Shown: positions 1 to 64,000 of the stretch, one piece after another
Position numbering within the stretch: the stretch's first letter is position 1
Layout of the letters: each line of letters opens with the position of its first letter
Made by a program: the position numbers and the translations under genes
From: an uncultured Candidatus Saccharibacteria bacterium
Lineage (GTDB): Bacteria; Patescibacteriota; Minisyncoccia; Phycocordibacterales; CAIRYW01
Reading direction: 5' to 3'
Length of the DNA stretch: 64,000 nucleotides
Assembly (NCBI GenBank): GCA_964446625.1
Contig: CAYUPH010000001.1
Location: 70,283 to 134,282, forward strand
Notes under the pieces: model-generated
Databases searched by the model: none
What the model was told of the DNA's origin: nothing
Seen by the model: the letters and a program-made list of their open reading frames with translations, nothing else

Positions 1-3000
1 ACTATTTGTGTTTTTATCTACATCTGTAAAAGTTAGCAGACTGTCCCGAGAACCAGATAAGGTTCCAACCAGATTCGCAGATGTTGTTGCTACAGTAGAT
101 GATGTGTTTGATCTATAGATATTAAATGTAATTGGTGAAACTCCAGCGTCTGAAGACACATGAACATCTATGTTTGCTTTTCCGTTTGGAGTAGCGGGGC
201 ACCACCCGGTTGCAGAAATAACAGGAGTTGCAACCGACGCTTTATCAGCTTGACAGCTTTTTATACTTGTACCCTTAGAACAAGACCAGTTCCAGTATAA
301 GTTATTAGAACTGCTCGTTACCGCGCTCGCTGTCGAGCCTGGAAGACACAAGTCAGCACTCGGTGTTGCCTCAAAGTTTCCTCCATTCGCATCTCCACAA
401 CCTGCTTCATTTAAATTAATTGAACAGCTTGCTTTTGATCCTGTACCGTCAGAGCGATTGTTACACTCCCAGTAGTGAACTGAAGAAGTATCGGCAGTCG
501 TTCCTTCCATAAAATATCCACTCTCGCACTCGTTCTCAACGGTTGAACACACAGCCGGTGCCCTAAAGTAGGGCGCTGAACAAACCGCTGTTTTATTTTG
601 TGAAATACACTGCCATCTATACCATCCTTCTGAGTTTGATTTTTTCTCAGTTGTAAAATCCACGGGAGCCCCAATAGAACAAAGTTGCTCTGGAGGAAAA
701 TCAGTTATAACTTTTCCTAGTCCCAATTGACGGCCGTCTGCAAATGGTCCACAAGAAGGATTAAGAGTTGGGGTTCCTGTCATTGTCGCGCTACACGAAA
801 CATCTTTTGATGAGTCAGATCCTTTACATTTCCATGTAAGATTTCTTGAGTTTGTAGGACTTGTAATTTCAACACCTCCGTGAGACGCACACAGCACTCC
901 GTCTGCGGTAAGGTTCGTACTCTGTGGTACATTTGTTTGCCCATCGAGAGTTCCACACTCCCCGTTAAATGTAACATCTGCTAAACATGTCACATCTTCA
1001 GAGGCAATTTCTCCCTTACATATCCAACTATACCGTCGAATTCCATTGACGAGAGTTGGTCCTACAAATGATGAAGCAAAAGAATTTGAACAAAGATTCG
1101 TGTCACTTGCTGACGGAACTGTAGTTCTATCACCGGCTCCCGCCCCACAAACACCAGCAAGACAGTTGAAGTCTGCTTTTATTACATTTGAAAGCGCGGA
1201 TTCGCTACCATCTTTTTCTGCAGTGACCGCATAGTAATAATCCTTTGGTCTTCCATCTGTTAAATGGTCAGTAAATGTGGTTCCTGTTTGATTCGATGAT
1301 ACTTTTGTTACTCCCGAAGCAGTTGTGCTAGTGAATGTTGTAGCTGATTTGTACACATTGTATGTAACTCCTTGCGTAACTGAGGCAGTCCAAGAAAGTG
1401 GTACATCAAGAAGACTACAACTTAGGTTACCCACAACAAGATTTGTGGGTGCATGTGGTTTTACTTTGAAATCTATGTACTGGAGTACATAGTTGTTGTA
1501 ACAACCATTTACATGATGCACAAAAAAGTAAAATCTATATTCACCAGGTTCATTTGGAACAGTAAATGTGCCAAGTTCTGCATTTGGTGTATCTCGACTA
1601 CACCCAGGTGTTGCACATTCACCACTTCCTGTAAGCCACGCAACATACGGCACAGAGGACAAAACTGAAGAGGTTTTACCTGAGTCAGAAATAATCTGTG
1701 CAATACCTAATCTACTCTCTGCTCCACTAAATGTTGAGTATGCGCTTGCGGGAATCACAAGAGCCTCTGCATCAGACTTTTTTAGAATATATCCTGCCGC
1801 ATTCCCTGATACAGCTGAGTTCGCACATGAACTATAGGTGTAGTATCCGTATACCGTAAATTGCTCACCCGGATTGAATTCTTGATTATCAGCAATTCCT
1901 GAAAAAGAAATACTTATTCCCGGATCCGGACACCTACTGTTTGTTAGGTTCCTACTTGAGAAAACAAGTGCACCCGCATCAGCTGTTTGAGTAAAAGTAA
2001 GGGACGCAACAAGTGCAAACACTGCAATAGCTCCAATTTTCAAAAATCTTTTTCTATTTTTCCAAAGAAGAGCGATCAGAATGATTGCAACCACAAGACT
2101 AAGAAGTCCAACGAGAGCTGCTTTTTTATAATAATTAAATTGAATTTTATCAAAGTCTGCTGATAATTTTGTGGTTTTTTCTGCAAGAACCTTTCCTTCA
2201 CTACTCACTACTTCAATTTTTGCAATAAGTGCCTTTGCGTCTTTTTCTGCTGAGAGTGTGACATATTTGAGCCCAGCATCATTTGCTTTGAGCGTCATAC
2301 TAGTTTCGCCAACTGTCCTTCCTATCTCGTTTTTTACAATAACTTTTACTTGGTGGTCGCCGTATACATTCTGGTTGTCTGTGCTTAAAATGTCACCAGG
2401 CACGCCTCCAACATCAAAACTTACATTTAAAACGTCACCTTTTTTTACGCTATTTTTGTTTGATGTAATTGCTCCCACCGTCGCAATGTCTCCTGATATT
2501 ACGTACCTAAAACTGTACGGACTTGATCGTGATACACCAGTTTCGTCAAGAAAATCAAGTCTTCCTTCGTATACACCAGGTGCGTAATCAAAGGTCGGCA
2601 AACTTACTCTTACCTCTTTTTTTTCTTTTGTCTTTAAAGAAACACCCCCTTCATTCGATTTAACATCTGTCCAATTTCCTTCTTTATCATTCGGATTCCA
2701 TTTTCTAACTCGCACTGACGGAGTAACACTTACTTCTTTTGTATCACTGTTTTCAATAGTAAGTAAGAGTTCAGCAGTTTTTGGATCTCGGTCTTTATAA
2801 ATCATTGGACCTTCAGTGAGTCCAGTTTTTTTACCATTTGAAAGAAGAATATAACCAGAGAGCATATTTACTGGACTCATTTGTCCAGTTACTACAACAT
2901 TCTTCTGGACTTCACCCGAAACCATCTTTCCTCCGTGGTATACAAGAAGATCCAAAGAAAGATTGTCTTTATATAGTGAACGAGGAAGCACAAACTCAAA

Positions 3001-3324
3001 CTCTCGTGTAAGTCCTGATTTTGGAGCAATAACGAACTCTCCAACAAGATCTTCTGAGTAAACAACACTCTTTTGTTTTTTTGCATTTTCATAGAGAATA
3101 TTCACTTTGAGCGTCATCTCTGTAGCCGTGCGGTCAGAAAAGTTTTCAATTTTTATAGAACCTTTTATATTCTCCCCAGCAACAAGGTTTTCTGGAACAG
3201 AAAGTTCTGAAACCTTAACAGAAGGAAACCAAACAAGTCGTTCACCTGCTTGCCCAAATGCAGGCACCACCGCAACAAAAGCTAGTGCAGTAGAGAAAAT
3301 GAGAGAACAAATTTTTTTAAACAT
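1..3324 (-). CDS. Large secreted Cys/Gly/Thr-rich cell-surface protein, partial (over 1100 aa; C-terminus beyond window start). N-terminal signal peptide MFKKICSLIFSTALAFVAVVPAFGQAG. An internal hydrophobic helix plus KNRKRF is followed in-frame by a second signal-peptide-like segment.
   Basis: Continuous minus-strand reading frame from the ATG at 3324 with no stop down to position 1. Not in the ORF track because no stop lies in the window. Hand-translated; a segment around 2030-2100 was checked codon by codon. All reported minus ORFs in this region lie in a different frame. Confidence 0.55.
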   Translation of the reverse strand, partial: MFKKICSLIFSTALAFVAVVPAFGQAGERLVWFPSVKVSELSVPENLVAGENIKGSIKIENFSDRTATEMTLKVNILYENAKKQKSVVYSEDLVGEFVIAPKSGLTREFEFVLPRSLYKDNLSLDLLVYHGGKMVSGEVQKNVVVTGQMSPVNMLSGYILLSNGKKTGLTEGPMIYKDRDPKTAELLLTIENSDTKEVSVTPSVRVRKWNPNDKEGNWTDVKSNEGGVSLKTKEKKEVRVSLPTFDYAPGVYEGRLDFLDETGVSRSSPYSFRYVISGDIATVGAITSNKNSVKKGDVLNVSFDVGGVPGDILSTDNQNVYGDHQVKVIVKNEIGRTVGETSMTLKANDAGLKYVTLSAEKDAKALIAKIEVVSSEGKVLAEKTTKLSADFDKIQFNYYKKAALVGLLSLVVAIILIALLWKNRKRFLKIGAIAVFALVASLTFTQTADAGALVFSSRNLTNSRCPDPGISISFSGIADNQEFNPGEQFTVYGYYTYSSCANSAVSGNAAGYILKKSDAEALVIPASAYSTFSGAESRLGIAQIISDSGKTSSVLSSVPYVAWLTGSGECATPGCSRDTPNAELGTFTVPNEPGEYRFYFFVHHVNGCYNNYVLQYIDFKVKPHAPTNLVVGNLSCSLLDVPLSWTASVTQGVTYNVYKSATTFTSTTASGVTKVSSNQTGTTFTDHLTDGRPKDYYYAVTAEKDGSESALSNVIKADFNCLAGVCGAGAGDRTTVPSASDTNLCSNSFASSFVGPTLVNGIRRYSWICKGEIASEDVTCLADVTFNGECGTLDGQTNVPQSTNLTADGVLCASHGGVEITSPTNSRNLTWKCKGSDSSKDVSCSATMTGTPTLNPSCGPFADGRQLGLGKVITDFPPEQLCSIGAPVDFTTEKKSNSEGWYRWQCISQNKTAVCSAPYFRAPAVCSTVENECESGYFMEGTTADTSSVHYWECNNRSDGTGSKASCSINLNEAGCGDANGGNFEATPSADLCLPGSTASAVTSSSNNLYWNWSCSKGTSIKSCQADKASVATPVISATGWCPATPNGKANIDVHVSSDAGVSPITFNIYRSNTSSTVATTSANLVGTLSGSRDSLLTFTDVDKNTNS

Positions 3325-3370
3325 ACGAATAATAGTTTTTATAATAATATTTTCTTAATTCTACCACCCT

Positions 3371-3398
3371 TTGACAAAATCGAGCAAAAGCGTATAAT
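3371..3398 (+). promoter_or_regulatory. Sigma-70-like promoter: TTGACA (3371-3376), 16-nt spacer, TATAAT (3393-3398), upstream of nusA.
   Basis: Exact consensus hexamers with canonical spacing, about 105 nt upstream of the nusA start. Confidence 0.5.
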
Positions 3399-3502
3399 GT
3401 GGATAACAGTCTAGAAATTCCGAAAAAGGTCTGCCGCGAGGCGGACTTTATTGTTTTCTGACTAAAACGGCTCGAAATTAAAGAAAATAACAAAAAAACA
3501 CC

Positions 3503-4741
3503 ATGTTTGACCTAAAAGTAATACATTCTGTCCTCTCTCAACTAGAAGAAGAGCGTGGAATCCCAAGACAAAAAGTAATCGAGGCTATAGAACTAGCTCT
3601 CGCAACAGCATATAAGAAGGAATACGGTAAAAGAGGCCAGATTGTACGGGCTACTTTTGACCCTGACACTGGAAAAACTGACTTCGTACAGGTAAAAGTT
3701 GTCGTAGACAACACTCAAGTTGTAATGGAGGACGAAGAAGTAGCTCCGGACGACGAGAGAATCAGATACAATGAAGAGCACCATATTCTTATAGATGACG
3801 CTAAAAAGATTAAAAAAGACGCTGCTCTCGACGACGAAATCGTATTTCCCCTTGAAAGTAAAGCTGATTTTGGCCGAATCGCTGCCCAAACAGCAAAGCA
3901 AGTAATCATTCAAAAGATTAGAGAAGCGGAAAAAGTCTCTGTTTTTGGAGAATACGGTGAAAAGGAAGGCACAATTGTCACAGGAAGCGTTCAGAGGATT
4001 GAGCGGGGAAACATCTTTTTTGACATGGGACGCGCCTCTGGAATCCTCCCCTACGAGGAGCAAATTCCTGGAGAAAGATACCGACAGGGAGAAAAAATTC
4101 GAATGTACCTCACAAAAGTAGAGGAAACTCCAAGAGGGGTCTTCCTCCGTCTCTCTAGGGCACATCCTAAATTCCTAGAGAAACTCTTTGAAAACGAAGT
4201 ACCTGAGCTTACAGCCGGAACTATCGAGATTAGAGCAATCGCAAGAGAAGCAGGGTCACGCTCAAAGGTTGCTGTGTACTCAAATGACACTCATATTGAC
4301 CCAATTGGTTCAATGGTAGGTCAGAGAGGAGTTCGTGTTTCAACTGTAATGAGCGAACTAGGAGGTGAGAAAATTGATATTATAGAGTGGTCAAATGACC
4401 CTGAAATCTTTGTTTCCGACTCTCTTTCACCTGCAAAAGTGGAATCAGTCGTCGTAGACAACACTGCAAACACTGCAACGGTTGAAGTTACTGAAGACCA
4501 GCAGTCGCTTGCCATTGGTAAAGGAGGACAAAATGTTCGTCTTGCAGCAAAACTTACTGGATACAAGATTGATATCAAATCAATCAAAGGAAACGGCGAA
4601 GCAGTAGAAGAAAAAGCTCCTGTAGCAAATGAGGTAGAAGATGATGACGAAGGCTACAGCGACCTTTCTTCAGTAAACCTAAGTGACGATACTCAAAACG
4701 AAGAGGAAACTACACCTGAAAATACAGAGGAAAACGCATAA
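3503..4741 (+). CDS. nusA: Transcription termination/antitermination factor NusA
   Basis: 412 aa with NusA N-terminal domain, S1 and tandem KH regions (e.g. IDPIGSMVGQRGVRV, AIGKGGQNVRLA) and an acidic C-terminal tail. Confidence 0.92.
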   Translation: MFDLKVIHSVLSQLEEERGIPRQKVIEAIELALATAYKKEYGKRGQIVRATFDPDTGKTDFVQVKVVVDNTQVVMEDEEVAPDDERIRYNEEHHILIDDAKKIKKDAALDDEIVFPLESKADFGRIAAQTAKQVIIQKIREAEKVSVFGEYGEKEGTIVTGSVQRIERGNIFFDMGRASGILPYEEQIPGERYRQGEKIRMYLTKVEETPRGVFLRLSRAHPKFLEKLFENEVPELTAGTIEIRAIAREAGSRSKVAVYSNDTHIDPIGSMVGQRGVRVSTVMSELGGEKIDIIEWSNDPEIFVSDSLSPAKVESVVVDNTANTATVEVTEDQQSLAIGKGGQNVRLAAKLTGYKIDIKSIKGNGEAVEEKAPVANEVEDDDEGYSDLSSVNLSDDTQNEEETTPENTEENA

Positions 4742-4766
4742 TTTATTAGTATTTAACAAAAAATCT

Positions 4767-5291
4767 ATGAATCTATGGCACGATATACCTGCTGGAGAAG
4801 CTGATGAGATCAATGTCATCATCGAAAATCCAAAAGGAAACAAGAACAAGTACGAAATTGATAAGAAAACAGGCCTTATTGCACTGGACCGGGTAATGCA
4901 CACATCTCAGGATTTTCCGTTTGACTACGGTTTTGTTCCGCAAACACTGTGGGAAGACGGAGACCCACTTGATGTTGTTGTTCTTACAACTTACCCCCTT
5001 CACCCTGGAGTGCTTGTTCGAGTGCGGCCAATTGCACGCATGGATATGAATGATAGTGGTGATGATGACGTAAAAATCATTGCCGTACCTTGTGAAGACC
5101 CAAGATGGGCAGATGTAAAAGACCTTGGAGACATAAACAAGCACACAGTAAAAGAATTTGAACACTACTTCCTTACTTACAAAAACCTTCAGAACAAGAA
5201 AGTTGAAGTAAATGGCTGGAGCGGAGCAGAAAAAGCAAAAGAAGCTTTCGAGAAAAGCCAAGCTCTCTACAAAGAAAAATTCCAAAAATAA
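4767..5291 (+). CDS. ppa: Inorganic pyrophosphatase
   Basis: MNLWHDIPAG...NPKGNKNKYEIDKKTG...DGDPLDVVVL is the family I PPase signature. Start placed at the ATG at 4767; the track ORF start at 4683 overlaps the nusA end. Confidence 0.9.
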   Translation: MNLWHDIPAGEADEINVIIENPKGNKNKYEIDKKTGLIALDRVMHTSQDFPFDYGFVPQTLWEDGDPLDVVVLTTYPLHPGVLVRVRPIARMDMNDSGDDDVKIIAVPCEDPRWADVKDLGDINKHTVKEFEHYFLTYKNLQNKKVEVNGWSGAEKAKEAFEKSQALYKEKFQK

Positions 5292-5307
5292 ATTACACCA
5301 CAGAAAA

Positions 5308-5336
5308 AAACGCCAAAACAAAGGCGTTTTTTTCTT
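5308..5336 (+). terminator. Rho-independent terminator after ppa
   Basis: Hairpin AACGCC-aaaacaa-AGGCGTT followed by a T7 run. Confidence 0.7.
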
Positions 5337-5453
5337 TTGCACCAAAATAGGTGAAAGATGTCTCGAAAAAAAGTATAATAGAGAGGTGTTTGAATACCTT
5401 TTCTACTATCAAACACTATTGTTCAAACACTATTGTTAGTTAACAAAAAAATA

Positions 5454-6197
5454 ATGAAAAACAAGTATATTATTCTTACATTACTCGCACTCCTTGCTTC
5501 CCCCGCACTTGCAGGTGCTGAAGAAGGAAAACAAGGACCTCGTAAGGAAATAAATGAGATGCGCGGAGAAATGCGAAAGGAAGTTAGTGAGAAAAAAGAT
5601 GAACTCAAAACTGACAGACAAGAAAAGAGACAGGAAATTAAAGACATGCGCGCGGCTTCTTCAACAAAGGAAGAAATTCGAGCACGAATTAAAACCTTAG
5701 AAGAAGAATGGAAAGAAAAGAAATCTCTTACAAAAGAAGAAATTCAAAAAAAGAGAGAAGAATTTAAAGCAAAAGCAAAGGAATTTCTCGCAAACTTCAA
5801 AGAAGGTAAAAAACAAAAGCTCGACGCGGCAAAAACTGAAAAAGTAAAAACTCAAATTTCTAAAGCGTTCGAAAGACTATCAGGAGTGATTAAAAATCTT
5901 GAAGCTTTTGATGCAAAAGTAGCAGGAGCGATAGAAAAGAAAAAAGCGAAAGGTTTAGACACGACAGAAAGTGAAAATAACCTAAGTGCAGCTCGAGACC
6001 TTCTCTCTGATGCAAAAGCAGATGTAGAAGCAGTTCAGACAGCACTAAATGAAGCTGTTGGAAGCGCTGAGGGAACTTCAAAAGAAGCGATTCGAGCGGC
6101 AGTAACAAAAGCAATTGAGTCAATCAAAAATACAAGAGAAGCATACAGAAAAGTAATCACTTCTCTACCGAAAGGAGATGACGACACTCAAAACTAA
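5454..6197 (+). CDS. Secreted K/E-rich coiled-coil protein (hypothetical)
   Basis: Signal peptide MKNKYIILTLLALLASPALAGA followed by a highly charged repetitive sequence. The track ORF starts at 5433; the internal Met at 5454 fits the signal peptide better. Confidence 0.55.
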   Translation: MKNKYIILTLLALLASPALAGAEEGKQGPRKEINEMRGEMRKEVSEKKDELKTDRQEKRQEIKDMRAASSTKEEIRARIKTLEEEWKEKKSLTKEEIQKKREEFKAKAKEFLANFKEGKKQKLDAAKTEKVKTQISKAFERLSGVIKNLEAFDAKVAGAIEKKKAKGLDTTESENNLSAARDLLSDAKADVEAVQTALNEAVGSAEGTSKEAIRAAVTKAIESIKNTREAYRKVITSLPKGDDDTQN

Positions 6198-6222
6198 ATT
6201 ATAAAAACAACAAATAAAGCAC

Positions 6223-6492
6223 ATGGATACATCAAACAATATGCCTCTACCTAGAAACCCTGACCTAGAAGGATCATTTGGTTCAAAAGTAGCAATCGTT
6301 ATTATCGTACTTATTGTTCTACTTGGTGGCGCATATTTCTTCATGACACGAAACAGCCAAAAAATGGACAATGTGCAAACTGAAGAGACAGTTACTTCCC
6401 CTTCTGGAGAAGAACTTCAAAGTGAACTTGATTCAAGTACAAATGTCTCAGTAGATGCAGAGCTTAGTAACATCGATAAGGAGTATAAATAA
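6223..6492 (+). CDS. Small single-pass membrane protein (hypothetical)
   Basis: 89 aa with TM segment VAIVIIVLIVLLGGAYFF, followed by a strong terminator. Confidence 0.45.
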   Translation: MDTSNNMPLPRNPDLEGSFGSKVAIVIIVLIVLLGGAYFFMTRNSQKMDNVQTEETVTSPSGEELQSELDSSTNVSVDAELSNIDKEYK

Positions 6493-6504
6493 ACAAAATA
6501 CTCT

Positions 6505-6542
6505 GCCTCCGCCGCTCCCGAAGGGAGCGGCGGAGTTTTTCT
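6505..6542 (+). terminator. Rho-independent terminator
   Basis: CTCCGCCGCTCCC-gaa-GGGAGCGGCGGAG followed by TTTTT. Confidence 0.8.
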
Positions 6543-6601
6543 TGTCTTTTTTCTTTTGGCGTGTAATATAGGGAAACATTTAATAAATACTAAAGTCACC
6601 A

Positions 6602-7591
6602 ATGATAAAGATTATAAAAAACGAAAAAGGGGCAGATTCGACACGCACACTAGAGGTTGAAATCGCGTGGGCAGCAGTCGAAAAAAGCAAGGAAAAAACT
6701 TTCGAGAGTCTAAAAAACACTTTTGAGCTTCCTGGCTTTCGAAAAGGAAAAGTGCCCGAAAAAATGATTCTAGAAAAAGTTGGCGAAGAGGCTCTCCTTG
6801 AAGAGTCCGCTCAAAACGCTATCGAAGATGTCTACGGCGACATTATGAAAGAAGCAAACATCTTTCCAGTTGCAATGCCTCGAGTTGTTATCAAAAAAAT
6901 CGAGAGTGGCTCTCCACTTCTTATTGAAATTCTTGTTGATGTATTTCCAGAAATCTCTATCGGAGACTGGAAGAAAAATGCTTCAAAAGTAAAAGTAGAA
7001 ACTCCAGAAGAAGTCACAGAAAAAGAAGTAGAAGATGTTGTCGCAGAAATTACACGAATGCGTGCCCCTGAAGGAGGAACCCTTACAGATGATTTCGTCA
7101 AAACTCTAGGAGATTTTAAAGATATTCAAGATTTTAAAGACAAGATAAAAGATAACCTTGCAAAAGAAAAGGAGCGAAAAGCAAAAGAGAAAACAAGACT
7201 TGCGAAACTAAAGGCTGTCACAGATGGAGCGAGTATTGAAGTACCGCACTCTTTTGTTGAAAACGAGCTGGAGCAAATGAAGCACGAGTTCTCTGTTGAC
7301 CTTGAACAAAGTGGAGAGAATTTTGAAAACTACAAAAAGCAGATTGGAAAAACAGATGCAGAGATTTTTGACCTTTGGCGACCAAAAGCAAAAGACCGAG
7401 TACTAAATGAACTTGTTCTCTCAGAAATTATTAAAACCGAAAAACTCACTGCTGACGCAGAAAAACAAAAGCACGAAGTAGAGCATTTAAAAGAGCACTA
7501 CCCAGACGCAACAGATGAAAAGCTAAACAATTTCGTTTCTGACTTACTAAAAAAAGAAGAAGCATTTAAACTTCTCGAAAGTCTCTCATAA
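6602..7591 (+). CDS. tig: Trigger factor, short form probably lacking the PPIase domain
   Basis: N-terminal ribosome-binding signature PGFRKGKVP; 329 aa, shorter than canonical 430-aa TF. Confidence 0.7.
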   Translation: MIKIIKNEKGADSTRTLEVEIAWAAVEKSKEKTFESLKNTFELPGFRKGKVPEKMILEKVGEEALLEESAQNAIEDVYGDIMKEANIFPVAMPRVVIKKIESGSPLLIEILVDVFPEISIGDWKKNASKVKVETPEEVTEKEVEDVVAEITRMRAPEGGTLTDDFVKTLGDFKDIQDFKDKIKDNLAKEKERKAKEKTRLAKLKAVTDGASIEVPHSFVENELEQMKHEFSVDLEQSGENFENYKKQIGKTDAEIFDLWRPKAKDRVLNELVLSEIIKTEKLTADAEKQKHEVEHLKEHYPDATDEKLNNFVSDLLKKEEAFKLLESLS

Positions 7592-7597
7592 TAAAAA

Positions 7598-7627
7598 AGC
7601 CCTCCGCTTTGCGGAGGGCTTTTTTAA
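7598..7627. terminator. Bidirectional intrinsic terminator between tig (+) and rsmE (-)
   Basis: AAAAAA-GCCCTCCGC-ttt-GCGGAGGGC-TTTTTT: palindrome flanked by an A-run and a T-run. Confidence 0.8.
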
Positions 7628-8319
7628 ATCCCTGCAAAAGCAAGTGCTGCAATTGCAGCAGTTTCGGCTCGAAGCGTAAGGGATCCAAGTGAAATAGTTT
7701 GAGTATTATATTTTTCAAAAATTTCTTTTTCTTTTTCACTCCACCCTCCTTCAGGCCCAATAAAAATTGAGAGCGTGCTTCCAAAATCAAAATCTTTTGC
7801 AGAAACTCCGTCCATGTCACAAATAATTATTTTTCTTTCTTCTTTACTTTCTTTTTCGAGTGCATCTTGAAGATTCGTACTTCCGCAAAGAACAGGCACA
7901 TCTCCTCGCCCTGATTGTTCACTTGCTTCCATTAAAATCTTTTCTATTCTCTCGGGATTTAAATTTTTCAGAAGGGTCCTTTCTGTGCAAAGGGGTACAA
8001 TTCGACTCACTCCTAGCTCTGTCGCTTTTTCAGAAACTAATTCAAAATTTTCTTTCTTTATAACTGACATGTAAAGTGTAATATCTTTAGAAAACTTTCT
8101 GACTTCTCTTTCTGCACCAATTTTGATTACCAAATCATCTTTTGTGATTCGAACTATCTCGGCTTCTTTTTCTGTTCCATCTCCATTAAAAATAATTATT
8201 CCCTCTCCGCTCCCAAGACGAAAAACATTTTTAATTTGGTGGATTATCCTTTCTTCAGTAATCCGCACTTCGGCACCACTGCCTATCTTTTCTTTTACAA
8301 AAAATCTATGTAGTCTCAT
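7624..8319 (-). CDS. rsmE: 16S rRNA (uracil1498-N3)-methyltransferase RsmE
   Basis: MRLHRFFV N-terminus and C-terminal GPEGGWSEKE motif typical of RsmE. Start chosen at the Met at 8319 immediately after the upstream gene's stop; the track start at 8352 is an alternative. Confidence 0.8.
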   Translation of the reverse strand: MRLHRFFVKEKIGSGAEVRITEERIIHQIKNVFRLGSGEGIIIFNGDGTEKEAEIVRITKDDLVIKIGAEREVRKFSKDITLYMSVIKKENFELVSEKATELGVSRIVPLCTERTLLKNLNPERIEKILMEASEQSGRGDVPVLCGSTNLQDALEKESKEERKIIICDMDGVSAKDFDFGSTLSIFIGPEGGWSEKEKEIFEKYNTQTISLGSLTLRAETAAIAALAFAGI

Positions 8320-8320
8320 A

Positions 8321-8824
8321 TTACACTCCAAAATTTCTAAAGAAGATTCCAACTATGTATGCAATCGACGCCGCTACCCCTCCAACAAATACGGTCTCTG
8401 CGCATGTGACAAAAATATTTTTGTGTGTAATCCGTCCTCTTGCGTATCCTGTAAAAAGAAACGCAAGAAATGTTCCAATAATAGAGTAAACAAATTGTTC
8501 AGTCTTACTAAGTCCAAGTGCAAGAGAAAAAATAAATGGTATGAGAGGTACAATCCCCACAATCACAAAAGCAAAGAAAGTAGTAAGCGCTGAGTAAATT
8601 GCAGTGTGGTGGTGCCTGTCATCTTCCTCAGACTTTTTTGCAAGAAAGTTTGATGCCGCCATAGAGAAGCCGTCTGCAAGCACATTCGAAATTCCGAGCA
8701 CAAGTACAACAAGTGGTGAAAGGTCCGCTCCATACACACCTCCAATAATTGCAAATGTAGTCACTACTCCATCAATTGCTCCGTACACTCCGTCTGGCAA
8801 ATACTTTTTTATTTTCTGCTTCAT
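8321..8824 (-). CDS. VIT1/CCC1 (DUF125) family iron/manganese transporter-like membrane protein
   Basis: YLPDGVYGAIDGVVTTFAIIGGV motif and multiple TM helices. Confidence 0.7.
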   Translation of the reverse strand: MKQKIKKYLPDGVYGAIDGVVTTFAIIGGVYGADLSPLVVLVLGISNVLADGFSMAASNFLAKKSEEDDRHHHTAIYSALTTFFAFVIVGIVPLIPFIFSLALGLSKTEQFVYSIIGTFLAFLFTGYARGRITHKNIFVTCAETVFVGGVAASIAYIVGIFFRNFGV

Positions 8825-8895
8825 GCTTCTATACTAGCATATTTAAAATCACTTGGACTGCTTTTAGTTTTAAATAAAAAATGTAATATATTCCT

Positions 8896-9684
8896 GTGAA
8901 ACGAGATGTAAAACAGTTCAAAAAGGAAGTGTGGAACTTCTACAAAAAAGCAGGTCGCAGGCTACCTTGGCGTGAAACGAAGGATCCATACCATATTCTA
9001 GTATCTGAAATCATGCTCCAGCAGACAGGAGTAAATCGCGTACTGCCAAAATACGAAGAGTTTCTTCAATCTTTCCCTACTGTCAGAGCTCTTGCTAACG
9101 CACCACTTACAGAAGTACTAGGGATATGGATAGGACTTGGATACAACCGAAGAGCAAAGTTTCTTTGGCAAGCAGCAAAAGTGATCACTGAAACAGTGGG
9201 TGAAACATTCCCAAGAACAATGAACGAACTGGTGAAACTGCCAGGAGTTGGTACATCAACTGCAGGGGCACTTCTCAATTTTTCTTTTGAAACAGCGCAT
9301 CCATTTATTGAGACAAACATACGAACAGTCTATATTCATCACTTTTGGAAAAATGCAAAAACAAAAGTCAGTGACAAAGACATACTTGCACTCGTTGAAG
9401 AAACACTCGATCGGAAAAATCCTCGTGAGTGGTTTTATGCGCTTTATGATTACGGCACACATCTCAAAAAAACACTCCATAGAGACCCTGCTCAAAAAAG
9501 TCGGCATTACAAAAAGCAGTCTACCTTCAAAGGTTCCTTTCGCGAGAAAAGAGCATTCATTTTAAAACTACTTATAAAAGAAAAAGTGGGTCAGAAAAAT
9601 CTGAAAAAACTTTTTGCAGAAAAATTTAAAAGTGAAGATTTCAGTGAAGTACTCACCTCCCTCAAAAAAGATTCTTTAGTTTAA
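8896..9684 (+). CDS. HhH-GPD superfamily DNA glycosylase (MutY/EndoIII-like, apparently lacking the Fe-S Cys cluster)
   Basis: LPWR..DPYHILVSEIMLQQT, helix-hairpin-helix LPGVG and the IETNIRTV region; no C-terminal Cys4 motif seen. Confidence 0.75.
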   Translation: MKRDVKQFKKEVWNFYKKAGRRLPWRETKDPYHILVSEIMLQQTGVNRVLPKYEEFLQSFPTVRALANAPLTEVLGIWIGLGYNRRAKFLWQAAKVITETVGETFPRTMNELVKLPGVGTSTAGALLNFSFETAHPFIETNIRTVYIHHFWKNAKTKVSDKDILALVEETLDRKNPREWFYALYDYGTHLKKTLHRDPAQKSRHYKKQSTFKGSFREKRAFILKLLIKEKVGQKNLKKLFAEKFKSEDFSEVLTSLKKDSLV

Positions 9685-9686
9685 AA

Positions 9687-10220
9687 TTATTTTTTCTTTT
9701 TTATAATTTTTTGATACTCACTTTCTGTCACCAAATCTTTTGGGTTTGTTCTATCAAGAAAAACAATTCCTTCTAGGTGATCAATTTCATGTTGAAAAAT
9801 TCGTGCCACAAAATCAACACACACAGCTTCACATTTCTCCCCTTTTCTGTTTGTATATGTAACAAGAATTTTTGTATATCGTGGGACTAGTCCTCGAATA
9901 CCTGGAATAGACAAACAACCCTCAAATTCTTTCTTCTGTTTTTTACCTAAGGGAATAAGTATTGGATTGATAACCACCTCTGGTTCCATCTTTGGAATTT
10001 TTTTGTATCTTTTGTTTGGCCTACTCCACACGATGCAAACGTGTTTTAAAACTCCGACTTGAGGCGCAGCTATGCCAACCCCATTTTTTTCTTTGCATGT
10101 TTGTATTAGTTCATCACAAAAGTTTTGAAACTTTTTTGATAGAATTTCTGCTCTTGAAACTTTCTTAGATTTTTGGCGGAGCACTTTGTTACCGAGCTCT
10201 ATAACCTTTAGCTTTTTCAT
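9687..10220 (-). CDS. def: Peptide deformylase
   Basis: Motifs GIAAPQVG, EGCLSIPG and HEIDHLEG. Confidence 0.93.
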   Translation of the reverse strand: MKKLKVIELGNKVLRQKSKKVSRAEILSKKFQNFCDELIQTCKEKNGVGIAAPQVGVLKHVCIVWSRPNKRYKKIPKMEPEVVINPILIPLGKKQKKEFEGCLSIPGIRGLVPRYTKILVTYTNRKGEKCEAVCVDFVARIFQHEIDHLEGIVFLDRTNPKDLVTESEYQKIIKKKK

Positions 10221-10404
10221 ATTGCTACACTACTCTTTTTTTACTTGGATTGCAAAATCGTTTTTTACAATTTATATTTGTACTATGCTCATTAAAATCC
10301 TTATTTGCTTGGGGGTTACAGTGGCACTGGTCTTTTTGCAAATCTGCTTAGCAATCATTTTTGCAAAAAAAATTATAAAAGCAGGTATTAGACATAGTCA
10401 GAGT

Positions 10405-11206
10405 TTACTCTGACTTTTTTTCTACACCATTCCACGAAAGTTCAAAAATCATTTTCATGAGTCCGTGAATCGTTTCATCTTCGATAATCACTCCTGTTAG
10501 TTTTTCTTTTCCAAGGTTTACAATGGAAACTTTTTTATCTCCATAAATAGTTACTTCAGCATTATAAGGAAAAGAACTTGCGGAGATGAATTTCATGATT
10601 GGAATAATTTCTTTCTTGTATCCTTCATATACTCTCTCCGTAAATGTCCTGTCACTTTCTTTATCTGGAATAATACCTCTTGTTGTTATTCCCTTTTGTT
10701 CTTTTGTCTTCCTATATTTTATAAAAAATTCTTGAGGCAGGATTGACTCTAAGCTTGAGGCATTAGCCCACGCAAGCATCTCGTATGGTTTTGACACATA
10801 TGTATGAGATTCGTAAATGTTTTTTATTCCCTCAATCCCTTCAAAATATGTAATCTTGGGTTTATCTGCAACACTAAAGAGGCCTTCAATATCAGGCAAT
10901 ATCCTTTGTGCAGATTCGATTTCATCTTGAATAAGCGACATCTTATCTTTTACATTGCGAACAAGTCTTGTTGGACTTTCAATCTGATAGAACTGCTTAT
11001 TTCTTTTTTCAATTTCATTGACCAGTCCCTTAACAGACATCTGCAGCAGTATCATATATACAGTACTTCGGTTTAATCCTGTATATTCCGCTACTTTAGA
11101 CGGATAAGCTCCCCCAAGCTCAAGTAGTGCCATATAGACTAATGACTCTTTGTCAGAAAGTCCTGATTTTTCGAGCTTTTTTAGCAGATTTTCATGTTGA
11201 ATCTTC
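10405..11206 (-). CDS. TrmB-family HTH transcriptional regulator (paralog 1)
   Basis: N-terminal winged HTH (ESLVYMALLELGGAYPSKVAEYTGLNRSTVY). Homologous to the ORFs at 32910 and 34352. Start chosen at Met 11206 (MKIQHENLL). Confidence 0.7.
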
Positions 11207-11331
11207 ATTGAAGTAAGTATATTACCCTCCTTCCTTTTGTCAATTTTTACTGACAAAATTATATATATAGGTAATAGTCCCTATTTTATAAGGTATATTT
11301 CATTTCAGTAGATATTAGTTAATCACATATA

Positions 11332-11769
11332 TTGACAATACTGTATGATTACTGTATGAAAATCAGTTCCTTACAAGAGTTAGTTGACTGGCTTCTATCA
11401 CTCGACCCAAATGGTCAGATTTGCTGGCCGTGCATGCTTCCCCACTATCAATATTATCTTGCGGAAAATGATAGTCCCGAAGCTTTAGCGGTCCAAAAGA
11501 TCCAAGCACTATCAGACCCAAAAGATGTAGAAGAACCAATGAAAACATTCCTACGGCTTTTAAATCAATTTATCTTGGTTGACCTTTCGATTGATAAAAA
11601 TAGGTTTAAAAAGGGTTCTCCACTTACTTTAAAAAGAGATGGCTTGGACTTTTCTTGGAAAGCATTTACCCACTGGATTATTGCTCAATTAGAGACCGTT
11701 ACTAATTCAGAGGTGGTGCTGGAAGAAAATTGGAGAAGCGCTGTTGATAGAAGCAAAATTCCATTCTGA
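11332..11769 (+). CDS. Hypothetical protein
   Basis: 145-aa ORF divergent from the TrmB gene; no recognisable motif. Confidence 0.35.
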   Translation: MTILYDYCMKISSLQELVDWLLSLDPNGQICWPCMLPHYQYYLAENDSPEALAVQKIQALSDPKDVEEPMKTFLRLLNQFILVDLSIDKNRFKKGSPLTLKRDGLDFSWKAFTHWIIAQLETVTNSEVVLEENWRSAVDRSKIPF

Positions 11770-11843
11770 AGTCAGATCTTATGAGTGCTACAGAGTGAAA
11801 AGCCGAAAACAGCTCGTTCATACACCAAAAGAGGAAAACCTAT

Positions 11844-12041
11844 ATGAAAATGACAATAATTGTTACTGAAACAGCAGGTGGCAAGACAACTGAGGATATA
11901 ACAGAGATAACACACATGGGAGCCATCGCCCTTATTTGCTGCGCTATGCTAAAAGTTATGAGATTGATGGACTGTGGGGAAGCGGGTATCACCTACTCAA
12001 AAAGGGAAGTACCCAGACCGGAAGAAGATAAAATCAGCTAA
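11844..12041 (+). CDS. Small hypothetical protein (65 aa)
   Basis: ORF preceded by an AGAGGAAAA RBS-like sequence and followed by a strong terminator. Confidence 0.3.
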   Translation: MKMTIIVTETAGGKTTEDITEITHMGAIALICCAMLKVMRLMDCGEAGITYSKREVPRPEEDKIS

Positions 12042-12057
12042 GCTCCTCAAAGTTAAC

Positions 12058-12095
12058 CCTGCCGGTTTCGCTTCGCGAAACCGGCATTTTTTATT
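12058..12095 (+). terminator. Rho-independent terminator
   Basis: GCCGGTTTCGC-ttc-GCGAAACCGGC followed by TTTTTT. Confidence 0.8.
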
Positions 12096-12140
12096 TCCTA
12101 GAAAAAACCCTATATATATGGTATTGTAGGGGCGTCGAAT

Positions 12141-12172
12141 CATTCTTAATTCACCAATCTTAATTCTTAAAT
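12141..12172. promoter_or_regulatory. Direct repeat TTCTTAATTC x2 (reverse complement of GAATTAAGAA) in the clpP upstream region; candidate operator
   Basis: The two copies of TTCTTAATTC are 5 nt apart, 10-40 nt upstream of the clpP start. The same decamer family recurs before the palindromic terminators at 31821, 33708 and 35141. Confidence 0.3.
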
Positions 12173-12179
12173 CCTTCCT

Positions 12180-12758
12180 ATGTCATATTTAATCCCAACA
12201 GTTATTGAAAAAACCACCTTTGGAGAGCGAGCCTACGATATTTACTCAAGGCTCCTCAAGGAAAACATCATTTTCCTTGGAGGCCCTATCGATGACGGAG
12301 TAGCAAACACTATCATCGCTCAACTTCTCTTTCTTCAGGCAGAAGACCCTAAAAAAGACATTACTCTCTATGTAAACTCACCCGGAGGTCATGTAACAGC
12401 AGGACTCGCAATTATCGACACTATGAACAACATTAAAAATGATGTTTCTACTGTATGTGTCGGTATTGCGGCGTCTATGGGAGCAGTAATCCTCTCTGCC
12501 GGTAAAAAAGGCAAGAGATTTGCCCTTCCAAACAGCGAAGTTATGATCCACCAGCCACTCGGAGGTGTAGAAGGTCAGGCAGCCGATATTGAGATTTCTG
12601 CCAAGCACATCCTCAAAATGCGCGATGTTCTAAACAAAATGCTTGCCAAAAACACGGGCCAAACCCTTTCTAAGATAGAAAAAGACGTAGACCGAGACTT
12701 CTTCATGTCAGCAGAAGAGTCGAAAAAGTACGGTCTTGTTGACAAAGTCCTTAACTAA
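12180..12758 (+). CDS. clpP: ATP-dependent Clp protease proteolytic subunit
   Basis: 192 aa; GIAASMGA active-site Ser region, HQPLGG His, canonical ClpP throughout. Confidence 0.95.
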
Positions 12759-12774
12759 AAAGAAAGCAAGAAAA

Positions 12775-12802
12775 AACCTCGGGAAACTGAGGTTTTTTCA
12801 TT
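12775..12802 (+). terminator. Rho-independent terminator after clpP
   Basis: AACCTCGGG-aaact-GAGGTT followed by TTTTTT. Confidence 0.75.
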
Positions 12803-13011
12803 GGTCTTTGCCCGCCTCGCTTTAAGCTTAATAATTGGACTTTAGCCGTATTTTACTGTATAGTGATTGCATTAACATTTAATTCAAAATCCCTTTTTCT
12901 GGACTTTAACGCCCTTCCGCGAAGACAATCTCTCGACCATCTATGACAAAATCTTCACAAAAAAATATTCAAAGAGCGCCAAATCAAGCAAAAGCGGATT
13001 AGTATTCGCAT

Positions 13012-14541
13012 ATGTCATTAAAAATAGTATTCATGCTTCTAGCGGCTGCTGGAGTTGTTGGTGCTGCTCTCGGATACTTCATTCGATACCTTGTTGCTCT
13101 CAGCAAAAAAGGTTCGATTGAGCAGAATCTAAAGCAAGCAATGCTCGATGCTCAGGAAGAAGCAAAGAAAATCACTCTGAGCGCTGAACACGAAGCAGCA
13201 GAAATTCTCAAAACAGCGCGCGAAGATATTCGTGAAAAAGAAGAGAAGATCAAAAAGACTGAAGACAGATTGGTTGCAAAAGAAGAGCTTCTCGACAAGA
13301 GACAGACTGATATCGACAAAGAGGTTGATTCTCTCAAACTAAAAATTGAGGAAATCAAACAGAAAAAAGAAAAAGTGGACGGCATGGAAGCGACCAAAAT
13401 CGCTGAGCTTCAGAAAATTGCAAAACTTTCAGAAGAAGAAGCGCGACAAAAGCTTCTCCTTGATATCGAAAGAAAATACGAAGAGGATCTTGTTGTTCGG
13501 ATGAAAAAGATGGACACAACAAACCTTGAGAAACTCGAAACAAGAGCAAAAGAAATCCTCACGACTTCAATCCAAAGATTTGCTAACTCTGTGAGCGCAG
13601 ATGTTTTCACTACATCAATCACAATTCCTAGTGACGAACTGAAAGGAAAGATTATTGGAAAAGAAGGCCGAAATATAAAGGCTTTTGAAAGAGAGACAGG
13701 GGTTGAGATTATTGTCGACGACACACCAGGAACCATTACAATCTCATGCCACGATCCAATCCGAAGACAAGTTGCACGACTTGCGCTCGAAAACCTTATC
13801 CTCGATGGACGAATCCAACCAGCAAAGATTGAAAAGGAAGTAGAAAAGGCAAAAACAGAAATCAACAAAATCATCAAAGAAAAAGGAGAGCAAGCAACAT
13901 ACGAAACAGGTGTGTTCAATCTTGATCCTCGAGTTGTTGCAATTCTTGGACGACTCTACTTTAGAACAAGCTACGGACAAAATGTTCTTCAACACTCTGT
14001 TGAAATGGCTCATGTAGCAGGAATGATCGCTCAAGAAATTGGTGCAAACGTTCAAGTATCCAAAGCTGGTGCACTCCTCCATGATATTGGAAAAGCACTC
14101 GACCACGAAGTACAAGGAACACACGTCGAAATCGGACGAAGAATTCTGCAGAAGTTCGGAGTAAGCGAAGAAGTCGTAAAAGCAATGCAAGCTCACCACG
14201 AAGAATATCCTTACGAAACTCTAGAGTCACGAATTGTGCAGTCTGCCGATGCGATTTCAGGAAGTCGTCCTGGAGCTCGCCGAGATAGTGTCGAAAACTA
14301 TTTGAAGCGACTAGGAGACCTTGAAGCAATTGCAAACGGATTCAAAGGAATCGACAAGAGCTATGCGCTCCAGGCAGGACGAGAAATCCGTGTATTTGTA
14401 ACCCCCTCAGAAATTTCTGATCTTGAAGCAGCAAATATTGCTAGAGAGATTGCTCTAAAGATAGAAGCTGAACTAAAGTATCCTGGAGAAATCAAAGTCA
14501 CAGTGATACGAGAAAACAGAATCGTAGAATACGCAAGATAA
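13012..14541 (+). CDS. rny: Ribonuclease Y
   Basis: N-terminal TM, coiled coil, KH domain (GKIIGKEGRNIKAFE) and HD domain (LLHDIGKAL). Confidence 0.93.
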   Translation: MSLKIVFMLLAAAGVVGAALGYFIRYLVALSKKGSIEQNLKQAMLDAQEEAKKITLSAEHEAAEILKTAREDIREKEEKIKKTEDRLVAKEELLDKRQTDIDKEVDSLKLKIEEIKQKKEKVDGMEATKIAELQKIAKLSEEEARQKLLLDIERKYEEDLVVRMKKMDTTNLEKLETRAKEILTTSIQRFANSVSADVFTTSITIPSDELKGKIIGKEGRNIKAFERETGVEIIVDDTPGTITISCHDPIRRQVARLALENLILDGRIQPAKIEKEVEKAKTEINKIIKEKGEQATYETGVFNLDPRVVAILGRLYFRTSYGQNVLQHSVEMAHVAGMIAQEIGANVQVSKAGALLHDIGKALDHEVQGTHVEIGRRILQKFGVSEEVVKAMQAHHEEYPYETLESRIVQSADAISGSRPGARRDSVENYLKRLGDLEAIANGFKGIDKSYALQAGREIRVFVTPSEISDLEAANIAREIALKIEAELKYPGEIKVTVIRENRIVEYAR

Positions 14542-14550
14542 AGACACAAA

Positions 14551-14580
14551 ATACCCGCCGAAAAGGCGGGTATTGCGTTA
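14551..14580. terminator. Hairpin after rny (weak terminator; T-run only on the opposite strand)
   Basis: ATACCCGCC-gaaaa-GGCGGGTAT. Confidence 0.4.
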
Positions 14581-14652
14581 CAGACACGAAAATATATAAT
14601 TGAAATGAAAGAGACTTTTGGTCGGATTTACAAGTTTTAAACACAAACCAAC

Positions 14653-14925
14653 ATGAATAAGCAAGGAATTGTAGAAGTGGTTCATGGGATTCTCGGAAAC
14701 ACAAAGGTGCAAGCCGAGGGCGTTGTGGATGCCATCCTTGATTCTATCGTTAAAACCCTTAAAAAAGGTGACGAAGTATCAATCGCTGGACTTGGAATTT
14801 TCTCTGTAAAGGCTCGAGCAGCTCGAACAGCACGAAACCCAAGAACTGGTGAAATGGTAAAGGTAGCTGCAACTAAAGTACCTAAATTTAGAGCAGCAAA
14901 AGCGCTAAAGGACGCCGTAAAATAG
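14653..14925 (+). CDS. hup: DNA-binding protein HU
   Basis: 90 aa with the RNPRTGEMV arm motif and GLGIFSV. Confidence 0.93.
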   Translation: MNKQGIVEVVHGILGNTKVQAEGVVDAILDSIVKTLKKGDEVSIAGLGIFSVKARAARTARNPRTGEMVKVAATKVPKFRAAKALKDAVK

Positions 14926-14935
14926 TTTTAAAAAA

Positions 14936-14972
14936 CAAAAAGCCGGGGCTTTGCCCCGGCTTTTTGTTTTCC
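14936..14972. terminator. Bidirectional intrinsic terminator
   Basis: AAAAA-AAGCCGGGGC-ttt-GCCCCGGCTT-TTTGTTTT. Confidence 0.8.
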
Positions 14973-14977
14973 TTCTA

Positions 14978-15175
14978 TTAAGCAGTTCTTTCTTCTCTCT
15001 GGAGAACACTGTCGAGTACACTCCGTAAAGCATCCCTTTGCTCAGCACTTAAATCAAAAGCTCCCATTCCGATAGACGAGTCTTCATCTACTGTTTCCGG
15101 CTCAACATTCAGGTTTTTATTTTCACAAAATTCCATAAGAACCAATATTTTATCATAAACAAAAAATCCGCTCAA
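14978..15175 (-). CDS. Small hypothetical protein (65 aa); doubtful
   Basis: ORF only; no motif. Confidence 0.2.
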   Translation of the reverse strand: MSGFFVYDKILVLMEFCENKNLNVEPETVDEDSSIGMGAFDLSAEQRDALRSVLDSVLQREERTA

Positions 15176-15204
15176 TCAGGCTTCGATTCTCTTACGCAAG
15201 TGGT

Positions 15205-15412
15205 TTACACTTGCTTACCCCACAAACAAAAAGGGGTCTCTGGCCCTTTTTGTGTTTGTGGGAGGTAGAGTAATCGGTCACAAGTTACTAAGTCTCTTCG
15301 GGTGAGTACACCCTGCGGGGACTAAGTACTTGCGACCCCGACTCGGCTGCAGTTTTTTGTTACACAAAAAACTGGCTTCGCGCCTCCGTCTTTCGATTCT
15401 CTCTACCTCGCT
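15205..15412 (-). ncRNA. Candidate structured ncRNA (element A) downstream of tRNA-Gly(TCC), with termini that mimic or complement the tRNA 3' end, plus a terminal hairpin (GGGCCAGAGACCCC core)
   Basis: Read on the minus strand, the 5' box GCGAGGTAGAGAGAATCGAAAGACGGAGGCG is complementary to the T-arm/acceptor 3' strand of the adjacent tRNA. The 3' end CCGATTACTCTACCTCCCA mimics that tRNA 3' end. The termini can pair (11 bp, 1 mismatch) and enclose internal hairpins. Homologous to element B at 23622-23795. Confidence 0.45.
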
Positions 15413-15457
15413 ACAAAATTTAGTCGTAAAATGTTCTACATTTTACTTGTAATTTTG

Positions 15458-15528
15458 TGCGGGTAGAGAGAATCGAACTCTCGTCTTCTGCTTGGAAGGC
15501 AGACATTCTACCACTAAACCATACCCGC
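15458..15528 (-). tRNA. tRNA-Gly (anticodon TCC), no encoded CCA
   Basis: Manual fold: acceptor GCGGGTA/TACCCGC, anticodon stem TCTGC/GCAGA, loop CTTCCAA, T-arm GAGAG-TTCGATT-CTCTC, discriminator A. Confidence 0.88.
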
Positions 15529-15592
15529 TTTTATGTGAGACATCCTAGCATCTTTTTTACGCTGAGGCAAATTTCTTTGATATAATTTCACT

Positions 15593-16684
15593 ATGGAACT
15601 ACTAAAGTCAGGAATTTCGGGAACACTCATTTTTGTTCTCTCTTTTCTTGGCTGGAATGTAGAGGAAACAAAAACTCCTCTCCCCGAAACTCCCCCTGGA
15701 AAACAAAAAACTGAAAAGATTATCGAAACACCTGTCTTGCCAAAAAAACAGATTCCACCTCAGCCAAAGACTCCAGAGAAACCGTGGGTAGTACCAACAA
15801 AAACACTTCAAACAGAAACCCAAACTCCAGAACCCTTTACTAGAGCAGAAGAGGTAAATAAAGAAACAAACAGTAATTCAAAAAAGTATGACAAAGAAGC
15901 AGTTGCAAATATTCTTTGCGGAGAAAGAATTGGAAGCCAAATCAAATACCACACAGGGAGCGCTGTTGCAATTTCAAATGAAGGAGTTCTGATTACAAAT
16001 GCACACGTAGCCGAGTATGTACTCCTCTCAGAATTTGGAGGTAGCGACTTCTTTTGTGAAGTGAGAGCCGGGTCCCCCGCTTCTCCTGCTTACAAGGCAA
16101 AAATGCTTTTTATGCCGTCTCTTTGGATAAATGCAAACAAAAATAATTTAAAATATGATTCGCTTTCAGGAACTGGTGAAAATGATTACGCTCTCATCTA
16201 CCTTTCAGAAAAAACAAAAAACTCTACTTCTTCTCTTCTTCCTACAGAAATTAACTTATCTGGAATAACTAAAAATCAAAATATCTTTATCTCTGCCTAC
16301 CCTGCTGGTTTTTCAAGTACAAATATTCTTCTGTCTTCTCTAAGCAAAGCAAATACAAATTCAAAAATAAAAAGCATATGGCCACTTGGTAGCGCAAGAA
16401 GTGCAGTTTTTGATACCGAGCCAACACTCCTTGCAGCGGGAGGTGCGTCAGGAGGAGGAATTTTTGCTGGCTCTCAGCTTATTGGAATCATTGGTGCGGT
16501 TGTTATAGATAAAGAAACAACAAAACCTGCTATACGAGGAATTTCTCTTGAGTATATTTCTAATCAAATTAAAAGCGAAAGCGACAAAGAACTTTCTGAA
16601 TTTCTAAAAAATCCAGAAAGCACTGCGGGTAAATTTAAGTCTGATTTTGAGAAGTATACAAAAACCCTTCTTACAAACCGATAG
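15593..16684 (+). CDS. Trypsin-like (S1/Trypsin_2) serine protease, membrane-anchored with Pro/Thr-rich linker
   Basis: N-terminal TM, TNAHV (His), DYALI (Asp) and GASGGG (Ser) triad context. Confidence 0.6.
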   Translation: MELLKSGISGTLIFVLSFLGWNVEETKTPLPETPPGKQKTEKIIETPVLPKKQIPPQPKTPEKPWVVPTKTLQTETQTPEPFTRAEEVNKETNSNSKKYDKEAVANILCGERIGSQIKYHTGSAVAISNEGVLITNAHVAEYVLLSEFGGSDFFCEVRAGSPASPAYKAKMLFMPSLWINANKNNLKYDSLSGTGENDYALIYLSEKTKNSTSSLLPTEINLSGITKNQNIFISAYPAGFSSTNILLSSLSKANTNSKIKSIWPLGSARSAVFDTEPTLLAAGGASGGGIFAGSQLIGIIGAVVIDKETTKPAIRGISLEYISNQIKSESDKELSEFLKNPESTAGKFKSDFEKYTKTLLTNR

Positions 16685-16982
16685 ATTTTTTTGCAAATTC
16701 ATTTGCAATTTTTATGGCCGTCTCAAAATTGTCTTCAGAAACTAAAGTGTTCCGCCTTATGTGTCCGCACTTCTCGCACTTTTGAACCACAAAAAAATCC
16801 TGCCTGTCTTTTTGAACCTCTATAGGAATCATCATTCCCCCGCAATCTTCTGCTCTGTCCCCAGGATCTACATCGACATGTTTTGAATACAAACAATTCG
16901 GACAATGGTTAGTAAAACCGTTGCCTTTTACCTTTTCTCCGCAATGTTCGCACACAAAATCTTCGACAGTTTTTTTGAACAT
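16671..16982 (-). CDS. RNHCP-domain zinc-ribbon protein
   Basis: CEHCGEK...FTNHCPNC...CEKCGH Cys pairs. Start set at MFKKTVEDF (16982) because the longer track ORF would run through the upstream terminator hairpin. Confidence 0.55.
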   Translation of the reverse strand: MFKKTVEDFVCEHCGEKVKGNGFTNHCPNCLYSKHVDVDPGDRAEDCGGMMIPIEVQKDRQDFFVVQKCEKCGHIRRNTLVSEDNFETAIKIANEFAKKSIGL

Positions 16983-17001
16983 GTAATAAAATATATCATA
17001 A

Positions 17002-17048
17002 GTAATAAAATCAAAAATGGGTCGCGCCGGTCCGAAGACCTGCGCGAC
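17002..17048 (-). terminator. GC-rich intrinsic terminator ending the GC-rich island gene
   Basis: On the minus strand, GGGTCGCGCAGGTCTTCGGACCGGCGCGACCC is followed by ATTTTTGATTTTATT. Confidence 0.65.
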
Positions 17049-17056
17049 CCATCGAG

Positions 17057-18142
17057 TCACACTTTCCTAATTGCGCTGCAGGGAAACCTATCGCCCTCCC
17101 TACTCACCTGGAGAGCAATCACTTCCCCCGGATCGAAGTTGGGCAACAACCCGAGATTAAGCAGCTTTTTACCGCTCTCATCCTGCGCTTGCTGGTGATG
17201 AATGAGGGTAACTTCCCCTCTAAATTCCCCGTCTTCAATGACAGCCATGCCGGCTCCACCCAGCCACGGAAAATTGTAGAAGATAACCCTCGCCTTCACG
17301 AAGCCAGCATTGCGGAGTTCCTCCGAAACCGGGTCGAAGACCCCAAAACGATCTGTCCCCCCTGTTAGGAGTCGGCCCCAGTCAGCCCGGATAGCTTTCG
17401 AGAAGGGAATTGTGGCGTTATTTGCCACCGCCCACTTCAGGACCGCATCACCGAAGTTCTTCACATAATCCACTGTCGGAAATGCGTTTTCGTCCCGGGT
17501 TGGAACCGCAAAGACTGCATGATGTCCGCTCTGGTAATACTGCCTTCTTGCAGTGCGACAAATGGCAGGGTTCGTTCTTGTCACTTGTCCCCAGTATGTT
17601 TCCTGGAGGGTAACAAAAACCTTTCCTGCACAACCGAGGACGGACACCTCGATGTGAACAAATCTACCGTCAGTGCGAATCAGCACAAACGCAAGGTCTT
17701 TTTGGACCCCGCTTTTGTGTGCCTGGGGAATTTGGATCCCCCTAACGTCTTCCGCCCACTGGAGAGGGACACCGTAGTCCCCGAGCCGCAAAGGGTCGAC
17801 CTCAAGCAATCGAGATTGACCTGACTTGAATGCCCCCCGAAGTAGTGAAACCCCGAGCTTGGGGTTTGCCTGAAATCTGAGGTTTATCCCCCTAACGTTG
17901 GGAACAGCAGACACCTCCGACCACATGGATGTGGCAGAAAATGAACAATCTGTAAGCGAAGCGTTCTGGTCGGGTGAGCGGTTGTCCACCGCGACCTCGA
18001 ATTCTCCAAAGTCAGGGTGCACCCACTTCATCACCTGGTGAGTGGTGGAGAGGGGCACCCAGTTCGTAGAAGTCTCGCAAGGGACAGGAGGTTCACCTGC
18101 ATCAAGTCCTGCTTTGACAAGCAGGTCGTAAAGGTTGGTCAT
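17057..18142 (-). CDS. Hypothetical protein in an anomalously GC-rich (about 55-58% GC) gene; probable horizontal acquisition
   Basis: 361-aa ORF from MTNLYDLLVKAGLD. GC of 60-nt samples is 52-58%, against 32-38% in the flanks. No family recognised. Confidence 0.55.
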   Translation of the reverse strand: MTNLYDLLVKAGLDAGEPPVPCETSTNWVPLSTTHQVMKWVHPDFGEFEVAVDNRSPDQNASLTDCSFSATSMWSEVSAVPNVRGINLRFQANPKLGVSLLRGAFKSGQSRLLEVDPLRLGDYGVPLQWAEDVRGIQIPQAHKSGVQKDLAFVLIRTDGRFVHIEVSVLGCAGKVFVTLQETYWGQVTRTNPAICRTARRQYYQSGHHAVFAVPTRDENAFPTVDYVKNFGDAVLKWAVANNATIPFSKAIRADWGRLLTGGTDRFGVFDPVSEELRNAGFVKARVIFYNFPWLGGAGMAVIEDGEFRGEVTLIHHQQAQDESGKKLLNLGLLPNFDPGEVIALQVSREGDRFPCSAIRKV

Positions 18143-18375
18143 AATAGCAAAAGTGTGTCGAAGAACAAAATGCCGTAGGTTACGGCAGGAGGTTTTGGTA
18201 CGCAACGGCGCCCTAGCTCTCACAATTCTTCTAGCTTCCAAGCTAGTTGAACTTTCTTTCCGCAACACGGTTGAAACTTTTATATTATAACATAGTTTAT
18301 ATAAAAATCAAGTACGATTATATTAGTGATTTTCAGTCTATAAAATATCTTAAATATTGTGCTATGCTTTTATTT

Positions 18376-20598
18376 ATGGATGAAAGCTACAATTCACAAA
18401 AAATAGAACAAAAAGTTTTAGAATTATGGAATACTGCCAACTTCTTCAATCAAACTCCTAGTAATTCAAAACCAAATATTGGACTCTTCCTGACTCCTCC
18501 AAACGCCAGTGGAGCCATGCATACGGGAAATGCTTTAATGATTGCTATTCAAGACATAATTGCTCGATATTATCGCTCGCAAGGTAGCCCAACAGTTTGG
18601 ATTCCAGGCACAGACCATGGTGGCTATGAAACAGAAATAACTTTCGAAAAAGAATTTGAAAAACAAGGTTTTAAAAAAGACACTTTTTCAAAAAGAGAAA
18701 TTTTTAACAAGATTCATGATTTTGTTCACAGTAATAACAAACTTATTTATAACCAAATAAAGAGATTGGGTGCAAGCGTAGATTGGACAAAGGTTCGTTT
18801 TACAATGGATGATGATTTTTCTAAAAAAACCCAAGATGTTTTTAAGAAAATGGTTTCTGAAAACCTCATATCAAAGAAAAATGTAATGAATCATTTTTGT
18901 CCTGTCTGTTCCACAACACTTTCTGATATAGAACTAAAAGAGCAAAAAGGCGCAAATCAATATTTTATTAAATTCGATTTGATGGATTCAGAAAACGAAC
19001 AAGTCACTTTACTAGTAAAAAGGCCTGAATTTCTTTTTTCTGTCTCAAAAGTACTCGTTCACCCAAGTGATTCTATACACTCCTATTTAATTGGAAAAAA
19101 ACTTAGGAACCCACTTACAAAAGAGGAGATTCAAGTTATAGAAAGTGAGAGAAAGCATGATCCAGATAACACCTCACCTCTCACGCCTTTTTGTGACTCA
19201 TTCGTGAAGTATGACTACGAATACGCGCTTATGCGAAACATTCCTGTTTTTGGAAAGAATTTAATTGACCTAAAAGGTAAAATGAATTTTAGGCACATTG
19301 GAGATAGTACCCAAATTGCCAGAGAAAAAGATTTAAGTATCTTAAAAGCGGAAGGAAGATTAGTAGATACTATCTTTTCAGAGAACGAAAATATTTTTGT
19401 GTGTAAAAAAGGTCACGAAACGGAAACTTACTTAACCATGACATGGATTTTAGACCTAGATCATCCAAATCGCTCCTTAAAAAAAGAAGCTCTTTTGGCA
19501 TTAGAAGAAAACCCTCTCAATGTGGTGCCTAGCTGGAGAAAGAGAGAGATTATAAAATATATAGATTTAATGCGCGCTTGGCCAATCGCTCGTCAAAATG
19601 TATGGGGGATCTCTATCCCTGTTTGGTACGATATATCTTCTCCCTCAGATTTTGAAGTTTGGTTTGAGGATAAAAACAGAGAAAAACACAATGGTAATCT
19701 TGAAGAGTTACTGCGTAAGTATTCTCTTTCCGAAATCTCAGAAGGTCTGGAGAAAATTTATACTTCTAAAGAGAATAATTGGGTTTTTGAAAAAGAAAAC
19801 GGAAAAGAATACTTACCAGAAACAGATGTTTTTGACACATGGTTTTCTTCAGTTTGGTGGGGAATTTTTGTTTTCGAAAATATTTCTTCGTTTACAAAAG
19901 ATGACTTTTACCCTGCCCAAACTACTGTAACTGGAAGCGATTTAATTAGATTGTCTATTTCCAGAAAAATTGTACTCGGTTACTACCTTACAAGGAAGAT
20001 TCCGTTTAGCAATATTTGCTTTAACCCAATCATCAATGGTCCTGATGGAAACAAAATGAGCAAGAGTTATGGAAATGTCATTCCTCTTGAATCTTACCTA
20101 GATAAATACGGCACTGATATTACCCGTCTTTCCCTTGTATCATATACACGTGAAGGTAAGGATTTTAGTATCGAGCTTGAAACTCTCCAAAACTACAGTA
20201 GGTTCATGGATATTCTATGGAAAATGGGTAAAATAGCTGATATTGCAAAGAAATTTGCGCCAAACTTTAATAAAGCAATTTGTGTAGATAAATATTGCAA
20301 AAAGGTTATGGAAGATACTGCAGCTCTCGAGGAAAATGTGGGGAATAAAATAAAAAGTTTCAATTTAGCATATGCCCAAGAACTGGTGACTGGTTTTGTG
20401 TTGGATTTAGAAGAGTTTGCTAATTCTATTCAGACAAGTTCCACAAAGGAAGAATATCTATCGGTTTTTAAGTATGTGTTTGAAAAATATTTATTCATTC
20501 TTCATCCCTTCGCCCCTTTTGTAACTGAATATATCTATAATTCTATATATACGAAAGAAACACCACTTGCTTTACAAGCGAAAGTGGAAGCTATTTAG
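18376..20598 (+). CDS. valS: Class I aminoacyl-tRNA synthetase, most likely valine--tRNA ligase (short form)
   Basis: PPNASGAMHTGNAL (HIGH-region variant most similar to the ValRS PPNVTGSLHMGHAL) and KMSKS (KMSKSYGNV). Start uncertain (18364 or 18376); the track N-terminus from 18247 is spurious. Confidence 0.65.
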   Translation: MDESYNSQKIEQKVLELWNTANFFNQTPSNSKPNIGLFLTPPNASGAMHTGNALMIAIQDIIARYYRSQGSPTVWIPGTDHGGYETEITFEKEFEKQGFKKDTFSKREIFNKIHDFVHSNNKLIYNQIKRLGASVDWTKVRFTMDDDFSKKTQDVFKKMVSENLISKKNVMNHFCPVCSTTLSDIELKEQKGANQYFIKFDLMDSENEQVTLLVKRPEFLFSVSKVLVHPSDSIHSYLIGKKLRNPLTKEEIQVIESERKHDPDNTSPLTPFCDSFVKYDYEYALMRNIPVFGKNLIDLKGKMNFRHIGDSTQIAREKDLSILKAEGRLVDTIFSENENIFVCKKGHETETYLTMTWILDLDHPNRSLKKEALLALEENPLNVVPSWRKREIIKYIDLMRAWPIARQNVWGISIPVWYDISSPSDFEVWFEDKNREKHNGNLEELLRKYSLSEISEGLEKIYTSKENNWVFEKENGKEYLPETDVFDTWFSSVWWGIFVFENISSFTKDDFYPAQTTVTGSDLIRLSISRKIVLGYYLTRKIPFSNICFNPIINGPDGNKMSKSYGNVIPLESYLDKYGTDITRLSLVSYTREGKDFSIELETLQNYSRFMDILWKMGKIADIAKKFAPNFNKAICVDKYCKKVMEDTAALEENVGNKIKSFNLAYAQELVTGFVLDLEEFANSIQTSSTKEEYLSVFKYVFEKYLFILHPFAPFVTEYIYNSIYTKETPLALQAKVEAI

Positions 20599-21890
20599 TT
20601 TCTTCTATCTTCATATAAAGCAAGAACTGAAAGATACGCATATAACATATGACTAGGAATATAATGCACCTTCTTGTAAGTCGCTGGCCCAAATGAAAGC
20701 CCTTCTACATCAAAATCAAAAATCGGACCTGCTCCATCACTTCTATATTCAGGCATTAAAAAGCTGTACTCCTGCTTTGATTCATGTCTTCTTCTTAAGA
20801 CTTCGGCACAGATTATTAGGGTCTTAAGAAAGTAAATCTCCCCCGCGGGCCGTCTTAGATCATTCATCACCGAATTTCTTGATTCGATTATTCTTCTATA
20901 TATATTAGACCTTTTTAGACCTCTTATATACCCCAGATCAATTTCTATATTACTAATTTCTTTTTCTATATTTTCTTTTTCTTTTTCCAGTTCTTTTCTA
21001 TTTTCTTGGAGAGCTCTATACTCAGACCCTAATTCTGTTGAAATAGCAAAATCAATTGAACTCAAATCAAATTCTCTATAGTACTGAAATGAATCAGTCC
21101 TCCTTAATGCGGCAACAAAAGTAAGGTTTTCACCTAGCATGCCCCCAACAACTTTTGAATCAATATTAATCTCACCCTTATATCCACCAAGAATCTTTCT
21201 AATATTATCTACAACAATTGCTTTTGCCTCTTCAAAGACTTTTCTACTCTCTTCTGCGTTATGGAAAAGCTCGGTATCAATTTTATCAGTTTGAAGTCTT
21301 TTGCTTTTAATTTCTGAAGTACAAAACTTTTCTTTTTCACCTGATGATAATCGACTTTGAAACTCATCTGCCTTTGTAAATAGAGACCCAAGCTTTTCTG
21401 CACTAATTGTATTTACATTTTCATGAGACGGCTTCTCTTTAATTTTTGCCAACTGATTTACCAAAAAGCATGCCGTTGCAAGATAATCTGATGGTTTAAT
21501 ATTTTGATCATCATATTCTGGAGAATCAAGAAATCCACCTTTCATCATCCAATTTTCAAAATATTTTATCGCAATCGAAACAATTGTTTGTTCTTTTTCA
21601 TTTAAATCCTCACCAGTCTCCGATCGTGTAACAAAGTTTCGAAGCAGATTACCCAAAGGGACCAATTCGCCAGGAAAAGCTTCGTCATTTTTTTTAAGAA
21701 AGTTAACAAAGGCGTCTACCCTCTCGACTGTCAATTCTTCAGAAAATAATTCCCCTACTTCCTCTTTAAGTGTATTCACCCCACCAGACAGATCTTCTAC
21801 AAAATGTCTCACAACCTTTAACCTTTCTTCTTTAGGAAGTTCATCTTTTGCAGCAATCAAAAAATCTTTAATATCTCGTTTTTCAAACAT
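20595..21890 (-). CDS. Hypothetical protein (431 aa), no recognisable domain
   Basis: Long ORF, AT-rich, in 4-nt overlap with the valS end. Confidence 0.5.
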   Translation of the reverse strand: MFEKRDIKDFLIAAKDELPKEERLKVVRHFVEDLSGGVNTLKEEVGELFSEELTVERVDAFVNFLKKNDEAFPGELVPLGNLLRNFVTRSETGEDLNEKEQTIVSIAIKYFENWMMKGGFLDSPEYDDQNIKPSDYLATACFLVNQLAKIKEKPSHENVNTISAEKLGSLFTKADEFQSRLSSGEKEKFCTSEIKSKRLQTDKIDTELFHNAEESRKVFEEAKAIVVDNIRKILGGYKGEINIDSKVVGGMLGENLTFVAALRRTDSFQYYREFDLSSIDFAISTELGSEYRALQENRKELEKEKENIEKEISNIEIDLGYIRGLKRSNIYRRIIESRNSVMNDLRRPAGEIYFLKTLIICAEVLRRRHESKQEYSFLMPEYRSDGAGPIFDFDVEGLSFGPATYKKVHYIPSHMLYAYLSVLALYEDRRN

Positions 21891-21921
21891 AAAAGGAATT
21901 ATATCATTCCTCTATACTATT

Positions 21922-22668
21922 TTATATTTTAACGGCTTCCACGAGCATAAAAAGTGGAATCTCTTTTCGAGCTTTGTCTTCAGCACTCTGCCTTGGGCCC
22001 TTCTGACTCTTTCGGTCTGAAATCCACTCTTCAAGTTTTGTCACCGCAAAACCTGCCTTAGACAAACTTTTTACATAACTTTGTAGTGGTCTATGAAAAG
22101 AAATTGTTTGAGCGCTTCCCTTCTTTCCTGGATTCATCACAATATCAAAAGTCCTTTCTGACATATAAGTCGCTACTTTTCGGTATTGCTTTCCTGTTTC
22201 TGCATCGAATCCCCAGTCGCTTTCTTTTGGAATTCTGAAAGCTGGGTGATTAAGGACAAACACAAACCTCCCTTTGTCTTTTAAGACGCGAGCAACCTCA
22301 GAAATAACCTTTTGCATGTCCTTTATATTTTGTAAGGCTAGTACACAGACAGCAACATCAAATTTCCCTGGAGGAAAAGGTAACTTTTCGGCTGATGAAA
22401 CTTTAAATAGTCCATCTTTGTTCCCCATTTTAGCAATTTCTACTAGCTCTGGAGATATATCTACCCCTGTTACACGTGAACCAGCTTTCAAAAAAGCAGC
22501 AGAAAAGAATCCTTGTCCGCATGCAAGGTCTAGTATTTCTTTACCCTTATCTGGTGAAACTACCCTAAGAAGATTAGGTAGAATCACAGTATTTTGATAC
22601 GAATTATCTCCTTCTACTAAGGTATCGTACCAAGTTGCTACCTTTCCCCAAGAAGTTGTTTTTTTCAC
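21922..22668 (-). CDS. Class I SAM-dependent methyltransferase
   Basis: Motif I ILDLACGQGFFS and the DVAVCVLALQN region (Methyltransf_11/25-like). Confidence 0.8.
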   Translation of the reverse strand: MKKTTSWGKVATWYDTLVEGDNSYQNTVILPNLLRVVSPDKGKEILDLACGQGFFSAAFLKAGSRVTGVDISPELVEIAKMGNKDGLFKVSSAEKLPFPPGKFDVAVCVLALQNIKDMQKVISEVARVLKDKGRFVFVLNHPAFRIPKESDWGFDAETGKQYRKVATYMSERTFDIVMNPGKKGSAQTISFHRPLQSYVKSLSKAGFAVTKLEEWISDRKSQKGPRQSAEDKARKEIPLFMLVEAVKI

Positions 22669-22748
22669 GTGAAACTATTGTAATTAGTAAATATATCCCT
22701 AAGGACTGTTACCACCGTAGCAAATGCAGATTTGCTACTGTATCCTGG

Positions 22749-22820
22749 TCGGAGTACTGGGATTCGAACCCAGACTGAACGCTCCCAAAGCGTTTATGCT
22801 AGCCGTTACACCATACTCCG
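22749..22820 (-). tRNA. tRNA-Pro (anticodon TGG); CCA appears genomically encoded (extends to 22746)
   Basis: Acceptor CGGAGTA/TACTCCG, anticodon stem AACGC/GCGTT, loop TTTGGGA, T-arm CTGGG-TTCGAAT-CCCAG, then ACCA. Confidence 0.85.
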
Positions 22821-22896
22821 ATTATTTTATTTTACCACTTCTAACGCACTCGTTTTGAACACAAATAAATATAACACAAAGAATACAAAAACAAAA

Positions 22897-23286
22897 TTAT
22901 TCAAAGATTATATTGGGTATATAAGTCACTTTTGCTTTTTTTGTGTTTTCATCTACAAGCACTGAACATACATCGATCTGCCAATCCTCCTTAACCTTGT
23001 ACTCGATCAGGAACATTTGAATAACTCTAGAAAGCTTAAGAAACTTTTCACGAGAAACATTCTCCTCTGGTCTAAACCAATCGCTTTCACGTGAAACCCT
23101 CACTAAGTTGTTACACGCAAATGTTTTTACCTCTACAAAATGCCATTTTCTTCCTTTCCGAGCAACTATATCTATTTCACCCGATTTTCTTAGAAAGTTT
23201 CTCGTGAAAACATTATACCCATGTTTCTTAAGAAACATAGTAGCAATATCTTCTCCTAATATTCCTATTTCGTTATGTTTTGCCAT
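22897..23286 (-). CDS. YraN/UPF0102 family endonuclease-like protein
   Basis: GEIDIVA...HFVEVK motifs. Start chosen at MAKHNEIG (23286). Confidence 0.7.
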   Translation of the reverse strand: MAKHNEIGILGEDIATMFLKKHGYNVFTRNFLRKSGEIDIVARKGRKWHFVEVKTFACNNLVRVSRESDWFRPEENVSREKFLKLSRVIQMFLIEYKVKEDWQIDVCSVLVDENTKKAKVTYIPNIIFE

Positions 23287-23621
23287 TTTAAATAGTAAAT
23301 AGTGTTTCTTGTGAAAACTTTTATGGCTAAAGTATAGCACAAACACTTAAGTGTTTCTTATGAAACATATTATTTAACTCTTTTTTACTTAAAATACTCT
23401 GTCTTTTAAAAAAAGACTTGTATTATATAGGTTTTATAGAAAATAGTGCTTTTAGACTTTACAAAAAGACAAAAGGACAGTAGGGGAGTTGTACACTTAT
23501 CCCCTTAGTTATCCACAGTTTTATAGAAAATCTATATTTTATGAGTGGAAAAGTTGGGATATTTGTCTTATATATTAGGGACAAATTAAGAAAAAATGCA
23601 TTAAAAGACATTACTTAATAA

Positions 23622-23648
23622 AAAACAGGGCTCTGACCCTGTTTTTTC
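23622..23648. terminator. Bidirectional intrinsic terminator (GGGTCAGAGCCC core) ending element B
   Basis: AAAACAGGGCTCTGACCCTGTTTTTT. Confidence 0.75.
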
Positions 23649-23795
23649 TTGTGCAGGTAAGGAGAATCGGCCACGGTTTATGGCTAAATTACTCGCGAAA
23701 CTCTAATTGTAGCTCATAACCCCGGCCCGGACTCAGCGACAAGCACTCGCCCTCCTCGTCTTGTGTACCGCCTCCGTCTTTCGATTCTTCTTACC
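23641..23795 (-). ncRNA. Candidate structured ncRNA (element B) downstream of tRNA-Gly(GCC); homolog of element A
   Basis: A 20-nt exact direct copy of the tRNA 3' end plus flank (TTGTGCAGGTAAGGAGAATCG) is at 23641-23660. An inverted copy (CGATTCTTCTTACCT) is at 23776-23795. It shares the box GAATCGAAAGACGGAGGCG with element A. The termini pair over 15 bp with 1 mismatch. Confidence 0.45.
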
Positions 23796-23844
23796 TAAAT
23801 TCAAAATATAGGCGCAAATTATACATAATTTGCTTTTTATTTTG

Positions 23845-23915
23845 TGCAGGTAAGGAGAATCGAACTCCTGTCTCATCCTTGGCAAGGACGTGTCCTACCA
23901 CTAAACGATACCTGC
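23845..23915 (-). tRNA. tRNA-Gly (anticodon GCC), no encoded CCA
   Basis: Acceptor GCAGGTA/TACCTGC, anticodon stem CGTCC/GGATG, loop TTGCCAA, T-arm AGGAG-TTCGATT-CTCCT. Confidence 0.88.
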
Positions 23916-23960
23916 TTGATTAACAATTAGTATTCTAGACTATTTGAGGGAAGATGACAA

Positions 23961-23992
23961 ACAAAAAACCTGCGGAAGTGCAGGTTTTTTGA
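23961..23992. terminator. Bidirectional intrinsic terminator downstream of tRNA-Arg
   Basis: AAAAAA-CCTGC-ggaagt-GCAGG-TTTTTT. Confidence 0.7.
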
Positions 23993-24137
23993 GCGAATAT
24001 GTGGTCCCAAATAATTTCCTCACCCATGTTCGGAAATTTTTGTGACCTCGGCTCGCTTGTTTATACTGAAGTAAAAACATAGCTCCGCCTTGCACAAGTC
24101 TCGTAAAATCCAAAGCAGTTTGGATTTTACTCGCTAG

Positions 24138-24209
24138 TGCACCCGTCAGGACTCGAACCTGAAATAACGGTTCCGAAGACCGGTGTGATATCCATTTCAC
24201 TACGGGTGC
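24138..24209 (-). tRNA. tRNA-Arg (anticodon TCG), no encoded CCA
   Basis: Acceptor GCACCCG/CGGGTGC, D-stem GTGA/TCAC, anticodon loop CTTCGGA, T-arm TCAGG-TTCGAGT-CCTGA. One C/T mismatch at the top of the anticodon stem. Confidence 0.8.
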
Positions 24210-24269
24210 AGTTTCTAAACTATACTAGAAAATTATGGGAAAATCAAAATCTATACTAGAATTTAGGTA

Positions 24270-25745
24270 ATGAAGAATTTTTTTAATATCCCAAAGGAAG
24301 TATTGGCTGTGGCCGAAAAACTCGAAAATGAGTCATTTGAAGCATACCTTATCGGAGGTTGTGTGCGAGACATGTTCCTTCAAAAGTCGCCAAAAGATTG
24401 GGATATTACAACAAATGCAACTCCAGAGGAGATTCAAAAGATTTTTCCGGACTCATTTTATGAAAACAGCTTTGGTACTGTTGGGGTAAAGGTAGATACG
24501 ACAGATGAGACCCTTCAAGTAATCGAGGTAACACCGTATAGAATAGAAGGGAAGTATACAAACAATAGACACCCAGACGAAGTCAGATTCAGTAAAAACC
24601 TGAGCGACGACCTAAAGAGAAGGGACTTTACAGTGAACGCACTAGCGCTTCGCGTACGCGGAGAGGAAATAGAAGTCGTAGATGAATTTGGAGGAAAAAG
24701 TGACTTACAGAAGGGTATTTTACGCACAGTAGGGCTTCCAAGCGCGCGATTCGAAGAAGATGGTCTTCGTATTTTGCGTGCTGTGCGCCTCTCAGCGCAA
24801 CTCCAGTTTGAAATAGACCCGGAGACAGAAATGGGAATTGTTGAGTGCGGACACTTGCTTCAGAACATTTCTGCAGAGCGAATACGAGATGAATTTGTAA
24901 AAATAATCATGTCAAAAGATCCGGAGAAGGGCATAAAAAGCCTTAGAAAGTTCGGTATTTTGAAATTTATCCTTCCTGAACTCGAAGAGGGAATTGGAGC
25001 TACACAAAACAAAGCGCATATGTACGATGTGTTCGAGCACCTTGTAAAAACTCTTGCATTTTCTGCCTCAAAAGAATTTCCTCTTGAAACTAGGCTCGCA
25101 GCGCTTCTTCACGACATAGGAAAGCCTGCGACACGCAGATTTTCGCCAGAGAAGAAAGAATATACTTTTTACGGTCATGAGGTAGTAGGGGCGAGAATGG
25201 CAAAAAAAATCCTCACGAGACTCAAATTTCCTCTTGGAGTAGTAGAAAGAGTAACCTCTCTTGTCCGCTGGCATATGTTTTTCTCTGATACAGAGACAAT
25301 TACTCTCTCTGCTGTCAGGAGGATGATTCAAAATGTAGGAAAGGACCAGATTTGGACCCTTATGGATGTGCGAGCATGTGACCGTATTGGAACAGGAAGG
25401 CCAAAAGAAGCTCCTTTTAGACTCAGAAAATACCATGCAATGATAGAAGAGGCGCTTCGAGATCCTGTGTCTGTTTCTCAACTCAAAGTGGACGGCAAAG
25501 ACTTAATGACAGTTCTTGGAACACCACCTGGAAAGCATATTGGGTATATACTACACGCTCTGCTAGAAGAAGTTCTGGACGATCCAAAGAAAAACACTAA
25601 AGAATACTTAGAAAATAGAGCTAAGGAACTATGTAAACTTCCTGAAAACGAACTAAAATTCCTCGGCGAGAAGGGGAAAGAGAAAAAAGAGGAAGAGGAT
25701 GAAAAACTTGTTGCTTCTATACGAAAAAGACACTTTGTAGAGTAA
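24270..25745 (+). CDS. cca: CCA-adding tRNA nucleotidyltransferase with HD domain
   Basis: Pol-beta motif GGCVRD, HD motif LLHDIGKPATR and a K/E-rich C-terminal extension. Confidence 0.88.
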   Translation: MKNFFNIPKEVLAVAEKLENESFEAYLIGGCVRDMFLQKSPKDWDITTNATPEEIQKIFPDSFYENSFGTVGVKVDTTDETLQVIEVTPYRIEGKYTNNRHPDEVRFSKNLSDDLKRRDFTVNALALRVRGEEIEVVDEFGGKSDLQKGILRTVGLPSARFEEDGLRILRAVRLSAQLQFEIDPETEMGIVECGHLLQNISAERIRDEFVKIIMSKDPEKGIKSLRKFGILKFILPELEEGIGATQNKAHMYDVFEHLVKTLAFSASKEFPLETRLAALLHDIGKPATRRFSPEKKEYTFYGHEVVGARMAKKILTRLKFPLGVVERVTSLVRWHMFFSDTETITLSAVRRMIQNVGKDQIWTLMDVRACDRIGTGRPKEAPFRLRKYHAMIEEALRDPVSVSQLKVDGKDLMTVLGTPPGKHIGYILHALLEEVLDDPKKNTKEYLENRAKELCKLPENELKFLGEKGKEKKEEEDEKLVASIRKRHFVE

Positions 25746-26182
25746 AAAATACTAAGGAGGGTAGGAAACACTATTTAAAAACTACCAGGCACACGAAAGG
25801 CCGCATCGCGCGGCAGGATTTTGGACTAATAAAAAATCCTGATGTTCTATGCTGTCTTCCCCGTGAAGATTGCATTTGGCTCGCGCTTTTGCGGCCTATT
25901 ACTTTGTCCTTATCATACAGTAAGGACCTTAAGAGTGGGTCTTTTGTTAAAGATCACTTTTGTACCGGAATGGTTATTCAATGTTCAAAAATTATAGTGC
26001 TTCGAAGCGAAGCTGTGAAAGTTTGTGAACTTGAAATACATCCGAAGACAAAAAAGTCTTCACAAATTTATCCCAAAAGAACTTTTGCTCCCACAAAGAG
26101 ACGAGTGGGACTGATAATATTTTACCGCGTATAAAAGACATGTAAAGGACAAACTGTGGATAACTAAATGTCCTTTATAAAT

Positions 26183-26950
26183 TTAAATCTGTATGTCGAG
26201 TACAATAGGACAATGGTCTGAGCCGAGTACCTTGTCTAAAATTTCTACATGTTCAATTTTGTTTTTAAGTTCGGGAGACACAAAAAAATAATCAATTCTC
26301 CAACCAACATTTCTCTCTCTAGCAAAAGTTTTCATATCCCAATATGAGTATTTCACAGTTTCAGGGTGGAGGTAGCGAAAGGTGTCTATGAAACCTTTTT
26401 TAGAAACTAAGTCGAGCCAATCCCGCTCTATACGAAGGAATCCTGTATTTTTCTCATTTTCCTTTGGACGAGCAAGATCAATCTCGTTGTGTGCAGTGTT
26501 GATGTCCCCACAGAAAATCACGTTTTTATACTTCTTGCGGAGTGTTTCACATTTTGCAAGAAACGCTTTGTAAAAGGCGAGTTTAAACTCTATGCGGTGC
26601 GGCCCACCTCCTCCGTTCGGAAAATAGCAGTTCAAAAGGACAAATTCTTTAAAGTAGAGAATTATAAGGCGGCCTTCTTGGTCGAGCTCTGGTTTACCAA
26701 GCCCAAACTCTACCTTTTCTGGAAGAACTTTTGTCCACACACCAACTCCACTCCAACCTTTTTTTAGTTTAGAACTTTCGAAGTACGAATAGAAGCCTTT
26801 TGGAGCAGTAAGCTCCTCGGGGATTTGAGTGATTTCTGCTTTGGTCTCCTGCACACAAAAAATGTCGGGAGAGTTTTTAAAAAACCATTCTGATGCACCT
26901 TTCTTGTGCCACGCACGAATACCGTTAATGTTCCATGAAACAATTTTCAT
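26183..26950 (-). CDS. xth: Exodeoxyribonuclease III / AP endonuclease
   Basis: MKIVSWNINGIRA, CVQETK and the GSDHCPIVLD C-terminal motif. Confidence 0.93.
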   Translation of the reverse strand: MKIVSWNINGIRAWHKKGASEWFFKNSPDIFCVQETKAEITQIPEELTAPKGFYSYFESSKLKKGWSGVGVWTKVLPEKVEFGLGKPELDQEGRLIILYFKEFVLLNCYFPNGGGGPHRIEFKLAFYKAFLAKCETLRKKYKNVIFCGDINTAHNEIDLARPKENEKNTGFLRIERDWLDLVSKKGFIDTFRYLHPETVKYSYWDMKTFARERNVGWRIDYFFVSPELKNKIEHVEILDKVLGSDHCPIVLDIQI

Positions 26951-27087
26951 TTGTACACATCATAGCACACTTGTGCATTTAAAAATTAGTTGTAGAATCC
27001 TATTTTGGATGAGCTCTAGTAAATTTCTTGGTTTGGTTTTATTCCCGATAGGGAAAACCGAGAATTTACTCCACCCCGCTTGTCCTT

Positions 27088-27447
27088 TTGAACATGAACA
27101 CGATGTTATTCAGGCTCCTCGCAGGAGCATTGGTCCAAGCACCTGGTTCTCAGCCACAAGTTACTCAGCAAATCGTTGAGGACTCTCAACTCTTCTCGGC
27201 AGCTTCAAATCCTCGTCTTGAAAACGATTTTGAAGCATGGCTCGAAACTGGAGATCACCCGGCCAAAAACATCTTTTTGAGTCTCACAACCGAGGTGTTC
27301 ACACCCACAGTCACTACACACGGTGCCAAAGTCAGGGTCACCATCACCCTTCAGAAAAAAAGCAAGCAGGTAACTGAGCAACGGTTCAGTGGTCAAGCCG
27401 GCGACAATTGGAAGGAAAAGCGCCCGGTCCTAGCGACCAAAGCATAA
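27088..27447 (+). CDS. Hypothetical protein in a moderately GC-enriched (about 50%) patch
   Basis: 119-aa ORF followed by a GC-rich terminator, adjacent to the recombinase gene. Confidence 0.35.
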   Translation: MNMNTMLFRLLAGALVQAPGSQPQVTQQIVEDSQLFSAASNPRLENDFEAWLETGDHPAKNIFLSLTTEVFTPTVTTHGAKVRVTITLQKKSKQVTEQRFSGQAGDNWKEKRPVLATKA

Positions 27448-27451
27448 CTAC

Positions 27452-27490
27452 GGTCGCGCAACCTCTTTGAGGAAGCGCGACTTTTTTAAT
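27452..27490 (+). terminator. Rho-independent terminator
   Basis: GTCGCGC-aacctctttgaggaa-GCGCGAC followed by TTTTTT. Confidence 0.6.
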
Positions 27491-27501
27491 TTCAAAAAAA
27501 A

Positions 27502-28416
27502 CTATTTTTTATGAAACTTTTTATGAATTTCTCTGAGGTGCTGGTCTGTGACGTGTGTATACACCTGTGTAGTTGCAATATTTGAGTGTCCTAGGAGCAT
27601 TTGTACCGAACGGAGATCAGCGCCGTTGCGAAGGAGGTCTGTTGCAAAACAGTGTCGAATCACGTGAGGGGTTACTTTTTTTGATACACCTGCGATAATT
27701 GCAAATCTTTTTACAAGACGCTCGACAGAGCGGGGAGTAAGGCCTGAACCCTCTTTTTCACCTTTTTCTTTTCCAAGCTTTACAAAAAGCTCTCCTCCTA
27801 AATCTTTGCGCAGTTTTAAATAATCCTTTACGCAGGCTTTTGCGTCATCAGAGAGAAAGACAACGCGCACTTTCCCCCCTTTTCCTCGAATCGAGATTTC
27901 GTCGCGAGAAAAGTCCTCGTCACGAGAAAGGGAACAAAGCTCTGAAACACGAAGCCCTGTTGAAAAAAGAAGCTCTAGAATTGCTTTGCCTCGAGCTTTT
28001 GCAAGAGGGTCTTTTTCTTTGTTTGGTGCGTCAAAAAGTCTGCGTAGCTCCTCGGGGGAAATGAGGTCAATTTGTCTTTCGGGAACTTTTGCAAGCTCTA
28101 TATTTTCTGCAGGGAGGGAAGTGATGCTTCGTTTTGCTAAAAACTTAAGAAAAGCACGGAGCGCGATAAGATAGTAATTTTGTGTTTTGCGCTTTAGCGT
28201 GTCTGTACTGTTTCTTTTACCAGCACTTTGACGATTGAGCCAGAGTCTGAACTCCCGGACAGTTTCAGGGGTTATATCCTTTGGGTTTGTGAGCTTGGTA
28301 TGGGTTAAAAAAACAGTCAGGTAGTGGTCATAATTCTCCACAGTCTTTAGACTGCGCCCTTTTTCTATCTCGATATGCTCCAAGAATTGTCGTTTTAGCT
28401 CGTCTAAGGTGTACAT
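27502..28416 (-). CDS. xerC: Tyrosine site-specific recombinase, XerC/XerD family
   Basis: C-terminal catalytic region with HVIRHCFAT, LLGHSNIATTQVYTHV (R..H..R..Y pattern). Start chosen at MYTLDELKRQF (28416); the longer track ORF adds a hydrophobic N-terminus of doubtful reality. Confidence 0.85.
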   Translation of the reverse strand: MYTLDELKRQFLEHIEIEKGRSLKTVENYDHYLTVFLTHTKLTNPKDITPETVREFRLWLNRQSAGKRNSTDTLKRKTQNYYLIALRAFLKFLAKRSITSLPAENIELAKVPERQIDLISPEELRRLFDAPNKEKDPLAKARGKAILELLFSTGLRVSELCSLSRDEDFSRDEISIRGKGGKVRVVFLSDDAKACVKDYLKLRKDLGGELFVKLGKEKGEKEGSGLTPRSVERLVKRFAIIAGVSKKVTPHVIRHCFATDLLRNGADLRSVQMLLGHSNIATTQVYTHVTDQHLREIHKKFHKK

Positions 28417-28516
28417 AAGGAAATTATACCATGTCGCACAATAAAGTGTGGGTCTATAGCTGGGGAAATAGGAAAAGCTTGCGTTTTTAGCCTTTTTGTG
28501 ATAGCATACTCCCACA

Positions 28517-28792
28517 ATGCTTACAAAAACCAAAAAGACAAAAATCATAAAAGATACACAGGTTCACGACAAAGATACTGGTTCTCCAGAAGTGCAGATT
28601 TCTATTCTTACAAAAAGAATTGATGAGCTTTCAAGTCACCTAAAAACACACAAAAAAGATAACCACTCAAGACGAGGTCTCCTTCAGCTTGTTGCAAACA
28701 GACAAAGTCACATGAAATATCTTCAAAAGAAAGATGCAAAAAGATACGCGTCTCTTATGAAGAAGCTTGATCTCAAAAAGAAAGCGGCGTAA
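28517..28792 (+). CDS. rpsO: 30S ribosomal protein S15
   Basis: [35 protein letters not shown] is canonical S15. Confidence 0.95.
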
Positions 28793-28886
28793 TACCCTGG
28801 TTTCACTTTTATTTTTATAATTTGTAAGCTTTTATAAGTTTTATTTTTTAATTTTGCAGGCACAGATGTGCCTGGCTAACCATTTT

Positions 28887-29519
28887 ATGTCAGTTATTAA
28901 ACACAAAGATCAAAGGGTAGGAGTTTTTATAGATACACAAAATCTCTACCATAGTGCAAAACACCTTTATAACGCAAGGGTAAATTTCGGAAATGTCGTT
29001 TCTGAAGCTCTCGCAGGGCGTCAGCTTATTCGAGCGATTGCGTATGTTATTACTACTGAAAGCGGGGAAGAGCGAGGTTTCTTCGACGCTCTCCGTGGTA
29101 TGGGTATTGAAACAAAAACAAAAAATCTTCAGATTTTCGCTGGAGGTGCAAAAAAGGCAGACTGGGACGTAGGACTTGCAGTTGATGCTATTAAAATTGC
29201 TCCAAAACTCGACGCAGTCATTATTGTCTCTGGAGACGGAGACTTCGCGCCACTTGTTGAGTACTTAAAGCTTAACCAAGGGTGCCAAGTAGAAGCTGTA
29301 TCGTTTGGAAAATCTTCTTCTTCTAAACTACGAGAAGTAGTAGACGACTTTATTGACCTTGACCAAGAACCTCAAAAATATTTACTCCTTCCTGGGGGAA
29401 ATAAGCCAGCTCCAAAAAGAGCTACGAAAGCAACCGGTTCTCCTGCAAACAGAAAACCTATTCAAAAAGGGAATCCTGGGGAACTTTCGCCTGATCTGAA
29501 GGCGATGCTAGGGGAGTAA
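28887..29519 (+). CDS. NYN/LabA-like (PIN-fold) domain protein, putative ribonuclease, between rpsO and pnp
   Basis: VGVFIDTQNL and IIVSGDGDF NYN-domain acidic motifs. Start chosen at MSVIKHKDQRVGVFID. Confidence 0.65.
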   Translation: MSVIKHKDQRVGVFIDTQNLYHSAKHLYNARVNFGNVVSEALAGRQLIRAIAYVITTESGEERGFFDALRGMGIETKTKNLQIFAGGAKKADWDVGLAVDAIKIAPKLDAVIIVSGDGDFAPLVEYLKLNQGCQVEAVSFGKSSSSKLREVVDDFIDLDQEPQKYLLLPGGNKPAPKRATKATGSPANRKPIQKGNPGELSPDLKAMLGE

Positions 29520-29535
29520 GAAGAGTGAAAAAGAG

Positions 29536-29582
29536 TTTGCCGCGCCCCTTTCTTTTGGAGGCGCGGCATTTCTTGTTTTATT
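29536..29582 (+). terminator. Intrinsic terminator/attenuator between the NYN gene and pnp
   Basis: TGCCGCGCC-cctttcttttgga-GGCGCGGCA followed by a T-rich run. Confidence 0.6.
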
Positions 29583-29599
29583 TTTCTTCGCCAAAGAGC

Positions 29600-29628
29600 T
29601 TGAGAAAAACGCGAAAATATTGTATATT
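29600..29628 (+). promoter_or_regulatory. Candidate pnp promoter: TTGAGA, 17-nt spacer, TG-n-TATATT extended -10
   Basis: Hexamers with canonical spacing, 90 nt upstream of the pnp ATG. Confidence 0.4.
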
Positions 29629-29718
29629 TTCGATATTAAAAGATGCAATTTCTACATATAGGTTTGAAGAGCACCTCTTCAAATTTAGATTGTGGAAATT
29701 GCTTAATAGATTTTAAGT

Positions 29719-31818
29719 ATGCATACAAAAGAATATTCTGTGGATGTAGCAGGTTTTCCTCTTACAGCCACATTTACTGACCTTGCTGATCAAGCGCACG
29801 GGTCTGTGATCCTCTCTTATAGAGACACAACACTCCTTGCAACAGCAGTCATGGGAAAGAAAGACAAGGATAGTGATTTCTTTCCTCTCACAGTTGACCT
29901 GGAAGAGCGGTTTTACGCGGCAGGAAAAATACTTGGTTCACAATTTATCCGACGAGAAGGAAGACCATCAGACGAAGCAATCCTCGCAGGGCGAGTTGTA
30001 GACCGAACCATTAGACCTCTTTTTGATCAGAGAATTCGAAGAGACATACAAGTAGTGGTAACAACTCTTTCTCTTGGAGACGCTGAACCTGACACACTTG
30101 GAGTTATTGCTGCCTCTCTTGCACTCTCGACTTCAAATATTCCATGGAACGGACCAGTCTCAGGAGTTCACATTGGAGAAATTGGAGGTAACCTCGTTGT
30201 TAATCCCTCTTTTGAAGATGTAAAAGCAAATCCATTTGTGTTTGATGTCACAGTCTGTGGTAAGGACGGAAACATCAACATGATTGAAACTGCAGGAAAA
30301 GAAATCTCAAACGAAAAGGCAGGGGCTGCGTTTGATAAAGCGGTAGAAGAAATTGAGAAAATCCAAGCATGGCAAAAGAAGATTATTTCTGAAATTGGAA
30401 AAACAAAAACTGTGTTTGAATTTGCAAAAGCTCCCGAAAAAATGGAAGCTCTCTTTGCAGAAAAAATTGAACCAAAGTTTTACGACGCAGTTTTCTCTGG
30501 TGCTGGAAAGGAGGGTGCAAACAAACTTATGGACGAGTGGGTTTCTGTTTTCTCTGAAGCTTACCCAGAAGACAAAGCATCATTTGCAGTAGAGTACTTT
30601 GAAGAGAAAGTAAATGACCTCATCCACAAAGAAGCAATCGAAAAAGGAAAGCGTCCTGACGGTAGAGGAGTAGACGAAGTAAGACCACTCTTTGCAAAAG
30701 CAGGTGGAATTTCAAAAGTGCTTCATGGATCTGGAATTTTCTACCGAGGAGGAACGCACGTATTTTCTGCTGTGACACTTGGTGCTCCTGGAGACGCACA
30801 AACAATTGAAACAATTAAAACAAGTGGAGACAAAAGATTTATGCACCACTACAACTTCCCACCGTATTCAACTGGAGAACCAGGACGAATGGGAGGACTT
30901 AATCGAAGAATGGTAGGGCACGGATACCTGGCAGAAAAATCTCTTGCGCAAGTTATCCCAGGTAAAGAACAGTTTCCTTACACTATCCGAGTTGTTTCAG
31001 AATCAACAGCGTCAAACGGAAGTACATCGATGGGATCAGTGTGTGCAGGTACAATTGCACTCATGGATGCAGGAGTTCCAATTAGCGCTCCAGTTGCAGG
31101 AATTGCTTCAGGGCTCATGATGGAAACACCAGAAAAGTATGCACTGATTACCGATATTCAAGGACCAGAGGACCACCACGGAGACATGGACTTCAAAGTT
31201 GCAGGAACACGAAAAGGAATCACAGGAATTCAGATGGATATTAAAGTAGATGGAATTCCAGTTAAGATTCTAAAAGAAGCTCTTCTTAAAGCAGAAAAAG
31301 CGCGACTTCAAATTCTAGATGTGATTGAAAAAGAAATCGGAGCACCTCGAGCTGATATTTCTCCACGAGCTCCAAAAATTCTTTCAACAAAAATCAAAGT
31401 TGATCAAATTGGACTTGTGATTGGTACAGGAGGAAAGACTATAAAAGAAATTATGGAGAAGACGGGTGCACAAATTGATATTGATGATGATGGAACAGTC
31501 TTCTTTACAGGAACAAACGGAAGCGCAGACGAAGCAAAGAAAATTGTCGAAGACATGACTCGAGAGATAAAAATGGGAGAGAGATTTGATGGAGTCATCA
31601 CAAAAGTAGTTGAGTTTGGCGCATTCGTAAAACTTGCAGGACAAACTGAAGGACTTGTACATGTGTCAGAAATCGCTCCATTTAGAGTTGATCGAGTAAC
31701 TGATTATCTACACGAAGGAGATACAGTACCCGTTGTTGTTAAAGGAGTTGATGAAAGAGGAAAGATTAGTCTTTCAATCAAGCAAGTTGCTCCGGAGATG
31801 TTTCAGAAGAAAGGGTAA
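29719..31818 (+). CDS. pnp: Polynucleotide phosphorylase
   Basis: 699 aa with two RNase PH domains, KH (GLVIGTGGKTIKEI) and S1 (GERFDGVITKVVEFGAFV). Confidence 0.95.
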   Translation: MHTKEYSVDVAGFPLTATFTDLADQAHGSVILSYRDTTLLATAVMGKKDKDSDFFPLTVDLEERFYAAGKILGSQFIRREGRPSDEAILAGRVVDRTIRPLFDQRIRRDIQVVVTTLSLGDAEPDTLGVIAASLALSTSNIPWNGPVSGVHIGEIGGNLVVNPSFEDVKANPFVFDVTVCGKDGNINMIETAGKEISNEKAGAAFDKAVEEIEKIQAWQKKIISEIGKTKTVFEFAKAPEKMEALFAEKIEPKFYDAVFSGAGKEGANKLMDEWVSVFSEAYPEDKASFAVEYFEEKVNDLIHKEAIEKGKRPDGRGVDEVRPLFAKAGGISKVLHGSGIFYRGGTHVFSAVTLGAPGDAQTIETIKTSGDKRFMHHYNFPPYSTGEPGRMGGLNRRMVGHGYLAEKSLAQVIPGKEQFPYTIRVVSESTASNGSTSMGSVCAGTIALMDAGVPISAPVAGIASGLMMETPEKYALITDIQGPEDHHGDMDFKVAGTRKGITGIQMDIKVDGIPVKILKEALLKAEKARLQILDVIEKEIGAPRADISPRAPKILSTKIKVDQIGLVIGTGGKTIKEIMEKTGAQIDIDDDGTVFFTGTNGSADEAKKIVEDMTREIKMGERFDGVITKVVEFGAFVKLAGQTEGLVHVSEIAPFRVDRVTDYLHEGDTVPVVVKGVDERGKISLSIKQVAPEMFQKKG

Positions 31819-31820
31819 GA

Positions 31821-31896
31821 TAGAATTACGATTTAGGAATTAAGAATTAAGAACCAAAGAAACACGCGGCACCCGGAGGGCGCCGCGTGTTTTGGT
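31821..31896 (+). repeat. Repeat-family copy 1: GATTTAGGAATTAAGAATTAAGAA followed by the palindromic terminator ACACGCGGCACCC-gga-GGGCGCCGCGTGT
   Basis: Acts as the pnp terminator. Near-identical palindromes at 33757 and 35158. Confidence 0.7.
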
Positions 31897-31942
31897 ATAT
31901 AAAAACCCCGCAGAACAAAATATTCTGCGGGCAAAAAGCACA

Positions 31943-32332
31943 CTAATGAAACACATACAGGGGATAAGAAGATGTCCAGACAAAGACCCAGATATGAGAT
32001 GAGGCCAAGGCTCGAAGATTCGAAGAGAGTGTGTGAATATTTACCGCGCCACCCGAATCTCCCAGATAAGACCTGCAAGCAATTTCAAAATCGTCAACCT
32101 CCTGATCTCTCCCAATGGCAAAGTAAAAAAACTCCACACGAAACTTGGACGGACCAATAGGTCCCGTGTGAAGAAACATTCTCTGCCACTGTCTTTTCCA
32201 TTTTTTGCACACCATACTTATCAATAGATAGCTAAAGAATTTCATTTTAATTTTAGCAAAGTTTAAGGAACACAAACCTACAAACCAACGACACTCGTCG
32301 CGAGTTTGAAAAGTTCCACTTGTTAAGCACAA
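31943..32332 (-). pseudogene. Possible remnant of a trypsin-like serine protease (C-terminal fragment with a C..GDSGG motif)
   Basis: The 129-aa ORF contains CRSYLGDSGGAV. It is overlapped by ORFs on the other strand; the region has mixed composition and no clean gene model. Confidence 0.25.
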
Positions 32333-32347
32333 GTGGGAAAGCTTATG

Positions 32348-32686
32348 TTACCAACCAGCACCACAGATACGCGGGGAAGAAGGACTAGGATTGTAAAATT
32401 CATACGTCCTCACAAAAGAATATCCTTTCAATTTTATTGAATTGATAATTTTCTCTTTTTTTTCTGTATCTCTCCACACAAGACGGAGAGTGCGGATCAG
32501 TTTTTTCAAATTATCTAGCTCCTTGATACGCCCAACAAAATACACCTTAATCGTAGTGGAATAATAAGGAGATGGAACACAATGAATAGTGAATTTATCA
32601 ATTCTTTTATATTCCATACCTCTAAACCAACCGGTGCAATACCGCCAGATAAACAAAATCAGGAAGAAAATTCTAAGTACGCCCAT
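32348..32686 (-). CDS. Small hypothetical membrane protein
   Basis: 112-aa ORF with an N-terminal TM; no motif. Confidence 0.3.
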   Translation of the reverse strand: MGVLRIFFLILFIWRYCTGWFRGMEYKRIDKFTIHCVPSPYYSTTIKVYFVGRIKELDNLKKLIRTLRLVWRDTEKKEKIINSIKLKGYSFVRTYEFYNPSPSSPRICGAGW

Positions 32687-32909
32687 AACACAAAAGGTGT
32701 CTCACCTTATCCAGATTGTTATGCCGGGATCGCATGTCAAAAAACAGGAAGTTCTTGAACTGTGAGTATTAAACAATGTAGATGAAGTATTGTCTATATT
32801 AGTTTACAATATAATTTATAAATATGTTCATAAATAAGAGTAAAATTGTTATTTATTAATATTGTGGAAAATAATTGACACAAAAGATAAAATTTGATAG
32901 GTTTAATTT

Positions 32910-33707
32910 ATGCAAAATAAAGAGGAAAATAGAGGCGGTAATTTTCAAAACGCTTTGAAAAATATAGGCTTAAACCAAAAAGAATCAGATGTATATTTTT
33001 CACTTCTCACAATTGGTTCCGGTACAGTGAGTGAAATTGCAAAAAAAGCTGGTATCAATAGGACAACGGGCTATGATATCCTCTCAAGCCTTTCAAACAA
33101 AGGACTTGTTGTTATTTCTGGCAAAGAACCAAAACAAGAATATAGGTGCGAAAATCCTGATAAGATTCTTAAATTTCTAAAACGAGATATCGAAAAAAGA
33201 CAAGAAGACTATCGATACGCAGAAATCATTTTACCTGAACTTAAATCAATATATAAAACAAAAGCTCGTCCGCAAGTAAAATTTTATGAAGGAAAAGAAG
33301 GTTTAGAAGAGGTATACGAGGACACCCTCACAGCAACAGAACCAATTCGAGCATACGCGACAGTTGATGATATGCATAATGCGCTGCCAAATTATTTTCC
33401 AAAATACTACAAAAGGAGAGCAAGCAAAGGGATTGCGATTAGGGCAATAATTCCAAAAACAGAAATAGGAGAAGAAAGAGGGGAAAAGGATAAGTTAGAA
33501 AAAAGAGAAACCGCTTTTGTACCGCCAGACAAGTATTACTTTTCTCCTGAAATAAATATCTATGACAATAAAGTCATGATCGCCTCGTGGAGGGAAAAGC
33601 TGGGAATCATTATTGAAAGTGAGGAGATTGCGGACGCAATGAAAAAAATATTTGAGTTGTCGTGGGATAGAGCAAAGGAGCTAGATAAAGAACTGAGAAA
33701 AAATTAG
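32910..33707 (+). CDS. TrmB-family HTH transcriptional regulator (paralog 2)
   Basis: Winged HTH ESDVYFSLLTIGSGTVSEIAKKAGINRTTGYDIL. About 65% identical to paralog 3. Confidence 0.75.
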   Translation: MQNKEENRGGNFQNALKNIGLNQKESDVYFSLLTIGSGTVSEIAKKAGINRTTGYDILSSLSNKGLVVISGKEPKQEYRCENPDKILKFLKRDIEKRQEDYRYAEIILPELKSIYKTKARPQVKFYEGKEGLEEVYEDTLTATEPIRAYATVDDMHNALPNYFPKYYKRRASKGIAIRAIIPKTEIGEERGEKDKLEKRETAFVPPDKYYFSPEINIYDNKVMIASWREKLGIIIESEEIADAMKKIFELSWDRAKELDKELRKN

Positions 33708-33793
33708 AATTAGGAATTATGGAGAGGGAATTAGGATTTAAGAATTAGGAATCAAAACAACACGCGGCGCCCTTTGGGCGCCGCGTGTTGTTG
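33708..33793 (+). repeat. Repeat-family copy 2: four GAATTAGGA(A/T)T decamers followed by the perfect palindrome AACAACACGCGGCGCCC-ttt-GGGCGCCGCGTGTTGTT (terminator)
   Basis: Direct sequence comparison with 31821-31896 and 35141-35198. Confidence 0.75.
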
Positions 33794-33805
33794 TATATAA
33801 AAAAA

Positions 33806-33842
33806 ATCCCCCACAAGACCGAAGTCTTGTGGGGGGAAGGAT
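33806..33842 (-). terminator. Convergent terminator for the minus-strand gene at 33843
   Basis: CCCCCCACAAGAC-ttcg-GTCTTGTGGGGG followed by a T8 run on the minus strand. Confidence 0.7.
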
Positions 33843-34151
33843 TTATACAGTGGATGAATCGGGGGTCTTGCCGAACCACTTCCAAATCTGATACCTTAAC
33901 AATTTGACCCACATAGCAAATAACAAAACTTTTTGAATTATAGACCTGAGCAGAATCAAATTATGGATTTTGAAATACTCCTCAGGGTCTTCACCCAAAA
34001 TTCTTGAGTGCACAATACCGATTGCAGCCAAGGCTGCATACAAAAAGAACCCGCCATAAAAGAAGCGATCAACCCATACAGGTTTCTTGATTGCAAACCT
34101 AATAGCTATAAAAGTTGCCAACGCGAAAAGAAATAGTATGAAGTGAGTCAT
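33843..34151 (-). CDS. Small hydrophobic membrane protein (hypothetical)
   Basis: 102-aa ORF with 2-3 TM helices, between the two TrmB paralogs. Confidence 0.45.
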   Translation of the reverse strand: MTHFILFLFALATFIAIRFAIKKPVWVDRFFYGGFFLYAALAAIGIVHSRILGEDPEEYFKIHNLILLRSIIQKVLLFAMWVKLLRYQIWKWFGKTPDSSTV

Positions 34152-34351
34152 GTGGTGTAGTTTGGTTTAGTTTCGTCAACGAGCAAGGTACCCATTGAAC
34201 TTTCTGTATTAAACAGCGATGTTTGCAATATGTATATAATTGTCAATATTAAACATACTAAAACATATTGATAAATAAGCACTAATTTAGTATTTATATA
34301 TATTTGTGTCTTTTTTTTGACACAAATACCCCTATTTGTTAGCATAAAAAC

Positions 34352-35152
34352 ATGAAGGAAAAAGAGAGAAATCAAAGCGGGACATTTCAAAACGCCTTTC
34401 AGAGACTAGGGCTGACAAGGAAGGAGTCTGATGTATATTTTGCCTTTTTATCCATGGGAGTTGGTAAAGTAAGTGATATAGCAAAGAAAGCGGGGATAAA
34501 TAGAACCAATGCCTATGACATACTAGCCAACCTCTCAAAGAAAGGACTTGTGAGTATTTCTGGTAAGGAACCTAAACAGGAGTACCGATGCGAAAATCCA
34601 GAAAGTTTTTTAAAATTTTTAAAAAACGAAGCAGAAAAAAAGCAGGAAGATTATAGATATGCCGAACTCTTGCTCCCAGAATTAAAATCATTGTATAAGA
34701 CAGGGACTAGACCTCAAGTTAAATTCTATGAAGGTATTGAGGGTTTGAAGCAGGTTTATGAAGATACTTTAACAGCGTCGGGACCATTTGTTGCTATGGC
34801 TTCATACGAAGATATGCACAAAACACTAGGAAGCTACTTCCCTCAATACTATCGTAGGAGAGCAGCAAAAGGTCTTTTCGTGCGCGGTATAGTTCCGAGT
34901 ACACCACTATCTGCAGAAAGAGAGAGAATGAATAAATTTGAAGCGCGTGAGCTCGCACAAGTACCAAAAGAACTCTTTGACATATCACCTGACATTGAGA
35001 TTTATGACAACAAAGTTATGATCGCATCCTGGAGAGAGAAACTGGGAATTATAATCGAAAGTGAGGAGATCGCCGATGCGATGAAAAAACTTTTTGAGCT
35101 TGCTTGGAAAGAGGCGAAAAGGTTGGATAAGGAATTGAGGAAAAAGAATTAG
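34352..35152 (+). CDS. TrmB-family HTH transcriptional regulator (paralog 3)
   Basis: Winged HTH. The C-terminal 40 aa are nearly identical to paralog 2. Confidence 0.75.
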   Translation: MKEKERNQSGTFQNAFQRLGLTRKESDVYFAFLSMGVGKVSDIAKKAGINRTNAYDILANLSKKGLVSISGKEPKQEYRCENPESFLKFLKNEAEKKQEDYRYAELLLPELKSLYKTGTRPQVKFYEGIEGLKQVYEDTLTASGPFVAMASYEDMHKTLGSYFPQYYRRRAAKGLFVRGIVPSTPLSAERERMNKFEARELAQVPKELFDISPDIEIYDNKVMIASWREKLGIIIESEEIADAMKKLFELAWKEAKRLDKELRKKN

Positions 35153-35198
35153 GAATCCAAACAACACGCGGCGCCCGAAGGGCGCCGCGTGTTTTATT
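35141..35198 (+). repeat. Repeat-family copy 3: AAGAATTAGGAATCCAAAC followed by the palindrome AACACGCGGCGCCC-gaa-GGGCGCCGCGTGTT (terminator)
   Basis: Sequence comparison with copies 1 and 2. Confidence 0.75.
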
Positions 35199-35290
35199 TG
35201 TAGGTCGATTATGGATTATTTGCTAAAATAAAGTGGCAGAGAAGAACGATAAACTCCTATATGCAGTAACACACCTTCTCATTATTTAAA

Positions 35291-36325
35291 ATGGATAGGG
35301 AAGAATTTTTAGAAAAAGCACGAAAAGCAAACGAGGAAATGGCGTCCAAAGCCAAGCTTTCTGATCTTGCAAATCCAAACTCTATTATTTATGGGCGTGA
35401 GGGATTAAAAACCGCACCGAGCGAAGTTCCAAAGTATGAAGCTCCAAAAGAAAGACCAACCGTTGATGCAGAAGGTCTCCCAATACTTGAACGAGTTCAC
35501 ACATTTGCAGAAGATATTCAGGACGCAGTAGCTGACAGAGGGCTCAGTATGAGTAAAATTGCTCTAGAAGAAGGAAAAGCCGCCGCGGAAAGACCAGAAG
35601 AAACAAAACCTCCTTTTCCTTGGAAAAAAGTTCTCATGTTTACACTCATTATTCTTTTTGTTTTAGCCGGGGGTGCAGCAGGAATTTACTCGTATTTAAA
35701 GAAAAAGGAAGAAGAAAAAAAGCTTACTCCTGTTCAGGTGGAACCTATAAGAAAAGAGTTTATAGAAGCACGCGAGTTTGCAGATGTTACACCAAGAAGA
35801 ATGGAAAAAAGATTTCTTCTTGAGGGAATTGAAAAAGAACTGGAAAAAAGCTCACGAATTGATTCGCTTCGAAGAATAAATCTAAAAGATGAAAATGGAG
35901 TGAATTTTGATTTGAAGACTTTACTTACATCACTTGAAGCAGAGCCACCTGAGGCTTTCCTTCGATCACTAAGCAGTACTTTTTATTTGTATATTTATCG
36001 AAGCACATCGTACCAGGAACCAGTGCTAATTCTCTTCTCTTCTAGTTTTGATGCGGCATACCCTGGAATGCTTGAGTGGGAAAGTTACTTACCTTTTGAT
36101 ATGGAAGGACTCTATGGCTTTCTTCCTAAGACAGCTACAACGACCGAAAGAGTTTTTAAAGACAGAATTATTGAAAACAAAGATGTGCGAGTGTTATATA
36201 ACGATGATGGGACATTTAAATTCTTTTATTCAATTGTAGAAAACAGAATGATTATATTTGCGCGGTCTCAAAGCGCATTTGAAGAGGTCTTGAAAAGAAT
36301 TCGTGAAGCCAAGCTTATACAATAA
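35291..36325 (+). CDS. Single-pass membrane protein (hypothetical)
   Basis: 344 aa with a central TM (VLMFTLIILFVLAGGAAGIYSYL); no domain recognised. Confidence 0.5.
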   Translation: MDREEFLEKARKANEEMASKAKLSDLANPNSIIYGREGLKTAPSEVPKYEAPKERPTVDAEGLPILERVHTFAEDIQDAVADRGLSMSKIALEEGKAAAERPEETKPPFPWKKVLMFTLIILFVLAGGAAGIYSYLKKKEEEKKLTPVQVEPIRKEFIEAREFADVTPRRMEKRFLLEGIEKELEKSSRIDSLRRINLKDENGVNFDLKTLLTSLEAEPPEAFLRSLSSTFYLYIYRSTSYQEPVLILFSSSFDAAYPGMLEWESYLPFDMEGLYGFLPKTATTTERVFKDRIIENKDVRVLYNDDGTFKFFYSIVENRMIIFARSQSAFEEVLKRIREAKLIQ

Positions 36326-36381
36326 GAATTTAATCTTTGCTGTGATATAATTTTTTTGTTAGAAGCTAACGGAAAAAATAT

Positions 36382-36738
36382 ATGGCAAAAGATACGAAAC
36401 TGCAGAAGGAAGTTCTTCAAAAGGAGCTAAGTGAGCTGGAAAATGAAATCAAAAATATTGCAAGCATTAACCCAAGCAATCCTCTCGACTGGGAACCTAA
36501 AGCACCTGATCTAAACAACAGTGAAGCTGACCGAAATGAAGTAGCAGACAGACTTGAAGGATTTAAAACAGACAACGCAATCGAAGAGCAACTCGAAATC
36601 AGAATCCAAGAAATTAGAGAAGCGCTTCAGAGTATTGAAGAAGGAACCTATGGAAAGTGTAGCGTTTGTGGAGAGGATATAGAGGAAGATAGACTTGAAG
36701 CAAATCCCGCAGCAAAGACTTGTAAAGCACACATGTAA
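36382..36738 (+). CDS. DksA/TraR-family C4 zinc-finger protein
   Basis: Coiled-coil N-terminus and C-terminal TYGKCSVCGEDIEEDRLEANPAAKTC. Confidence 0.7.
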   Translation: MAKDTKLQKEVLQKELSELENEIKNIASINPSNPLDWEPKAPDLNNSEADRNEVADRLEGFKTDNAIEEQLEIRIQEIREALQSIEEGTYGKCSVCGEDIEEDRLEANPAAKTCKAHM

Positions 36739-36743
36739 AAGAT

Positions 36744-38270
36744 ATGCCTGTTGCAAAAGTACACAGCGGACAGAGCGAACTACTAAATGCAACGATTGTT
36801 GATGTGGAAACAGACCTCGCGCGGGGTCTGTTTGCGTTTTCGGTTGTTGGACTTCCCGACAAAGCAGTAGAGGAAGCAAAGGACAGGGTCAGCGCTGCAA
36901 TAAAAAACACTGGTCTTGAATCACCAAAAGCAAGAAATCAAAAAGTTGTTATCTCACTTGCACCGGCTCACATTAAAAAAGAAGGGTCTCTTTTTGATCT
37001 TCCGATTGCACTTTCTTTTCTTCTTGCATCCGAGCAAATTGATTTTGATCCGAAAGGCAAAATCTTTTTGGGAGAACTAGCACTCGATGGAAGTTTGCGC
37101 AAAACGATCGGCGTGCTTCCAATAGTGCGAGAAGCTGCAAAGAGCGGATTTACAGAAATCTATGTCCCAGAGGATAACCTAGATGAGGCACTTCTAGTAG
37201 ATGGTCTCAATATTTTTGGAGTCAAAAACCTTCTTGAAGTTTGTGACCATCTTCAAAAGAAAACTTTACTTGAAAGGGGAGAGAAGAAAGGTTTAACAGA
37301 CAAACACATTACTCACGATATTGATTGGTCACACATTAAGGGACAAGAGTCTGCAAAAAGAGCACTCCTTATTGCTGCAGCAGGAGGCCACAATGTGCTT
37401 CTATGGGGACCTCCTGGAACAGGTAAGACAATGCTCTCGAAGGCTTTTACTTCGATTCTTCCTAACCTTTCATACGAAGACATGCTTGAAGCAACATCTA
37501 TCCACTCTGTTGCAGGACTTCTCGGAGAAAAGACTTGTATTGAAGAACCGCCTTTCCGTGCTCCTCATCACACATCTTCTCACGTTGCAATTGTTGGAGG
37601 AGGACAAAATATAAAACCAGGAGAAATTACTCTTGCACACAAGGGAGTTCTTTTTCTCGATGAGTTTCCTGAGTTTGACAGAAGAGTAGTAGAGTCTCTT
37701 CGTGAACCACTGGAGGAAAAAAGAATTAGGATTTCTAGATCAAAAGGAACCGCAAACTTTCCTGCCGATTTTATTTTAATAGCTGCAATGAATCCGTGCC
37801 CCTGCGGAAATTTTGGAGGCAAAAAACCGTGTGTTTGCTCAGCGCTTTCTCTGCAAAAGTATAGTCAGAAGATTTCTGGACCTATAATGGACAGAATTGA
37901 TATGTGGGTTGAAGTTTCTGATATTCCTTTTTCTGCACTAAACAAAGATGAGGGAGGTGTAGAAAGTAAAGAAGTAAAAGAAATCGTGAGTGCTTCGCGC
38001 CAAAAACAAAAAGAGAGATGTCTTTCCATGAAAATTGCAGGAAGCAAAAACAGTGATGTGAAAGGAAAAGATTTACTTCGTTATGCGCTCCCCGAACCAG
38101 ACGCGCTTGAACTCCTGGGGACTGTCGCTGAAAAAATGTCTCTTTCACCACGCGCATACCACAGAGTTTTGCGTCTTGCGAGAACCATCGCGGATTTAGA
38201 AGGAGAAAAAAATGTGAAGCAAAAGCATATTCTCGAAGCAGTTCAGTATAGGCAAAAGATAGAAAAATAA
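36744..38270 (+). CDS. comM: YifB/ComM Mg-chelatase-like AAA+ ATPase
   Basis: ChlI-like N-terminal domain, Walker A GPPGTGKT, Walker B LFLDEF and C-terminal ComM region. Confidence 0.9.
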   Translation: MPVAKVHSGQSELLNATIVDVETDLARGLFAFSVVGLPDKAVEEAKDRVSAAIKNTGLESPKARNQKVVISLAPAHIKKEGSLFDLPIALSFLLASEQIDFDPKGKIFLGELALDGSLRKTIGVLPIVREAAKSGFTEIYVPEDNLDEALLVDGLNIFGVKNLLEVCDHLQKKTLLERGEKKGLTDKHITHDIDWSHIKGQESAKRALLIAAAGGHNVLLWGPPGTGKTMLSKAFTSILPNLSYEDMLEATSIHSVAGLLGEKTCIEEPPFRAPHHTSSHVAIVGGGQNIKPGEITLAHKGVLFLDEFPEFDRRVVESLREPLEEKRIRISRSKGTANFPADFILIAAMNPCPCGNFGGKKPCVCSALSLQKYSQKISGPIMDRIDMWVEVSDIPFSALNKDEGGVESKEVKEIVSASRQKQKERCLSMKIAGSKNSDVKGKDLLRYALPEPDALELLGTVAEKMSLSPRAYHRVLRLARTIADLEGEKNVKQKHILEAVQYRQKIEK

Positions 38271-38300
38271 AATCCCTCGAGTGAGGGATTTTATTTTTCT
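38268..38300. terminator. Bidirectional terminator between comM and the M23 peptidase gene
   Basis: AAATCCCTC-gagt-GAGGGATTT followed by a T-run. Confidence 0.7.
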
Positions 38301-38313
38301 ATTTTTCTCTATC

Positions 38314-39327
38314 TTAAAATGGGTTCCATCCATACTTACCTCCAAGAATTTCAAAGTGTAAGTGTGATCCGGTTGAATTTCCACTAGAACCCATTGCCCC
38401 GATAACTTGACCTTGAGACACTGTCTCTCCTGCTTTTATTTGAATAGCACTTAGGTGACCATAGAGTGTTTGTAAGCCATTTGCGTGCTGGATTACAACA
38501 TAATTTCCGTATCCTCCGTTCCACCCTCCCATTTTTGCAACAAGAACCGTTCCTTTTGCTGCAGCATATACTGTTGTTCCCACCTTGTTTGCAATATCGA
38601 CAGCACTCTTCCTCTTTCCGTGATTTCCTTGAGTTCTTGTACCTGTTGTTGGTCGAACAAATACTCCTGTAGCATCTGAACCAATTACACCACCCTTTAC
38701 TCCTCCAGTTGTTTTCTTTGGAGTTGGAGCAGTTTCATTCATTTCACCGTCTGGAATAATGATTTCTTTTCCAACTGTTAACCCTCCTTCTCCAATGTCG
38801 TTAAATTGTCTAATTTCGTTTGCGTCTCCTCCGTATTTCTTTGCAATAGACTCTACCGTATCTCCCTTCTTTACAATATATTTTACTCCTGAGATAGGAA
38901 GAATAATAAGCTTGTCTCCTTTCTTAATTGATTTGCTGTTTTTTAGATCATTAGCCCAAAGGATTGTGCTTTGAGAAACACCAAACATTTCTGCAATCCC
39001 TGAAAGGGTATCTCCCTCACGCACTTCGTACACACTTACAGTGTCCGATGCGGGTTTTTCTTTGATTTCGAGAGCTGTCCCCGCAATTCCTCCAGTTGGT
39101 TCAAGAGCATCTCCCGAAATAATTGCTGCCTCAGGTGCTTTACTAGTTGGGTTTGGGTCAATATTTGGAACCGCCTCGAGGATTGGCATATTGTGGGCAC
39201 TAAGGATAACAGTACCGAATTGTGATTCCTCACTAGAACTGCCACTACTTAAAAAAGAAAACATTCCTGCTGATACAACGACAGGAATGAAGAATAGAAG
39301 ACCGAACACTGGTTTATAGTGTTTCAT
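38314..39327 (-). CDS. LysM-domain M23 family metallopeptidase (murein endopeptidase-like)
   Basis: Two LysM repeats (DTLSGIAEMFGVS..., DTVESIAKKYGGD...) and M23 motifs HANGLQTLYGH, GSSGNSTGSHLHFE. Start set at MKHYKPVFGLLFF (signal/TM); the track ORF extends to 39600. Confidence 0.85.
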   Translation of the reverse strand: MKHYKPVFGLLFFIPVVVSAGMFSFLSSGSSSEESQFGTVILSAHNMPILEAVPNIDPNPTSKAPEAAIISGDALEPTGGIAGTALEIKEKPASDTVSVYEVREGDTLSGIAEMFGVSQSTILWANDLKNSKSIKKGDKLIILPISGVKYIVKKGDTVESIAKKYGGDANEIRQFNDIGEGGLTVGKEIIIPDGEMNETAPTPKKTTGGVKGGVIGSDATGVFVRPTTGTRTQGNHGKRKSAVDIANKVGTTVYAAAKGTVLVAKMGGWNGGYGNYVVIQHANGLQTLYGHLSAIQIKAGETVSQGQVIGAMGSSGNSTGSHLHFEILGGKYGWNPF

Positions 39328-39648
39328 AGTAAAGAAAGAGATTCTAAAGAGGGGGGAAACCACCTCTCTTTCTTTCTTCTGAAGCTCAAGGAAAGCATCC
39401 GCCCTTGCCTTTGCAAGGACGCTTTCTCCTGACATATAAGCTGTTTTTACAGTCTCTTTGAGACTATTTCTGACACGTTTAGTTAATATAAGCCTTAAAT
39501 CAATAGTAATTCTTGAAAGGGAAATGCAGACAGATAGGGTATAGAGCAAGAATACAGAAGTACTACATATGATAACAGAGGAGGGGGTGCTGTCAAACAA
39601 AAAGTGTGGGCTAATTTTTTCTTCATTTTGTGGTATATTTGAGTAAAA

Positions 39649-41589
39649 ATGGAAGAAAAACAGCAGGAATATCTAAAAGGGCTAAACGAAATGCAAAAAA
39701 AAGCGGTTCTCCACACAAACGGACCGCTTCTTATTGTTGCAGGGGCAGGGGCAGGGAAGACAAAAACGATTACCCACAGGATTTTGCACCTAACAGAAAC
39801 AGGTATTTCTCCAGAAAAAATACTTGCAATCACTTTTACCAATAAAGCAGGGAGTGAGATGCGAGAGAGGGCTCGAAAGCTTCTTGCGGAAAAAGCGACG
39901 GTTCCCGCAGGTTTCCGTAGCGAGCCTTTTATTTCTACTTTTCACTCGCTTGGGGTTTACCTTATAAGGGAATTTAAAGAGATACTTGATTTACCTAGAA
40001 GTTTTACGATTTTTGACAAAAGCGACAGTCTAAAGGCAATAAAAGAAGCAACCGAGTCTGCTGGGTTCGATACAAAAATGGTTGAGCCTCGAAAAACTAT
40101 GGCGATAATTTCGCGAGAAAAAGCGGAAGGGAGGGATGCTCAGGACTTTGAAAATAGGGAGTTGAATTTTCTTGAAGAGGCAACACTCAAAATATGGAAA
40201 GAATATGACTACATCTTAAAAAAAGAGAAGGCTCTGGATTTTGATGATCTTCTACTTAAAACACTTTTTTTACTGCGAAAAGAAGAAGTACAAAACTTCT
40301 GCCATACAAAATGGAGTCATATACATATTGATGAGTACCAAGATACAAACAAAGTACAGTATGAGATAGCAAAAATCCTTGCAGGAAAAGAAAAAAATAT
40401 TGCAGTTGTAGGAGACATGGATCAGTCTATTTACAGTTGGCGAGGAGCTGATTTTAAAAACCTTTTACGCTTTGAAACTGATTACCCTGATGCAGAAGTG
40501 ATTCTCCTGGAAGAAAATTACCGCTCAACAAAAAATATTCTTGCTGTTGCAAATGACATTATTGCGAAAAACCGCGAAAGAAAAGAAAAAAATCTTTATA
40601 CAAAAAATCCTGACGGAGACCTCTTGTCCGTTGCTCTCGCATATGATGAAAAAGGGGAGGCTGATTATATTGCCCGAACAGTACGCATGCTTATAAGGCA
40701 AGATGTTACTCCCGATGAAATAGCAGTTCTCTATCGTGCCAACTTCCAATCGCGCGCACTTGAAGAAGCGTGTCTCTCGAGTGAAATTCCTTATGAACTT
40801 ATTGGAACAAAATTCTTTGAGCGAAAGGAAGTGAAGGATGTGCTTGCTTATATTAAATACGCTCTAAATAGAGAAAGCGTTTCGGAACTAAAAAGAGCAA
40901 TTTCTTTTCCAGGACGAGGAATCGGAAAAGTTGGTTTACTTAAAATTCTTGAAGGAAAAAGTGAGCTCCTCCCAAAATCGCAAAAACAAAGCTTTGATTC
41001 TTTTGTGAGGCTTCTTGATGAAATAAAAGAAAAAGCAGAAAATGACACAGTGAGCAACCTTATAAAATACACAATCGAAAGATCAGGTATAGAAAATGCA
41101 CTTCGTGAGGGTGGGGAAGAAGATTTGGAGAGACTTGAAAACGTAAGAGAGCTTGTTAGCATCGCTTCGTCATTTGATAACGTTGCAAAAGAAGAAGCTC
41201 TTCTTCGGTTTCTTGACCATACAGCACTCGCATCTGACCAAGATGAAATAAAAGAGAACACAAAAAAAATCCGCCTTATGACAATCCACGGTGCCAAAGG
41301 TCTAGAGTTTGATTATGTATTTATTACTGGCCTTGAAAAAAACCTTTTTCCTCACAAAAGGCTTGATGAAGAAGTGGTCACCACAGACGAGGAAGAAGAG
41401 GAAAGACGACTTTTCTATGTGGCGCTCACAAGGGCAAGAAAGAAAATTTACCTTACTCACACAATGACCCGAAAGATTTTTGGATCAACAGAATATAACG
41501 AACCTTCTGAGTTTCTTCGAGATATTGATAATGGGTTTCTCACTTCAGATGGAGATTCTGGGAGAGAAAAAATAATTTATTTAGACTAA
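39649..41589 (+). CDS. pcrA: ATP-dependent DNA helicase PcrA/UvrD family
   Basis: Walker A AGAGAGKTKTITHR, helicase motifs (DEYQDTN, VGDMDQSIYSWRGA, TIHGAKGLEFDYVF). Confidence 0.9.
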   Translation: MEEKQQEYLKGLNEMQKKAVLHTNGPLLIVAGAGAGKTKTITHRILHLTETGISPEKILAITFTNKAGSEMRERARKLLAEKATVPAGFRSEPFISTFHSLGVYLIREFKEILDLPRSFTIFDKSDSLKAIKEATESAGFDTKMVEPRKTMAIISREKAEGRDAQDFENRELNFLEEATLKIWKEYDYILKKEKALDFDDLLLKTLFLLRKEEVQNFCHTKWSHIHIDEYQDTNKVQYEIAKILAGKEKNIAVVGDMDQSIYSWRGADFKNLLRFETDYPDAEVILLEENYRSTKNILAVANDIIAKNRERKEKNLYTKNPDGDLLSVALAYDEKGEADYIARTVRMLIRQDVTPDEIAVLYRANFQSRALEEACLSSEIPYELIGTKFFERKEVKDVLAYIKYALNRESVSELKRAISFPGRGIGKVGLLKILEGKSELLPKSQKQSFDSFVRLLDEIKEKAENDTVSNLIKYTIERSGIENALREGGEEDLERLENVRELVSIASSFDNVAKEEALLRFLDHTALASDQDEIKENTKKIRLMTIHGAKGLEFDYVFITGLEKNLFPHKRLDEEVVTTDEEEEERRLFYVALTRARKKIYLTHTMTRKIFGSTEYNEPSEFLRDIDNGFLTSDGDSGREKIIYLD

Positions 41590-41591
41590 AA

Positions 41592-42368
41592 ATGCAAGCA
41601 AAAAAATCTCTTGGCCAAAACTTTCTTTCATCAAAAGCAATCGTTTCTCGCATTGCAGGATATGGCGACGTAAAGAAAGGTGAACTAGTAATAGAAATCG
41701 GACCAGGAAAAGGAATTCTTACCGCAGCACTTCTAGAGAAAGAAGCCGACGTAACAGTAATCGAAAAAGATGACAGACTTATTCCTCTTCTTACAGAAAA
41801 GTTTAAAGAATTTCCTCAGTTTAATATAATCCATGCCGATGTTCTTGAAACTGAGATTGAAAAAATTGTTGGAGAGAGAAAATACAAAGTTATAGCAAAT
41901 ATACCATACTATATAACAGGAGAAATTTTGCGAAGGTTTCTGGAAGCAAAACACAAACCTGAAACAATGGTTATTCTTGTTCAAAAAGAAGTAGCAGAGA
42001 GAATCGCTACAAGGGACGGGAAGGAAAGTATTTTGTCTCTTTCAGTTAAAGCGTTTGGCGAACCAAAGGTGTGTGAAAAAGTAAAAAAAGAAATGTTTTC
42101 TCCCGTGCCAAAAGTAGACTCTTCAGTACTAAAAATCGACAATATTTCTGGAAGTAATTTTAAAGATAAAACAGAAAGAGAGAAGTTTTTTACGCTTGTA
42201 AAAGCAGGCTTTCTCCACAAAAGAAAAGTGCTCGTAAAAAATCTCTCTGACGCAGGTTTTGAAAGAGAAAAAATTTTAGAGACTCTCCACTCTTTTGGTA
42301 AAAATGAAAAAGCGAGAGCTGAAGAGCTCCCACTTTCTTTCTGGCTAAAGCTTTTAGAGAAGATTTAA
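41592..42368 (+). CDS. rsmA: 16S rRNA (adenine1518/1519-N6)-dimethyltransferase
   Basis: SLGQNFL start, SAM motif IEIGPGKGILT, NIPY motif. Confidence 0.9.
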   Translation: MQAKKSLGQNFLSSKAIVSRIAGYGDVKKGELVIEIGPGKGILTAALLEKEADVTVIEKDDRLIPLLTEKFKEFPQFNIIHADVLETEIEKIVGERKYKVIANIPYYITGEILRRFLEAKHKPETMVILVQKEVAERIATRDGKESILSLSVKAFGEPKVCEKVKKEMFSPVPKVDSSVLKIDNISGSNFKDKTEREKFFTLVKAGFLHKRKVLVKNLSDAGFEREKILETLHSFGKNEKARAEELPLSFWLKLLEKI

Positions 42369-42833
42369 TTACTTGGATGTTCCGATTCCTCTTGGAGAAT
42401 CTATAATACTATCTGCGGTTGCAATTGTGACACAGACTTCATACACTTCAACTTCACAGTCCATACTTAAGTTATAGAAACCACCAATAGTATATGCTCC
42501 TGGGGTTAAATTATAATACTCTTGAAGCGTTGATATACCTGGTAAATACATGGTTTTTATTGTATTACCTGTAGTATAATCCTCGATTTCAAGATAAGTA
42601 CCTCCAGAACATGTACAAAAAAGCGTCGATGAAATCTTTCCTCCAAAAAAATCAATATTACCGACCCCAACACTTACTCCACCTCCTCCTACACTTACAC
42701 CTCCTACTCCAGGAACACTCACACCCGCACTAGGAATCGAAGGTGTACTAAGTTGCGCAGAAACCCTTGATGAAAAAAAGGATAATGTAATAAAGAAGAT
42801 TAAACTCCATCTAATTGTTTTTTTTATTACCAT
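42369..42833 (-). CDS. Small secreted Gly-rich protein (hypothetical)
   Basis: Signal peptide followed by G/V-rich repeats (VGGVSVGGGGVSVGVG). Confidence 0.45.
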   Translation of the reverse strand: MVIKKTIRWSLIFFITLSFFSSRVSAQLSTPSIPSAGVSVPGVGGVSVGGGGVSVGVGNIDFFGGKISSTLFCTCSGGTYLEIEDYTTGNTIKTMYLPGISTLQEYYNLTPGAYTIGGFYNLSMDCEVEVYEVCVTIATADSIIDSPRGIGTSK

Positions 42834-42836
42834 AAA

Positions 42837-43874
42837 TTACAACTCCATATTAACAATAAACTGGTTAGACACACCTCCTCCTGACCCAACCGAAACAGGG
42901 AAAGATATTTTCCCCTTAGCGTCTTCCCAGTGTATAGACTCTGATTGAGGAAGATCCTGAAGAGAAAAAATAATCACACCTTGGTTCGATTTTACCTCTA
43001 GTTCTGATCCAAATGGGGTATAAACAGCGTTATTTTTATCACTGAAGTTGTCCCCCTCTATATGAAGATCAGCTGTTTTACCCTTTCCTGTGACAGTTAC
43101 TTTATTTATTTTTGGAGGAATACTTGTAGCACTGCCAACAGAAATATTTCTATCACTCATTTTAACTGATTCACCTTTAGAATTTTTTATATGAACTGAG
43201 TAGACTCCCTCTTCAAGACTTGGGACAGTAACTTCGAGGGTATAAGGGGGTATGAATTTACTTGTCGCATCTTTTGTCCCAACAGTAATAGTATTTTTTT
43301 CTTCAAAACCAATGCCAAAAATATAGAAACTCTGTCCAATCTGCGAAGTGAGAGAAGATTGAGACACAGGAAGGATGGTGTTTTTTGGATAAGCTTTTTC
43401 AAGTCCACTTAAATCAGGGCTTGTAATGGGGGGTAGAGAAGGGGTACTCACAACCCGTCCTTCTAAAATGGAATTGATTTTTTCTCTTGTTCGAGGACCA
43501 AAATATCCACTCCCATAGAGATATCCTAAAGGAGACAAAATATCTGCGGCATATTTGTTTTGAAATTTTATAACGGCGGCTTTTGTTTTTTCGCCAAAGT
43601 AAATAGTTTCGAACCCAAGAGAGCCCGGACCAGGTGTACTAAGAGCAGTGTCCGGATCCTTATTGAGCACTTGTTGTAGAAACATTACATCCTCGCCTTC
43701 CATTCCGACAGTGAGATCACGCTGAAAAGCTGACTCAGCATGCGTGTTTGCAACCAAAAGAAATGAGAAAAAAGAAATAAAAAAGAAATTTTTCTTTACT
43801 ATATTCACAGGTTCATTGTACCACAGCAGGAATAATCTTGATATAATAAACAAATGGAAAAACCAAGCAAACAA
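42837..43874 (-). CDS. Secreted protein with peptidoglycan-binding domain (PG_binding_1-like) plus a beta-rich C-terminal region
   Basis: DLTVGMEGEDVMFLQQVLN...FGEKTKAAVIKFQNKY matches the PG-binding domain pattern. The true start is probably an internal GTG/ATG; the track start is used here. Confidence 0.55.
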   Translation of the reverse strand: MFAWFFHLFIISRLFLLWYNEPVNIVKKNFFFISFFSFLLVANTHAESAFQRDLTVGMEGEDVMFLQQVLNKDPDTALSTPGPGSLGFETIYFGEKTKAAVIKFQNKYAADILSPLGYLYGSGYFGPRTREKINSILEGRVVSTPSLPPITSPDLSGLEKAYPKNTILPVSQSSLTSQIGQSFYIFGIGFEEKNTITVGTKDATSKFIPPYTLEVTVPSLEEGVYSVHIKNSKGESVKMSDRNISVGSATSIPPKINKVTVTGKGKTADLHIEGDNFSDKNNAVYTPFGSELEVKSNQGVIIFSLQDLPQSESIHWEDAKGKISFPVSVGSGGGVSNQFIVNMEL

Positions 43875-44834
43875 GTGACTGCTGTTCTTATAATTTCGAT
43901 TTCAATTATTCTTGGTGCTCTTTTAATAAAATACAAACCTTTTTCCTCATTGACATTCACAAGTGAAAAATCTCCAGAAATCAAAGATCTCACTGTAGGT
44001 ACAGGGGCTCAAAATACAATAGAAATTGACTCAGATGAGGATGGTCTTAAAGATTGGGAAGAGATTTTATGGAAAAGTGATTCAAAAAACAAAGACTCAG
44101 ACAATGATGGAACTAATGACGGAGACGAAGTGAAACAGGGAAGGAATCCGATGATAAAAGGACCGAACGACAAAAACACAGAAGAAAGTGGTGAAGGATC
44201 ATTTTTAAAGACCGGAGGAAATGGAACATCTGAGGAAAACATTAGTCAAAAGTTTACAACTGCCTTTTTGTCTGATTTTACCTACCTAGAAAGCACTGGT
44301 AATTTGAATAATGAAACAAAAACACAGCTTATTCAAAAATTTACAGAGGGAGCCGATGGTGCTTTTCCTTTTAAAAAATATGACCTTTCTTCACTTTCTG
44401 TTGACTTAAATCCGACTCAAGAAGAGCTTAAGTTTTATGCCACAACCATTGCAACGCTTCAAACTAATACTTTAGTCTCTATATCAAAAAGCAGTCCGCT
44501 TATCGAGAGAGACTTAGATGTTATGGCAGATATTTATAAAAAATTAATGGAAGATTTTCTTGCCGTACAAAATGTACCATCAGTCCTGGCACCAGCGCAC
44601 CTACAGATAATAAATAATTACAGCGCATCAAGTGAAGCTTTCAGAGCTCTAAAAAGAGCAAAAGACGACCCTATTAAAGCAAGTTTAGCCATGAATGTTT
44701 ATAAGTCTCTCGGGGATCTTCACTATGCTCTCCTTCTTAAAATGGCAAAGTATTTTAACGAAAATGGTATAATTTTTAATGATGAAGAAATTGGGTCATA
44801 CTGGACAATTATACTGAATCAAGAATCGCAATGA
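43854..44834 (+). CDS. Membrane-anchored protein with Asp-rich calcium-binding-like repeats (DSDEDGLKD, DSDNDGTNDGDE); first gene of the T4SS-like operon
   Basis: N-terminal TM plus thrombospondin-type-3-like D-x-D-x-DG repeats. 4-nt overlap with the next gene. Confidence 0.5.
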   Translation: MEKPSKQVTAVLIISISIILGALLIKYKPFSSLTFTSEKSPEIKDLTVGTGAQNTIEIDSDEDGLKDWEEILWKSDSKNKDSDNDGTNDGDEVKQGRNPMIKGPNDKNTEESGEGSFLKTGGNGTSEENISQKFTTAFLSDFTYLESTGNLNNETKTQLIQKFTEGADGAFPFKKYDLSSLSVDLNPTQEELKFYATTIATLQTNTLVSISKSSPLIERDLDVMADIYKKLMEDFLAVQNVPSVLAPAHLQIINNYSASSEAFRALKRAKDDPIKASLAMNVYKSLGDLHYALLLKMAKYFNENGIIFNDEEIGSYWTIILNQESQ

Positions 44835-46165
44835 TTTTTACAAAAAACTCACAAAATAAAAAAAGAATAAGTTTGCTCATTCTGGTTGTTTTTATTTATG
44901 TAACTGGTTTCAGTACAGTATCTTATGCTCAAACATCAGGTACTGGTGGTCTCCAAGTACCTGGTGCAAGTACAATGACTGATACCTCCTCAAACTCTGG
45001 CACAGGATCAAATCAGCAAACCGGCACTACAGGTACTCAAAATACCACCTCTGGAACACAAGGCGCGGGAGGAACCAAAAAAACAAATGAAAGTTATCAA
45101 AATGCAGATGGTACATACAAAACCGCTCCTGAGGGAATAGGTCAACAGGAAGGTAGTGTTGGAAAAAATGTTGCAGCATCTGCGCTTTCTTGCTCTGTAT
45201 CTGCAATCTTAGGAAACCTTGTTTCTAGCACAATTGGAGCAGCCCTCAGTGAGCTAACAGGAATGCTCAGTGGATGGCTTACAGATGCGCTGGGAGGAAT
45301 TATAAATATTGAGGTAGTAAAGGAGGTACCTACTAAAGATAGAATCGTACGAAACAACACTGGACTTACAACCTCAAAAGAAACAGGAAATGGAAAAACA
45401 GGTAATATCCTTACAACTATACTAAATGGTATTGGTTCCGTATCTTGGGACTCGATTGGGTGGTGCCTAGGAATCGAAATTGTGCGATATATTTCTGACG
45501 CAACTGTATACTGGATTCAAAATGGATTTGAAGGAAAACCAATTTTTATCGATAACCCTGGTTCTTTTTTTGAGGGGTTGGCTGACCGAGAAGCTGGAAA
45601 CTTTATCAAAGAAATAGTTGATGGCTCAACAGGGATAAATGTGTGCGAACCATTTAAACTAGGGGTAGGGGTTGCTATCAATTACGCATACTCAAATAGT
45701 GGACGCGGAGGCAGACAAATTGGTTGTTCTCTTGACCAAATAAAAAATAACTATGATGCTTATATGCAAAACTGGAATGAGGGAGGGCTTATCGGACTTG
45801 CAGAAATTGCACAACCGGAAAACAACTTTTATGGTGCTTACGAACAAGCAGAAAATCAACTTATACTTCGAATTAATGCTCAAAAAGCAGTTGAAAAGCT
45901 AAAACAATCATGGAATAACGGATATAGAACATTTGAAAAATGTGATGAGAGTAAGAAAAGAGCAGATGGTTCGCAAGACCCCGCATATTGTAAAACTGTG
46001 ACTCCAGGTTCTCTAGCAAAGAAAGCAGTTGAATCTCGTACAATAGACTCTTCAACATTTAAAACCGTACTCGCAGATGAATTTGATGAGATTATTACTC
46101 AACTTGTTAACCAGCTCGTTCGAATTGCAGTAAACGAAATGTTTGATGCTGTAGAAGGTCAATAA
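44831..46165 (+). CDS. Secreted Thr/Gly-rich protein (hypothetical)
   Basis: Signal peptide and low-complexity TG-rich N-terminal third; no domain recognised. Confidence 0.5.
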   Translation: MIFTKNSQNKKRISLLILVVFIYVTGFSTVSYAQTSGTGGLQVPGASTMTDTSSNSGTGSNQQTGTTGTQNTTSGTQGAGGTKKTNESYQNADGTYKTAPEGIGQQEGSVGKNVAASALSCSVSAILGNLVSSTIGAALSELTGMLSGWLTDALGGIINIEVVKEVPTKDRIVRNNTGLTTSKETGNGKTGNILTTILNGIGSVSWDSIGWCLGIEIVRYISDATVYWIQNGFEGKPIFIDNPGSFFEGLADREAGNFIKEIVDGSTGINVCEPFKLGVGVAINYAYSNSGRGGRQIGCSLDQIKNNYDAYMQNWNEGGLIGLAEIAQPENNFYGAYEQAENQLILRINAQKAVEKLKQSWNNGYRTFEKCDESKKRADGSQDPAYCKTVTPGSLAKKAVESRTIDSSTFKTVLADEFDEIITQLVNQLVRIAVNEMFDAVEGQ

Positions 46166-46211
46166 GCCTTTTCAACTTATTTTTTATAATAAGTTTTGCT
46201 ATAATGAAATC

Positions 46212-48950
46212 GTGTTAAGGAAAACCTTAAAAAAAAGTTTAGTTTTCTCTATTATTATCGCCTGCTTTTGTGGAGCTTTTCCAAATTTGACCCATGCAAC
46301 TATGCAGTCTTTTTTGGTGAAGAAGGCGAATATAACAGTCAACGGAGTTACATATGACATACCACAGGATCCTTCTTGGATAAACCAAGCCATATTAGGT
46401 TGGAAATCTATTTTTTCTGACGCAGCTCAAGGCGTCGGAAATGATGTTGCAATTGGAATAACAACTGCGCTCCCAAAAGCATTGAGTGGTTTTATAACCC
46501 ACTTCTTTATCGATGGATTCTTTATGATCGCAACAGGTATCCTCATAATTTCCACTTTTCTTTTTAATATAATTTTCGAGATAACATTGGTGGACATGGG
46601 AGGACTATTGGGTCGTTTTACAGCAATTGGCGCAGTATGGAAACTTATGCGCGACTTAGGGAATGTAGTAATGATTTTTACACTTCTGTACTATTCCTTT
46701 TCTCTTATGCTTAATCTAGATGAGGGGGGAGTAAAAAGAGGAATTAGTAAACTTATTATTGTTGCAATGCTTATTAACTTCAGTATGTTTTTTACTAAAA
46801 GCATTATTGATGTAGGAAACATACTTGCTTTAGGATTTTATAACAAAATATCTATTTCAAATGAGAGTCAGTTTGAAAAGGAAAATAAAGTTTTGATTGA
46901 AAAACTAAGAGCAAATAATTTATTAGGCTACTTTGTCCAAGGATATTCTGCTGCGAAAAGAAGCGTAGGTCTAGCAAGTGCATTTCTTTCTGGTTTTAAT
47001 TTCCAAAAAATAAAAGCTAACCCTGGGAGTTTTTTTCAAAATGCCACGTCAGTTAGCTCTATCGATGTCACTCTAAACAATGTTCTAACGATACATATTA
47101 TAGGAACCTTGATGATGCTTTTTTTATCAATTGTTTTTCTTGCTGCAACTATTATCTTTATAAAAAGGTTTATAGTACTACTAGTACTCATAATTATTTC
47201 CCCTTTAGCTTTTATTGCGATGGTTTTACCACGGGGTATGGGTGAAGAAATGGGGGGGACTTTTTGGAAAAAACTAATCTCGGAAGCACTTGCGGCCCCG
47301 GTCTTTATGTTCATGATCTGGCTTGGATTTAAGATAATAACTGATGAGCAGTTTAAACTAGCTATTAAGTCTGATAATTATCCATTTCTTTCTCTCCCTG
47401 TTATCTTTTCATATACCATAGCAAACTTCATACTCGTCGGATCTCTTATTGCAAGCCAAAAAGTAGGAGCTTCAGGTGCAGAACAGGCTATAAATGTTTA
47501 TAAAGGTGTTAAGGGGTGGGTAGGACAAAATACTGTAGGCCGTGCCGCCTACCAAGTTCTAGAAAAAGGTGGGACTGCACATTGGTTGTATCAAACAAGA
47601 GCTGATGGTATTGGACGAAACATACCTTTTGTTGGAAAAGGAGTGCAGGCAATGACAAAGTTTGGTGCATCAAAAATCTTTGACACACTTCACCACACCG
47701 CATCCTCAAAGTTTGATAGCATTCCCTCTTTTGGTGATCATGGACATGGTGATCATGGACACGGTGATCATGGACATGAACCGGGAGGATTTGCAAAAAA
47801 AATCAGCGATGATGCTAAGAAAAAAATGGACTGGATAAATGAAAACAAAAATAATCCTAAAGAGTGGATAGGAACTCTTATGTTGAAGCAATATAAAGAA
47901 GGTAATAATAGTGATTATGACACAAAAGTAGTCGAAAGAGTCATTGAAACTATGAAGATAGAAGACCTTGCAGAAATGACACGTACTGTTGATTTAGAAA
48001 AGAAGGAATTAGAGGAAAAGGACAAGGAAGGAAAACTAGGCGCTAAAGAAAAAGAACGTCTTGCAGTTCTTCAAGGTTTTAGAGAGCTTATTGATCACCG
48101 TCTACCTGCCAATACAGCAGAGCAACTTCGTAGAAAAGTAGAAGGTCCAACACGAGTAAACCAAATTGAATTTGACAGACTAGCAAAAAATATATTCCAG
48201 AGAGATGCTCAGGGTAATCTGAATAGTAGCGGAAGAACAATGGAAGAGATTGTATCACTCCAGGCAGCCCTCAGAGAATTAAGAAAGAATCCGAATGCCA
48301 CTCCTACAGTAAAAATGGCAGATGGAACGGTAAAGACTTTTATCGGAGAAGTTGGTATAAGAGAAGCACAAAAGAAGATTGGAATAAATTACAAAGAAAA
48401 AAACATCTCCGCACTTCGCCAGTACTATTCTTCATTAAACGGAAAACAGAAAACAGGACTTACAGGTGAGTCTCTGATTAATAAGGCAGTTCTTGACTTA
48501 AATAACGATACTGATGTCTTTGAACAAATGCAAAGGGAAGCAAAACAAACAGGAAAGGAAAAAGAATCTATGGGGAGCGTAGGATTGAGTCATAAGAGAA
48601 ACTTCGAACTTTATAGTAAAATTAAGGAAAAACACGCCCAAAATCAGGATTATTCTACAGAGGAAAGTGAGCTTATTGAAAATCTTCGAGACAGAGGACT
48701 GCACATAGAAGGAGAGGGTGATCAAATGAGAGAACTAACTCCTGAAGAACTTCTAAAAAAATATGTTGCAGAGGAATACAATGACGGCTCAAAACTTGAG
48801 AAGTATTTCAAAAACAATGGAGCAAGATTTTACGGTGAGGAAAGTCCAGAAAGAGAAGTTGAACGAGTTAAAGAAATGTTTGCGGCACGCAGACAACCAC
48901 CAGCGGGAGGCGCTACCCCTCCTCCTCTCCCTGGAGGGCCTCGACCATAA
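46212..48950 (+). CDS. VirB6/TrbL-like polytopic inner-membrane protein with long C-terminal soluble extension (HGD repeats, Pro-rich tail)
   Basis: Signal peptide, at least 6 predicted TM helices in the first 420 aa, then a 490-aa hydrophilic domain. Gene context includes VirB3-like and VirB4. Confidence 0.5.
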   Translation: MLRKTLKKSLVFSIIIACFCGAFPNLTHATMQSFLVKKANITVNGVTYDIPQDPSWINQAILGWKSIFSDAAQGVGNDVAIGITTALPKALSGFITHFFIDGFFMIATGILIISTFLFNIIFEITLVDMGGLLGRFTAIGAVWKLMRDLGNVVMIFTLLYYSFSLMLNLDEGGVKRGISKLIIVAMLINFSMFFTKSIIDVGNILALGFYNKISISNESQFEKENKVLIEKLRANNLLGYFVQGYSAAKRSVGLASAFLSGFNFQKIKANPGSFFQNATSVSSIDVTLNNVLTIHIIGTLMMLFLSIVFLAATIIFIKRFIVLLVLIIISPLAFIAMVLPRGMGEEMGGTFWKKLISEALAAPVFMFMIWLGFKIITDEQFKLAIKSDNYPFLSLPVIFSYTIANFILVGSLIASQKVGASGAEQAINVYKGVKGWVGQNTVGRAAYQVLEKGGTAHWLYQTRADGIGRNIPFVGKGVQAMTKFGASKIFDTLHHTASSKFDSIPSFGDHGHGDHGHGDHGHEPGGFAKKISDDAKKKMDWINENKNNPKEWIGTLMLKQYKEGNNSDYDTKVVERVIETMKIEDLAEMTRTVDLEKKELEEKDKEGKLGAKEKERLAVLQGFRELIDHRLPANTAEQLRRKVEGPTRVNQIEFDRLAKNIFQRDAQGNLNSSGRTMEEIVSLQAALRELRKNPNATPTVKMADGTVKTFIGEVGIREAQKKIGINYKEKNISALRQYYSSLNGKQKTGLTGESLINKAVLDLNNDTDVFEQMQREAKQTGKEKESMGSVGLSHKRNFELYSKIKEKHAQNQDYSTEESELIENLRDRGLHIEGEGDQMRELTPEELLKKYVAEEYNDGSKLEKYFKNNGARFYGEESPEREVERVKEMFAARRQPPAGGATPPPLPGGPRP
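47733..47777 (+). repeat. Perfect 15-nt tandem repeat x3 (GGTGATCATGGACAT) encoding (GDHGH)3
   Basis: Direct reading of the sequence; lies within the VirB6-like ORF. Confidence 0.9.
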
Positions 48951-48974
48951 AACAAGTTGTTAAGAAATTACTAA

Positions 48975-49874
48975 ATGCAAAAATACTCAACTGATCAATA
49001 TAATAAAATCTTCTACAGTCTCCCAAAAGAGATTCAAGATATTGTTGTTGCGTACAGTACAACCGAAAAGTTGTACGAAATTGGTCAAACTCACAAACTC
49101 CATATAGACCAAATTGGCGTTATGAATGATGTCGCTTTTGATGTCATGATGGGAATTACTTCTACAAAAAACATGGTTGCTGAGCTTGCAAAAGAACTCC
49201 AAATCCCTGAGCTTGAAGCAAGTAAAATAGCGTTTGATGTGGATGAACAAATCTTTAAGCCAATTAAGGAAATAATGAAAAAGGTATACGGTGACGGGAG
49301 TCCAATGCGACCAAAGCCGAGCTACCAGTATGTTCACGAGGAGGATGAAAAAGACATAGAAACACATACTTCAAGGGCCAACCTTTTAAAAGAGATTGAA
49401 GCCCCTGAAGAAGCTCAAGTGAAAAAGATAGTATTAAACCCAGCTCCAGAAAAACAATCTATATCTCCACCAGAAAAGCCGGTAGCAGAAGAGACAAAGA
49501 AAACAGAGGACGGCTTACGGATGGATGAAACATTAAAACAAAAGAGAGAGAAACTACTCCAGTCCATTGCAGACAAGAAACTGAGCTCTATGACAGTAAT
49601 GAAAGCTGAAGAAGAAACACTTTCCGTCGCACCTCCTAGATTCATTCCTGCCTCTCCGGTTGTAAGTAAAGAAATTCCATCTCTTAGTCCAAAAATCGAC
49701 GAGAAAAATGCAGAAAAGCCAAAAAGAAAGATAATTGATCCATTCCTCAATCAAATACAGCAAAATAAAGTTACAGAAGATGTGGTAGAAAAAGACAATA
49801 AGACTCCTACGATCGAAGAAACCGCACAAAAGCAAGAAAAGATTATAGACCCTTACAGGGAACCAATCGAATAA
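48975..49874 (+). CDS. Hypothetical E/K-rich protein
   Basis: 299-aa ORF in operon context; no domain recognised. Confidence 0.45.
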   Translation: MQKYSTDQYNKIFYSLPKEIQDIVVAYSTTEKLYEIGQTHKLHIDQIGVMNDVAFDVMMGITSTKNMVAELAKELQIPELEASKIAFDVDEQIFKPIKEIMKKVYGDGSPMRPKPSYQYVHEEDEKDIETHTSRANLLKEIEAPEEAQVKKIVLNPAPEKQSISPPEKPVAEETKKTEDGLRMDETLKQKREKLLQSIADKKLSSMTVMKAEEETLSVAPPRFIPASPVVSKEIPSLSPKIDEKNAEKPKRKIIDPFLNQIQQNKVTEDVVEKDNKTPTIEETAQKQEKIIDPYREPIE

Positions 49875-49944
49875 AACAGACCGATTCCGGTCTGTTTTAT
49901 TTTTCTGTTTTCTTTTTTAGGATTATAATTAGTCTATATATTTT

Positions 49945-50445
49945 ATGCAGTACCAAGTTCCACAATTTATTGAAGTCGAGGATAAAATCTTTGGACCCCT
50001 TACCTTTAAACAATTTGCATATCTTGTAGGGGGCGGGGGGATTTCTTTTCTTGTTCACAGATTCATTGGTTTCCCTTTTTCAATACTTATTGCTCTCCCA
50101 ACTCTTGCTTTTGCACTCGCTATGGCATTTTACAGAGTGAACAATAAGCCTTTTATTGAAATTTTTGAAGCAGCAGTCAAATATACCCTTGGGAGCAAGC
50201 TCTATGTTTGGAAAAAACAAGAAAAAAGGGTAGCCCCCGAGGCAGCTGTTCAAATGCCTGGATCTAGTGTGTATGTTCCAAAACTCTCTGAGTCGAAACT
50301 TCGGGAACTTACATGGAACCTCGACATTAATGAGACGATTTATTCAAATGAAGAAAGACGAGAAAGGGATGAAAAGACTGGAAGGGAAGGACCTCTGAAT
50401 GCATTTAAAGGTCTTTCCTACGATTTAAATGAAAATATGAGATAA
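49945..50445 (+). CDS. PrgI/VirB3-like small membrane protein
   Basis: MQYQVPQFIEVEDKIFGPLTFKQFAYL followed by two TM helices then YRVNNKPFIEIFEAAVKY. Compare the PrgI pattern VP...K...LT.RQ...TM...Y.RDGLPFE. Lies immediately upstream of VirB4, as in Gram-positive T4SS. Confidence 0.55.
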   Translation: MQYQVPQFIEVEDKIFGPLTFKQFAYLVGGGGISFLVHRFIGFPFSILIALPTLAFALAMAFYRVNNKPFIEIFEAAVKYTLGSKLYVWKKQEKRVAPEAAVQMPGSSVYVPKLSESKLRELTWNLDINETIYSNEERRERDEKTGREGPLNAFKGLSYDLNENMR

Positions 50446-50452
50446 TAACTTT

Positions 50453-51091
50453 ATGAGTGATTCAAGAAGTTCTCAAGACTTTGTTCCAATAAAAGAAATT
50501 CGTGACGGAATAGTTGTCCTTAAAACAGGAGGGCTTCGTGGTGTTGTTATGACCTCTTCAATAAACTTTGCCCTCAAAAGTGCAGACGAACAAAACGCAA
50601 TTATCTACCAATTTCAAAACTTTCTAAACTCCCTTAACTTTTCAATTCAGATTCAAACACAATCCAGGCGACTTGATATCCGTCCATATATTGCGCTCCT
50701 CGAAAATGTTGAAAGGGAACAGAAAAATGATCTGCTCCGAATCCAAACAAGGGAGTATATCCAATTTATCAAGACATTCACCGACACAGTAAACATTATG
50801 ACGAAAACTTTCTTTGTTGTGGTGGAGTACACCCCAGCTATCCTTCAGACAAAAAAAGGGATTTCAGGTATGTTCTCAAAGAGTAATGACAAAACAAAAA
50901 AGGAGAGCTTTGAAGAAAACAGAACACAGCTTCTCCAGAGAATGGAAGTAGTTATCCAAGGACTTACACGAATGGGACTACGCAGTGTTCCACTTGGCAC
51001 CGAAGAACTTGTAGAGCTATATTACAAAATTATGAATCCAGGGGAAACAGAAAAACCAATTAATGTTGAAGCCGCAATGGCACTTAACTAA
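50453..51091 (+). CDS. VirB4-family N-terminal domain protein (separate ORF)
   Basis: DFVPIKEIRDGIVVLKTGGLRGVVMTSSINFALKSADEQNAIIYQFQNFLNSL resembles the N-terminus of Gram-positive VirB4 homologs. Ends 1 nt before the ATPase ORF. Confidence 0.55.
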   Translation: MSDSRSSQDFVPIKEIRDGIVVLKTGGLRGVVMTSSINFALKSADEQNAIIYQFQNFLNSLNFSIQIQTQSRRLDIRPYIALLENVEREQKNDLLRIQTREYIQFIKTFTDTVNIMTKTFFVVVEYTPAILQTKKGISGMFSKSNDKTKKESFEENRTQLLQRMEVVIQGLTRMGLRSVPLGTEELVELYYKIMNPGETEKPINVEAAMALN

Positions 51092-51092
51092 C

Positions 51093-52904
51093 ATGTCATT
51101 ACTTGATAAACTTTTAGGAAAAAAACAAGAAGAAGCCCAGCCTGTAACAGCTATCTTGCCTGAGGAAATTTACCAGGCAGGAGTCCTTGAGCTCAAAGAT
51201 GTCATTGCACCATCAGCCCTGAAGATTACACCTCGTGAAATTAACCTTGGTGACAAGATCGCTCGAACATTTTTTGTGATCTCGTACCCTCGCTTTCTTA
51301 CAGAAAGTTGGTTTGCTCCGATTGTAAACCTCGACAAAATTTTTGATGTTTCAGTATTCATTCACCCAATTGATACAGCACAAATCCTAAGACAATTTCA
51401 AAAAAAGGTTGCCGAAGTGCAAAGCCAGATTTCGGAAAGGGAATCCAAGGGACTTGTAAGGGACCCGATGCTCGACACCGCGTACCAAGACCTCGAAACA
51501 CTGCGAGACCAACTCCAGCAGGCACAAGAGAGACTTTTTGAAGTAGGGCTCTATATTACAATCTACTCAAACACAACAGAGGAGCTTGATAAAATCGAAT
51601 CTGAACTAAAATCAATCCTTGAATCAAAACTTGTTTACTTAAAACCAGCGCTCTTCCAACAAGAACAAGGTTTTAGAAGTGTCATGCCAATCGCAACAGA
51701 TGAGCTCGAAGTACACTCAAAATTAAACTCTTCTCCTCTTTCAAGCATCTTTCCTTTTATTTCATTTGACCTTACGAGTGATAAGGGAATACTTTTTGGT
51801 ATTAACAGACACAACTCCTCTCTAATTCTCTTTGACAGATTCTCACTAGAAAACTATAACTCAGTTACATTTGCGAAAGCCGGAGCAGGAAAAAGTTATT
51901 GTACAAAACTTGAAATACTCCGTTCACTTATGTTTGATACTGATGTGATTGTTATTGACCCAGAGAGGGAATACGAATATATGGCAGAATCAACGGGAGG
52001 TCGCTACTTTAATATCTCGCTTACTTCAGAGCACCATATCAACCCATTTGATCTTCCTACCCCTCGAGAAGACGAATCTCCAGCGGATGTTCTTCGATCG
52101 CACATTATTAACCTAGTAGGACTCTTCCGAATTATGCTTGGCGGACTCACACCTGAGGAAGATGCAATCATCGACCGCGCGATTACTGAAACCTATGCCC
52201 TCAAAGATATTTCTCCATCAAGTAAGTTTGACACTATCGAACCACCTCTTATGTCTGACTTTGAGCTCGTTCTTGCAGGTATGGAAGGAGGAGGATCGCT
52301 CGTTCAGAGACTTGAGAAATATACAAAGGGAACGTGGGCAGGATTCATTAACAGACCAACAAACGTTGATATCAATAAAAAGTTCGTAGTTTTCTCTCTT
52401 CGAGACATGGAAGATGAACTAAAGCCTGTTGCGATGTACATTGTGACTCATTACATCTGGAATGCTATTAGACAAAAACTAAAGAAGCGTCTTCTCGTGA
52501 TCGATGAGGCCTGGTGGATGATGAAAAGTGAGGATACTGCTTCCTTCCTTCTTGGACTTGCAAAACGAGGACGAAAATATTATCTTGCTCTTTCAACAAT
52601 TACACAAGACGTCGAAGACTTTCTTAAATCCCCTTATGGGCTTCCTATTATTACAAACTCATCTATCCAAATACTCCTTAAACAGTCGCCTTCTTCAATC
52701 GACATAATTCAACGTACTTTTAATCTCACTGATGAAGAAAAGTTTCTGCTTCTTGAGTCAGATGTAGGAGAGGGAATCTTTTTTGCAGGACTAAAACACG
52801 TTGCGATTAAAATTATTGCTTCCTATACCGAGGATCAAATCATTACATCAAATCCTGAGCAAGTTCTCGCAATCAGAGAGGCAAAAAGAAATAGCGAAAT
52901 ATAA
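51093..52904 (+). CDS. VirB4/TrbE/CagE-family type IV secretion ATPase (ATPase portion)
   Basis: Walker A FAKAGAGKSYCT, Walker B and DEAW motif LLVIDEAWWMM, family-typical length and context. Confidence 0.85.
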   Translation: MSLLDKLLGKKQEEAQPVTAILPEEIYQAGVLELKDVIAPSALKITPREINLGDKIARTFFVISYPRFLTESWFAPIVNLDKIFDVSVFIHPIDTAQILRQFQKKVAEVQSQISERESKGLVRDPMLDTAYQDLETLRDQLQQAQERLFEVGLYITIYSNTTEELDKIESELKSILESKLVYLKPALFQQEQGFRSVMPIATDELEVHSKLNSSPLSSIFPFISFDLTSDKGILFGINRHNSSLILFDRFSLENYNSVTFAKAGAGKSYCTKLEILRSLMFDTDVIVIDPEREYEYMAESTGGRYFNISLTSEHHINPFDLPTPREDESPADVLRSHIINLVGLFRIMLGGLTPEEDAIIDRAITETYALKDISPSSKFDTIEPPLMSDFELVLAGMEGGGSLVQRLEKYTKGTWAGFINRPTNVDINKKFVVFSLRDMEDELKPVAMYIVTHYIWNAIRQKLKKRLLVIDEAWWMMKSEDTASFLLGLAKRGRKYYLALSTITQDVEDFLKSPYGLPIITNSSIQILLKQSPSSIDIIQRTFNLTDEEKFLLLESDVGEGIFFAGLKHVAIKIIASYTEDQIITSNPEQVLAIREAKRNSEI

Positions 52905-52906
52905 AT

Positions 52907-53881
52907 ATGATTGCGTTTCTATGGAACTGGGTGGTGTGTCTTTTTGTTCCTTTTGCAGGAACAATAACTATTTTTGCTGAAGGAATTGTGGGAAAAGATA
53001 TAAATGGCAGAAAGATAAAAAGTCATTTGTTCCATATTCTTCTAGCATTTGTCTCTCTAGGGATTGATCTGCTCCTTCTTGGATACGGAGGAAATATCGT
53101 CCGGGCAATAGTTAAGATTTTAGGTCGTCCGTTTGCAAAAATAGGAGAAAAAACTGTTACTACAGCAGTTCAAACTTCTGTTAAAAGCACTTCACGTGTG
53201 GGAAGTCGTGCAACTGGGCGAATAACGGAAAGAAAACTTGCTCAAGAAAGCGAAAAAGTTGCTCAGGAAGCTATCGAATCTACAACTAGGCAAATCCAAA
53301 ATGAAAGTGAACATGGTTTTAAAGAGTTTAAAAAAAATGAACAAGCCCGAATTTCAGAAAAAGAGAAAATAGATCTCTCTAGTATGAAAGAAAACATTGA
53401 GAAAGCTCGACAAGACAATCTCGATGACTCGAATTCGCAATCAGAATTTGGTACCATATCAGAAGATCTGTTTAGTAGCGCAAAGGAAGAATCTAAATTT
53501 GCATCCAAACTCGAAAAAGCAATAGAAAGAGATCCTTCGCTAAAGAATGTAGCTGCAAAAAAGGTTACGCAAAATATTCCTGAGATGTCGAAAGTATTTG
53601 ATCAAAAAAAGGACCCGAGTAAGAGAGAAAAAATGAAAGAAAAGATCTTGTCACAAGTGCTACAAGAACAAGATGTAAATGTTGCTTTTGAAAAACTTGC
53701 CCAAAAAATTCGACATAACCCGCGCTCTCTAAAAAAACTAGAAATGATGATTTTAAAATTACCCCCTTCAGACCTAGTAAAGAAAGATGACCTAAAAAAA
53801 ATTGTCACATCCTTAATAGAAGGTTCAACTCCGGAGGTTAACACTTCTACAAAAAACACCGAAAACAATGCACGAAAGTGA
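52907..53881 (+). CDS. Membrane protein with coiled-coil cytoplasmic/periplasmic domain (hypothetical T4SS-like component)
   Basis: Two N-terminal TM helices then a charged coiled-coil region; in the operon. Confidence 0.45.
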   Translation: MIAFLWNWVVCLFVPFAGTITIFAEGIVGKDINGRKIKSHLFHILLAFVSLGIDLLLLGYGGNIVRAIVKILGRPFAKIGEKTVTTAVQTSVKSTSRVGSRATGRITERKLAQESEKVAQEAIESTTRQIQNESEHGFKEFKKNEQARISEKEKIDLSSMKENIEKARQDNLDDSNSQSEFGTISEDLFSSAKEESKFASKLEKAIERDPSLKNVAAKKVTQNIPEMSKVFDQKKDPSKREKMKEKILSQVLQEQDVNVAFEKLAQKIRHNPRSLKKLEMMILKLPPSDLVKKDDLKKIVTSLIEGSTPEVNTSTKNTENNARK

Positions 53882-53919
53882 GAGGAAAGTACTTGTACAC
53901 CATGCTATAATATATACCA

Positions 53920-54954
53920 ATGAAAAAGTTTTATTTTTCACTAATTATTATAATATGTTTTATTGCAGCTTTTTTCTCCTTTAAAGCTTTGGGTCAGGGT
54001 ACACTTTCTATACCCGCACAAATTAATGGACTAGAAGAACAAATCTCACTAAAAGTAAGTCCTCAAGTACCTGAACCTGGAAAGCCTGTAGTTCTTACAG
54101 TAAATGCTTATGGAACAGATATATCGAAAGCAAAAATTACATGGAAAACTGATGGAAAGGTAGTATTAGGGCCAGGAGTAGCAACCTCCTTAACCTTAAC
54201 TATGGGCACAATTGGTGAGGCTGTTACTGTAGAAGTGATCGTTGAACCTTTTAATGGACCAGCTGTAAACAAAAAAGTCACCCTCATACCTGGCGAGGTT
54301 GATTTAATCTGGGAGGCAGAGGGATACAATCCACCATTTTATAAGGGGAAGATCTTTTATGGTCCTGAGAAAAATGTAAAAGTGGTTGCAATTCCAAATA
54401 TATATGATACTTCTGGCAAAAAAGTGAACCCTCTAAATCTGGACTTTAAATGGAGTAAAAATAATGAGATAGAAGGCAGCGTCTCTGGTGCTGGAAAAAA
54501 CTACTGGCCTTTTAAAGGGTGGATATTACTCAAGAGTATCGAAGTTGGAGTTACTGTAGGAAGTGAAGGAAAAGTAAGAGGGCAAAGTAGCTTTAACCTA
54601 CCATCTTTCTTTCCAGAGGTAAGAATGTATGAAAATAGTGGAATTTATGGAATTCTTTTTAATAGATCGCTTTTAGGTACATCAGAACTTAAGGATACTG
54701 AACAAACAGTTGAAGTGTACCCATTTAGTTTTGGAATCCAAAACCGCACTGACCCCGCTTTTCGTGTAACTTGGCAGATGAATAGAAAAAATATTTTTTC
54801 AACAGAAGGTAAATCAAAAATTACAGTAAGAAATACTGAGAATGAAAGTGGGGAAGCAGAACTAGGTGTGAAAGCGCAGAATATAAATTACACATTTGAT
54901 GAAAGTGCAGGAAGATTCACACTAAAGTTTAGCAAAAAGGATTTTGAATTTTAA
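53920..54954 (+). CDS. Secreted beta-rich protein (hypothetical)
   Basis: Signal peptide; no domain recognised. Confidence 0.5.
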   Translation: MKKFYFSLIIIICFIAAFFSFKALGQGTLSIPAQINGLEEQISLKVSPQVPEPGKPVVLTVNAYGTDISKAKITWKTDGKVVLGPGVATSLTLTMGTIGEAVTVEVIVEPFNGPAVNKKVTLIPGEVDLIWEAEGYNPPFYKGKIFYGPEKNVKVVAIPNIYDTSGKKVNPLNLDFKWSKNNEIEGSVSGAGKNYWPFKGWILLKSIEVGVTVGSEGKVRGQSSFNLPSFFPEVRMYENSGIYGILFNRSLLGTSELKDTEQTVEVYPFSFGIQNRTDPAFRVTWQMNRKNIFSTEGKSKITVRNTENESGEAELGVKAQNINYTFDESAGRFTLKFSKKDFEF

Positions 54955-55892
54955 TGGATAATATAATTAAAAAGTCCGTAATCATTATTACATTTTTATT
55001 GGTTTTAGTGATTCCTTTTTTTTCACACGCCTATGTCCCCCTTGTCCAAGTAGACGGCCTAACAACGAACCTTGACTCCAATAACCCAAACCTCATCAGT
55101 GAATACTTGCTTGGGCTTTATAAGTTTGGGGTAGGGCTCGCAGCAGCTATTGCTATAGTCCTCATTATTATTGGAGGATTTCAGTATGCCACAACAGACG
55201 CTATCGGAGGGAAGGAGGATGGAAAGGAGAGAATAAGAAATGCTATTGGAGGACTCCTTCTTGCTTTGTTTTCTTTTTTAATTCTTAACACAATTGATCC
55301 AAGACTGACGAGTGTGGATTTTAATGTCGGAGAAGTGGAGGTGGAAACATCCTCGGTTCTTTCTATTGCTATTGGGTTGCGCAGTGATGCAGATATGCAG
55401 TATGCAGGAGACGGGGGAGAGCTTCCTTCTCCAAATATGGACTTTGATGTTGTTAATCATTTAGATTTAAGTTCAAGTGGTACCGCAGGAAACTATCGTA
55501 GCACTTGGTATAATAAAAATGAAAAAGGAGCGGATAAATGGACAATAAAGGGGCAAACCTCTACTGGAATCCCACTAAGATTTGCAGACGCAAACACAGT
55601 TGGTGTTGCTGCAGTTGACCCAAATATTATTCCATACGGAAGCGTTATTTTGGTAGGATCGGGTGCAAATAGAAGAGTGTATGTTGCTGGAGATACAGGG
55701 TCTGCCGTAGTTAATAGAACCGCATCTGGACGAACTGTACCTGTCATAGATTTTTATAGTCAAGGACAGGTAGGTAGAGAATACGATAATTTCAGTGTCA
55801 TTCCTTATACTGGAGGAAACTTCCAGTCTCTATCGGGAGAAAACAAAGCAGCTGTTATAGAGAATATTCGTTCAACATATTTAAGTCACTAA
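54954..55892 (+). CDS. VirB2/TrbC-like pilin-type N-terminal membrane module fused to a 3D-domain (MltA-like) cell-wall hydrolase domain
   Basis: Signal peptide plus two hydrophobic helices separated by the short loop DAIGGKEDGKERIRN. The C-terminus has AVDPNIIPYGSV...VAGDTGSAV...VIDFY, the three-Asp pattern of 3D domains. Confidence 0.5.
   Translation: MDNIIKKSVIIITFLLVLVIPFFSHAYVPLVQVDGLTTNLDSNNPNLISEYLLGLYKFGVGLAAAIAIVLIIIGGFQYATTDAIGGKEDGKERIRNAIGGLLLALFSFLILNTIDPRLTSVDFNVGEVEVETSSVLSIAIGLRSDADMQYAGDGGELPSPNMDFDVVNHLDLSSSGTAGNYRSTWYNKNEKGADKWTIKGQTSTGIPLRFADANTVGVAAVDPNIIPYGSVILVGSGANRRVYVAGDTGSAVVNRTASGRTVPVIDFYSQGQVGREYDNFSVIPYTGGNFQSLSGENKAAVIENIRSTYLSH
55037..55324 (+). repeat. 288-nt direct repeat, copy 1 (1 mismatch to copy 2 at 55961-56248), encoding the shared pilin-like module
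   Basis: Direct sequence comparison of the two segments. Confidence 0.9.
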
Positions 55893-56770
55893 TGAAAAAG
55901 CAAATATTTAAATTTTTATTTTTTGTCACTTTTTTTCCACTTATTTGCTTCGGCTACACCCCCCTTGTCCAAGTAGACGGCCTAACAACGAACCTTGATT
56001 CCAATAACCCAAACCTCATCAGTGAATACTTGCTTGGGCTTTATAAGTTTGGGGTAGGGCTCGCAGCAGCTATTGCTATAGTCCTCATTATTATTGGAGG
56101 ATTTCAGTATGCCACAACAGACGCTATCGGAGGGAAGGAGGATGGAAAGGAGAGAATAAGAAATGCTATTGGAGGACTCCTTCTTGCTTTGTTTTCTTTT
56201 TTAATTCTTAACACAATTGATCCAAGACTGACGAGTGTGGATTTTAATTTAGGAAACGCTGTTAAGGTTGATACAGATAGTGTGCTCGATATATTGCAAG
56301 ACCCAAACTTTATAGAGGAAGATAATTACTCAATTCCAGGAGTCACACCCGTAGAACCCGCTGGTGCGATTGGAGAAAAAACTAATATACCTGCGGGTAT
56401 TCGAGTTGATAGTCAAGGAAAACAAGTTGATATCACTATGAAATCCAGCTTAGAGCGCCTAAACCAGGAATTAGGAAAAAACAACATCGGATGGGCTGTC
56501 ACAGAGGCTTACCCACCAAGTAGGCAACACAAGGCGCCATGTCACCAAACTGGAACTTGCATTGATGCGAACTTCCGAAGTACTGATGCAAGTCCTGAGA
56601 ACGTAAAGAAATTTCTTCAGAGCGCGAGCACAGCAGGACTTCGAGCGGTCTATGAAGTTCAGTCTGAAAGTGAAAGAACCAGATTTGTAAACGCGGGTGT
56701 TCCAGCGGAAAGCATAGTGAACCTTGGAAGTTGGATCACTGCTCCACACTTTTCTGTTTATAGTAATTAA
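55892..56770 (+). CDS. Paralog of the previous gene: same pilin-like N-terminal module fused to an M15 (VanY/LAS)-like peptidase domain
   Basis: N-terminal about 96 aa identical to the upstream paralog. The C-terminus has CHQTGTCIDANF (H..G..D) and a terminal APHF, resembling LAS metallopeptidase motifs. Confidence 0.45.
   Translation: MKKQIFKFLFFVTFFPLICFGYTPLVQVDGLTTNLDSNNPNLISEYLLGLYKFGVGLAAAIAIVLIIIGGFQYATTDAIGGKEDGKERIRNAIGGLLLALFSFLILNTIDPRLTSVDFNLGNAVKVDTDSVLDILQDPNFIEEDNYSIPGVTPVEPAGAIGEKTNIPAGIRVDSQGKQVDITMKSSLERLNQELGKNNIGWAVTEAYPPSRQHKAPCHQTGTCIDANFRSTDASPENVKKFLQSASTAGLRAVYEVQSESERTRFVNAGVPAESIVNLGSWITAPHFSVYSN
55961..56248 (+). repeat. 288-nt direct repeat, copy 2
   Basis: Direct sequence comparison with 55037-55324. 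Confidence 0.9.
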
Positions 56771-56794
56771 TTATTTTTGAGGTAAAATATAGCT

Positions 56795-58186
56795 ATGCTT
56801 AAGAAAGTAGTTATCGCGCTCGAAATTCTTTTGGTAATTATTCTTCTTTGGGTTGGGTACGCTTTCTTCAAATTTAAAACAAACCCAAAAAATGAAACTT
56901 TTGTTGAAACAGCCAGCAACATTTTTCCTTTTGGTGATTTTGGATCGTCTCCAGATTTAAAACTTGGAAGTGGGGGTGGCGCAGTAGGCGACACGACACC
57001 TTCTCCAGATTCTACATTAGACGGAAACACTACAGATGATCCAAGCCTTAATACCCCTAGCGTAATTCCTAGACTGCGCCAAATTACCACTGTCCCTACA
57101 GCTGGTTCAATCATTGTTCCAAGAGAGAAAGAAATCATTAAAGACGGTAAAAAGACAAAAATTACAGAGTATTTTATTCGTTATACAGACCGTGCCACAG
57201 GACATGTGAGTGAAACTAAAACAGATTCCTTGTCAGTAGAAAAAATTTCTAATACAACTATTCCAAAAGTATATGAGGCTTACTATACATTCGGAGGTGA
57301 CGGATTTCTAGCAAGACTCCTTGATGACGATGGAGAAACTATAAAAACTTACTTTGTTTCTCTCGTAAAAAACACAGGCACTTCAACAGACCCAGCAAAT
57401 ATTCTTTCCCCTAAAGAATCGAGCATCTCATTTCTACCGAACAACCTCAGAGAAGTGTCACTTTCTCCTGACAGACTTTCACTTCTATCCCTTTCATATG
57501 GAGGAAGTGGGGGAGTAATTGAAGCAGGAAGTGTCACAGGAAAAAATAAAAAAACAGTTTATAATGGCGAACTTAGAGAATGGCTCATTGAATGGGTTGA
57601 CGCGGGACGCGCAATTCTTACAACAAAACCTTCTGGATACGTTGTAGGGTATTCTTACTTCCTTAATATGGTAAGTGGAGGATTTGATAAGATTACTGGG
57701 GGAATTTTAGGCCTTACAATACACGCTGCACCAAACACACAATTTATACTCGTTGGAGAAGGTGGAAACACACAAAACCTGTCAGTTTATTCCACGAAGG
57801 ATAGATCGCTGCGAGTAACTGGACTTAAAACACTCCCTGAAAAATGTACTTTTGCAAAAAAAGAAAAAAATACAGCGTATTGTCTTGTTCCTTTCATTCT
57901 TCCAGAAGGTGTATACCCTGACAGTTGGTATAAAGGGGACATCACGTTTTCTGATACCCTTTGGAAAATTAATCTCGAAAACGGTGAAACAAAACTAGTA
58001 GCAAACTTTAGATACCCATACAACCAAGAAATAGATGGAGTAAACCCAGAAGTTGCCTCTAATGATGCGTATATAACGTTTATAAACAAAAAAGATCTTA
58101 CTCTCTGGGGTTACACCATAGAAGAGCAAGTTGCTGCAACTACAACAAAAAGCACCGCTTCTTCTACAGCGGTGCTTCCTCGATAA
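56795..58186 (+). CDS. Membrane-anchored periplasmic/extracellular protein (hypothetical); last gene of the operon
   Basis: N-terminal TM and a 440-aa hydrophilic domain; no motif. Its 3' end overlaps jag convergently by 23 nt. Confidence 0.5.
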   Translation: MLKKVVIALEILLVIILLWVGYAFFKFKTNPKNETFVETASNIFPFGDFGSSPDLKLGSGGGAVGDTTPSPDSTLDGNTTDDPSLNTPSVIPRLRQITTVPTAGSIIVPREKEIIKDGKKTKITEYFIRYTDRATGHVSETKTDSLSVEKISNTTIPKVYEAYYTFGGDGFLARLLDDDGETIKTYFVSLVKNTGTSTDPANILSPKESSISFLPNNLREVSLSPDRLSLLSLSYGGSGGVIEAGSVTGKNKKTVYNGELREWLIEWVDAGRAILTTKPSGYVVGYSYFLNMVSGGFDKITGGILGLTIHAAPNTQFILVGEGGNTQNLSVYSTKDRSLRVTGLKTLPEKCTFAKKEKNTAYCLVPFILPEGVYPDSWYKGDITFSDTLWKINLENGETKLVANFRYPYNQEIDGVNPEVASNDAYITFINKKDLTLWGYTIEEQVAATTTKSTASSTAVLPR

Positions 58187-58631
58187 CTTTTTTGTATTTC
58201 ACTACAACCCTCCTGTCTTTTCCCTCTCCAATAGAGTCGGTTTCTATATCACTTAGACCTTCAAGGGCAGTATGAATTACCATTCGCTCATACGAGCTCA
58301 TCGGCTCCATTTCAACATCCATCTTAAAGCTCCTTGCTCTCTCTGCAAGAATGCGCGCTTTAGAAATAATAACTGCATCTCTCTTAGCCTTTTGTCCATT
58401 TACATCAAAACTAATCCTTTGCTCCTCACCAATCTCTTTCCCAAGAATCTTTTTTAAAAGGGTAGAAAGTGCATCAAACCTTTCGCCGTCTCGGCCCAAA
58501 AATCCTCTTTCATCGAGAGTTTGTATCGATATTAGAACTCCGTGGTCTGTGGCCTCTACTTCAACACTCTCAGGTTGTAGTAGAACCTTTGCAAAAAATT
58601 CATTAACAATAGATTTAACTTTCTCTTCCAT
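58164..58631 (-). CDS. jag: Jag/KhpB-type R3H RNA-binding protein
   Basis: KH-like and R3H motifs (ERMVIHTAL), canonical position downstream of yidC. Confidence 0.8.
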   Translation of the reverse strand: MEEKVKSIVNEFFAKVLLQPESVEVEATDHGVLISIQTLDERGFLGRDGERFDALSTLLKKILGKEIGEEQRISFDVNGQKAKRDAVIISKARILAERARSFKMDVEMEPMSSYERMVIHTALEGLSDIETDSIGEGKDRRVVVKYKKVIEEAPL

Positions 58632-58671
58632 ACCTTTACATCTTATCGATGAAAAAGGTTATGTCAACTTT

Positions 58672-59379
58672 CTATTCCTTTCGGATGTTTCTTTTAACGT
58701 ATATTTCTTGGAAAGTCATGAAAACGTTACGGACAGACCAATAAAGGGGGAGAGCACTAGGAAGAGTCACACCAATAAACCCAATAAGAATAGGGAAAAC
58801 ATACTTCATCTGGATTCCCATAGAATGCGAAAAGTTTTCACTAAATGAGCTTTCTGCTGTAGGTTTTTTTGTTTTAGGTGCTGCAATCTGAGCCTGCACA
58901 AACTGGGTAACTCCTGCAATAACAGCCATTACAAGGCTTTTCTCGCTTATATCAAGTAAACCAAGGAAATGCATCGAGACGGTTTCTGGCACCTTTACAA
59001 AAGAGTAGAGAAGTTCGGTATGAATTGTAGGTAGCCCTCCTCGAAGGAAAACGAAGTAGAGGGCAAAAATGATTGGAAACTGGATAAGCATAAGGAAAAT
59101 CATCGAAATAGGGTTAATCTTATGCCTTTTATAAAGCTCCATCATATGAAGTGCCTGCTCCTGTCTATCTGGATACTTTTCTTTTAGTGCCTTTAGTTCT
59201 GGATCAATCTGTTTTAGTTTGATTTGGCTTCGAATTGCATTCTTTGAGATACCAAAGAGGATAAAACTAACTATTATGGTTAATGTAACAACGGCAATAC
59301 CCGCGTCTCCACCTGGAATAACTCCAATTAGATACACTAGCGCATTGTAAAGGGGATCATAAAATAATGTGTGAAACAT
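58672..59379 (-). CDS. yidC: Membrane protein insertase YidC (short form)
   Basis: Conserved YidC core TM helices with the PLYW..V motif region; position after rnpA. Confidence 0.88.
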   Translation of the reverse strand: MFHTLFYDPLYNALVYLIGVIPGGDAGIAVVTLTIIVSFILFGISKNAIRSQIKLKQIDPELKALKEKYPDRQEQALHMMELYKRHKINPISMIFLMLIQFPIIFALYFVFLRGGLPTIHTELLYSFVKVPETVSMHFLGLLDISEKSLVMAVIAGVTQFVQAQIAAPKTKKPTAESSFSENFSHSMGIQMKYVFPILIGFIGVTLPSALPLYWSVRNVFMTFQEIYVKRNIRKE

Positions 59380-59409
59380 AGGGTAATTATACTATTTTTT
59401 AATATGCTC

Positions 59410-59733
59410 TCAAAGAGAAATTTTTGTAATTTCACCAAGCAAAAGAGTACTAAACTCTGAAAAATCCTTGTTTTTAAGCTCTTTCCGAAGAATTATAAGA
59501 ATAGAGCAGGCTGGTAGGGAACTCATGTTCGTGCGGAGAATCTCCTTTACCCACCTTTTATACTTATTTCGGCAAACCGCCCTTGGAAAGTCTTTTTTTG
59601 GAACAGAAATAGCGAATTTCTTTGTTTTAGGGCTATTTACATAGATAAAAGAGAAAAAAGGCGAGTGTATTTTTCGCCCTTTTTCAACAATTTCCTGGAT
59701 TTGGTTCCTATTTAGCCGGCCCGTTTTAGGCAT
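59410..59733 (-). CDS. rnpA: Ribonuclease P protein component
   Basis: 107-aa basic protein with the RNR-like motif (FAISVPKK...RNKYKRWVKE), immediately downstream of rpmH. Confidence 0.8.
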   Translation of the reverse strand: MPKTGRLNRNQIQEIVEKGRKIHSPFFSFIYVNSPKTKKFAISVPKKDFPRAVCRNKYKRWVKEILRTNMSSLPACSILIILRKELKNKDFSEFSTLLLGEITKISL

Positions 59734-59751
59734 ACACCAGGTTTTTAAGCT

Positions 59752-59889
59752 TTAAACAGTAGAAAGTCGTTTTCGACCCTTTCGAAGTCGGTTCTGAAGT
59801 GTTCTTGCACCATTTCGCATCTTCTTTCGTGCAAGAAAACCATGAGTTTTCGCTCGTTTTTTCTTTTTTGGGTTATATGTCTGTGACAT
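59752..59889 (-). CDS. rpmH: 50S ribosomal protein L34
   Basis: MSQTYNPKKKKRAKTHGFLARKKMRNGARTLQNRLRKGRKRLSTV is canonical L34. Start at Met 59889; the longer track ORF is spurious. Confidence 0.9.
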   Translation of the reverse strand: MSQTYNPKKKKRAKTHGFLARKKMRNGARTLQNRLRKGRKRLSTV

Positions 59890-59959
59890 GAAGAAAATAT
59901 AGCATATTTTTTCCATTTGACAAATAAGGAGGAAAATAGGGGTGAAATCAGGACTAATC

Positions 59960-59985
59960 CACTTTTCCACAACTTATCAACATAC
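59960..59985. promoter_or_regulatory. Two near-consensus DnaA boxes (TTTTCCACA, TTATCAACA) in the rpmH/dnaA divergent intergenic region
   Basis: Each differs by 1 nt from TTATCCACA; positions 59963-59971 and 59974-59982. Confidence 0.5.
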
Positions 59986-60039
59986 TTATAAACCTTACGC
60001 AAGTTTTTTTGAAAATGAAAGGCTTTATAATTTACTGCA

Positions 60040-61380
60040 ATGGAAAAAGATTTCTTATGGAAAAAAGTTTTAGGTGAGATGGAAATTATGCTTTCGAAAG
60101 CTAACTTCTCTACATGGTTTAAAGATACTTTTATTTTAAAAATTGATGATGGGGTAGTACACCTTGGAGTACCGAGTGCGTTCGTAAAGGATTGGCTCGC
60201 AAGCAAGTACCATAAATCTATTCTGAAAGCTCTTCGAGACGCTGATGAAGCAATCAGATCCCTTGAATACAACATTGTAAAAGACGAGCAAAGAAGAAAG
60301 GTAGAGGAGAATAATCGAAAACAAGAGTTTTTAGGTAGAGAACTGCCTCTTGGGGACCTTTACATAAACAAAGATGACAACCTAAACCCAAGATATACCT
60401 TTGAAAGTTTTGTTGTGGGCCCCTTCAATGAACTCGCGCATGCCGCGGCGCAAGCTGTTATTAAAAAACCTGCGACATATAACCCTCTTTTCTTTTACGG
60501 AGACACCGGGAGAGGGAAAACCCACCTTATTCAAGCTATTGGAAACCATATAAAGCAAAATTTTCCGGACAAAAAGGTGTTTTATATTCCGTCAGAAAAA
60601 TTCTATCAAGACTGTACTTCATCAATTCAAGAGGGGAAAGTAAACTCTTTTAAGGATAAATATCGAAAATATGATGTTATTATCATGGACGATATCCAGT
60701 TTCTCGCAAAGAAAGAACGAACTCAGGAAGAGCTCTTTCACCTCTTTAACAACTTGTATGAGAGCGGAAAACAAATTGTCTTTTCATCAGACCAGCACCC
60801 AAACTACATGCAAGATATTGAAGATAGGCTCAAATCACGTTTTGTCTCTGGAATGATTGTTGATATTCCTCCTCCAGACTACGAATCGAGAGCTGCGATT
60901 ATAAAAACAAAGCTAAATCAGCGAGGATTTCGCATTAATGATGAAGTAATAGACTTTCTAGCCAGCAATCTAGAAGGGAGCATCAGAGAGCTTGAAGGTG
61001 TACTGAATGCAATTGTTTGCCAAACAGAGCTTAGAGGGAAAGAGCTCGATCTCTCTGAGGTAAAACACCTCATAAAAGACACAGCAAAACCAGTTAAAAA
61101 CATCTCTGTAAAAGATGTGGTGCGTGTAATTGCTAAATTCTACGACATCGACGAAACCGAAATTGTCGACAAAAGCCGAAAGAAAGAAGTTGTAAAGCCT
61201 CGACAAATTGCCATGTATCTCCTTCGAGAAGACTTTAATATCTCGTACCCATCAATAGGACAAAAGCTTGGGGGAAGGGACCATACTACCGTTATTCACT
61301 CATGCGAGAAAATAAAGAACGATATTAAAAATAATAACCAACTAAACCAGGAGCTGACACAAATCAGGTCAATGTTGTAA
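60040..61380 (+). CDS. dnaA: Chromosomal replication initiator DnaA
   Basis: 446 aa with AAA+ Walker A GDTGRGKTHL, Walker B IIMDDIQF and the C-terminal DNA-binding HTH (HTTVIHSCEKI). Confidence 0.95.
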   Translation: MEKDFLWKKVLGEMEIMLSKANFSTWFKDTFILKIDDGVVHLGVPSAFVKDWLASKYHKSILKALRDADEAIRSLEYNIVKDEQRRKVEENNRKQEFLGRELPLGDLYINKDDNLNPRYTFESFVVGPFNELAHAAAQAVIKKPATYNPLFFYGDTGRGKTHLIQAIGNHIKQNFPDKKVFYIPSEKFYQDCTSSIQEGKVNSFKDKYRKYDVIIMDDIQFLAKKERTQEELFHLFNNLYESGKQIVFSSDQHPNYMQDIEDRLKSRFVSGMIVDIPPPDYESRAAIIKTKLNQRGFRINDEVIDFLASNLEGSIRELEGVLNAIVCQTELRGKELDLSEVKHLIKDTAKPVKNISVKDVVRVIAKFYDIDETEIVDKSRKKEVVKPRQIAMYLLREDFNISYPSIGQKLGGRDHTTVIHSCEKIKNDIKNNNQLNQELTQIRSML

Positions 61381-61614
61381 ACACTGTGTAAAACCTGTTG
61401 AAAAGTATCTTATAAACCCTTAAAAATATCTGGAAAACTAGAAAAGAAATCCACAAAAGAAAAGTTATTCACAAAGTGTAAAAAAATCTACCCAACAAAA
61501 CTAAAGCAGGGAGCAGTAAGATAACCTTAAAAAATAACCTTAAATCAAGATTTCCACATATCCACAGAGCTTTATTAATACAATATATTTAATTAATAAA
61601 ATAATAATAAATAC
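61381..61614. promoter_or_regulatory. Probable oriC: DnaA boxes TTATTCACA (61465-61473), ATTTCCACA and ATATCCACA (61550-61566) followed by a 43-nt AT-rich unwinding element (61571-61613)
   Basis: Box matches within 1-2 nt of consensus plus a near-pure AT tract immediately upstream of dnaN. Confidence 0.65.
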
Positions 61615-62712
61615 ATGACAACTGAAATATCGAGAGAGAAGTTCATAGAAGGTATTGGGAAAGCAGAGAAGATTTCTGGGAAGCATGTTTCACTCCCTAT
61701 TCTCTCTAGTGTGCTTATGCAGGTAAAAAAGAATGAGGTTGTTTTTGTCTCTACAAACCTTGATGTTGGTATTGAAGTACAAATCCCAGCAAAAGGAGAA
61801 GATGAGTATTCTTTTGTAATTAAGCCTGAACCCGTGAAGTCTTTCCTACTTGGAGCAAAGGGTCAAAATGTGTCTTTAGAAAAACGAGAAAATGTTCTTG
61901 AGATGAGAGTGGGAGACAATGTTGCTACGGTTAAAATTGAGTCTCCTGAAGAGTTTCCAACAATCCCAAGGGTATCAGAAGGGAAAGAGTGGTTTATTGC
62001 GTCTAAAGACCTTACAAAAGGAATTAAAGCGGTACTCTGGAGTGCTTCAACTTCAACAATAAAGCCTGAGATTGGAAGTGTGTATATTTATCAAAATGAA
62101 GAGGATGTTGTGTTTGTTGCAACAGACTCTTTTCGTCTTGCAGAGAAGAAGATAAAAGCAAAAAAAGCAAAGGATTTTGAACCACTTCTTATTCCGACAA
62201 AAAATGCATCTGAAATAATAAAAATTCTTGATGGGGTGAGCTCGGAAGTGAAAGTTATTTCAAGTAAGAATCAGATCTCATTTGAAGCAGAAGGAACCTA
62301 CCTTACTTCGCGTCTTGTTGATGGAAACTTTCCTGACTACAAGCAAATTATTCCTAAAGAATTTAATACGGAAGCAAGGATCTTAAAGGAAGACTTGTCT
62401 TCTGTTCTCCGAACAGCAGCGGTTTTTTCGGATTCATTTCATCAGGCGACACTTACGTTTATCCCAAAGGATAAGAGTTTGGAGGTGAAAACACGAAGTA
62501 ATGAGGTCGGGGAAAGTGTATGTAAAATAAAAGGTTCACTTGAAGGAAACGTGCTTTCGATGAATTTTAATCACAGGTATTTGGCGGATCCGCTTCAGTC
62601 TATTGAAGGAGAAGGGGTGCTTATAAGTGCTGTTTCAGAAAGTAAACCACTTATTATAAAAAATAGTGGCGGGAGTGATTTTCTTTACTTAGTGATGCCT
62701 ATGAATCGCTAA
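61615..62712 (+). CDS. dnaN: DNA polymerase III beta sliding clamp
   Basis: 365 aa with three-domain clamp architecture and conserved C-terminal LVMPMN. Confidence 0.92.
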   Translation: MTTEISREKFIEGIGKAEKISGKHVSLPILSSVLMQVKKNEVVFVSTNLDVGIEVQIPAKGEDEYSFVIKPEPVKSFLLGAKGQNVSLEKRENVLEMRVGDNVATVKIESPEEFPTIPRVSEGKEWFIASKDLTKGIKAVLWSASTSTIKPEIGSVYIYQNEEDVVFVATDSFRLAEKKIKAKKAKDFEPLLIPTKNASEIIKILDGVSSEVKVISSKNQISFEAEGTYLTSRLVDGNFPDYKQIIPKEFNTEARILKEDLSSVLRTAAVFSDSFHQATLTFIPKDKSLEVKTRSNEVGESVCKIKGSLEGNVLSMNFNHRYLADPLQSIEGEGVLISAVSESKPLIIKNSGGSDFLYLVMPMNR

Positions 62713-62713
62713 A

Positions 62714-62968
62714 ATGAATTTTCTTGGTGATTTTCTCGAGAAGTTTAAGAACATACGAGATCCAAAAAAAGATAGAGAATGTGTCTCAGAAGTTGTCACA
62801 GAAGTTCTAGGTGTTCCTGTTTCAGAAAAAGAAATTCAGATAAAAGACAAGGAGATAATCTTATCTCTTTCTCCAATTTTAAAAAACGAAGTTTTTCTTC
62901 GCAAAAATGAAATACTAAAAAAGTTACAGGAAAAGTTTCCAACTCTTCCTGTAACTCATATACGGTAG
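62714..62968 (+). CDS. Small hypothetical protein downstream of dnaN (possible DUF721-like by position only)
   Basis: 84-aa ORF starting 1 nt after dnaN; no motif recognised. Confidence 0.35.
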   Translation: MNFLGDFLEKFKNIRDPKKDRECVSEVVTEVLGVPVSEKEIQIKDKEIILSLSPILKNEVFLRKNEILKKLQEKFPTLPVTHIR

Positions 62969-64000
62969 CTATTTTTCGTGAGTAAAAGTTGTCGAGAATT
63001 GAGCGACATTTCCAGCGGAATCTGTAACGGAAGCTGTTACTGTGTTTATTCCTACTTCTATGTTTGGATTATTTCCTGTAATTCTTGTTGAAAAGTCACC
63101 GCTACTTTCTGATTTTACGTAGGTTCCGTTTATAAAGTAGTCTACTTTTGAGATTTTTTTGTCCGATACTATTTTTACTTCAAAAGAAATACTTCTTGAA
63201 CCCTTAAAGACTTCTCCGTTTTCAGGAGACGTAAAGCTACCGCGGATTGTTGACCCACCGGATGTGCCTGGAATTATATCCGTCGTTGTTGTGCTTTGGA
63301 GACCTGCCCATTTTTGAACAGAGTACTCCCAGTGGGAAAACTGTGGATCACTATAAGGGTTTGTAGTGCCGCCTCCAAGAGGATTTTCTTTGTTGATAAA
63401 GTAAAGAATCGAGTGGGGTATTCCTGATGAGTCTTGGTAAACTCCTCGGATCGCTGGAGGAACGGAATCAAGGGGAGAAAGTTCAGGTTTCGCAAACTTT
63501 TCATCAGGAAGCTCTTTGAGGACTTCATTAAAGAATGCGTGCCACATAGGAGCTACTATGTAACCCGCCACTTTCTTATCAATAGGACTATTGTCGTTAT
63601 TTCCCGACCAAGCCCCAATCGTAACTTGTGGAGTGTAGCCAACAACCCATGTATCTCTATAGTTGTTTGTTGTACCAGTTTTAGCAGCAACATCTCTTCC
63701 TGCATAGTAAAGTGAGCCATGGCTTCCGAAAACTGGCGCCCTTGCAGTGTCGTCACTTAATATACTTGAGATCGTGAGAGCCACATTTCTATCAAGGACT
63801 CTTGTTTTCTTTTCTTCCCATTCTTCAAGTACTTTTCCGCTCTTATCTTCCACTTTTAGAATGCCTGTTACAGGAACCTTCTCTCCTTCATTTGAAAAGA
63901 CACTATACGCACCTACCATATCAAGAAGAGTTACTTCTCCACCTCCAAGTACGAGTGAAAGACCGTATCTTTTAGGGTCTGTAATTGTTGTGATTCCCAT
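62969..64000 (-). CDS. Penicillin-binding protein 1A-family (transpeptidase C-terminal part plus C-terminal extension), partial; N-terminus beyond window end
   Basis: KTGTTNNYRDTWVVGY (KTG motif) and surrounding PBP transpeptidase-domain sequence. The reading frame continues past 64000, so the Met at the edge is internal. Confidence 0.8.
   Translation of the reverse strand: MGITTITDPKRYGLSLVLGGGEVTLLDMVGAYSVFSNEGEKVPVTGILKVEDKSGKVLEEWEEKKTRVLDRNVALTISSILSDDTARAPVFGSHGSLYYAGRDVAAKTGTTNNYRDTWVVGYTPQVTIGAWSGNNDNSPIDKKVAGYIVAPMWHAFFNEVLKELPDEKFAKPELSPLDSVPPAIRGVYQDSSGIPHSILYFINKENPLGGGTTNPYSDPQFSHWEYSVQKWAGLQSTTTTDIIPGTSGGSTIRGSFTSPENGEVFKGSRSISFEVKIVSDKKISKVDYFINGTYVKSESSGDFSTRITGNNPNIEVGINTVTASVTDSAGNVAQFSTTFTHEK

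What the first reader, a model, noticed from the sequence alone, without database searches (positions are those of the whole stretch)
15205..15528. tRNA-Gly(TCC) with a downstream structured element whose ends complement and mimic the tRNA 3' end
Directly downstream of the minus-strand tRNA-Gly(TCC) lies a roughly 155-nt element. Read in tRNA orientation it starts with GCGAGGTAGAGAGAATCGAAAGACGGAGGCG, the near-exact reverse complement of the tRNA's own T-arm/acceptor 3' strand. It ends with CCGATTACTCTACCTCCCA, which mimics the tRNA's T-loop, acceptor 3' strand and discriminator A. The two ends can pair (11 bp with 1 mismatch plus 5 bp). It contains three internal hairpins. It is followed by a hairpin with the core GGGCCAGAGACCCC. 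A homologous element with the same architecture follows tRNA-Gly(GCC) 8 kb away. In each locus the tRNA-like boxes co-vary with that locus's own tRNA (CTCTCTACC here, CTCCTTACC there), while the internal box AGAATCGAAAGACGGAGGCG is identical in both. This is not expected for random spacer. Candidate interpretations are below. (i) A tRNA-linked small RNA with a tRNA-like minihelix end; this resembles the bacterial Y RNA (YrlA)-like architecture only in having paired 5' and 3' termini and a tRNA-like module, and no Ro (rsr) gene is visible here. (ii) A cis-acting processing or termination device for the tRNA-Gly transcripts. (iii) att-site remnants (direct repeat of the tRNA 3' end) of a tiny or decayed integrative element.
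Basis: seen in the sequence. Interest (0 to 1): 0.7.

Follow-up and report, generated by a model that had tools for sequence, protein, structure and literature searches.

The report
tRNA-tail-copying structured repeat of CPR bacteria
Behind many tRNA genes of the tiny "candidate phyla radiation" bacteria sits a conserved, gene-less, folded ~150-base element whose two ends are an antisense and a sense copy of that tRNA's own tail. I found no description of it, and it may be a new kind of tRNA-riding genetic parasite or tRNA-linked RNA.

Summary
The two elements behind tRNA-Gly(TCC) and tRNA-Gly(GCC) belong to a family. A weak CM match (14.4 bits) behind tRNA-Arg(TCG) looks like a decayed third copy.

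I recovered the family in about 50 Patescibacteria (CPR) genomes: 78 covariance-model hits. In the fetched loci it lies behind 56 of 93 tRNA or tmRNA genes, but those loci were picked for carrying an element. It is always on the tRNA strand, starting about 39 nt after the gene. It has no Rfam match, no viral hit and no literature hit.

**Anatomy**
- trailer hairpin T1
- X', antisense to the local tRNA from the T-loop to position 72
- a conserved three-way-junction core with clear covariation
- X, a copy of tRNA positions 56-73

Both arms match the cognate tRNA far better than other tRNAs (0 of 5000 permutations reach the observed match).

**Behaviour**
- Tandem arrays and decayed orphan copies occur.
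- The same orthologous site is empty in some genomes and occupied in others.
- Copies within one genome share genome-specific features, in a mosaic pattern.

**Best reading (confidence about 0.4).** It is an ORF-less selfish repeat living in tRNA 3' trailers, with arms re-templated from the neighbouring tRNA gene. Its function and its mode of spread are inferred, not shown.

**Rivals.** A cis-acting tRNA maturation switch, a tRNA-like small RNA, a miniature integrase element, or a T-loop intron-like ribozyme.

The parts
15457..15528 (-). tRNA-Gly(TCC), host gene of copy 1. T54 = 15477, C56 = 15475, discriminator A73 = 15458. No encoded CCA.
   Evidence: ARAGORN. Rfam tRNA, 75.6 bits.
15413..15456 (-). 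T1, the trailer hairpin between the tRNA and the element. It is AT-rich and is not called terminator-like here.
   Evidence: Sequence. Terminator scan. It forms the tip of the long X-T1-X' hairpin in the full-transcript fold.
15392..15411 (-). X', the 5' arm GCGAGGTAGAGAGAATCGAA. It is antisense to tRNA positions 54-72; 16 of 17 positions match over 56-72, with one inserted A.
15277..15391 (-). Conserved three-way-junction core. J1/2 is AAA. P2 is 15340-15390, built as GAC/GUC, then a GGA/GA loop, then GGC/GCC, then a variable hairpin. J2/3 is GGG. P3 is 15277-15337 and ends GUGAC-C.
   Evidence: CM hit, 104.3 bits, E = 2.6e-24. Covariation.
15259..15276 (-). X, the 3' arm CGATTACTCTACCTCCCA. 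It is a diverged copy of tRNA positions 56-73 (14 of 17 match).
15218..15258 (-). T2, a G+C-rich hairpin followed by a T run. It lies directly after the 3' arm, and its stem also pairs with the last 4 nt of the arm.
   Evidence: The scan flags 15229-15251, on the + strand only. Fold.
15168..15214 (-). Second, core-less module. It consists of the hairpin GCAAGTG..CACTTGC, an X'-like GTAAGAGAATCGAA, and then GCCTGATTGAGCGG. It reads as a truncated second repeat unit.
   Evidence: The 14-mer GAAGCCYGATTGAG recurs in the same context in L005 and L016.
23844..23915 (-). tRNA-Gly(GCC), host gene of copy 2. It has its own promoter-like site at 23960-23932.
23797..23843 (-). T1 of copy 2, an AT-rich hairpin GCAAATTAT..ATAATTTGC. 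It is not called terminator-like.
23780..23796 (-). X' of copy 2, AGGTAAGAAGAATCGAA. It is antisense to tRNA positions 54-70 with one mismatch.
23670..23779 (-). Core of copy 2. Its P2 is of the 'GUAYACAAGACGAG' subtype.
   Evidence: CM hit, 113.8 bits, E = 1e-26.
23652..23669 (-). X of copy 2, an exact 18-nt copy of tRNA positions 56-73. The direct repeat extends imperfectly to 28 nt (26 identical).
23617..23651 (-). T2 of copy 2, CAGGGTCAGAGCCCTG followed by a T run.
23988..24112 (-). Probable third, degenerate copy behind tRNA-Arg(TCG) (24137-24209). The core AAGGCGGAG...CGAGCCGAGGUCAC...GGAC is recognisable. Both arms have decayed. It is followed by a terminator at 23962-23991.
   Evidence: CM hit, 14.4 bits: E = 0.14 over the whole window, and E = 0.00058 when only this 271-nt region is searched. 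Terminator. tRNA-Arg(TCG) genes in L035, L047 and L048 carry well-preserved copies.

Best explanation
These are copies of an uncatalogued, ORF-less, multi-copy structured repeat confined to Patescibacteria (CPR). It lives in the 3' trailer of tRNA and tmRNA genes.

Each unit has four parts, in this order:
1. The trailer hairpin T1.
2. X', an antisense copy of the host RNA's T-loop, T-stem 3' strand and acceptor 3' strand.
3. A conserved three-way-junction core: AAAG-N-CGGAG ... CGAG-N'-C-SGGG ... GUGAC-C.
4. X, a sense copy of host positions 56-73. X is often present but dispensable.

I think it is most likely a selfish, non-autonomous element that persists and multiplies at tRNA 3' ends.
- The universal T-loop sequence flanks the core on both sides, as antisense GAAUCGAA and sense CGAUUC. 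This supplies the microhomology for unequal crossover or slippage with the tRNA's own T-loop.
- That recombination creates the X copy together with duplicated trailer hairpins and tandem arrays.
- Hairpin (quasi-palindrome) templating across T1 keeps X' complementary to the immovable tRNA sequence.
- Gene conversion homogenises the cores within a genome.
- Read-through from the tRNA promoter would make an RNA whose X':X helix rebuilds the acceptor/T-arm 'top half'. The same helix would keep the antisense arm from unfolding the upstream tRNA.

Shown: the family, its structure and strand, its position, the tRNA-specific arms, the tandem and decayed forms, presence/absence at one orthologous site, and within-genome mosaic similarity.

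Inferred: that it is transcribed, the recombination and templating steps, and that it is selfish rather than useful to the host.
For: Family and restriction to CPR:
- An exact 19-mer scan of 185,579 species genomes gave 62 loci. 53 are in CPR lineages and carry the full architecture; the other 9 are chance hits inside unrelated, mostly coding, sequence.
- There are no hits in viral contigs.
- There are 78 CM hits with E < 0.001.

Position:
- 56 of 79 CM hits (the 78 plus the weak tRNA-Arg(TCG) hit in the window) have a tRNA or tmRNA directly upstream on the same strand. The median gap is 39 nt (interquartile range 38-41). None is in the opposite orientation.
- Hosts are Glu, Gly, Leu, Arg, His, Trp, Ser, Val, Phe and Pro tRNAs, plus tmRNA.

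Structure:
- 78.8% of cells are paired, against 31-44% when the partners are slid. 18 pairs show double changes.
- The P3 base pairs covary: UA 29, GC 9, CG 6 at one pair and AU 27, GC 16, CG 5 at another.
- The middle pair of P2a switches among A-U, G-C, C-G and U-A in divergent members.
- G-U pairs outnumber A-C, and one conserved G-U pair fixes the structure on the tRNA-sense strand.

Arms:
- Both arms match the cognate tRNA far better than other tRNAs.
- They follow T-loop variants such as CGAGUC and CAAGUC; the antisense arm also follows CAAAUC.
- X is a perfect 17/17 copy in 19 of 43 copies and decayed in the rest.
- X' follows the tRNA even where X has decayed.

Duplicative behaviour:
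- Direct repeats are mostly 18-22 nt, but reach 55-129 nt in L046, L048 and L043. In those loci whole X-T1-X'-core units are repeated.
- Truncated second units occur in the window, L045 and L065.
- Orphan copies sit next to what look like decayed pseudo-tRNAs.

Optional presence:
- At the orthologous ClpP / RNase Y / HU / tRNA-Gly / small-ORF site, L064 and L066 are empty. There the tRNA's CCA abuts the ORF.
- The same site is occupied in the window, L063 and L065.

Concerted evolution:
- Four copies in one genome sit at Glu, Gly, Arg and Leu tRNAs. All four share a genome-specific P2, but P3 is mosaic.
- Similarity between them begins at the anti-T-loop and ends at CCGATTC.

No linked enzyme:
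- The units are 110-190 nt and have no ORF.
- No reverse transcriptase or transposase was found among the 50 window ORFs scanned. There is one Xer-like recombinase, 3.6 kb away.
Against: - No transposition event was caught. The youngest-looking copies (L046, L043, L048) are in-situ tandem duplications, so how the core first reaches a new tRNA species is unexplained.
- Near-exact conservation of about 19 nt of core across CPR classes would also fit a host function or catalysis. The degree of conservation is inflated, though, because the search key was that exact 19-mer.
- G-U-compatible substitutions in X' (for example L010) hint at selection on RNA pairing rather than pure DNA templating.
- T1 looks like a good terminator in about 40% of loci, while T2 rarely does. 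Transcription of the element is therefore uncertain.
- Gene conversion alone could explain the within-genome similarity without any mobility.
Confidence: 0.4

Rival explanations
1. Cis-acting RNA switch in the tRNA precursor. X' can pair either with the tRNA's own 3' half, extending T1 into a hairpin of about 40 bp, or with the downstream copy X. On read-through transcripts the element would then decide one of three things: whether the upstream tRNA folds and is matured, whether the transcript becomes a long double-stranded RNase III-type substrate and is discarded, or whether the tRNA body is completed by the distal X.
For: - The minimum-free-energy folds of both full window transcripts put the tRNA's X in a hairpin with X'. 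They pair the tRNA 5' part with the distal arm, fully in copy 2 and partly in copy 1. The z-scores are -12.0 and -7.4.
- On average X' is more complementary to the tRNA than to the 3' arm: 13.9 versus 12.6 of 17. It stays so when the arm has decayed.
- Wobble-type changes in X' and an excess of G-U over A-C pairs.
- Element-bearing tRNA genes rarely encode CCA: 3 of 55, against 10 of 40 other tRNA genes.
- In the window T1 is weak and T2 is strong.
Against: - Orthologous tRNA-Gly genes work without it.
- Many copies are decayed or are orphans.
- In many loci T1 is a strong terminator that would stop transcription before X'.
- A perfect X' tends to go with a decayed arm. This is the opposite of what a rescue-by-distal-X switch predicts.
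- Nothing here explains the conserved purine-rich core.
Confidence: 0.18
2. A trans-acting tRNA-like small RNA, the reader's option (i). The element would be cut out of the tRNA precursor by RNase P at the 5' end of X' and by RNase Z or the CCA-adding enzyme at the end of X, because its closing helix is the acceptor/T-arm top half. The conserved junction would bind a conserved CPR protein or another RNA.
For: - The closing helix P1 (X' paired with X) equals the acceptor stem (7 bp), plus the T stem (5 bp), plus the paired T-loop.
- The direct repeat ends exactly at the discriminator, plus 0-3 nt, in most perfect copies.
- A recurrent unpaired A sits just 5' of the first arm nucleotide (TTTTGTA|GCGGG-type junctions). 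This resembles an RNase P -1 position.
- The core is conserved and covaries.
Against: - The terminal pairs 1:72 and 2:71 form in only 16 and 21 of 48 copies.
- The 3' arm is missing or decayed in more than half of copies.
- There are about as many copies as half the tRNA genes. That is unusual for a trans-acting housekeeping RNA.
- There are empty orthologous sites.
- There is no Rfam match to YrlA/Y RNA, tmRNA or 6S RNA.
Confidence: 0.15
3. A miniature integrative element, or an att-site relic, mobilised in trans by a tyrosine recombinase that targets the T-loop/3' end of tRNA and tmRNA genes. The folded X'-core-X would act as a single-stranded attP that mimics the double-stranded target, as in CTX-phi or integron attC.
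For: - Direct repeats start in the T-loop at C56 and run to the tRNA end, typically 18-22 nt.
- tmRNA is also a host.
- The structure is strand-specific and single-stranded.
- The same site is found both occupied and empty, and recombination between the repeats could restore the empty form precisely.
- A Xer-like recombinase gene lies in the window at 27502-28548.
Against: - No integrase lies inside or next to any unit.
- Very similar cores in one genome sit at four different tRNA species with locally matched arms. A fixed attP would instead produce chimeric, non-functional tRNAs.
- The core sequence is conserved, unlike the loop regions of attC or of the CTX hairpin.
- No copy was found on viral contigs.
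- Long repeats (55-129 nt) and half-units look like unequal crossover, not site-specific exchange.
Confidence: 0.12
4. An intron-like ribozyme inserted in the T-loop at position 55/56, carrying a spare 3' exon. The core, guided by X', would perform reversible cleavage and ligation at the N|C56 junction of whichever X it pairs with. It would excise the unit X-T1-X'-core, possibly as a circular RNA, and join the tRNA body to the distal X.
For: - Both junctions lie at the same T-loop position, next to the three-way junction. There is no linker between P3 and the 3' strand of the closing helix P1 (X' paired with X).
- The unpaired junction nucleotides are invariant and purine-rich.
- The predicted full-length fold is a tRNA with the unit nested in its T-loop.
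- Tandem units resemble the multimeric precursors of small circular RNAs.
- A precedent exists for ribozymes placed behind tRNAs in phages: theta ribozymes (bioRxiv 10.1101/2023.06.13.544163, found).
Against: - The proximal X always completes a normal tRNA. I found no locus where the tRNA depends on the distal X.
- There is no match to any Rfam ribozyme or intron family.
- T1 is often a terminator inside the putative intron.
- The 3' arm is frequently decayed.
- No bulge-helix-bulge motif can be drawn at the junctions (my inspection).
Confidence: 0.07

Closest known systems
attL/attR repeats of genomic islands and prophages integrated by P4-type tyrosine integrases at tRNA/tmRNA gene 3' ends (my knowledge; Williams 2002, Nucleic Acids Res 30:866)
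   Same: - The direct repeat starts in the T-loop and runs to the 3' end of the gene, about 17-24 nt.
- tmRNA genes are hosts as well as tRNA genes.
- The upstream tRNA gene stays intact.
   Different: - The insert is only 110-190 nt and has no integrase or cargo.
- It carries an additional antisense copy of the same segment.
- One core type serves more than 20 tRNA species, with arms matched to each.
- It forms tandem half-units.
MITE/REP/PATE-type ORF-less bacterial repeats
   Same: - Small, multi-copy and structured.
- Intergenic, and often at terminators.
- Present or absent at orthologous sites.
- Copies range from intact to decayed.
   Different: - The terminal inverted repeat is not a fixed element sequence. 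It is copied from the neighbouring gene and differs at every locus.
- Position and orientation relative to one class of host gene are strict.
- No partner transposase is known.
Retroviral/LTR-retrotransposon primer-binding site (PBS)
   Same: A stretch of about 18 nt antisense to the 3' end of a specific tRNA. In retroelements this stretch is re-copied from the tRNA and so tracks the tRNA that is used.
   Different: - Here the antisense stretch covers positions 54-72 without the CCA.
- It lies next to the tRNA gene itself.
- No reverse transcriptase is linked to it.
Folded single-strand att sites (CTX-phi attP hairpin; integron attC)
   Same: An imperfect stem, formed on one specific strand, rebuilds a double-stranded copy of the recombination target, with a branched or variable region at its tip.
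   Different: - Those sites have little conserved loop sequence and depend on XerCD or IntI.
- Here the branched core is the most conserved part.
- The 'target' changes with each tRNA.
Theta (minimal HDV-like) ribozymes behind phage tRNAs, and 3'-ETS-derived small RNAs of tRNA operons
   Same: Structured RNAs encoded immediately downstream of tRNA genes and released from the same precursor.
   Different: - There is no HDV-like double pseudoknot and no Rfam match.
- The element is separated from the tRNA by a hairpin.
- Its arms copy the tRNA.
Bacterial Y-RNA-like YrlA and other tRNA-like modules
   Same: Paired 5' and 3' termini and a tRNA-derived module.
   Different: - No match to the YrlA model.
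- No T-arm or D-arm mimic; the T-loop is base-paired instead.
- No rsr gene is apparent among the window ORFs scanned.
- Tens of copies per genome would be implied, rather than one.

Membership tests
Any Rfam 15 family (including tRNA-like, YrlA/Y RNA, tmRNA, 6S, group I/II introns, HDV-like, hammerhead, twister, pistol, hatchet, T-box) | Scores at or above the family's gathering threshold, or at least gives a consistent sub-threshold match over the element. | tested here: not met
   The gathering-threshold search of the whole window finds only the 4 tRNAs. An E <= 10 search of 14800-25000 gives no consistent match at either element, only scattered high-E-value miRNA/CRISPR-repeat noise that touches them.
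Conserved structured RNA (or single-strand DNA) motif | Homologues in distinct lineages whose predicted helices are kept by compensatory changes. | tested here: met
   78 hits in about 50 CPR genomes. 18 pairs show double changes, and 78.8% of cells are paired against 31-44% when the partners are slid. P2a and P3 covary.
Conserved structured RNA (or single-strand DNA) motif | Evidence that the motif is transcribed, with defined ends. | not testable with these tools
   No transcriptome data were available. No promoter-like site was found between the tRNA and the element. T1 is terminator-like in 20 of 48 loci.
Integrase-mobilised integrative element at a tRNA gene | Direct repeat of the tRNA 3' end flanking the insert, with an intact tRNA at one side. 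| tested here: met
   The repeat is a perfect 17/17 copy in 19 of 43 copies. Repeat length peaks at 18-22 nt, starting at C56.
Integrase-mobilised integrative element at a tRNA gene | A recombinase gene within or adjacent to the insert. | tested here: not met
   The units are 110-190 nt and have no ORF. The nearest tyrosine recombinase in the window is 3.6 kb away and resembles a Xer-type recombinase (N-terminal SAM-like domain plus catalytic domain).
Integrase-mobilised integrative element at a tRNA gene | One attP specificity per element lineage (one target tRNA). | tested here: not met
   Very similar cores in one genome sit at tRNA-Glu, Gly, Arg and Leu, each with locally matched arms.
MITE / non-autonomous transposon | Fixed terminal inverted repeats belonging to the element. 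| tested here: not met
   The inverted ends change with the host tRNA, including the T-loop variants CGAGTC, CAAGTC and CAAATC.
MITE / non-autonomous transposon | Multi-copy, with presence/absence polymorphism at orthologous sites. | tested here: met
   2 clear copies plus 1 weak third match in 64 kb. 56 of 93 tRNA/tmRNA genes in the fetched loci are occupied. L064 and L066 are empty where the window, L063 and L065 are occupied.
MITE / non-autonomous transposon | A cognate transposase exists elsewhere in the genome. | not tested
   Only 64 kb of this genome could be read. No transposase or reverse transcriptase domain was found in the 50 ORFs scanned.
tRNA intron (group I, or archaeal bulge-helix-bulge type) | Interrupts the tRNA, so that the mature tRNA needs splicing. 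| tested here: not met
   ARAGORN finds complete tRNAs upstream in all 56 cases. Orphan copies have no matching 5' half upstream.
Retron ncRNA (msr-msd) | An adjacent reverse transcriptase gene. | tested here: not met
   Downstream of copy 1 is a conserved small ORF of 64-71 aa with no Pfam match. Downstream of copy 2 is a UPF0102 gene.
tRNA-like RNase P / RNase Z / CCA-enzyme substrate (top-half minihelix) | A paired acceptor-like end (1:72, 2:71, 3:70) followed by a discriminator. | tested here: inconclusive
   By design the helix is acceptor stem plus T stem. However, the 1:72, 2:71 and 3:70 pairs form in only 16, 21 and 32 of 48 copies in an ungapped register.

The most novel reading that the evidence does not exclude
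The unit would be an RNA-level machine specific to its own tRNA. The antisense arm docks either the tRNA's 3' half or the spare copy at the same place on a conserved three-way-junction catalytic core. That core then performs reversible cleavage and ligation at the U55|C56-type junction. In effect it would be a new small ribozyme class acting as a T-loop 'intron with a spare exon', or as an RNA recombinase, possibly releasing a circular RNA of about 190 nt. A related reading is a tRNA-specific folding and maturation switch built into about half of all tRNA transcription units of CPR bacteria.
Probability: 0.15. Interest if true: 0.95.

Novelty: new variant of a known kind. Interest (0 to 1): 0.8.

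Why it matters
CPR/Patescibacteria make up a large share of bacterial diversity and have very small genomes. Even so, roughly half of the tRNA and tmRNA genes in the loci I sampled carry this 110-190-nt structured unit. That sample was chosen for carrying an element, so the fraction is biased upward.

If the element is selfish, it is a new way for ORF-less DNA to persist. It would borrow the universal T-loop as its recombination handle and re-tailor its ends to each essential host gene. This would help explain the intergenic content of CPR genomes and the evolution of their tRNA loci, including the loss of encoded CCA and the gain of terminators.

If it acts as RNA, it would be a phylum-wide layer of tRNA-specific control, or a new ribozyme. 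It would also give a directly testable handle on tRNA maturation in organisms that cannot yet be grown alone.

In either case it is a well-defined candidate for Rfam and for annotation pipelines. Those pipelines currently leave these regions blank.

Tried and rejected
- **Rfam.** The gathering-threshold search and the E <= 10 search gave nothing at the elements.
- **Viral contigs.** The exact 19-mer gave 0 hits.
- **Literature.** Seven full-text searches, including one for the motif string itself, found no description. They turned up only group I introns at position 35/36 of CPR tRNAs (PMC13011429) and theta ribozymes behind phage tRNAs. Both are different things.
- **Non-CPR hits.** The 19-mer hits in Haloferacaceae, Acidobacteriota, Fibrobacter and others are chance matches inside unrelated, mostly coding, sequence and do not fit the model.
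- **Split or interrupted tRNA.** Rejected. The proximal copy always completes the tRNA, and orphan copies have no matching 5' half.
- **Bulge-helix-bulge intron, hammerhead, hairpin or HDV-like folds.** By inspection, the junction strands and the order of helices do not fit. In addition, the covariation at the middle pair of P2a contradicts a hairpin-ribozyme loop A.
- **Retroviral-type primer-binding site.** No complement of CCA precedes X'.
- **Shine-Dalgarno reading of GGAGG.** Not conserved in divergent members.
- **GANTC methylation sites.** Not conserved either.
- **Resemblance of AGUCCGGG to RNase P helix P4.** Only 8 nt, and it varies between subtypes, so I treat it as coincidence.
- **Fixed-length target-site duplication.** Repeat lengths of 55-129 nt and half-units argue for unequal crossover instead.
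- **RNA versus single-strand DNA from loop types.** GCGAAGC-type loops also occur in ordinary terminators here, so they are uninformative.
- **My terminator detector.** It requires perfect stems and misses the obvious T2 hairpins of the window. Its counts are therefore only a rough trend.
Full report
**1. The observation**

Read on the minus strand, tRNA-Gly(TCC) occupies 15457-15528. The following parts come after it:
- a 44-nt AT-rich hairpin, which I call T1;
- the stretch GCGAGGTAGAGAGAATCGAA (15392-15411), which is the reverse complement of the tRNA from T54 to C72 apart from one inserted A;
- a structured interior that begins AAGACGGAGGCG;
- CGATTACTCTACCTCCCA (15259-15276), a diverged copy of tRNA positions 56-73;
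- a G+C-rich hairpin with a T run (15229-15251).

The layout is the same 8 kb away behind tRNA-Gly(GCC), 23844-23915. There the 3' arm (23652-23669) is an exact copy of that tRNA's positions 56-73.

The 20-mer AGAATCGAAAGACGGAGGCG occurs exactly twice in the window, against 0.01 expected. Both elements fold much better than shuffled sequence, with z = -6.45 and -4.09. Rfam finds nothing there, even at E <= 10.

**2. It is a family, and it is restricted to CPR bacteria**

I scanned one genome from each of 185,579 prokaryotic species for the 19-mer GAATCGAAAGACGGAGGCG. This returned 62 loci.
- 53 loci are from Patescibacteria: Saccharibacteria, Parcubacteria/Paceibacteria, Kaiserbacteria, Zambryskiibacteria, Campbellbacteria and others. 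All 53 show the same architecture.
- The other 9 hits lie inside unrelated, mostly coding, sequence of other phyla and do not fit the model.
- IMG/VR viral contigs have no hit.

RNase Y homologues place the window's own genome among the Paceibacteria/Taylorbacteria-like Parcubacteria.

I built a covariance model from 48 copies. It finds 78 matches with E < 0.001 in the window plus 53 loci, including many copies that lack the exact 19-mer.

The model also gives a weak third match in the window, behind tRNA-Arg(TCG) at 23988-24112. It scores 14.4 bits. The E-value is 0.14 over the whole window and 0.00058 when only that region is searched. The core AAGGCGGAG...CGAGCC...GGUCAC...GGAC is recognisable, but both arms have decayed.

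**3. Position**

Of 79 CM hits (the 78 plus that weak third match), 56 have a tRNA or tmRNA gene directly upstream on the same strand. The gap to the model start has a median of 39 nt and an interquartile range of 38-41. No hit lies next to a tRNA in the opposite orientation.

The remaining hits fall into three groups:
- copies cut by contig ends;
- second units of tandem arrays;
- orphans whose upstream sequence looks like a decayed tRNA 3' end.

The hosts are tRNA-Glu, Gly, Leu, Arg, His, Trp, Ser, Val, Phe and Pro, plus one tmRNA gene.

In the fetched loci, 56 of 93 tRNA/tmRNA genes carry a model-detectable copy. This sample is biased, because each locus was fetched for one exact-19-mer copy, and that 19-mer requires a TTCGATTC T-loop. 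Many of the 'empty' tRNAs still carry an X-T1-X' hairpin followed by a reduced or different core.

**4. Structure**

The consensus is a three-way junction:
- **P1**, the closing helix, pairs X' with X. Its inner 6-7 bp, GAAUCG/CGAUUC, are almost invariant.
- **J1/2** is AAA.
- **P2** has a 3-bp base G-N-C/G-N'-C, then a conserved GGA/GA internal loop (CGGAG opposite CGAG), then GGCG/CGCC, and then a variable hairpin of three recognisable subtypes.
- **J2/3** is SGG.
- **P3** has a base of the GGUC../..GACC or GGGG../..CCCC type and a variable tip. It runs straight into the 3' strand of P1 without a linker.

On the 48-sequence alignment, 78.8% of cells are paired, against 31-44% when the partners are slid by 1-3 columns. 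18 pairs show changes on both sides. Covariation exceeds all 500 shuffles.

The P3 base pairs switch: UA 29, GC 9, CG 6 at one pair and AU 27, GC 16, CG 5 at another. In divergent members the middle pair of P2a switches among A-U, G-C, C-G and U-A, while CGGAG and CGAG stay fixed.

G-U pairs outnumber A-C: 78 versus 32 in P3, and 82 versus 51 in the outer part of P1. One G-U pair is conserved in 33 sequences. The selected structure is therefore on the tRNA-sense strand, as RNA or as single-stranded DNA.

**5. The arms are tailored to the neighbouring gene**

For 43 copies with an upstream tRNA, I compared the 17 nt from C56 in three sequences: the tRNA, the reverse complement of X', and the 3' arm.
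- Both arms follow T-loop variants such as CGAGUC and CAAGUC, not only the stems; the antisense arm also follows CAAAUC. So even the 'invariant' GAAUCG is host-derived.
- Over the distal 11 nt, the cognate match is 7.9 for X' and 8.8 for X, against 5.9 and 6.0 for non-cognate tRNAs. None of 5000 permutations reaches the observed values.
- The 3' arm is bimodal. It is a perfect 17/17 copy in 19 of 43 copies and decayed (8-14 of 17) in most of the others.
- X' is rarely perfect (3 of 43, mean 13.9). However, it stays closer to the tRNA than to the arm whenever the arm has decayed.

The relation between X' and the tRNA is therefore the more persistent one, and the 3' arm is dispensable.

In the perfect copies the direct repeat usually ends at the discriminator plus 0-3 nt, giving 18-22 nt. 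In L046, L048 and L043 it extends over 55-129 nt, covering the trailer hairpin, the next X' and, in L043, part of a second core. L043 carries two full X-T1-X'-core units in tandem. L045, L048, L065 and the window (15168-15214) carry a truncated second unit.

**6. Optional presence and concerted evolution**

I used RNase Y homologues to fetch the orthologous ClpP / RNase Y / HU / tRNA-Gly / small-ORF / trypsin-like neighbourhood from four related genomes.
- **L064 and L066** have an empty site. The tRNA ends in an encoded CCA, and the small ORF starts 3-5 nt later, with no hairpin in between.
- **L065** has a unit with a short spacer. Its arm includes the CCA, and a partial second unit follows.
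- **L063** has a strong T1, an X' split by an inserted hairpin, a reduced core and a good arm.
- **The window** has the full unit plus a core-less second module.

The element, together with its hairpins, is therefore gained or lost on the timescale over which RNase Y diverges by about 20%.

Element-bearing tRNA genes rarely encode CCA: 3 of 55, against 10 of 40 others.

Within one metagenome-assembled genome (KR13_S3.mb.34; loci L046 and L048), copies at tRNA-Glu, Gly, Arg and Leu share a genome-specific P2 variant. The Glu and Gly copies also share P3, while the Arg copy has a different P3. Similarity between the copies starts at the anti-T-loop and ends at CCGATTC. The trailer hairpins and the arms are local to each site. 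This mosaic pattern indicates gene conversion, intragenomic copying, or both.

**7. What I think it is**

The units are ORF-less, and no enzyme gene is linked to them. Among 50 window ORFs scanned I found one Xer-like tyrosine recombinase 3.6 kb away, and no reverse transcriptase or transposase.

The combination of features points to a selfish repeat of the tRNA 3' trailer:
- multi-copy and optional;
- decaying in many places;
- prone to tandem duplication;
- homogenised within genomes;
- tied to the tRNA-type 3' end shared by tRNA and tmRNA genes, which includes the T-loop.

The most economical account of the arms needs no dedicated enzyme.
- The core is bracketed by T-loop sequence in both orientations.
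- Slippage or unequal crossover between the tRNA's CGATTC and the core's terminal CGATTC would produce exactly the X copy, the duplicated hairpins and the tandem or half units that are seen.
- Template switching across the T1 palindrome is an established mutational process at quasi-palindromes (my knowledge). It would keep correcting X' towards the complement of the tRNA, which selection holds fixed.

What this account does not explain is how a core first reaches a new tRNA species. I found no fresh transposition event. I put this reading at about 0.4.

**8. Rivals**

- **Cis-acting switch.** Whole-transcript folds place the tRNA's own X in a long hairpin with X' and complete the tRNA body with the distal arm. 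Some X' substitutions are wobble-compatible. However, empty orthologous sites, decayed copies and frequent strong T1 terminators (a crude detector) argue against a required role. Confidence 0.18.
- **Trans-acting tRNA-like RNA processed by RNase P and RNase Z.** The design of the closing helix P1 (acceptor stem plus T stem) is attractive. But the terminal pairs form in only a minority of copies, and the arm is often gone. Confidence 0.15.
- **Integrase-mobilised mini-element.** It fits the repeats and the tmRNA host. It does not fit one core type serving many tRNA species with matched arms. Confidence 0.12.
- **T-loop intron-like ribozyme with a spare exon.** This is the most exciting reading not excluded. 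It has no positive evidence beyond geometry and the invariant junction purines, and no tRNA depends on the distal copy. Confidence 0.07.

**9. Novelty**

I found no Rfam family. I also found no paper in 7.7 million PMC articles and 0.34 million preprints, including a search for the motif string itself.

The nearest known things are:
- att repeats of tRNA-integrated islands;
- MITE/REP repeats;
- the retroviral primer-binding site;
- folded single-strand att sites;
- ribozymes or small RNAs encoded behind tRNAs.

Each shares one feature and fails on others; see the membership table. I file the element as a new variant of a known kind, namely ORF-less repeats at tRNA 3' ends. A minority reading would make it categorically new.

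Noticed in passing
window 23988-24112 (-), behind tRNA-Arg(TCG) 24137-24209: A probable third, degenerate member of the same family. It has a recognisable core and decayed arms, and is followed by a strong terminator at 23962-23991.
   Followed up: yes
window 15168-15214 (-); also L005:1916-1929 and L016:239-252: A recurrent core-less module. A tRNA-antisense stretch ending ...GAATCGAA runs directly into GCCYGATTGAG, so the exact 14-mer GAAGCCYGATTGAG occurs in three unrelated genomes. In the window its TTGAGC doubles as the -35 of a promoter-like site in front of the small ORF.
   Followed up: partly
L010, about 1905-2035 (minus strand), right after the first element: A different structured core (GGAGAGGGGUCGGGAGAGGAUAAUCCUCUCCC...) is also bracketed by a perfect antisense copy and a sense copy of the tRNA-Glu 3' end. 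Other variant cores follow X' in L030 (Tyr), L034 (Arg, Gly), L008 and L044 (GAATCGAACGGCGGAGTATG type). The 'tRNA-tail bracket' may therefore be more general than this one family.
   Followed up: partly
L008, L034 and L035, downstream of tRNA-Pro(TGG): tRNA-Pro is followed, after about 50-65 nt, by a direct repeat of its whole T-arm plus acceptor 3' strand, about 25-30 nt (nearly exact in L008 and L035, diverged in L034). There is no family core in between. This looks like a different insertion type at another sub-site of the tRNA.
   Followed up: no
window about 14978-15140 (-); L064:6182-6376; L066:5938-6153; L065:6063-6209: A conserved acidic small ORF (about 48-71 aa as called, no Pfam match) lies immediately downstream of tRNA-Gly. 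In genomes without the element it starts 3-5 nt after the tRNA's CCA, which implies a tRNA-mRNA co-transcript.
   Followed up: partly
fetched loci in general: tRNA genes carrying the element almost never encode CCA (3 of 55). About a quarter of the other tRNA genes do (10 of 40). The trailer nearly always begins CA after the discriminator.
   Followed up: partly
window 24270-25745 (+), 13012-14541 (+), 29719-31818 (+), 28854-29519 (+): Several RNA-processing genes lie near the tRNA loci: the CCA-adding enzyme (divergent from tRNA-Arg), RNase Y, PNPase and a NYN-domain nuclease. This is probably ordinary synteny, but it is relevant if the element is processed.
   Followed up: no
window 27502-28548 (-): A tyrosine recombinase with an N-terminal SAM-like domain (Xer-like). 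It is the only recombinase found among the ORFs scanned.
   Followed up: no
window about 49900-58200 (+): A cluster with PrgI-like and TraG/VirB4-like P-loop proteins and several large ORFs without Pfam matches. It resembles a type IV secretion or conjugation-type locus.
   Followed up: no
many loci: Hairpin loops of the GCGAAGC / GC-GNA-GC type are very frequent in P2, P3 and the trailer hairpins. A TTTTGTAG junction with an unpaired A recurs at the T1/X' boundary.
   Followed up: no

Follow-up and report, generated by a model that had tools for sequence, protein, structure and literature searches.

The window analysed here, a stretch of 64,000 nucleotides, contains a GC-rich island at positions 17002–18246, with a GC content of 53.4% (0.534) against 38.6% elsewhere (z about 6). 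Its ORF, designated gene X (17057–18142), reaches 0.539, and the left (16000–17001) and right (18278–19277) flanks have values of 0.375 and 0.322, respectively. Sliding windows of 1,086 and 1,245 nt across the whole 64 kb peak over the island at 0.547 and 0.537, whereas the same windows outside it average 0.386 (sd 0.025–0.026) and reach a maximum of 0.46. GC at the three codon positions of X is 0.605, 0.434, and 0.577, the last of these lying well outside the range of 0.21–0.43 found in the 46 other long ORFs of the window, of which the highest is ClpP at just 0.43. The GC-rich, one-gene island put forward in a preliminary description of this DNA is therefore borne out by window GC, GC3, and codon usage alike, albeit the leader upstream of the ORF has a GC content of 0.47, not 52%–58% as had been stated, with the DNA flanking it at 0.23–0.32.

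The compositional step is sharp at both ends, with AT-rich genes 66–120 nt away. Such steps could also be produced by an assembly or binning chimera, or by contamination, but the chance of this is negligible: three assemblies made independently from different samples share these junctions (two at 100% identity and one at 98.8%; L001, L002, and L003, respectively), homologous genes fill the same slot elsewhere, and the promoter and terminator T-tract are continuous with the backbone.

Table 1. Features of the gene X transcription unit and the adjoining backbone gene (positions in the window).
Feature	Position	Strand	Description
Sigma-70-type promoter of gene X	18284..18311	-	-35 TTGATT, 16-nt spacer, TG-extended -10 TATAAT
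5′ leader of gene X	18143..18277	-	about 130 nt, GC 0.47, two short hairpins
Gene X	17057..18142	-	361 aa, predicted two-domain cytoplasmic protein; ATG at 18142, TGA stop 17057–17059
N-terminal region of X, residues 1–275	17318..18142	-	all-beta domain (about residues 25–215), then helical linker, as modelled by AlphaFold
C-terminal cold-shock-like OB-fold domain, residues 281–361	17060..17302	-	predicted from Foldseek and the family profile
Intrinsic terminator of gene X	17005..17052	-	16-bp G+C-rich stem, UUCG loop, T-tract
RNHCP zinc-ribbon gene	16671..16982	-	downstream backbone gene outside the island; true start ATG 16982, 103 aa

Promoter, leader, ORF, and terminator all lie on the minus strand and together make the island a single, self-contained, monocistronic unit of transcription (Table 1). 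The promoter scores 10/12 in a consensus scan, in addition to its TG extension, and aligns with the promoter of the X homologue in genome L007; it is part of the AT-rich backbone and lies outside the GC-rich unit. Two short hairpins are found in the leader, at 18231–18246 (CTAGCTT..AAGCTAG) and 18171–18187 (TGCCGTA..TACGGCA), the second of which resembles a terminator or attenuator because it is followed by TTTTGTTCTT. This leader is weakly structured overall (dG -36.6, z -1.57). Leaders of relatives, at 110–150 nt, have z values of -4.3 to -5.8, and in most family members the leader starts with a short unpaired stretch and then forms a near-perfect hairpin of 20–23 bp; the window copy has neither the long hairpin nor the CTTTGAAA motif. 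The leaders of relatives also carry a CUUUGAAA element. Rfam yields only chance-level matches (E > 1) across 16000–19500, which covers leader and gene body, and in the whole window the gathering score is reached by four tRNAs alone, none of them in the island.

The public gene call for X starts further upstream, at GTG 18268, and gives 403 aa; its 42 extra, arginine-rich residues overlap the leader and are missing in homologues. Shine–Dalgarno-like motifs occur at background frequency in the genomes studied. At the 3′ end, the terminator that the preliminary description had assigned to the gene is confirmed: the stem arms (17017–17032 and 17037–17052) are 94% complementary, fold with a dG of -31.1 kcal/mol (z -6.96), and are followed by AUUUUUGAUUUU. 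This terminator falls within the N-terminal extension of a long, 129-aa version of the RNHCP ORF, in which the Pfam match (PF12647, E = 2e-27) begins only at residue 33, and RNHCP homologues begin at MFKK. The overlap between X and the long ORF had rightly been suspected of being spurious, although it reads GTGA (GTG 17060–17058, TGA 17059–17057) and not ATGA.

Single-sequence searches of the X protein against Pfam, NCBIfam, PHROGs, PADLOC, and the PDB give no match—in Pfam, 0 families even at E = 1—and at that level the earlier statement that it fits no recognisable family is correct. An exhaustive search of 1.84 billion representative proteins recovers 57 distant relatives at 25%–38% identity, the best non-self match having 38% identity across a fragment and 32% across the full length. 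A word-indexed search of 5.8 billion proteins returns nothing but the X protein itself, and a search of 2.9 million viral contigs with the family motif returns no X relatives. From the X sequence alone, AlphaFold gives an uninformative model (pLDDT 34); once relatives are supplied, the model is confident (pLDDT 89.9, pTM 0.89).

In that model, the C-terminal domain is an OB-fold barrel (pLDDT about 95), which Foldseek matches to CspE, CspA, CspB, YBX, and Lin28 with a probability of 1.0 and target TM-scores of 0.65–0.78 (0.73–0.78, rmsd 2.8–3.8, for the three Csps). The family profile finds cold-shock proteins in the PDB at E = 4e-11, and PF00313 is detected in 26 of 54 relatives (E ≤ 0.1), but not in the window protein, whose membership of the cold-shock domain (CSD) group therefore holds at the level of family and fold only. 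The nucleic-acid-binding motifs of CSDs are RNP1 (K/R-G-F/Y-G-F-I) and RNP2 (V-F-V-H-F). The consensus of the X family reads G[YF]GF and FVHF, whereas the window copy reads GAGMAV and TLIHH; most aromatic residues are gone from these degenerate motifs, and nucleic-acid binding by the window copy is thus uncertain. The N-terminal region is without detectable relative outside the family: Foldseek gives no significant match in the PDB or among viral models, and a profile of this region alone finds no PDB sequence. Its conserved positions include G159, R171, Q180, G185, P214, P222, and W255, and invariant catalytic-type residues were not seen in it. One relative is a fusion of SUI1/YciH with X. 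As modelled, X represents a previously unnamed, hyperdivergent, two-domain family that combines a beta-rich N-terminal region with a CSD, and its role is probably linked to RNA or translation.

The C-terminal 80 residues of X model as the same CSD barrel as bacterial CspA and CspB (PF00313). Csps are, however, highly conserved single-domain proteins of 70 aa, whereas the 361 aa of X include about 275 N-terminal residues of unrelated sequence, and its alleles are hyperdivergent; the failure of the window protein against the Pfam CSD model and its degenerate RNP motifs set it further apart. In Staphylococcus aureus, RNase III processing of a long 5′ hairpin in the cspA mRNA stabilises the message and raises its translation (PMC3386247), and most X family leaders likewise carry a long 5′ hairpin, with the difference that in X the entire coding region, not the leader alone, is over-folded and GC-shifted. 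Y-box proteins, Lin28, and Unr offer an analogy only, in that they carry a CSD as an RNA-binding module on other domains: the structural matches of the X CSD include the CSDs of YBX2, YB-1, and Lin28, but X has no homology to these proteins outside the CSD and its partner domain is a different one.

All genomic contexts of the family that were examined are Patescibacteria (Paceibacteria-like) genomes, judged either by a Paceibacterota or Taylorbacteria name or by housekeeping neighbours of the kind seen in reduced CPR genomes. The X slot lies within the region UPF0102 ... RNHCP–trypsin–HU–RNaseY–ClpP, and the same chromosomal slot, either adjoining RNHCP or lying between it and UPF0102, holds X homologues in at least five other genomes (L007, L097, L098, L099, and L101) that share the wider gene order. 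RNHCP anchors the synteny of the slot in all of these but L098; X is directly upstream of it in the window, L007, and L101, and the order X–ATPgrasp–hydrolase–RNHCP is found in L097 and L099. Further upstream, the order integrase–ExoEndoPhos–CCA–NUDIX–UPF0102 is common to L007, L097, L098, and L101. The label 'MYG1-like' for a neighbouring gene of ~350 aa was dropped for lack of Pfam support. Presence of X among genomes is patchy: 80 related species lack it in the 10 kb around RNase Y, and in four of them UPF0102 directly abuts RNHCP and gives the look of an empty site.

The GC-rich composition of X recurs throughout the family. At 13/13 loci, X is GC-richer than the genes of its host, by 4 to 17 points, and this extends to hosts with 52%–56% GC; even in three of the four GC-rich hosts, X has the top GC3. 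Averaged over the 12 loci with three or more other ORFs, X exceeds its host by 10.8 points in GC and 21 points in GC3, and the GC3 excess ranges from 11 to 35 points. The relationship fits X_GC = 0.325 + 0.518 × host_GC (r = 0.82), by which X would equal its host only at a host GC of about 0.675, above any sampled Paceibacterium. It is about as likely as not that the high GC is inherent in the gene family and is not the scar of a single recent import. Two other causes were rejected. Translational selection or high expression is contradicted by the doubling of both C3 and G3 in X and by the GC3 of ClpP, as well as by L100, in which ribosomal protein L19 is host-like (GC3 0.39) and X stands at 0.75. 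Adenine-specific mutagenesis of the kind performed by diversity-generating retroelements (DGRs) was considered because A3 is halved and T3 barely altered in X of AT-rich hosts; it fails in that X has the base composition of ordinary genes in GC-rich Paceibacteria and is identical between strains.

That composition would also suit the explanation favoured by the preliminary description, namely that the gene was acquired horizontally and recently. The donor would have been GC-richer, most plausibly another Paceibacterium of about 50% GC, and the composition of the gene as yet unadjusted to the host. All three codon positions are GC-shifted, and codon usage lies closest to Paceibacteria with 47%–53% GC, the host itself ranking 29th of 68. 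Most horizontal transfer in Patescibacteria is reported to take place within the phylum (PMC12455944), which agrees with such a donor. The survey of relatives cuts both ways, with the absence of X near RNase Y and the apparent empty sites speaking for an import and the filled slot and conserved gene order in at least five other genomes against a recent one. Like classical islands, X stands out sharply in composition, has unusual codon usage, and is patchily distributed; unlike them, it is a single gene without mobility genes, adjacent tRNA, or flanking repeats. No integrase adjoins X in any of the 13 loci; the closest tyrosine recombinase, at a distance of 9.4 kb, is an Xer-like gene of the conserved backbone that is syntenic in relatives; 1.5 kb and two genes separate the island from the closest tRNA; and repeats flanking the island amount to short chance matches, so that the earlier claim of no flanking integrase or repeat stands. 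Horizontally acquired DNA is, moreover, usually AT-richer than its host, whereas X is GC-richer, and the anomaly recurs in every family member examined and in a conserved slot. With no homologue above 38% identity among the 1.84 billion representatives, the search for a donor yields no candidate. Lastly, identical X genes are shared by strains that have recombined the trypsin-like gene, which lies two genes from X and shows 6% divergence between them.

The family shares a second property: all 13 X mRNAs are more stably folded than shuffled controls. Dinucleotide shuffles give a mean z of -1.13 in X compared with -0.10 in flanking genes (p = 8e-16) and, in GC-rich hosts, -1.31 compared with -0.04 in GC-matched host genes. 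Against synonymous-codon shuffles, z lies between -2.1 and -6.3 in 13/13 X genes (mean -3.86), with a mean of -0.05 for controls (p = 4e-5), and block-local synonymous shuffles give means of -2.68 and -0.10, respectively (p = 6e-5). The sense strand of X also folds more than the antisense (-1.20 versus -0.77, paired p = 4e-5). Within the window, minus-strand z averages -1.72 inside the island and -0.35 outside it. A foreign composition would not by itself make an mRNA fold more stably than its synonymous shuffles, and this, together with the shared slot, the GC excess at every locus, the missing donor, and the identity between strains, leaves the earlier verdict of a 'likely recent horizontal acquisition' unsupported as stated; such an event is unlikely.

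GC-biased gene conversion at a recombination hotspot, by which AT-to-GC changes would be fixed and alleles turn over rapidly with no selection on RNA, would account for a GC excess that is most pronounced at third codon positions and scales with the GC of the host. It would also suit an allele similarity independent of host relatedness and a recombination tract next door. It is nonetheless very unlikely. A shift of +11 to +35 GC3 points is, to our knowledge, far beyond what such conversion has been credited with in bacteria; the excess stops sharply at the limits of a single transcription unit, with AT-rich genes in its immediate vicinity; and gene conversion predicts neither the over-folding relative to block-local synonymous shuffles nor the gap between sense and antisense.

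X alleles appear to turn over quickly within boundaries that follow the transcript. Pairwise identities between X proteins form a flat plateau of 26%–42%, and allele similarity is out of step with host relatedness: in the sister genomes L097 and L098, X is 32% identical, compared with 93% for CCA, 88% for the integrase, and 77% for UPF0102. DNA homology ends just past the promoter motif and picks up again at the terminator T-tract, with homology to L007 resuming at window position 17016, right after the terminator stem. A palindromic -35 element, TTGACTTTTTGTCAA, together with CTTTGAAA, is identical ahead of X in L097 and L098 and is also found ahead of an unrelated GC-rich ORF of 246 aa in L010; L009 and L010 have non-homologous GC-rich genes behind the same promoter. 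In L009 and L040, the position upstream of RNHCP is held by GC-rich versions (24%–27% identical) of a native gene.

These observations raise the alternative of a dedicated variable expression slot, in which promoterless cassettes (each a leader hairpin, an ORF, and a terminator) from a GC-rich pool are swapped behind a conserved promoter and CTTTGAAA, in the manner of an integron or of a hotspot for defence or variable genes, with X taking part in conflicts with phages or hosts. Divergence boundaries that coincide with transcript ends, the promoter elements shared between diverged X alleles and the unrelated ORF of L010, the GC-rich versions of a native gene in L009 and L040, patchy distribution, flat allele identities, and the recombination tract that adjoins the island are all in keeping with it. 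As in integron cassettes, a conserved promoter is followed by a variable single-ORF unit ending in a hairpin, with non-homologous ORFs behind the same promoter in different genomes. However, X loci have no integron integrase, and the only tyrosine recombinase nearby is the Xer-like backbone gene already described; the 3′ hairpins of the family are ordinary terminators that share no sequence, attC-like or otherwise; and the slot never holds more than one cassette. A defence role draws on the PADLOC CSD_V model, matched by 11/54 relatives (best E = 2.8e-8), since retron type V effectors include a CSD protein. The matches nevertheless come from the generic CSD, the window protein has none, no reverse transcriptase Pfam domain is seen among the neighbours of X, and Rfam finds no msr/msd retron RNA. 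The lack of relatives among the viral contigs and the absence of the CTTTGAAA motif from the window copy also count against the dedicated slot, which furthermore leaves unexplained why every cassette exceeds its host in GC and is over-folded. This alternative is unlikely.

A GC excess inherent in the family, which selection for mRNA structure would maintain within a cassette of fast turnover, is the reading we prefer, and we give it about an even chance of being right. Selection would keep the entire X transcript heavily structured, which could make the message of an RNA-binding, possibly translation-associated, protein long-lived or structure-gated. Such selection would oppose the AT-biased mutation of the host and so sustain a persistent GC offset. 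The variable unit would begin directly behind the promoter, extend to the terminator stem, and turn over very fast, either through allele replacement among Paceibacteria or through in-situ diversification. Against selection for structure, the window copy is itself a weak example, with its poorly structured leader, its degenerate RNP motifs, and a z of only -1.78 against block-local synonymous shuffles, 1/40 of which fold as well. Over-folding could also follow from some other process instead of causing the GC excess, and we know of no precedent for structure selection lifting GC3 by 11–35 points. Some horizontal exchange among Paceibacteria is possible because of the mismatch between alleles and hosts, the patchy presence, and the codon usage like that of Paceibacteria with 47%–53% GC; this codon usage, the absence near RNase Y in 80 species, and the genes of L009 and L010 fit an exchange of cassettes.

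More speculatively, and with a fairly low probability of being right, Paceibacteria might possess a hitherto unrecognised class of 'armoured transcript' cassettes: single genes that sit in a conserved promoter/CTTTGAAA slot of an AT-rich genome, whose mRNAs are selected along their full length for high GC and base-pairing, and that are exchanged or diversified as units. The X family would be one member and others, for instance the genes of L009, L010, and L040, would join it. The CSD protein could then sense or unwind its own folded mRNA, giving a structure-gated autoregulation, and the transcript-shaped boundaries would leave room for exchange at the RNA level.

If structure selection does maintain the excess, what looks like a textbook 'horizontally acquired island' can reflect the nature of the gene itself, with a whole family staying GC-rich against the mutational bias of its hosts and the extra G and C serving mRNA folding. 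Should selection of this kind shift GC3 by 10–35 points, composition-based detection of horizontal transfer would wrongly flag such genes, above all in reduced, AT-rich genomes like those of CPR bacteria. The locus also brings to light a new family of predicted two-domain proteins, found here only in CPR genomes and once fused to SUI1, and a conserved expression slot with fast turnover. We know of no cultured representatives of the CPR bacteria concerned, and the X family and its slot may serve as entry points into RNA-level regulation in these organisms.

The GC-rich island is one complete transcription unit on the minus strand, running from a promoter through a leader and the X open reading frame (ORF) to a terminator (see the table). 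GC content is 53.4% across 17002–18246 and 53.9% within the ORF, against 37.5% in the left flank and 32.2% in the right. In sliding windows of 1086 and 1245 nt, the island peaks at 0.547 and 0.537, respectively, while the rest of the window has a mean of 0.386 (sd ~0.025) and a maximum of 0.46, which places the island at z ~6; a 100-nt profile steps sharply near ~17000 and ~18250. Every codon position of X is shifted (GC1/2/3 = 0.605/0.434/0.577), the other 46 long ORFs having a GC3 of 0.21–0.43. The compositional island claimed in the preliminary description is thus confirmed by sliding-window and codon-position checks. Three independent assemblies share these junctions, at 100% identity in L001 and L002 and at 98.8% in L003, which rules out a chimera and leaves an assembly artefact a negligible probability. 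Small orphan genes with GC and GC3 well above those of the host loci also occur at L096 (15426–16202), L100 (9869–10387), and L090 (3299–3808), without Pfam matches except for one at chance level in L096; they suggest that single genes standing out for high GC are a recurring feature of these genomes.

The public gene call for X (403 aa from GTG 18268) is over-extended across 18143–18268, and its extra arginine-rich stretch covers the leader and is found in no homologue; the true start is ATG 18142, giving 361 aa. The public RNHCP call (129 aa from GTG 17060), which overlaps the X stop codon, is over-extended across 16983–17060, since its Pfam match begins at residue 33, its homologues begin MFKK, and the added stretch contains the X terminator; the gene really begins at ATG 16982 (103 aa). 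The preliminary description was therefore right to regard this overlap as spurious, although the 4-nt overlap reads GTGA and not ATGA, and its local anatomy of the unit, including a terminator belonging to X, stands. As it had also stated, no integrase or meaningful repeat was found beside the unit when the flanks were searched. No tRNA flanks the unit, and Rfam gave no match inside it. Across the whole window and loci L004–L101, Shine–Dalgarno-like 4-mers upstream of long ORFs are at or below background (window 9% versus 12%), and Shine–Dalgarno-led initiation is apparently little used in these genomes.

Features and gene orders of the X unit and its comparison loci
Feature	Locus	Position	Strand	Details
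Promoter of X	Window	18311-18284	minus	TTGATT, 16 nt, TG-n-TATAAT
Leader of X	Window	18277-18143	minus	~130 nt, 0.47 GC, two short hairpins; T-run after the second (18187-18171)
X ORF	Window	17057-18142	minus	361 aa, start ATG 18142
Terminator of X	Window	17017-17032 + 17037-17052 (stem arms)	minus	dG -31.1, z -6.96, then AUUUUUGAUUUU
TTGACTTTTTGTCAA promoter	L010	16297-16349	minus	
TTGACTTTTTGTCAA promoter	L097	9846-9897		
TTGACTTTTTGTCAA promoter	L098	9829-9881		
GC-rich gene directly upstream of RNHCP	L009	13009-14295	minus	428 aa
GC-rich gene directly upstream of RNHCP	L040	12479-13396	minus	305 aa
ATP-grasp_3 gene	L004	11217-12692		
ATP-grasp_3 gene	L090	5274-6770		
ATP-grasp_3 gene	L091	5514-6905		
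ATP-grasp_3 gene	L097	11177-12637		
ATP-grasp_3 gene	L099	2194-3582		
ATP-grasp_3 gene	L100	1725-3188		
Gene order	L007			integrase-ExoEndoPhos-CCA-NUDIX-UPF0102-UbiE-valS-X-RNHCP-trypsin-HU-RNaseY-ClpP
Gene order	L101			...UPF0102-UbiE-(362 aa)-X-RNHCP-trypsin
Gene order	L097			...UPF0102-TrmB-(347 aa)-X-ATPgrasp-hydrolase-RNHCP-trypsin-HU-RNaseY-ClpP
Gene order	L099			UPF0102-X-ATPgrasp-(230 aa)-RNHCP-trypsin
Gene order	L098			as L097 up to X, then valS

For the window's RNase Y, the closest-scoring matches lie in Nomura-, Taylor-, and Zambryskibacteria and in Paceibacterota, and the host is a patescibacterium of Paceibacteria type. Genomic context was taken for 12 family members besides the window, and in all 12, X sits amid the kind of housekeeping genes that reduced CPR genomes typically carry, in many cases with the window's wider gene order. 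Given this shared order, X has long occupied one chromosomal slot, yet it is patchily distributed: X is absent within 10 kb of RNase Y in 80/80 related species, in several of which UPF0102 directly adjoins RNHCP. In six loci, an ATP-grasp_3 protein of ~490 aa (49%–68% identical, host-like GC) is encoded directly downstream of X; no homologue occurs anywhere in the 64-kb window. One family protein, P0066 (485 aa, from a 5.4-kb ENA contig), carries an N-terminal SUI1/YciH domain (PF01253, E = 6e-10) ahead of a complete X, a putative fusion that may link the family to translation.

X is GC-richer than host genes in 13/13 loci, each host locus being a short sample of its genome. Where a locus has three or more other ORFs (12 loci), the excess averages +10.8 points of GC (+4 to +17) and +21 points of GC3 (+11 to +35), with X ranking first in nine; among the four GC-rich hosts, X leads in GC3 in three. 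X GC follows host GC (X = 0.325 + 0.518 × host, r = 0.82, p = 6e-4), such that a host of ~67% GC would be needed for X to be compositionally ordinary, while the Paceibacteria sampled here span 31%–56%. Being family-wide, GC-rich hosts included, this excess speaks against mere import from a donor of high GC and favours a force on the gene itself. The recent one-off acquisition originally proposed is not upheld, given a slot shared across genomes and a GC excess in every locus. Recent import from a Paceibacterium of ~50% GC, which the codon usage of the window X fits and which is in keeping with reported horizontal transfer within the phylum Patescibacteria (PMC12455944), is considered unlikely, and GC-biased gene conversion as the source of the excess improbable.

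Pairwise X identities are all 26%–42%, whatever the relatedness of the hosts. Between L097 and L098, for example, CCA, integrase, and UPF0102 are 93%, 88%, and 77% identical, but the X proteins only 32%; the promoter and the DNA leading up to it are 76%–80% identical, X shows no DNA similarity, and homology stops just past a conserved CTTTGAAA motif ~15–25 nt beyond the -10 box. Between the window and L007, homology returns at the T-tract directly after the terminator stem. The variable unit is therefore the transcript body. All X identities lie on a saturation plateau, and either allele replacement or in-situ diversification may underlie the turnover. Within the species, X is stable: of 74 sites differing between L003 and the window, 73 fall in a 1-kb tract (15665–16701) and none in X or valS, and the adjacent 5 kb (X, valS, hyp431) holds one mismatch. 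The tract, comprising the trypsin-like protease gene (15593–16684) and the RNHCP 3′ end, is 6.3% divergent (codon changes: 38 synonymous, 25 non-synonymous) and has the look of a stretch imported by homologous recombination, two genes away from the island.

The same promoter also stands before non-homologous GC-rich genes, a 246-aa orphan in L010 and the 428-aa gene in L009. Its exact palindromic -35 element, the 15-mer TTGACTTTTTGTCAA, occurs at three sites only in 1.5 Mb of loci, each with a -10 box and (G)AAC(C/T)TTGAAA ~15–25 nt downstream and each before a GC-rich cassette (X in L097 and L098, the unrelated 246-aa ORF in L010). The CUUUGA core of the promoter-downstream motif resembles r(GUCUUUA), the Bs-CspB ligand named in PDB entry 3pf4. 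The L009 and L040 genes (GC 0.51–0.53, hosts 0.37–0.44) are 24%–27% identical to, and GC-rich versions of, a native AT-rich gene of ~350 aa that usually lies just upstream of the slot, has an N-terminal THxRPHADE motif, and has no Pfam match. Cassette exchange resembling that of integrons or hotspots, and possibly tied to conflict, could account for such alternation at one promoter, and is likewise rated doubtful, marginally below recent import; the non-X cassettes are over-folded too (z -0.78).

mRNA folding was predicted computationally in sliding 120-nt windows against dinucleotide shuffles. Mean z is -1.13 in eight X genes versus -0.10 in flanking genes (p = 8e-16), and -1.31 for X of GC-rich hosts versus -0.04 for GC-matched host genes. 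Under synonymous-codon permutation, which keeps protein and codon usage fixed, 13/13 X genes are more stable than their shuffles (z -2.1 to -6.3, mean -3.86 versus -0.05 in controls, p = 4e-5), and permutation within 40-codon blocks, controlling local composition, gives -2.68 versus -0.10 (p = 6e-5). Folding is stronger on the sense strand than on the antisense (-1.20 versus -0.77, paired p = 4e-5), and minus-strand z averages -1.72 inside the window's island and -0.35 outside. In most relatives, the leader has a few unpaired bases and then a near-perfect 20–23-bp hairpin (z -4.3 to -5.8), similar to the Staphylococcus aureus cspA leader, in which RNase III processing of the hairpin lifts mRNA half-life to >16 min from <2.5 min and increases translation (PMC3386247). 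The window X is atypical, having no long leader hairpin, no CTTTGAAA motif, degenerate RNP motifs, and a block-local z of just -1.78. The RNase Y coding region (13012–14541) is also over-folded against synonymous shuffles (z -2.9 global, -2.0 block-local), and 120 nt of valS (19700–19819) reach z ~-3.9 on both strands.

The explanation favoured here, at roughly even odds, places the compositional anomaly in the gene itself: the island would hold a member of a Paceibacteria-specific CSD (cold-shock domain) family whose transcript selection would keep heavily base-paired, to make it stable, to gate its expression by structure, or both. Such selection would add a GC offset to the host's mutational baseline, in a unit that would rapidly diversify or be replaced inside a conserved promoter-to-terminator slot. 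Structure selection may have caused the GC excess or may only be its correlate. The CSD, the putative SUI1 fusion, and the cspA-like leader hint at an RNA- or translation-linked role for X. Cold-shock domains and structured csp leaders are already known; no literature was found on the features of the X family, the only paper to bring Patescibacteria and cold-shock domains together being unrelated. What is new is a two-domain, hyperdivergent family in a conserved slot, with CPR genomes in every context examined and, above all, a GC excess coupled family-wide with over-folding of the whole transcript.

Follow-up and report, generated by a model that had tools for sequence, protein, structure and literature searches.

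A structured element downstream of tRNA-Gly(GCC)

We examined a window of 64,000 nucleotides from an uncultured Candidatus Saccharibacteria bacterium (GCA_964446625.1, contig CAYUPH010000001.1, positions 70,283 to 134,282), with all coordinates given relative to its first letter. ARAGORN and Rfam (tRNA, 63.2 bits) identified an intact tRNA-Gly(GCC) gene with no encoded CCA at 23844-23915 on the minus strand, and this gene is followed by a 46-nt spacer, a ~150-nt element predicted to fold into a three-way junction, and an intrinsic-terminator-like hairpin. The last 18 nt of the tRNA, from T-loop C56 to the discriminator (positions 56-73), plus 3 nt of trailer form the first copy of an exact direct repeat (23842-23862), and the second copy, termed b, lies at 23649-23669, where it provides the 3′ strand of the closing helix P1 followed by the rest of the tRNA 3′ end and CAA. 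This 21-mer, TTGTGCAGGTAAGGAGAATCG, occurs exactly twice in the window, whereas none was expected in 100 shuffles, and the repeat extends to 28 nt at 93% identity (23642-23669 and 23835-23862).

The spacer (23797-23843) holds an A+T-rich 9-bp hairpin (23814-23833) and a U-rich stretch that complements the tRNA trailer. It is followed by arm a, CGATTCTTCTTACCT (23782-23796), the 5′ strand of P1, which is the Watson-Crick complement of the T-loop 3′ half, the T-stem 3′ strand and part of the acceptor 3′ strand of the tRNA, being 93% complementary over 15 nt to the distal repeat and 94% over 17 nt to the tRNA's own 3′ end. A box, CGCCTCCGTCTTTCGATTCT, occurs exactly twice in the window, at 23769-23788 and 15381-15400, and in the RNA sense this family-invariant box (AGAAUCGAAAGACGGAGGCG) covers inner P1, the junction and the base of P2 with a bulged G and a tandem G.A motif. 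P2 (23728-23776) has a 3-bp base that covaries across the family (G-N-C with G-N'-C), then the bulged G plus tandem G.A, then a variable hairpin. P3 (23669-23727) is a long variable hairpin, which in this copy reads GGGCCGG...CCGUGGCC where the family consensus reads GGGGUCGCG...CGUGACC, and it keeps the bulged A. The terminator-like G+C hairpin (GGGUCAGAGCCC core) followed by a U-run (23617-23645, with the hairpin and U-run proper at 23622-23645) reads as a terminator on both strands. The element folds far better than its shuffles, with a z score of -5.7 for this copy (copy B) and -7.4 for copy A.

A covariance model built for the family (R1), with the order P1, junction AAR, P2, junction GGG, P3, P1, matched three copies in the window: copy B at 23659-23792 (47.5 bits, E 3.7e-10), copy A at 15266-15403 (minus strand, 49.3 bits) behind tRNA-Gly(UCC) (15457-15528), and a more divergent copy C at 23994-24103 (minus strand, 30.5 bits, E 1.2e-5) behind tRNA-Arg(UCG) (24137-24209, minus strand). 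Three of the four tRNAs in the window carry the element. Copy A has a spacer hairpin equivalent to that of copy B with a different sequence, and its distal repeat has diverged from the tRNA end, while its arm a still complements the tRNA end perfectly over 14 nt. In copy C, P2, P3 and the bulged A are kept but P1 is not T-loop-like; a hairpin with a CUGC loop precedes it (about 24104-24131), and a terminator (23962-23991) follows. We considered a kissing interaction between the CUGC-loop hairpin and the AGCAG loop of P3, but the two did not co-occur consistently in the sequences inspected, and this idea was dropped.

A consensus scan revealed a sigma-70-like promoter candidate (TTGTCA-17-TAGAAT, 10 of 12 matches) at 23932-23960 on the minus strand, just upstream of tRNA-Gly(GCC), and no promoter-like site between the tRNA and the element. 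The only promoter-like sites lie upstream of the tRNAs and the terminators lie after the elements, from which it is inferred that the fold would be made as the 3′ part of a tRNA-element precursor RNA and released when the tRNA 3′ end is cut.

Comparison with the sequence-only reading

The element had first been noticed in a reading of the sequence alone, and every feature described there exists, although the coordinates were 3 to 9 nt off. The repeats had been placed at 23641-23660 and 23839-23858 and the inverted arm at 23776-23795, rather than at the positions given above. That reading missed that the elements lie on the minus strand, downstream of the tRNAs, and it missed copy C. The CCA-adding enzyme gene (24270-25745, Pfam PolyA_pol + HD) and two more CCA-less tRNAs, tRNA-Arg (24137-24209) and tRNA-Pro (22746-22820), are nearby, as it had stated.

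Its interpretation, that two independently maintained copies paired with different tRNA-Gly isoacceptors suggest function rather than debris, was only partly supported. Copies A and B do belong to one structured family under selection, the arms are tailored to the neighboring tRNA, and in a thermodynamic co-fold, a check it had proposed, the 5′ arm does invade the T arm and the acceptor 3′ strand of the tRNA. In contrast, a specific link to tRNA-Gly isoacceptors was not supported, since the family follows many other tRNAs and tmRNA, and neither was a functional tie to the CCA-adding enzyme gene, since that neighborhood is conserved in a relative that lacks the element (locus L003; retrieved loci are cited by number). 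Absence of the element next to tRNA-Gly in related genomes, which that reading had named as speaking against it, was seen only in part: among syntenic relatives, L003 lacks the element, whereas L001 and L005 have it. The alternative that the repeats delimit a degraded mobile element fits the repeats, the tandem arrays and the patchy occurrence, but no integrase remnants were found and the core is intact rather than degraded.

The element belongs to a widespread family behind tRNA and tmRNA genes

A search with the core pattern, whose seed excluded the GAUUCG and GACUCG T-loop variants, hit at least 120 genome stretches, nearly all from candidate-phyla-radiation (CPR) bacteria. Model R1 found 115 copies in 97 DNA stretches (743 kb), nearly all from CPR bacteria and some from Elusimicrobia. 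Pattern hits in records of Enteromonas, Bacilli, Kofleriaceae, Gemmatimonadales and Eisenbacteria lie inside coding-like DNA, and the five of these that were among the 97 sources searched with the model gave no hit; all of them were therefore treated as chance. In the loci examined, 92 of 162 tRNA/tmRNA genes have a copy within 160 nt downstream on the same strand, covering at least 16 tRNA specificities and tmRNA, and the copies always lie on the tRNA's strand. Since these loci were mostly picked up through the element itself, the true share is lower, and we estimate roughly 17% among the other tRNAs there.

In a unit of the family, the intact tRNA is followed by its trailer and a hairpin, then by arm a, which complements the T-loop 3′ half, the T-stem and sometimes the acceptor 3′ strand, and then by the conserved three-way junction, in which P3 has conserved G.U pairs and a bulged A. 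In 93 tRNA-linked cases the element ends in a copy of the tRNA's last 18 nt, with a median of 17 of 18 identical. Exact runs peak at 18 to 22 nt from C56, where the repeat always starts, and reach 69 nt. Trailers after the two copies are still more alike than chance (9.2 against 6.4 identical of 20). The repeat is better kept than pairing requires, since the outer part of arm a pairs only about 3 of 4 T-stem positions.

No Rfam 15 family other than tRNA (and tmRNA in L056) matched at the gathering score in the window or in 15 further loci, and at E values up to 10 only chance-level hits overlapped copies A and B. Full-text literature searches, including searches for the conserved sequence strings, found no description of this element. 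The family is apparently undescribed.

Compensatory changes indicate a selected fold

To test if the predicted fold is under selection, we examined covariation in the family alignment. In total, 88% of cells are paired, against 74.5% in shuffles and 33-43% with slid partners, and 131 cells show changes on both sides, against 45.5 in shuffles, a value reached by 0 of 500 shuffles. Pair 16-47 at the base of P2 was found as CG 15, AU 6, UA 3, GC 2 and UG 1. Inner P1 switches with the T-loop type (GAAUCG/CGAUUC, GAUUCG/CGAAUC, GAUUUG/CAAAUC and GACUCG/CGAGUC). G.U cells outnumber A.C cells 60 to 28, pointing to the sense strand. The orthologous cores of L064 and L072 are about 93% identical, while the spacer and the downstream flank have diverged. 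These results indicated that the conserved fold of the strand matching the tRNA's sense strand is what selection maintains.

Compensatory change and a core conserved above its flanks are also what a host-useful RNA would show. We consider, as a serious though less favored rival, a host-serving non-coding RNA embedded in the tRNA 3′ trailer, in which the three-way junction would be a stable RNA, for example a protein-binding or sponge RNA, made in step with tRNA transcription. In this view the closing helix copies the neighboring tRNA's acceptor/T-stem 3′ strand, so that tRNA end-processing enzymes (RNase P, RNase Z and the CCA-adding enzyme) could trim it, and new copies would arise only rarely, by local duplication. 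The conserved G.U and G.A motifs, the promoter and terminator layout of the window, and copy C, which keeps P2, P3 and the bulged A even though its P1 no longer resembles a tRNA end, agree with this view, as do the old and diverged copies within genomes and the approximately 30% of copies that also carry an acceptor-strand complement, giving a tRNA-like stacked helix. However, in many genomes a strong terminator-like hairpin with a U-run lies between the tRNA and the element, and the repeat of the tRNA end is far better kept than its pairing partner a. Where the two repeat copies differ, a matches the tRNA's own end and not the element's 3′ strand (25 against 2 positions). GNRA and UNCG loops are almost absent (7 of 244 hairpin loops), and in tmRNA cases a places A opposite U70 and so does not imitate the acceptor's G.U identity pair. 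Patchy occurrence, tandem arrays and stacked remnants (below) also speak against it.

The RNAs derived from tRNA 3′ external transcribed spacers (e.g., 3′ETS-leuZ of E. coli) and the tRNA-like processing mimics (mascRNA and YrlA) are similar in being made from the same precursor as a tRNA, as is inferred here, and in a closing helix resembling an acceptor/T-stem stack that tRNA end-processing enzymes might recognize. The present family differs from them in having no T-loop or D-loop mimic, no Rfam match and no known partner, and in being multicopy with target-matched arms. In the window the element does lie between the tRNA and the terminator, although without expression data and with a terminator-like hairpin before the element at many other loci.

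A cis-acting switch on tRNA maturation was also considered, in which a would pair either with the tRNA's own 3′ end, disrupting the tRNA, or with the distal copy, forming P1, and the junction would sense a protein, ion or metabolite and decide which pairing wins. Minimum-energy folds of both full transcripts (copies A and B) pair a with the tRNA's 3′ end and the tRNA's 5′ half with the distal copy, a tracks the tRNA's own end, and the junction nucleotides are invariant, as in ligand-binding RNAs. We nevertheless regard this reading as improbable, since the tRNA is transcribed first and should fold first, many loci have a terminator before a, copy C and many other copies have little or no outer complementarity, only a subset of tRNAs carries the element, and no precedent is known. 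The layout does not fit a riboswitch or T-box leader upstream of a regulated gene, because the element is followed by a terminator and no co-oriented gene.

A self-cleaving ribozyme helping to process the trailer, analogous to the theta (minimal HDV-like) ribozymes behind phage tRNAs (PMC10879173), appeared very unlikely. The position behind tRNA genes and the compact junction with invariant nucleotides would agree with it, but no ribozyme family (hammerhead, HDV-like/theta, twister, pistol or hatchet) was hit in Rfam by copies A and B even at E values up to 10, and no hammerhead or HDV core signatures were seen on inspection. Unlike the theta ribozymes, the element has a different fold, is chromosomal with no copy found in viral contigs, and is separated from the tRNA by a spacer, the core starting 20 to 110 nt after the tRNA end.

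Distribution and dynamics resemble those of an insertion element

Tandem arrays and stacked remnants were found in L100, L065, L066, L056, L092, L121 and L001, and presence varies among the syntenic relatives, as described for L001, L003 and L005. The syntenic tRNA-Gly(UCC) locus of L073 (73.6% identical over 2.6 kb) carries a different P2/P3 variant from copy A, and in L085 a 2.4-kb cargo lies between the tRNA and the core.

To test if mobility genes accompany the elements, 2661 ORFs from the loci were clustered, and this gave only housekeeping families (HU, YraN, RNase Y, the CCA enzyme and a protease), with no recombinase, transposase or reverse transcriptase enriched within the 8-kb loci. 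The unit itself is about 200 nt with no ORF, and the window's integrase-family gene (27502-28548, Pfam) is syntenic in relatives with and without the element. No copy was found in 2.9 million viral contigs: one of two scans returned no hits, and the 9 pattern hits of the other neither matched the model nor lay near a tRNA. Copies within one locus are no more alike than copies from different loci (median identity, 0.41 against 0.43), giving no sign of recent bursts. A metagenome scan with the 3′ half of the window's tRNA-Gly for empty-site alleles in close relatives returned nothing, and no insertion event was seen directly.

An intron in the T-loop was rejected, since the tRNAs upstream are intact and not interrupted as by a group I or bulge-helix-bulge intron, joining upstream sequence to the distal copy produced no tRNA in 20 orphan copies while the positive control worked, and the published group I introns of Patescibacteria sit at anticodon-loop position 35/36 (PMC13011429).

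Like tRNA/tmRNA-integrating genomic islands and prophages and their gene-less derivatives (cis-mobilizable elements), the element sits at the 3′ side of tRNA and tmRNA genes, is flanked by a direct repeat of the gene's 3′ end that begins inside the T-loop, forms tandem accumulations and leaves the tRNA intact. It differs from them in being only 100 to 200 nt long, with no integrase in or near it, one conserved core serving more than 16 targets, an arm complementary to the tRNA end and a structure that covaries. That the copies are merely attL-attR scars of degraded islands or prophages, comparable to a cis-mobilizable element and with no function of their own, is improbable: the repeats and the cargo genes of L085 would agree with it, but a 75-nt core is conserved across more than 100 species with compensatory changes, the size is uniform (100-160 nt), and no integrase remnants or viral copies were found.

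Integron attC sites and CTX-phage-type folded single-strand attachment sites share the conservation of structure rather than sequence, a strand-specific fold, conserved bulged bases with variable hairpin tips, and a folded hairpin that would recreate a duplex identical to the target. In the present family the bulged G (column 18) is invariant across the seed alignment, as is an A in the 3′ strand of P3 consistent with the bulged A of column 78, while the P2 and P3 tips vary. However, the consensus is GAAUCG...CGAUUC around a three-way junction and not a single hairpin, with no R''/R' boxes (RYYYAAC/GTTRRRY), no dif-like sequence and no integron integrase or array context.

Bacterial miniature inverted-repeat elements (MITEs, Correia, ERIC and RUP) are likewise small, non-coding, hairpin-forming, multicopy, intergenic and likely co-transcribed with neighboring genes. 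Here, in contrast, the terminal repeats match the neighboring tRNA and are not fixed, the duplication is long (18-69 nt), not of fixed length and anchored at one end in the T-loop, copies within a genome are highly diverged, and compensatory changes are seen.

Taken together, we tentatively favor, at somewhat less than even confidence, the view that 23617-23843 is one unit of a family of miniature non-coding insertion elements that occupy the 3′ flank of tRNA and tmRNA genes in CPR/Patescibacteria and some Elusimicrobia. In this view the element arrived through a DNA-level insertion or duplication event anchored in the T-loop, which leaves the tRNA intact, produces the direct repeat from either the tRNA-proximal or the distal copy, acts on any gene carrying a T arm and builds tandem arrays, with the required machinery encoded elsewhere because no mobility gene travels with the element. 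While selection on the fold is shown by covariation, this origin, the co-transcription with the tRNA, any benefit to the host, and any activity of the fold, be it as RNA or as folded single-stranded DNA and including recombination or self-cleavage, are inferred at most. A simple integrase model cannot explain the same core variants sitting at different tRNA types unless cores recombine with one another, and neither this model nor the host-RNA model identifies how arm a becomes matched to each tRNA.

A more far-reaching possibility, which we regard as unlikely but not excluded, is a new class of gene-less mobile element, in which a roughly 75-nt folded core, acting as RNA or single-stranded DNA, would insert behind any gene with a T arm and copy the target's own 3′ end on both sides of itself, direct on one side and inverted on the other. 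It would so retarget itself without a dedicated guide or a cis-encoded enzyme, and would thereby shape tRNA transcription units across the CPR.

CPR bacteria have tiny genomes with little spare DNA. If mobile, the element would be an unusually small and specific insertion system that keeps its target gene intact, pointing to an unknown recombination or copying activity in these organisms; if it is a host RNA, it would be one of the most widespread unannotated structured RNAs in a major part of the bacterial tree, tied to tRNA production. In either case model R1 allows these elements to be annotated, and they can confuse tRNA-end, terminator and att-site predictions and can break assemblies, as the L100 array contains an N-run.

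Organization of the tRNA-Gly(GCC) locus

All four tRNA genes in the window lie on the minus strand. Read on that strand, the locus runs from a promoter-like site at 23960-23932 through tRNA-Gly(GCC) at 23915-23844, which has no encoded CCA, to a 46-nt A+T-rich spacer holding a 9-bp hairpin, a highly structured segment of roughly 150 nt and a G+C hairpin with a U-run at 23645-23617. The features described in the sequence-only reading of this locus are all real, although its coordinates were 3-9 nt off. The 21-mer direct repeat of the tRNA 3' end occurs at 23649-23669 and 23842-23862, i.e., 2 occurrences against 0 expected, and the repeat reaches 28 nt at 93% identity. The inverted arm lies at 23782-23796, and the box shared with copy A, the family copy behind tRNA-Gly(UCC), lies at 23769-23788 and 15381-15400. 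The segment, hereafter copy B, is predicted to fold as a three-way junction closed by the two arms, with a z-score of -5.7, compared with -7.4 for copy A.

A family of elements behind tRNA and tmRNA genes

The neighbouring genes are housekeeping genes encoding RNase Y, a class I tRNA synthetase, the CCA-adding enzyme and YraN, and homologues of the CCA-adding enzyme place the organism among the Parcubacteria/Paceibacterota of the candidate phyla radiation (CPR). Comparison with syntenic loci of relatives revealed the element behind tRNA-Gly(GCC) in L001 and L005 but not in L003.

To examine how far the element extends, we built a pattern from the four copies then known (GAATCGAARRNCGGAG, 15-45 nt, GGGTCGC), and this hit at least 120 stretches among species-representative genomes. 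Nearly all of these are CPR (Parcu-, Kaiser-, Yonath-, Zambryski-, Taylor-, Campbell- and Nomura-bacteria, plus records labelled Saccharibacteria), while five are Elusimicrobia and one is WS2. The few hits in other phyla lie in coding-like DNA, and those that were searched with the covariance model described below gave no hit. The pattern hits lie 20-110 nt downstream, on the same strand, of tRNAs for Gly, Glu, Leu, Arg, Met, Pro, His, Trp, Ala, Phe, Lys, Val and Ile; the model adds Cys, Ser and Tyr, and copies also follow tmRNA genes.

Next, a covariance model (R1) was constructed from an alignment of 27 short members (A2). R1 finds three copies in the window, namely, A, B and a divergent copy C at 23994-24103 (minus strand) behind tRNA-Arg(UCG) (24137-24209); a terminator at 23962-23991 follows copy C. 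In copy C, P2, P3 and the bulged A are kept, but the closing helix is UGUG/CACA instead of T-loop-derived, and a hairpin with a CUGC loop precedes it. An 86-aa ORF at 23940-24200 overlaps copy C and the tRNA and is probably spurious. In the 743 kb of retrieved loci (L numbers), R1 finds 115 copies, and 92 of 162 tRNA/tmRNA genes in those loci carry one. Since the loci were mostly picked up through the element, this overstates the share, which we estimate at roughly 17% among tRNAs that were not the reason for retrieving a locus.

Anatomy shared by the family

The tRNA is followed by its trailer and a hairpin, often terminator-like, and optionally by a complement of the acceptor 3' strand and a hairpin with a CUGC loop. 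Then come a complement of the T-stem 3' strand and of the T-loop 3' half (GAAUCG), junction AAR, P2, junction GGG, P3, and finally CGAUUC with the rest of the tRNA 3' end. The base of P2, G-N-C, pairs with G-N'-C and is followed by a bulged G, tandem G.A pairs and a variable tip, whereas P3 (GUCGCG...CGUGAC) has conserved G.U pairs and a bulged A. The minimal form is about 75 nt, and in this form even the "variable" P3 hairpin (AUUUUUCAGCAGAAAAAUA) is conserved across distant genomes and across different tRNAs.

Many copies, including those in L013, L022, L023, L035, L042, L059, L066 and L086 and that at about 24104-24131 of the window, carry the CUGC-loop hairpin with a conserved sequence (consensus around AGCRRGNNAACUGCUUNNCYYGCG) between the acceptor-strand complement and the T-stem complement. 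Together these give a tRNA-like outline of acceptor stem, one arm and T stem, with the core in place of the T-loop. A subfamily (L037, L053, L084, L107, L035, L046, L098, L048 and L085) has a small extra hairpin inserted in the 3' strand of the element, between CCGA and the rest of the tRNA 3' end copy, for example CCGAAAGUGUACUCACGAUUCCC; the model truncates these matches at positions 9-82.

Covariation in the predicted fold

To test if the fold is under selection, we scored base pairing on alignment A2. Here, 88.0% of cells pair, compared with 74.5% in shuffles and 33-43% when partners are slid by 1-3 columns, and 131 cells show changes on both sides against 45.5 in shuffles, a value that none of 500 shuffles reached. 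The N-N' pair at the base of P2 shows CG, AU, UA, GC and UG. The inner closing helix, invariant in the seed, switches with the T-loop type in copies found by the model (GAUUCG/CGAAUC, GAUUUG/CAAAUC and GACUCG/CGAGUC). Three observations favour the tRNA-sense strand as the folded one: G.U cells outnumber A.C cells 60 to 28, one G.U pair is present in 26 of 27 sequences, and the tandem G.A motifs only make sense on this strand. In the orthologous pair L064/L072, whose loci are 82% identical, the core is about 93% identical, while the spacer is less conserved and the downstream flank does not align. These results indicated that the fold is under selection.

The repeat exceeds what the fold requires

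The distal copy matches the last 18 nt of the tRNA with a median of 17 of 18 identical, and exact runs start at C56 and peak at 18-22 nt, with a tail up to 69 nt. Beyond the tRNA end, the two trailers are still more alike than those of unrelated loci (9.2 of 20 positions, or 7.7 without the long repeats, versus 6.4). By comparison, arm "a", the 5' strand of the closing helix, is only partly matched beyond the T-loop: it pairs 3.0 of 4 T-stem positions with its own tRNA against 2.1 with other tRNA types, contiguous pairing is 3.5 against 1.3, and a complement of the acceptor strand is present in about 30% of copies. Where the two repeat copies differ, "a" complements the tRNA's own end at 25 positions and the distal copy at 2, although many of those cases look like single deletions in the distal copy, such that the test is weaker than the counts suggest. 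Arm "a" is a Watson-Crick complement of the 3' strand and not a copy of the tRNA's 5' strand, and in tmRNA cases it places A opposite U70. We therefore attribute the repeat to a DNA-level event anchored in the T-loop, not to selection for pairing.

Signs of insertion dynamics

Tandem arrays of identical units were observed in L100 (2500-3020), where three identical units of about 140 nt lie behind tRNA-Arg(CCU) with a run of N inside the array; such arrays appear to break or confuse assemblies. Arrays of different units and truncated remnants were found in L056, L092, L121 and L001. In L056 (1164-1871, minus strand), a tmRNA gene (Rfam 128.5 bits) is followed by two different family copies and a truncated third, and several other tmRNA 3' ends show the same pile-up, as in L092 and L121, including more divergent cores (GGGAAGYGAAAG...) that the model does not score. 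Presence is patchy among syntenic relatives. Furthermore, different P2/P3 variants occur at the same tRNA locus in the window and in L073, and the same variants are shared between different tRNA types. In one locus, L085 (4418-7005, minus strand), 2.4 kb lie between tRNA-Gly(UCC) and a family core that still ends in the tRNA-Gly(UCC) 3' end; the insert holds a CopG-type ribbon-helix-helix gene and two ORFs with no Pfam match, and it may be a cargo-carrying version or a later insertion.

Other data argue against a classical mobile element. No mobility gene is enriched near the elements, no copy is found in viral contigs, copies within a genome show no excess of similarity, and no pair of filled and empty alleles was obtained. 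The only recombinase candidate in the neighbourhood is a tyrosine-recombinase gene (Phage_integrase plus SAM-like N-terminal domain) at 27502-28548 (minus strand), about 4 kb away. It is syntenic in L001, L003 and L005 whether or not they carry the element, so it looks like a housekeeping Xer-type gene.

Transcriptional context and predicted folding of the transcripts

In the window, the only promoter-like sites lie upstream of tRNA-Arg and tRNA-Gly, and terminator-like hairpins follow the elements. The elements should therefore be transcribed with their tRNAs. In many other genomes, however, a strong terminator-like hairpin precedes the element. The sequence-only reading had proposed to test if the 5' box of the element can invade the T arm of the adjacent tRNA, and such invasion was indeed predicted: the minimum-energy fold of each whole transcript pairs "a" with the tRNA's own 3' end and the tRNA's 5' half with the distal copy. 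Nevertheless, we infer that co-transcriptional folding would probably favour the normal tRNA.

Hairpin loops across the family (alignment A3) are dominated by C-AGCA-G (40), C-GACG-G (38) and C-GAA-G (9), and only 7 of 244 are GNRA or UNCG. This is unusual for a selected RNA, and it leaves room for a folded single-stranded DNA form comparable to integron attC or CTX-type sites.

Comparison with known systems and interpretation

The element behaves like a tRNA-integrating island in where it sits and in its repeats. It resembles an attC site in being a strand-specific conserved fold with bulged bases, and a MITE in size, yet it fails at least one defining test of each of these three. It resembles a tRNA-trailer RNA in its likely expression; the layout in the window fits such an RNA, whereas many other loci have a terminator-like hairpin before the element. 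It matches no Rfam 15 family, and literature searches found no description of it.

Thus, the observation made from the sequence alone is confirmed. Its interpretation is partly right, since the structure is real and selected and the arms are matched to the tRNA, but it is wrong in scope, because there is no link specific to tRNA-Gly or to the CCA-adding enzyme. Our tentative best explanation is a miniature, gene-less insertion element directed at the T-loop, with a selected sense-strand fold, co-transcribed here with the tRNA. Within this explanation, selection on the fold rests on the covariation itself, whereas the insertional origin and the co-transcription are inferred from sequence alone. 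The main rival, which we regard as rather less likely, is a host-serving RNA in the tRNA trailer.

DnaA-box-like sequences downstream of tRNA-Gly(GCC)

DnaA-box-like 9-mers lie about 100-300 nt downstream of tRNA-Gly(GCC), at 23509-23517 (TTATCCACA) and 23495-23503 in the window, and they recur at the same place in three syntenic relatives (L001, about 2700-2740; L003, about 3650-3690; and L005, about 3060-3075). This could be a replication origin or a DnaA-regulated promoter.
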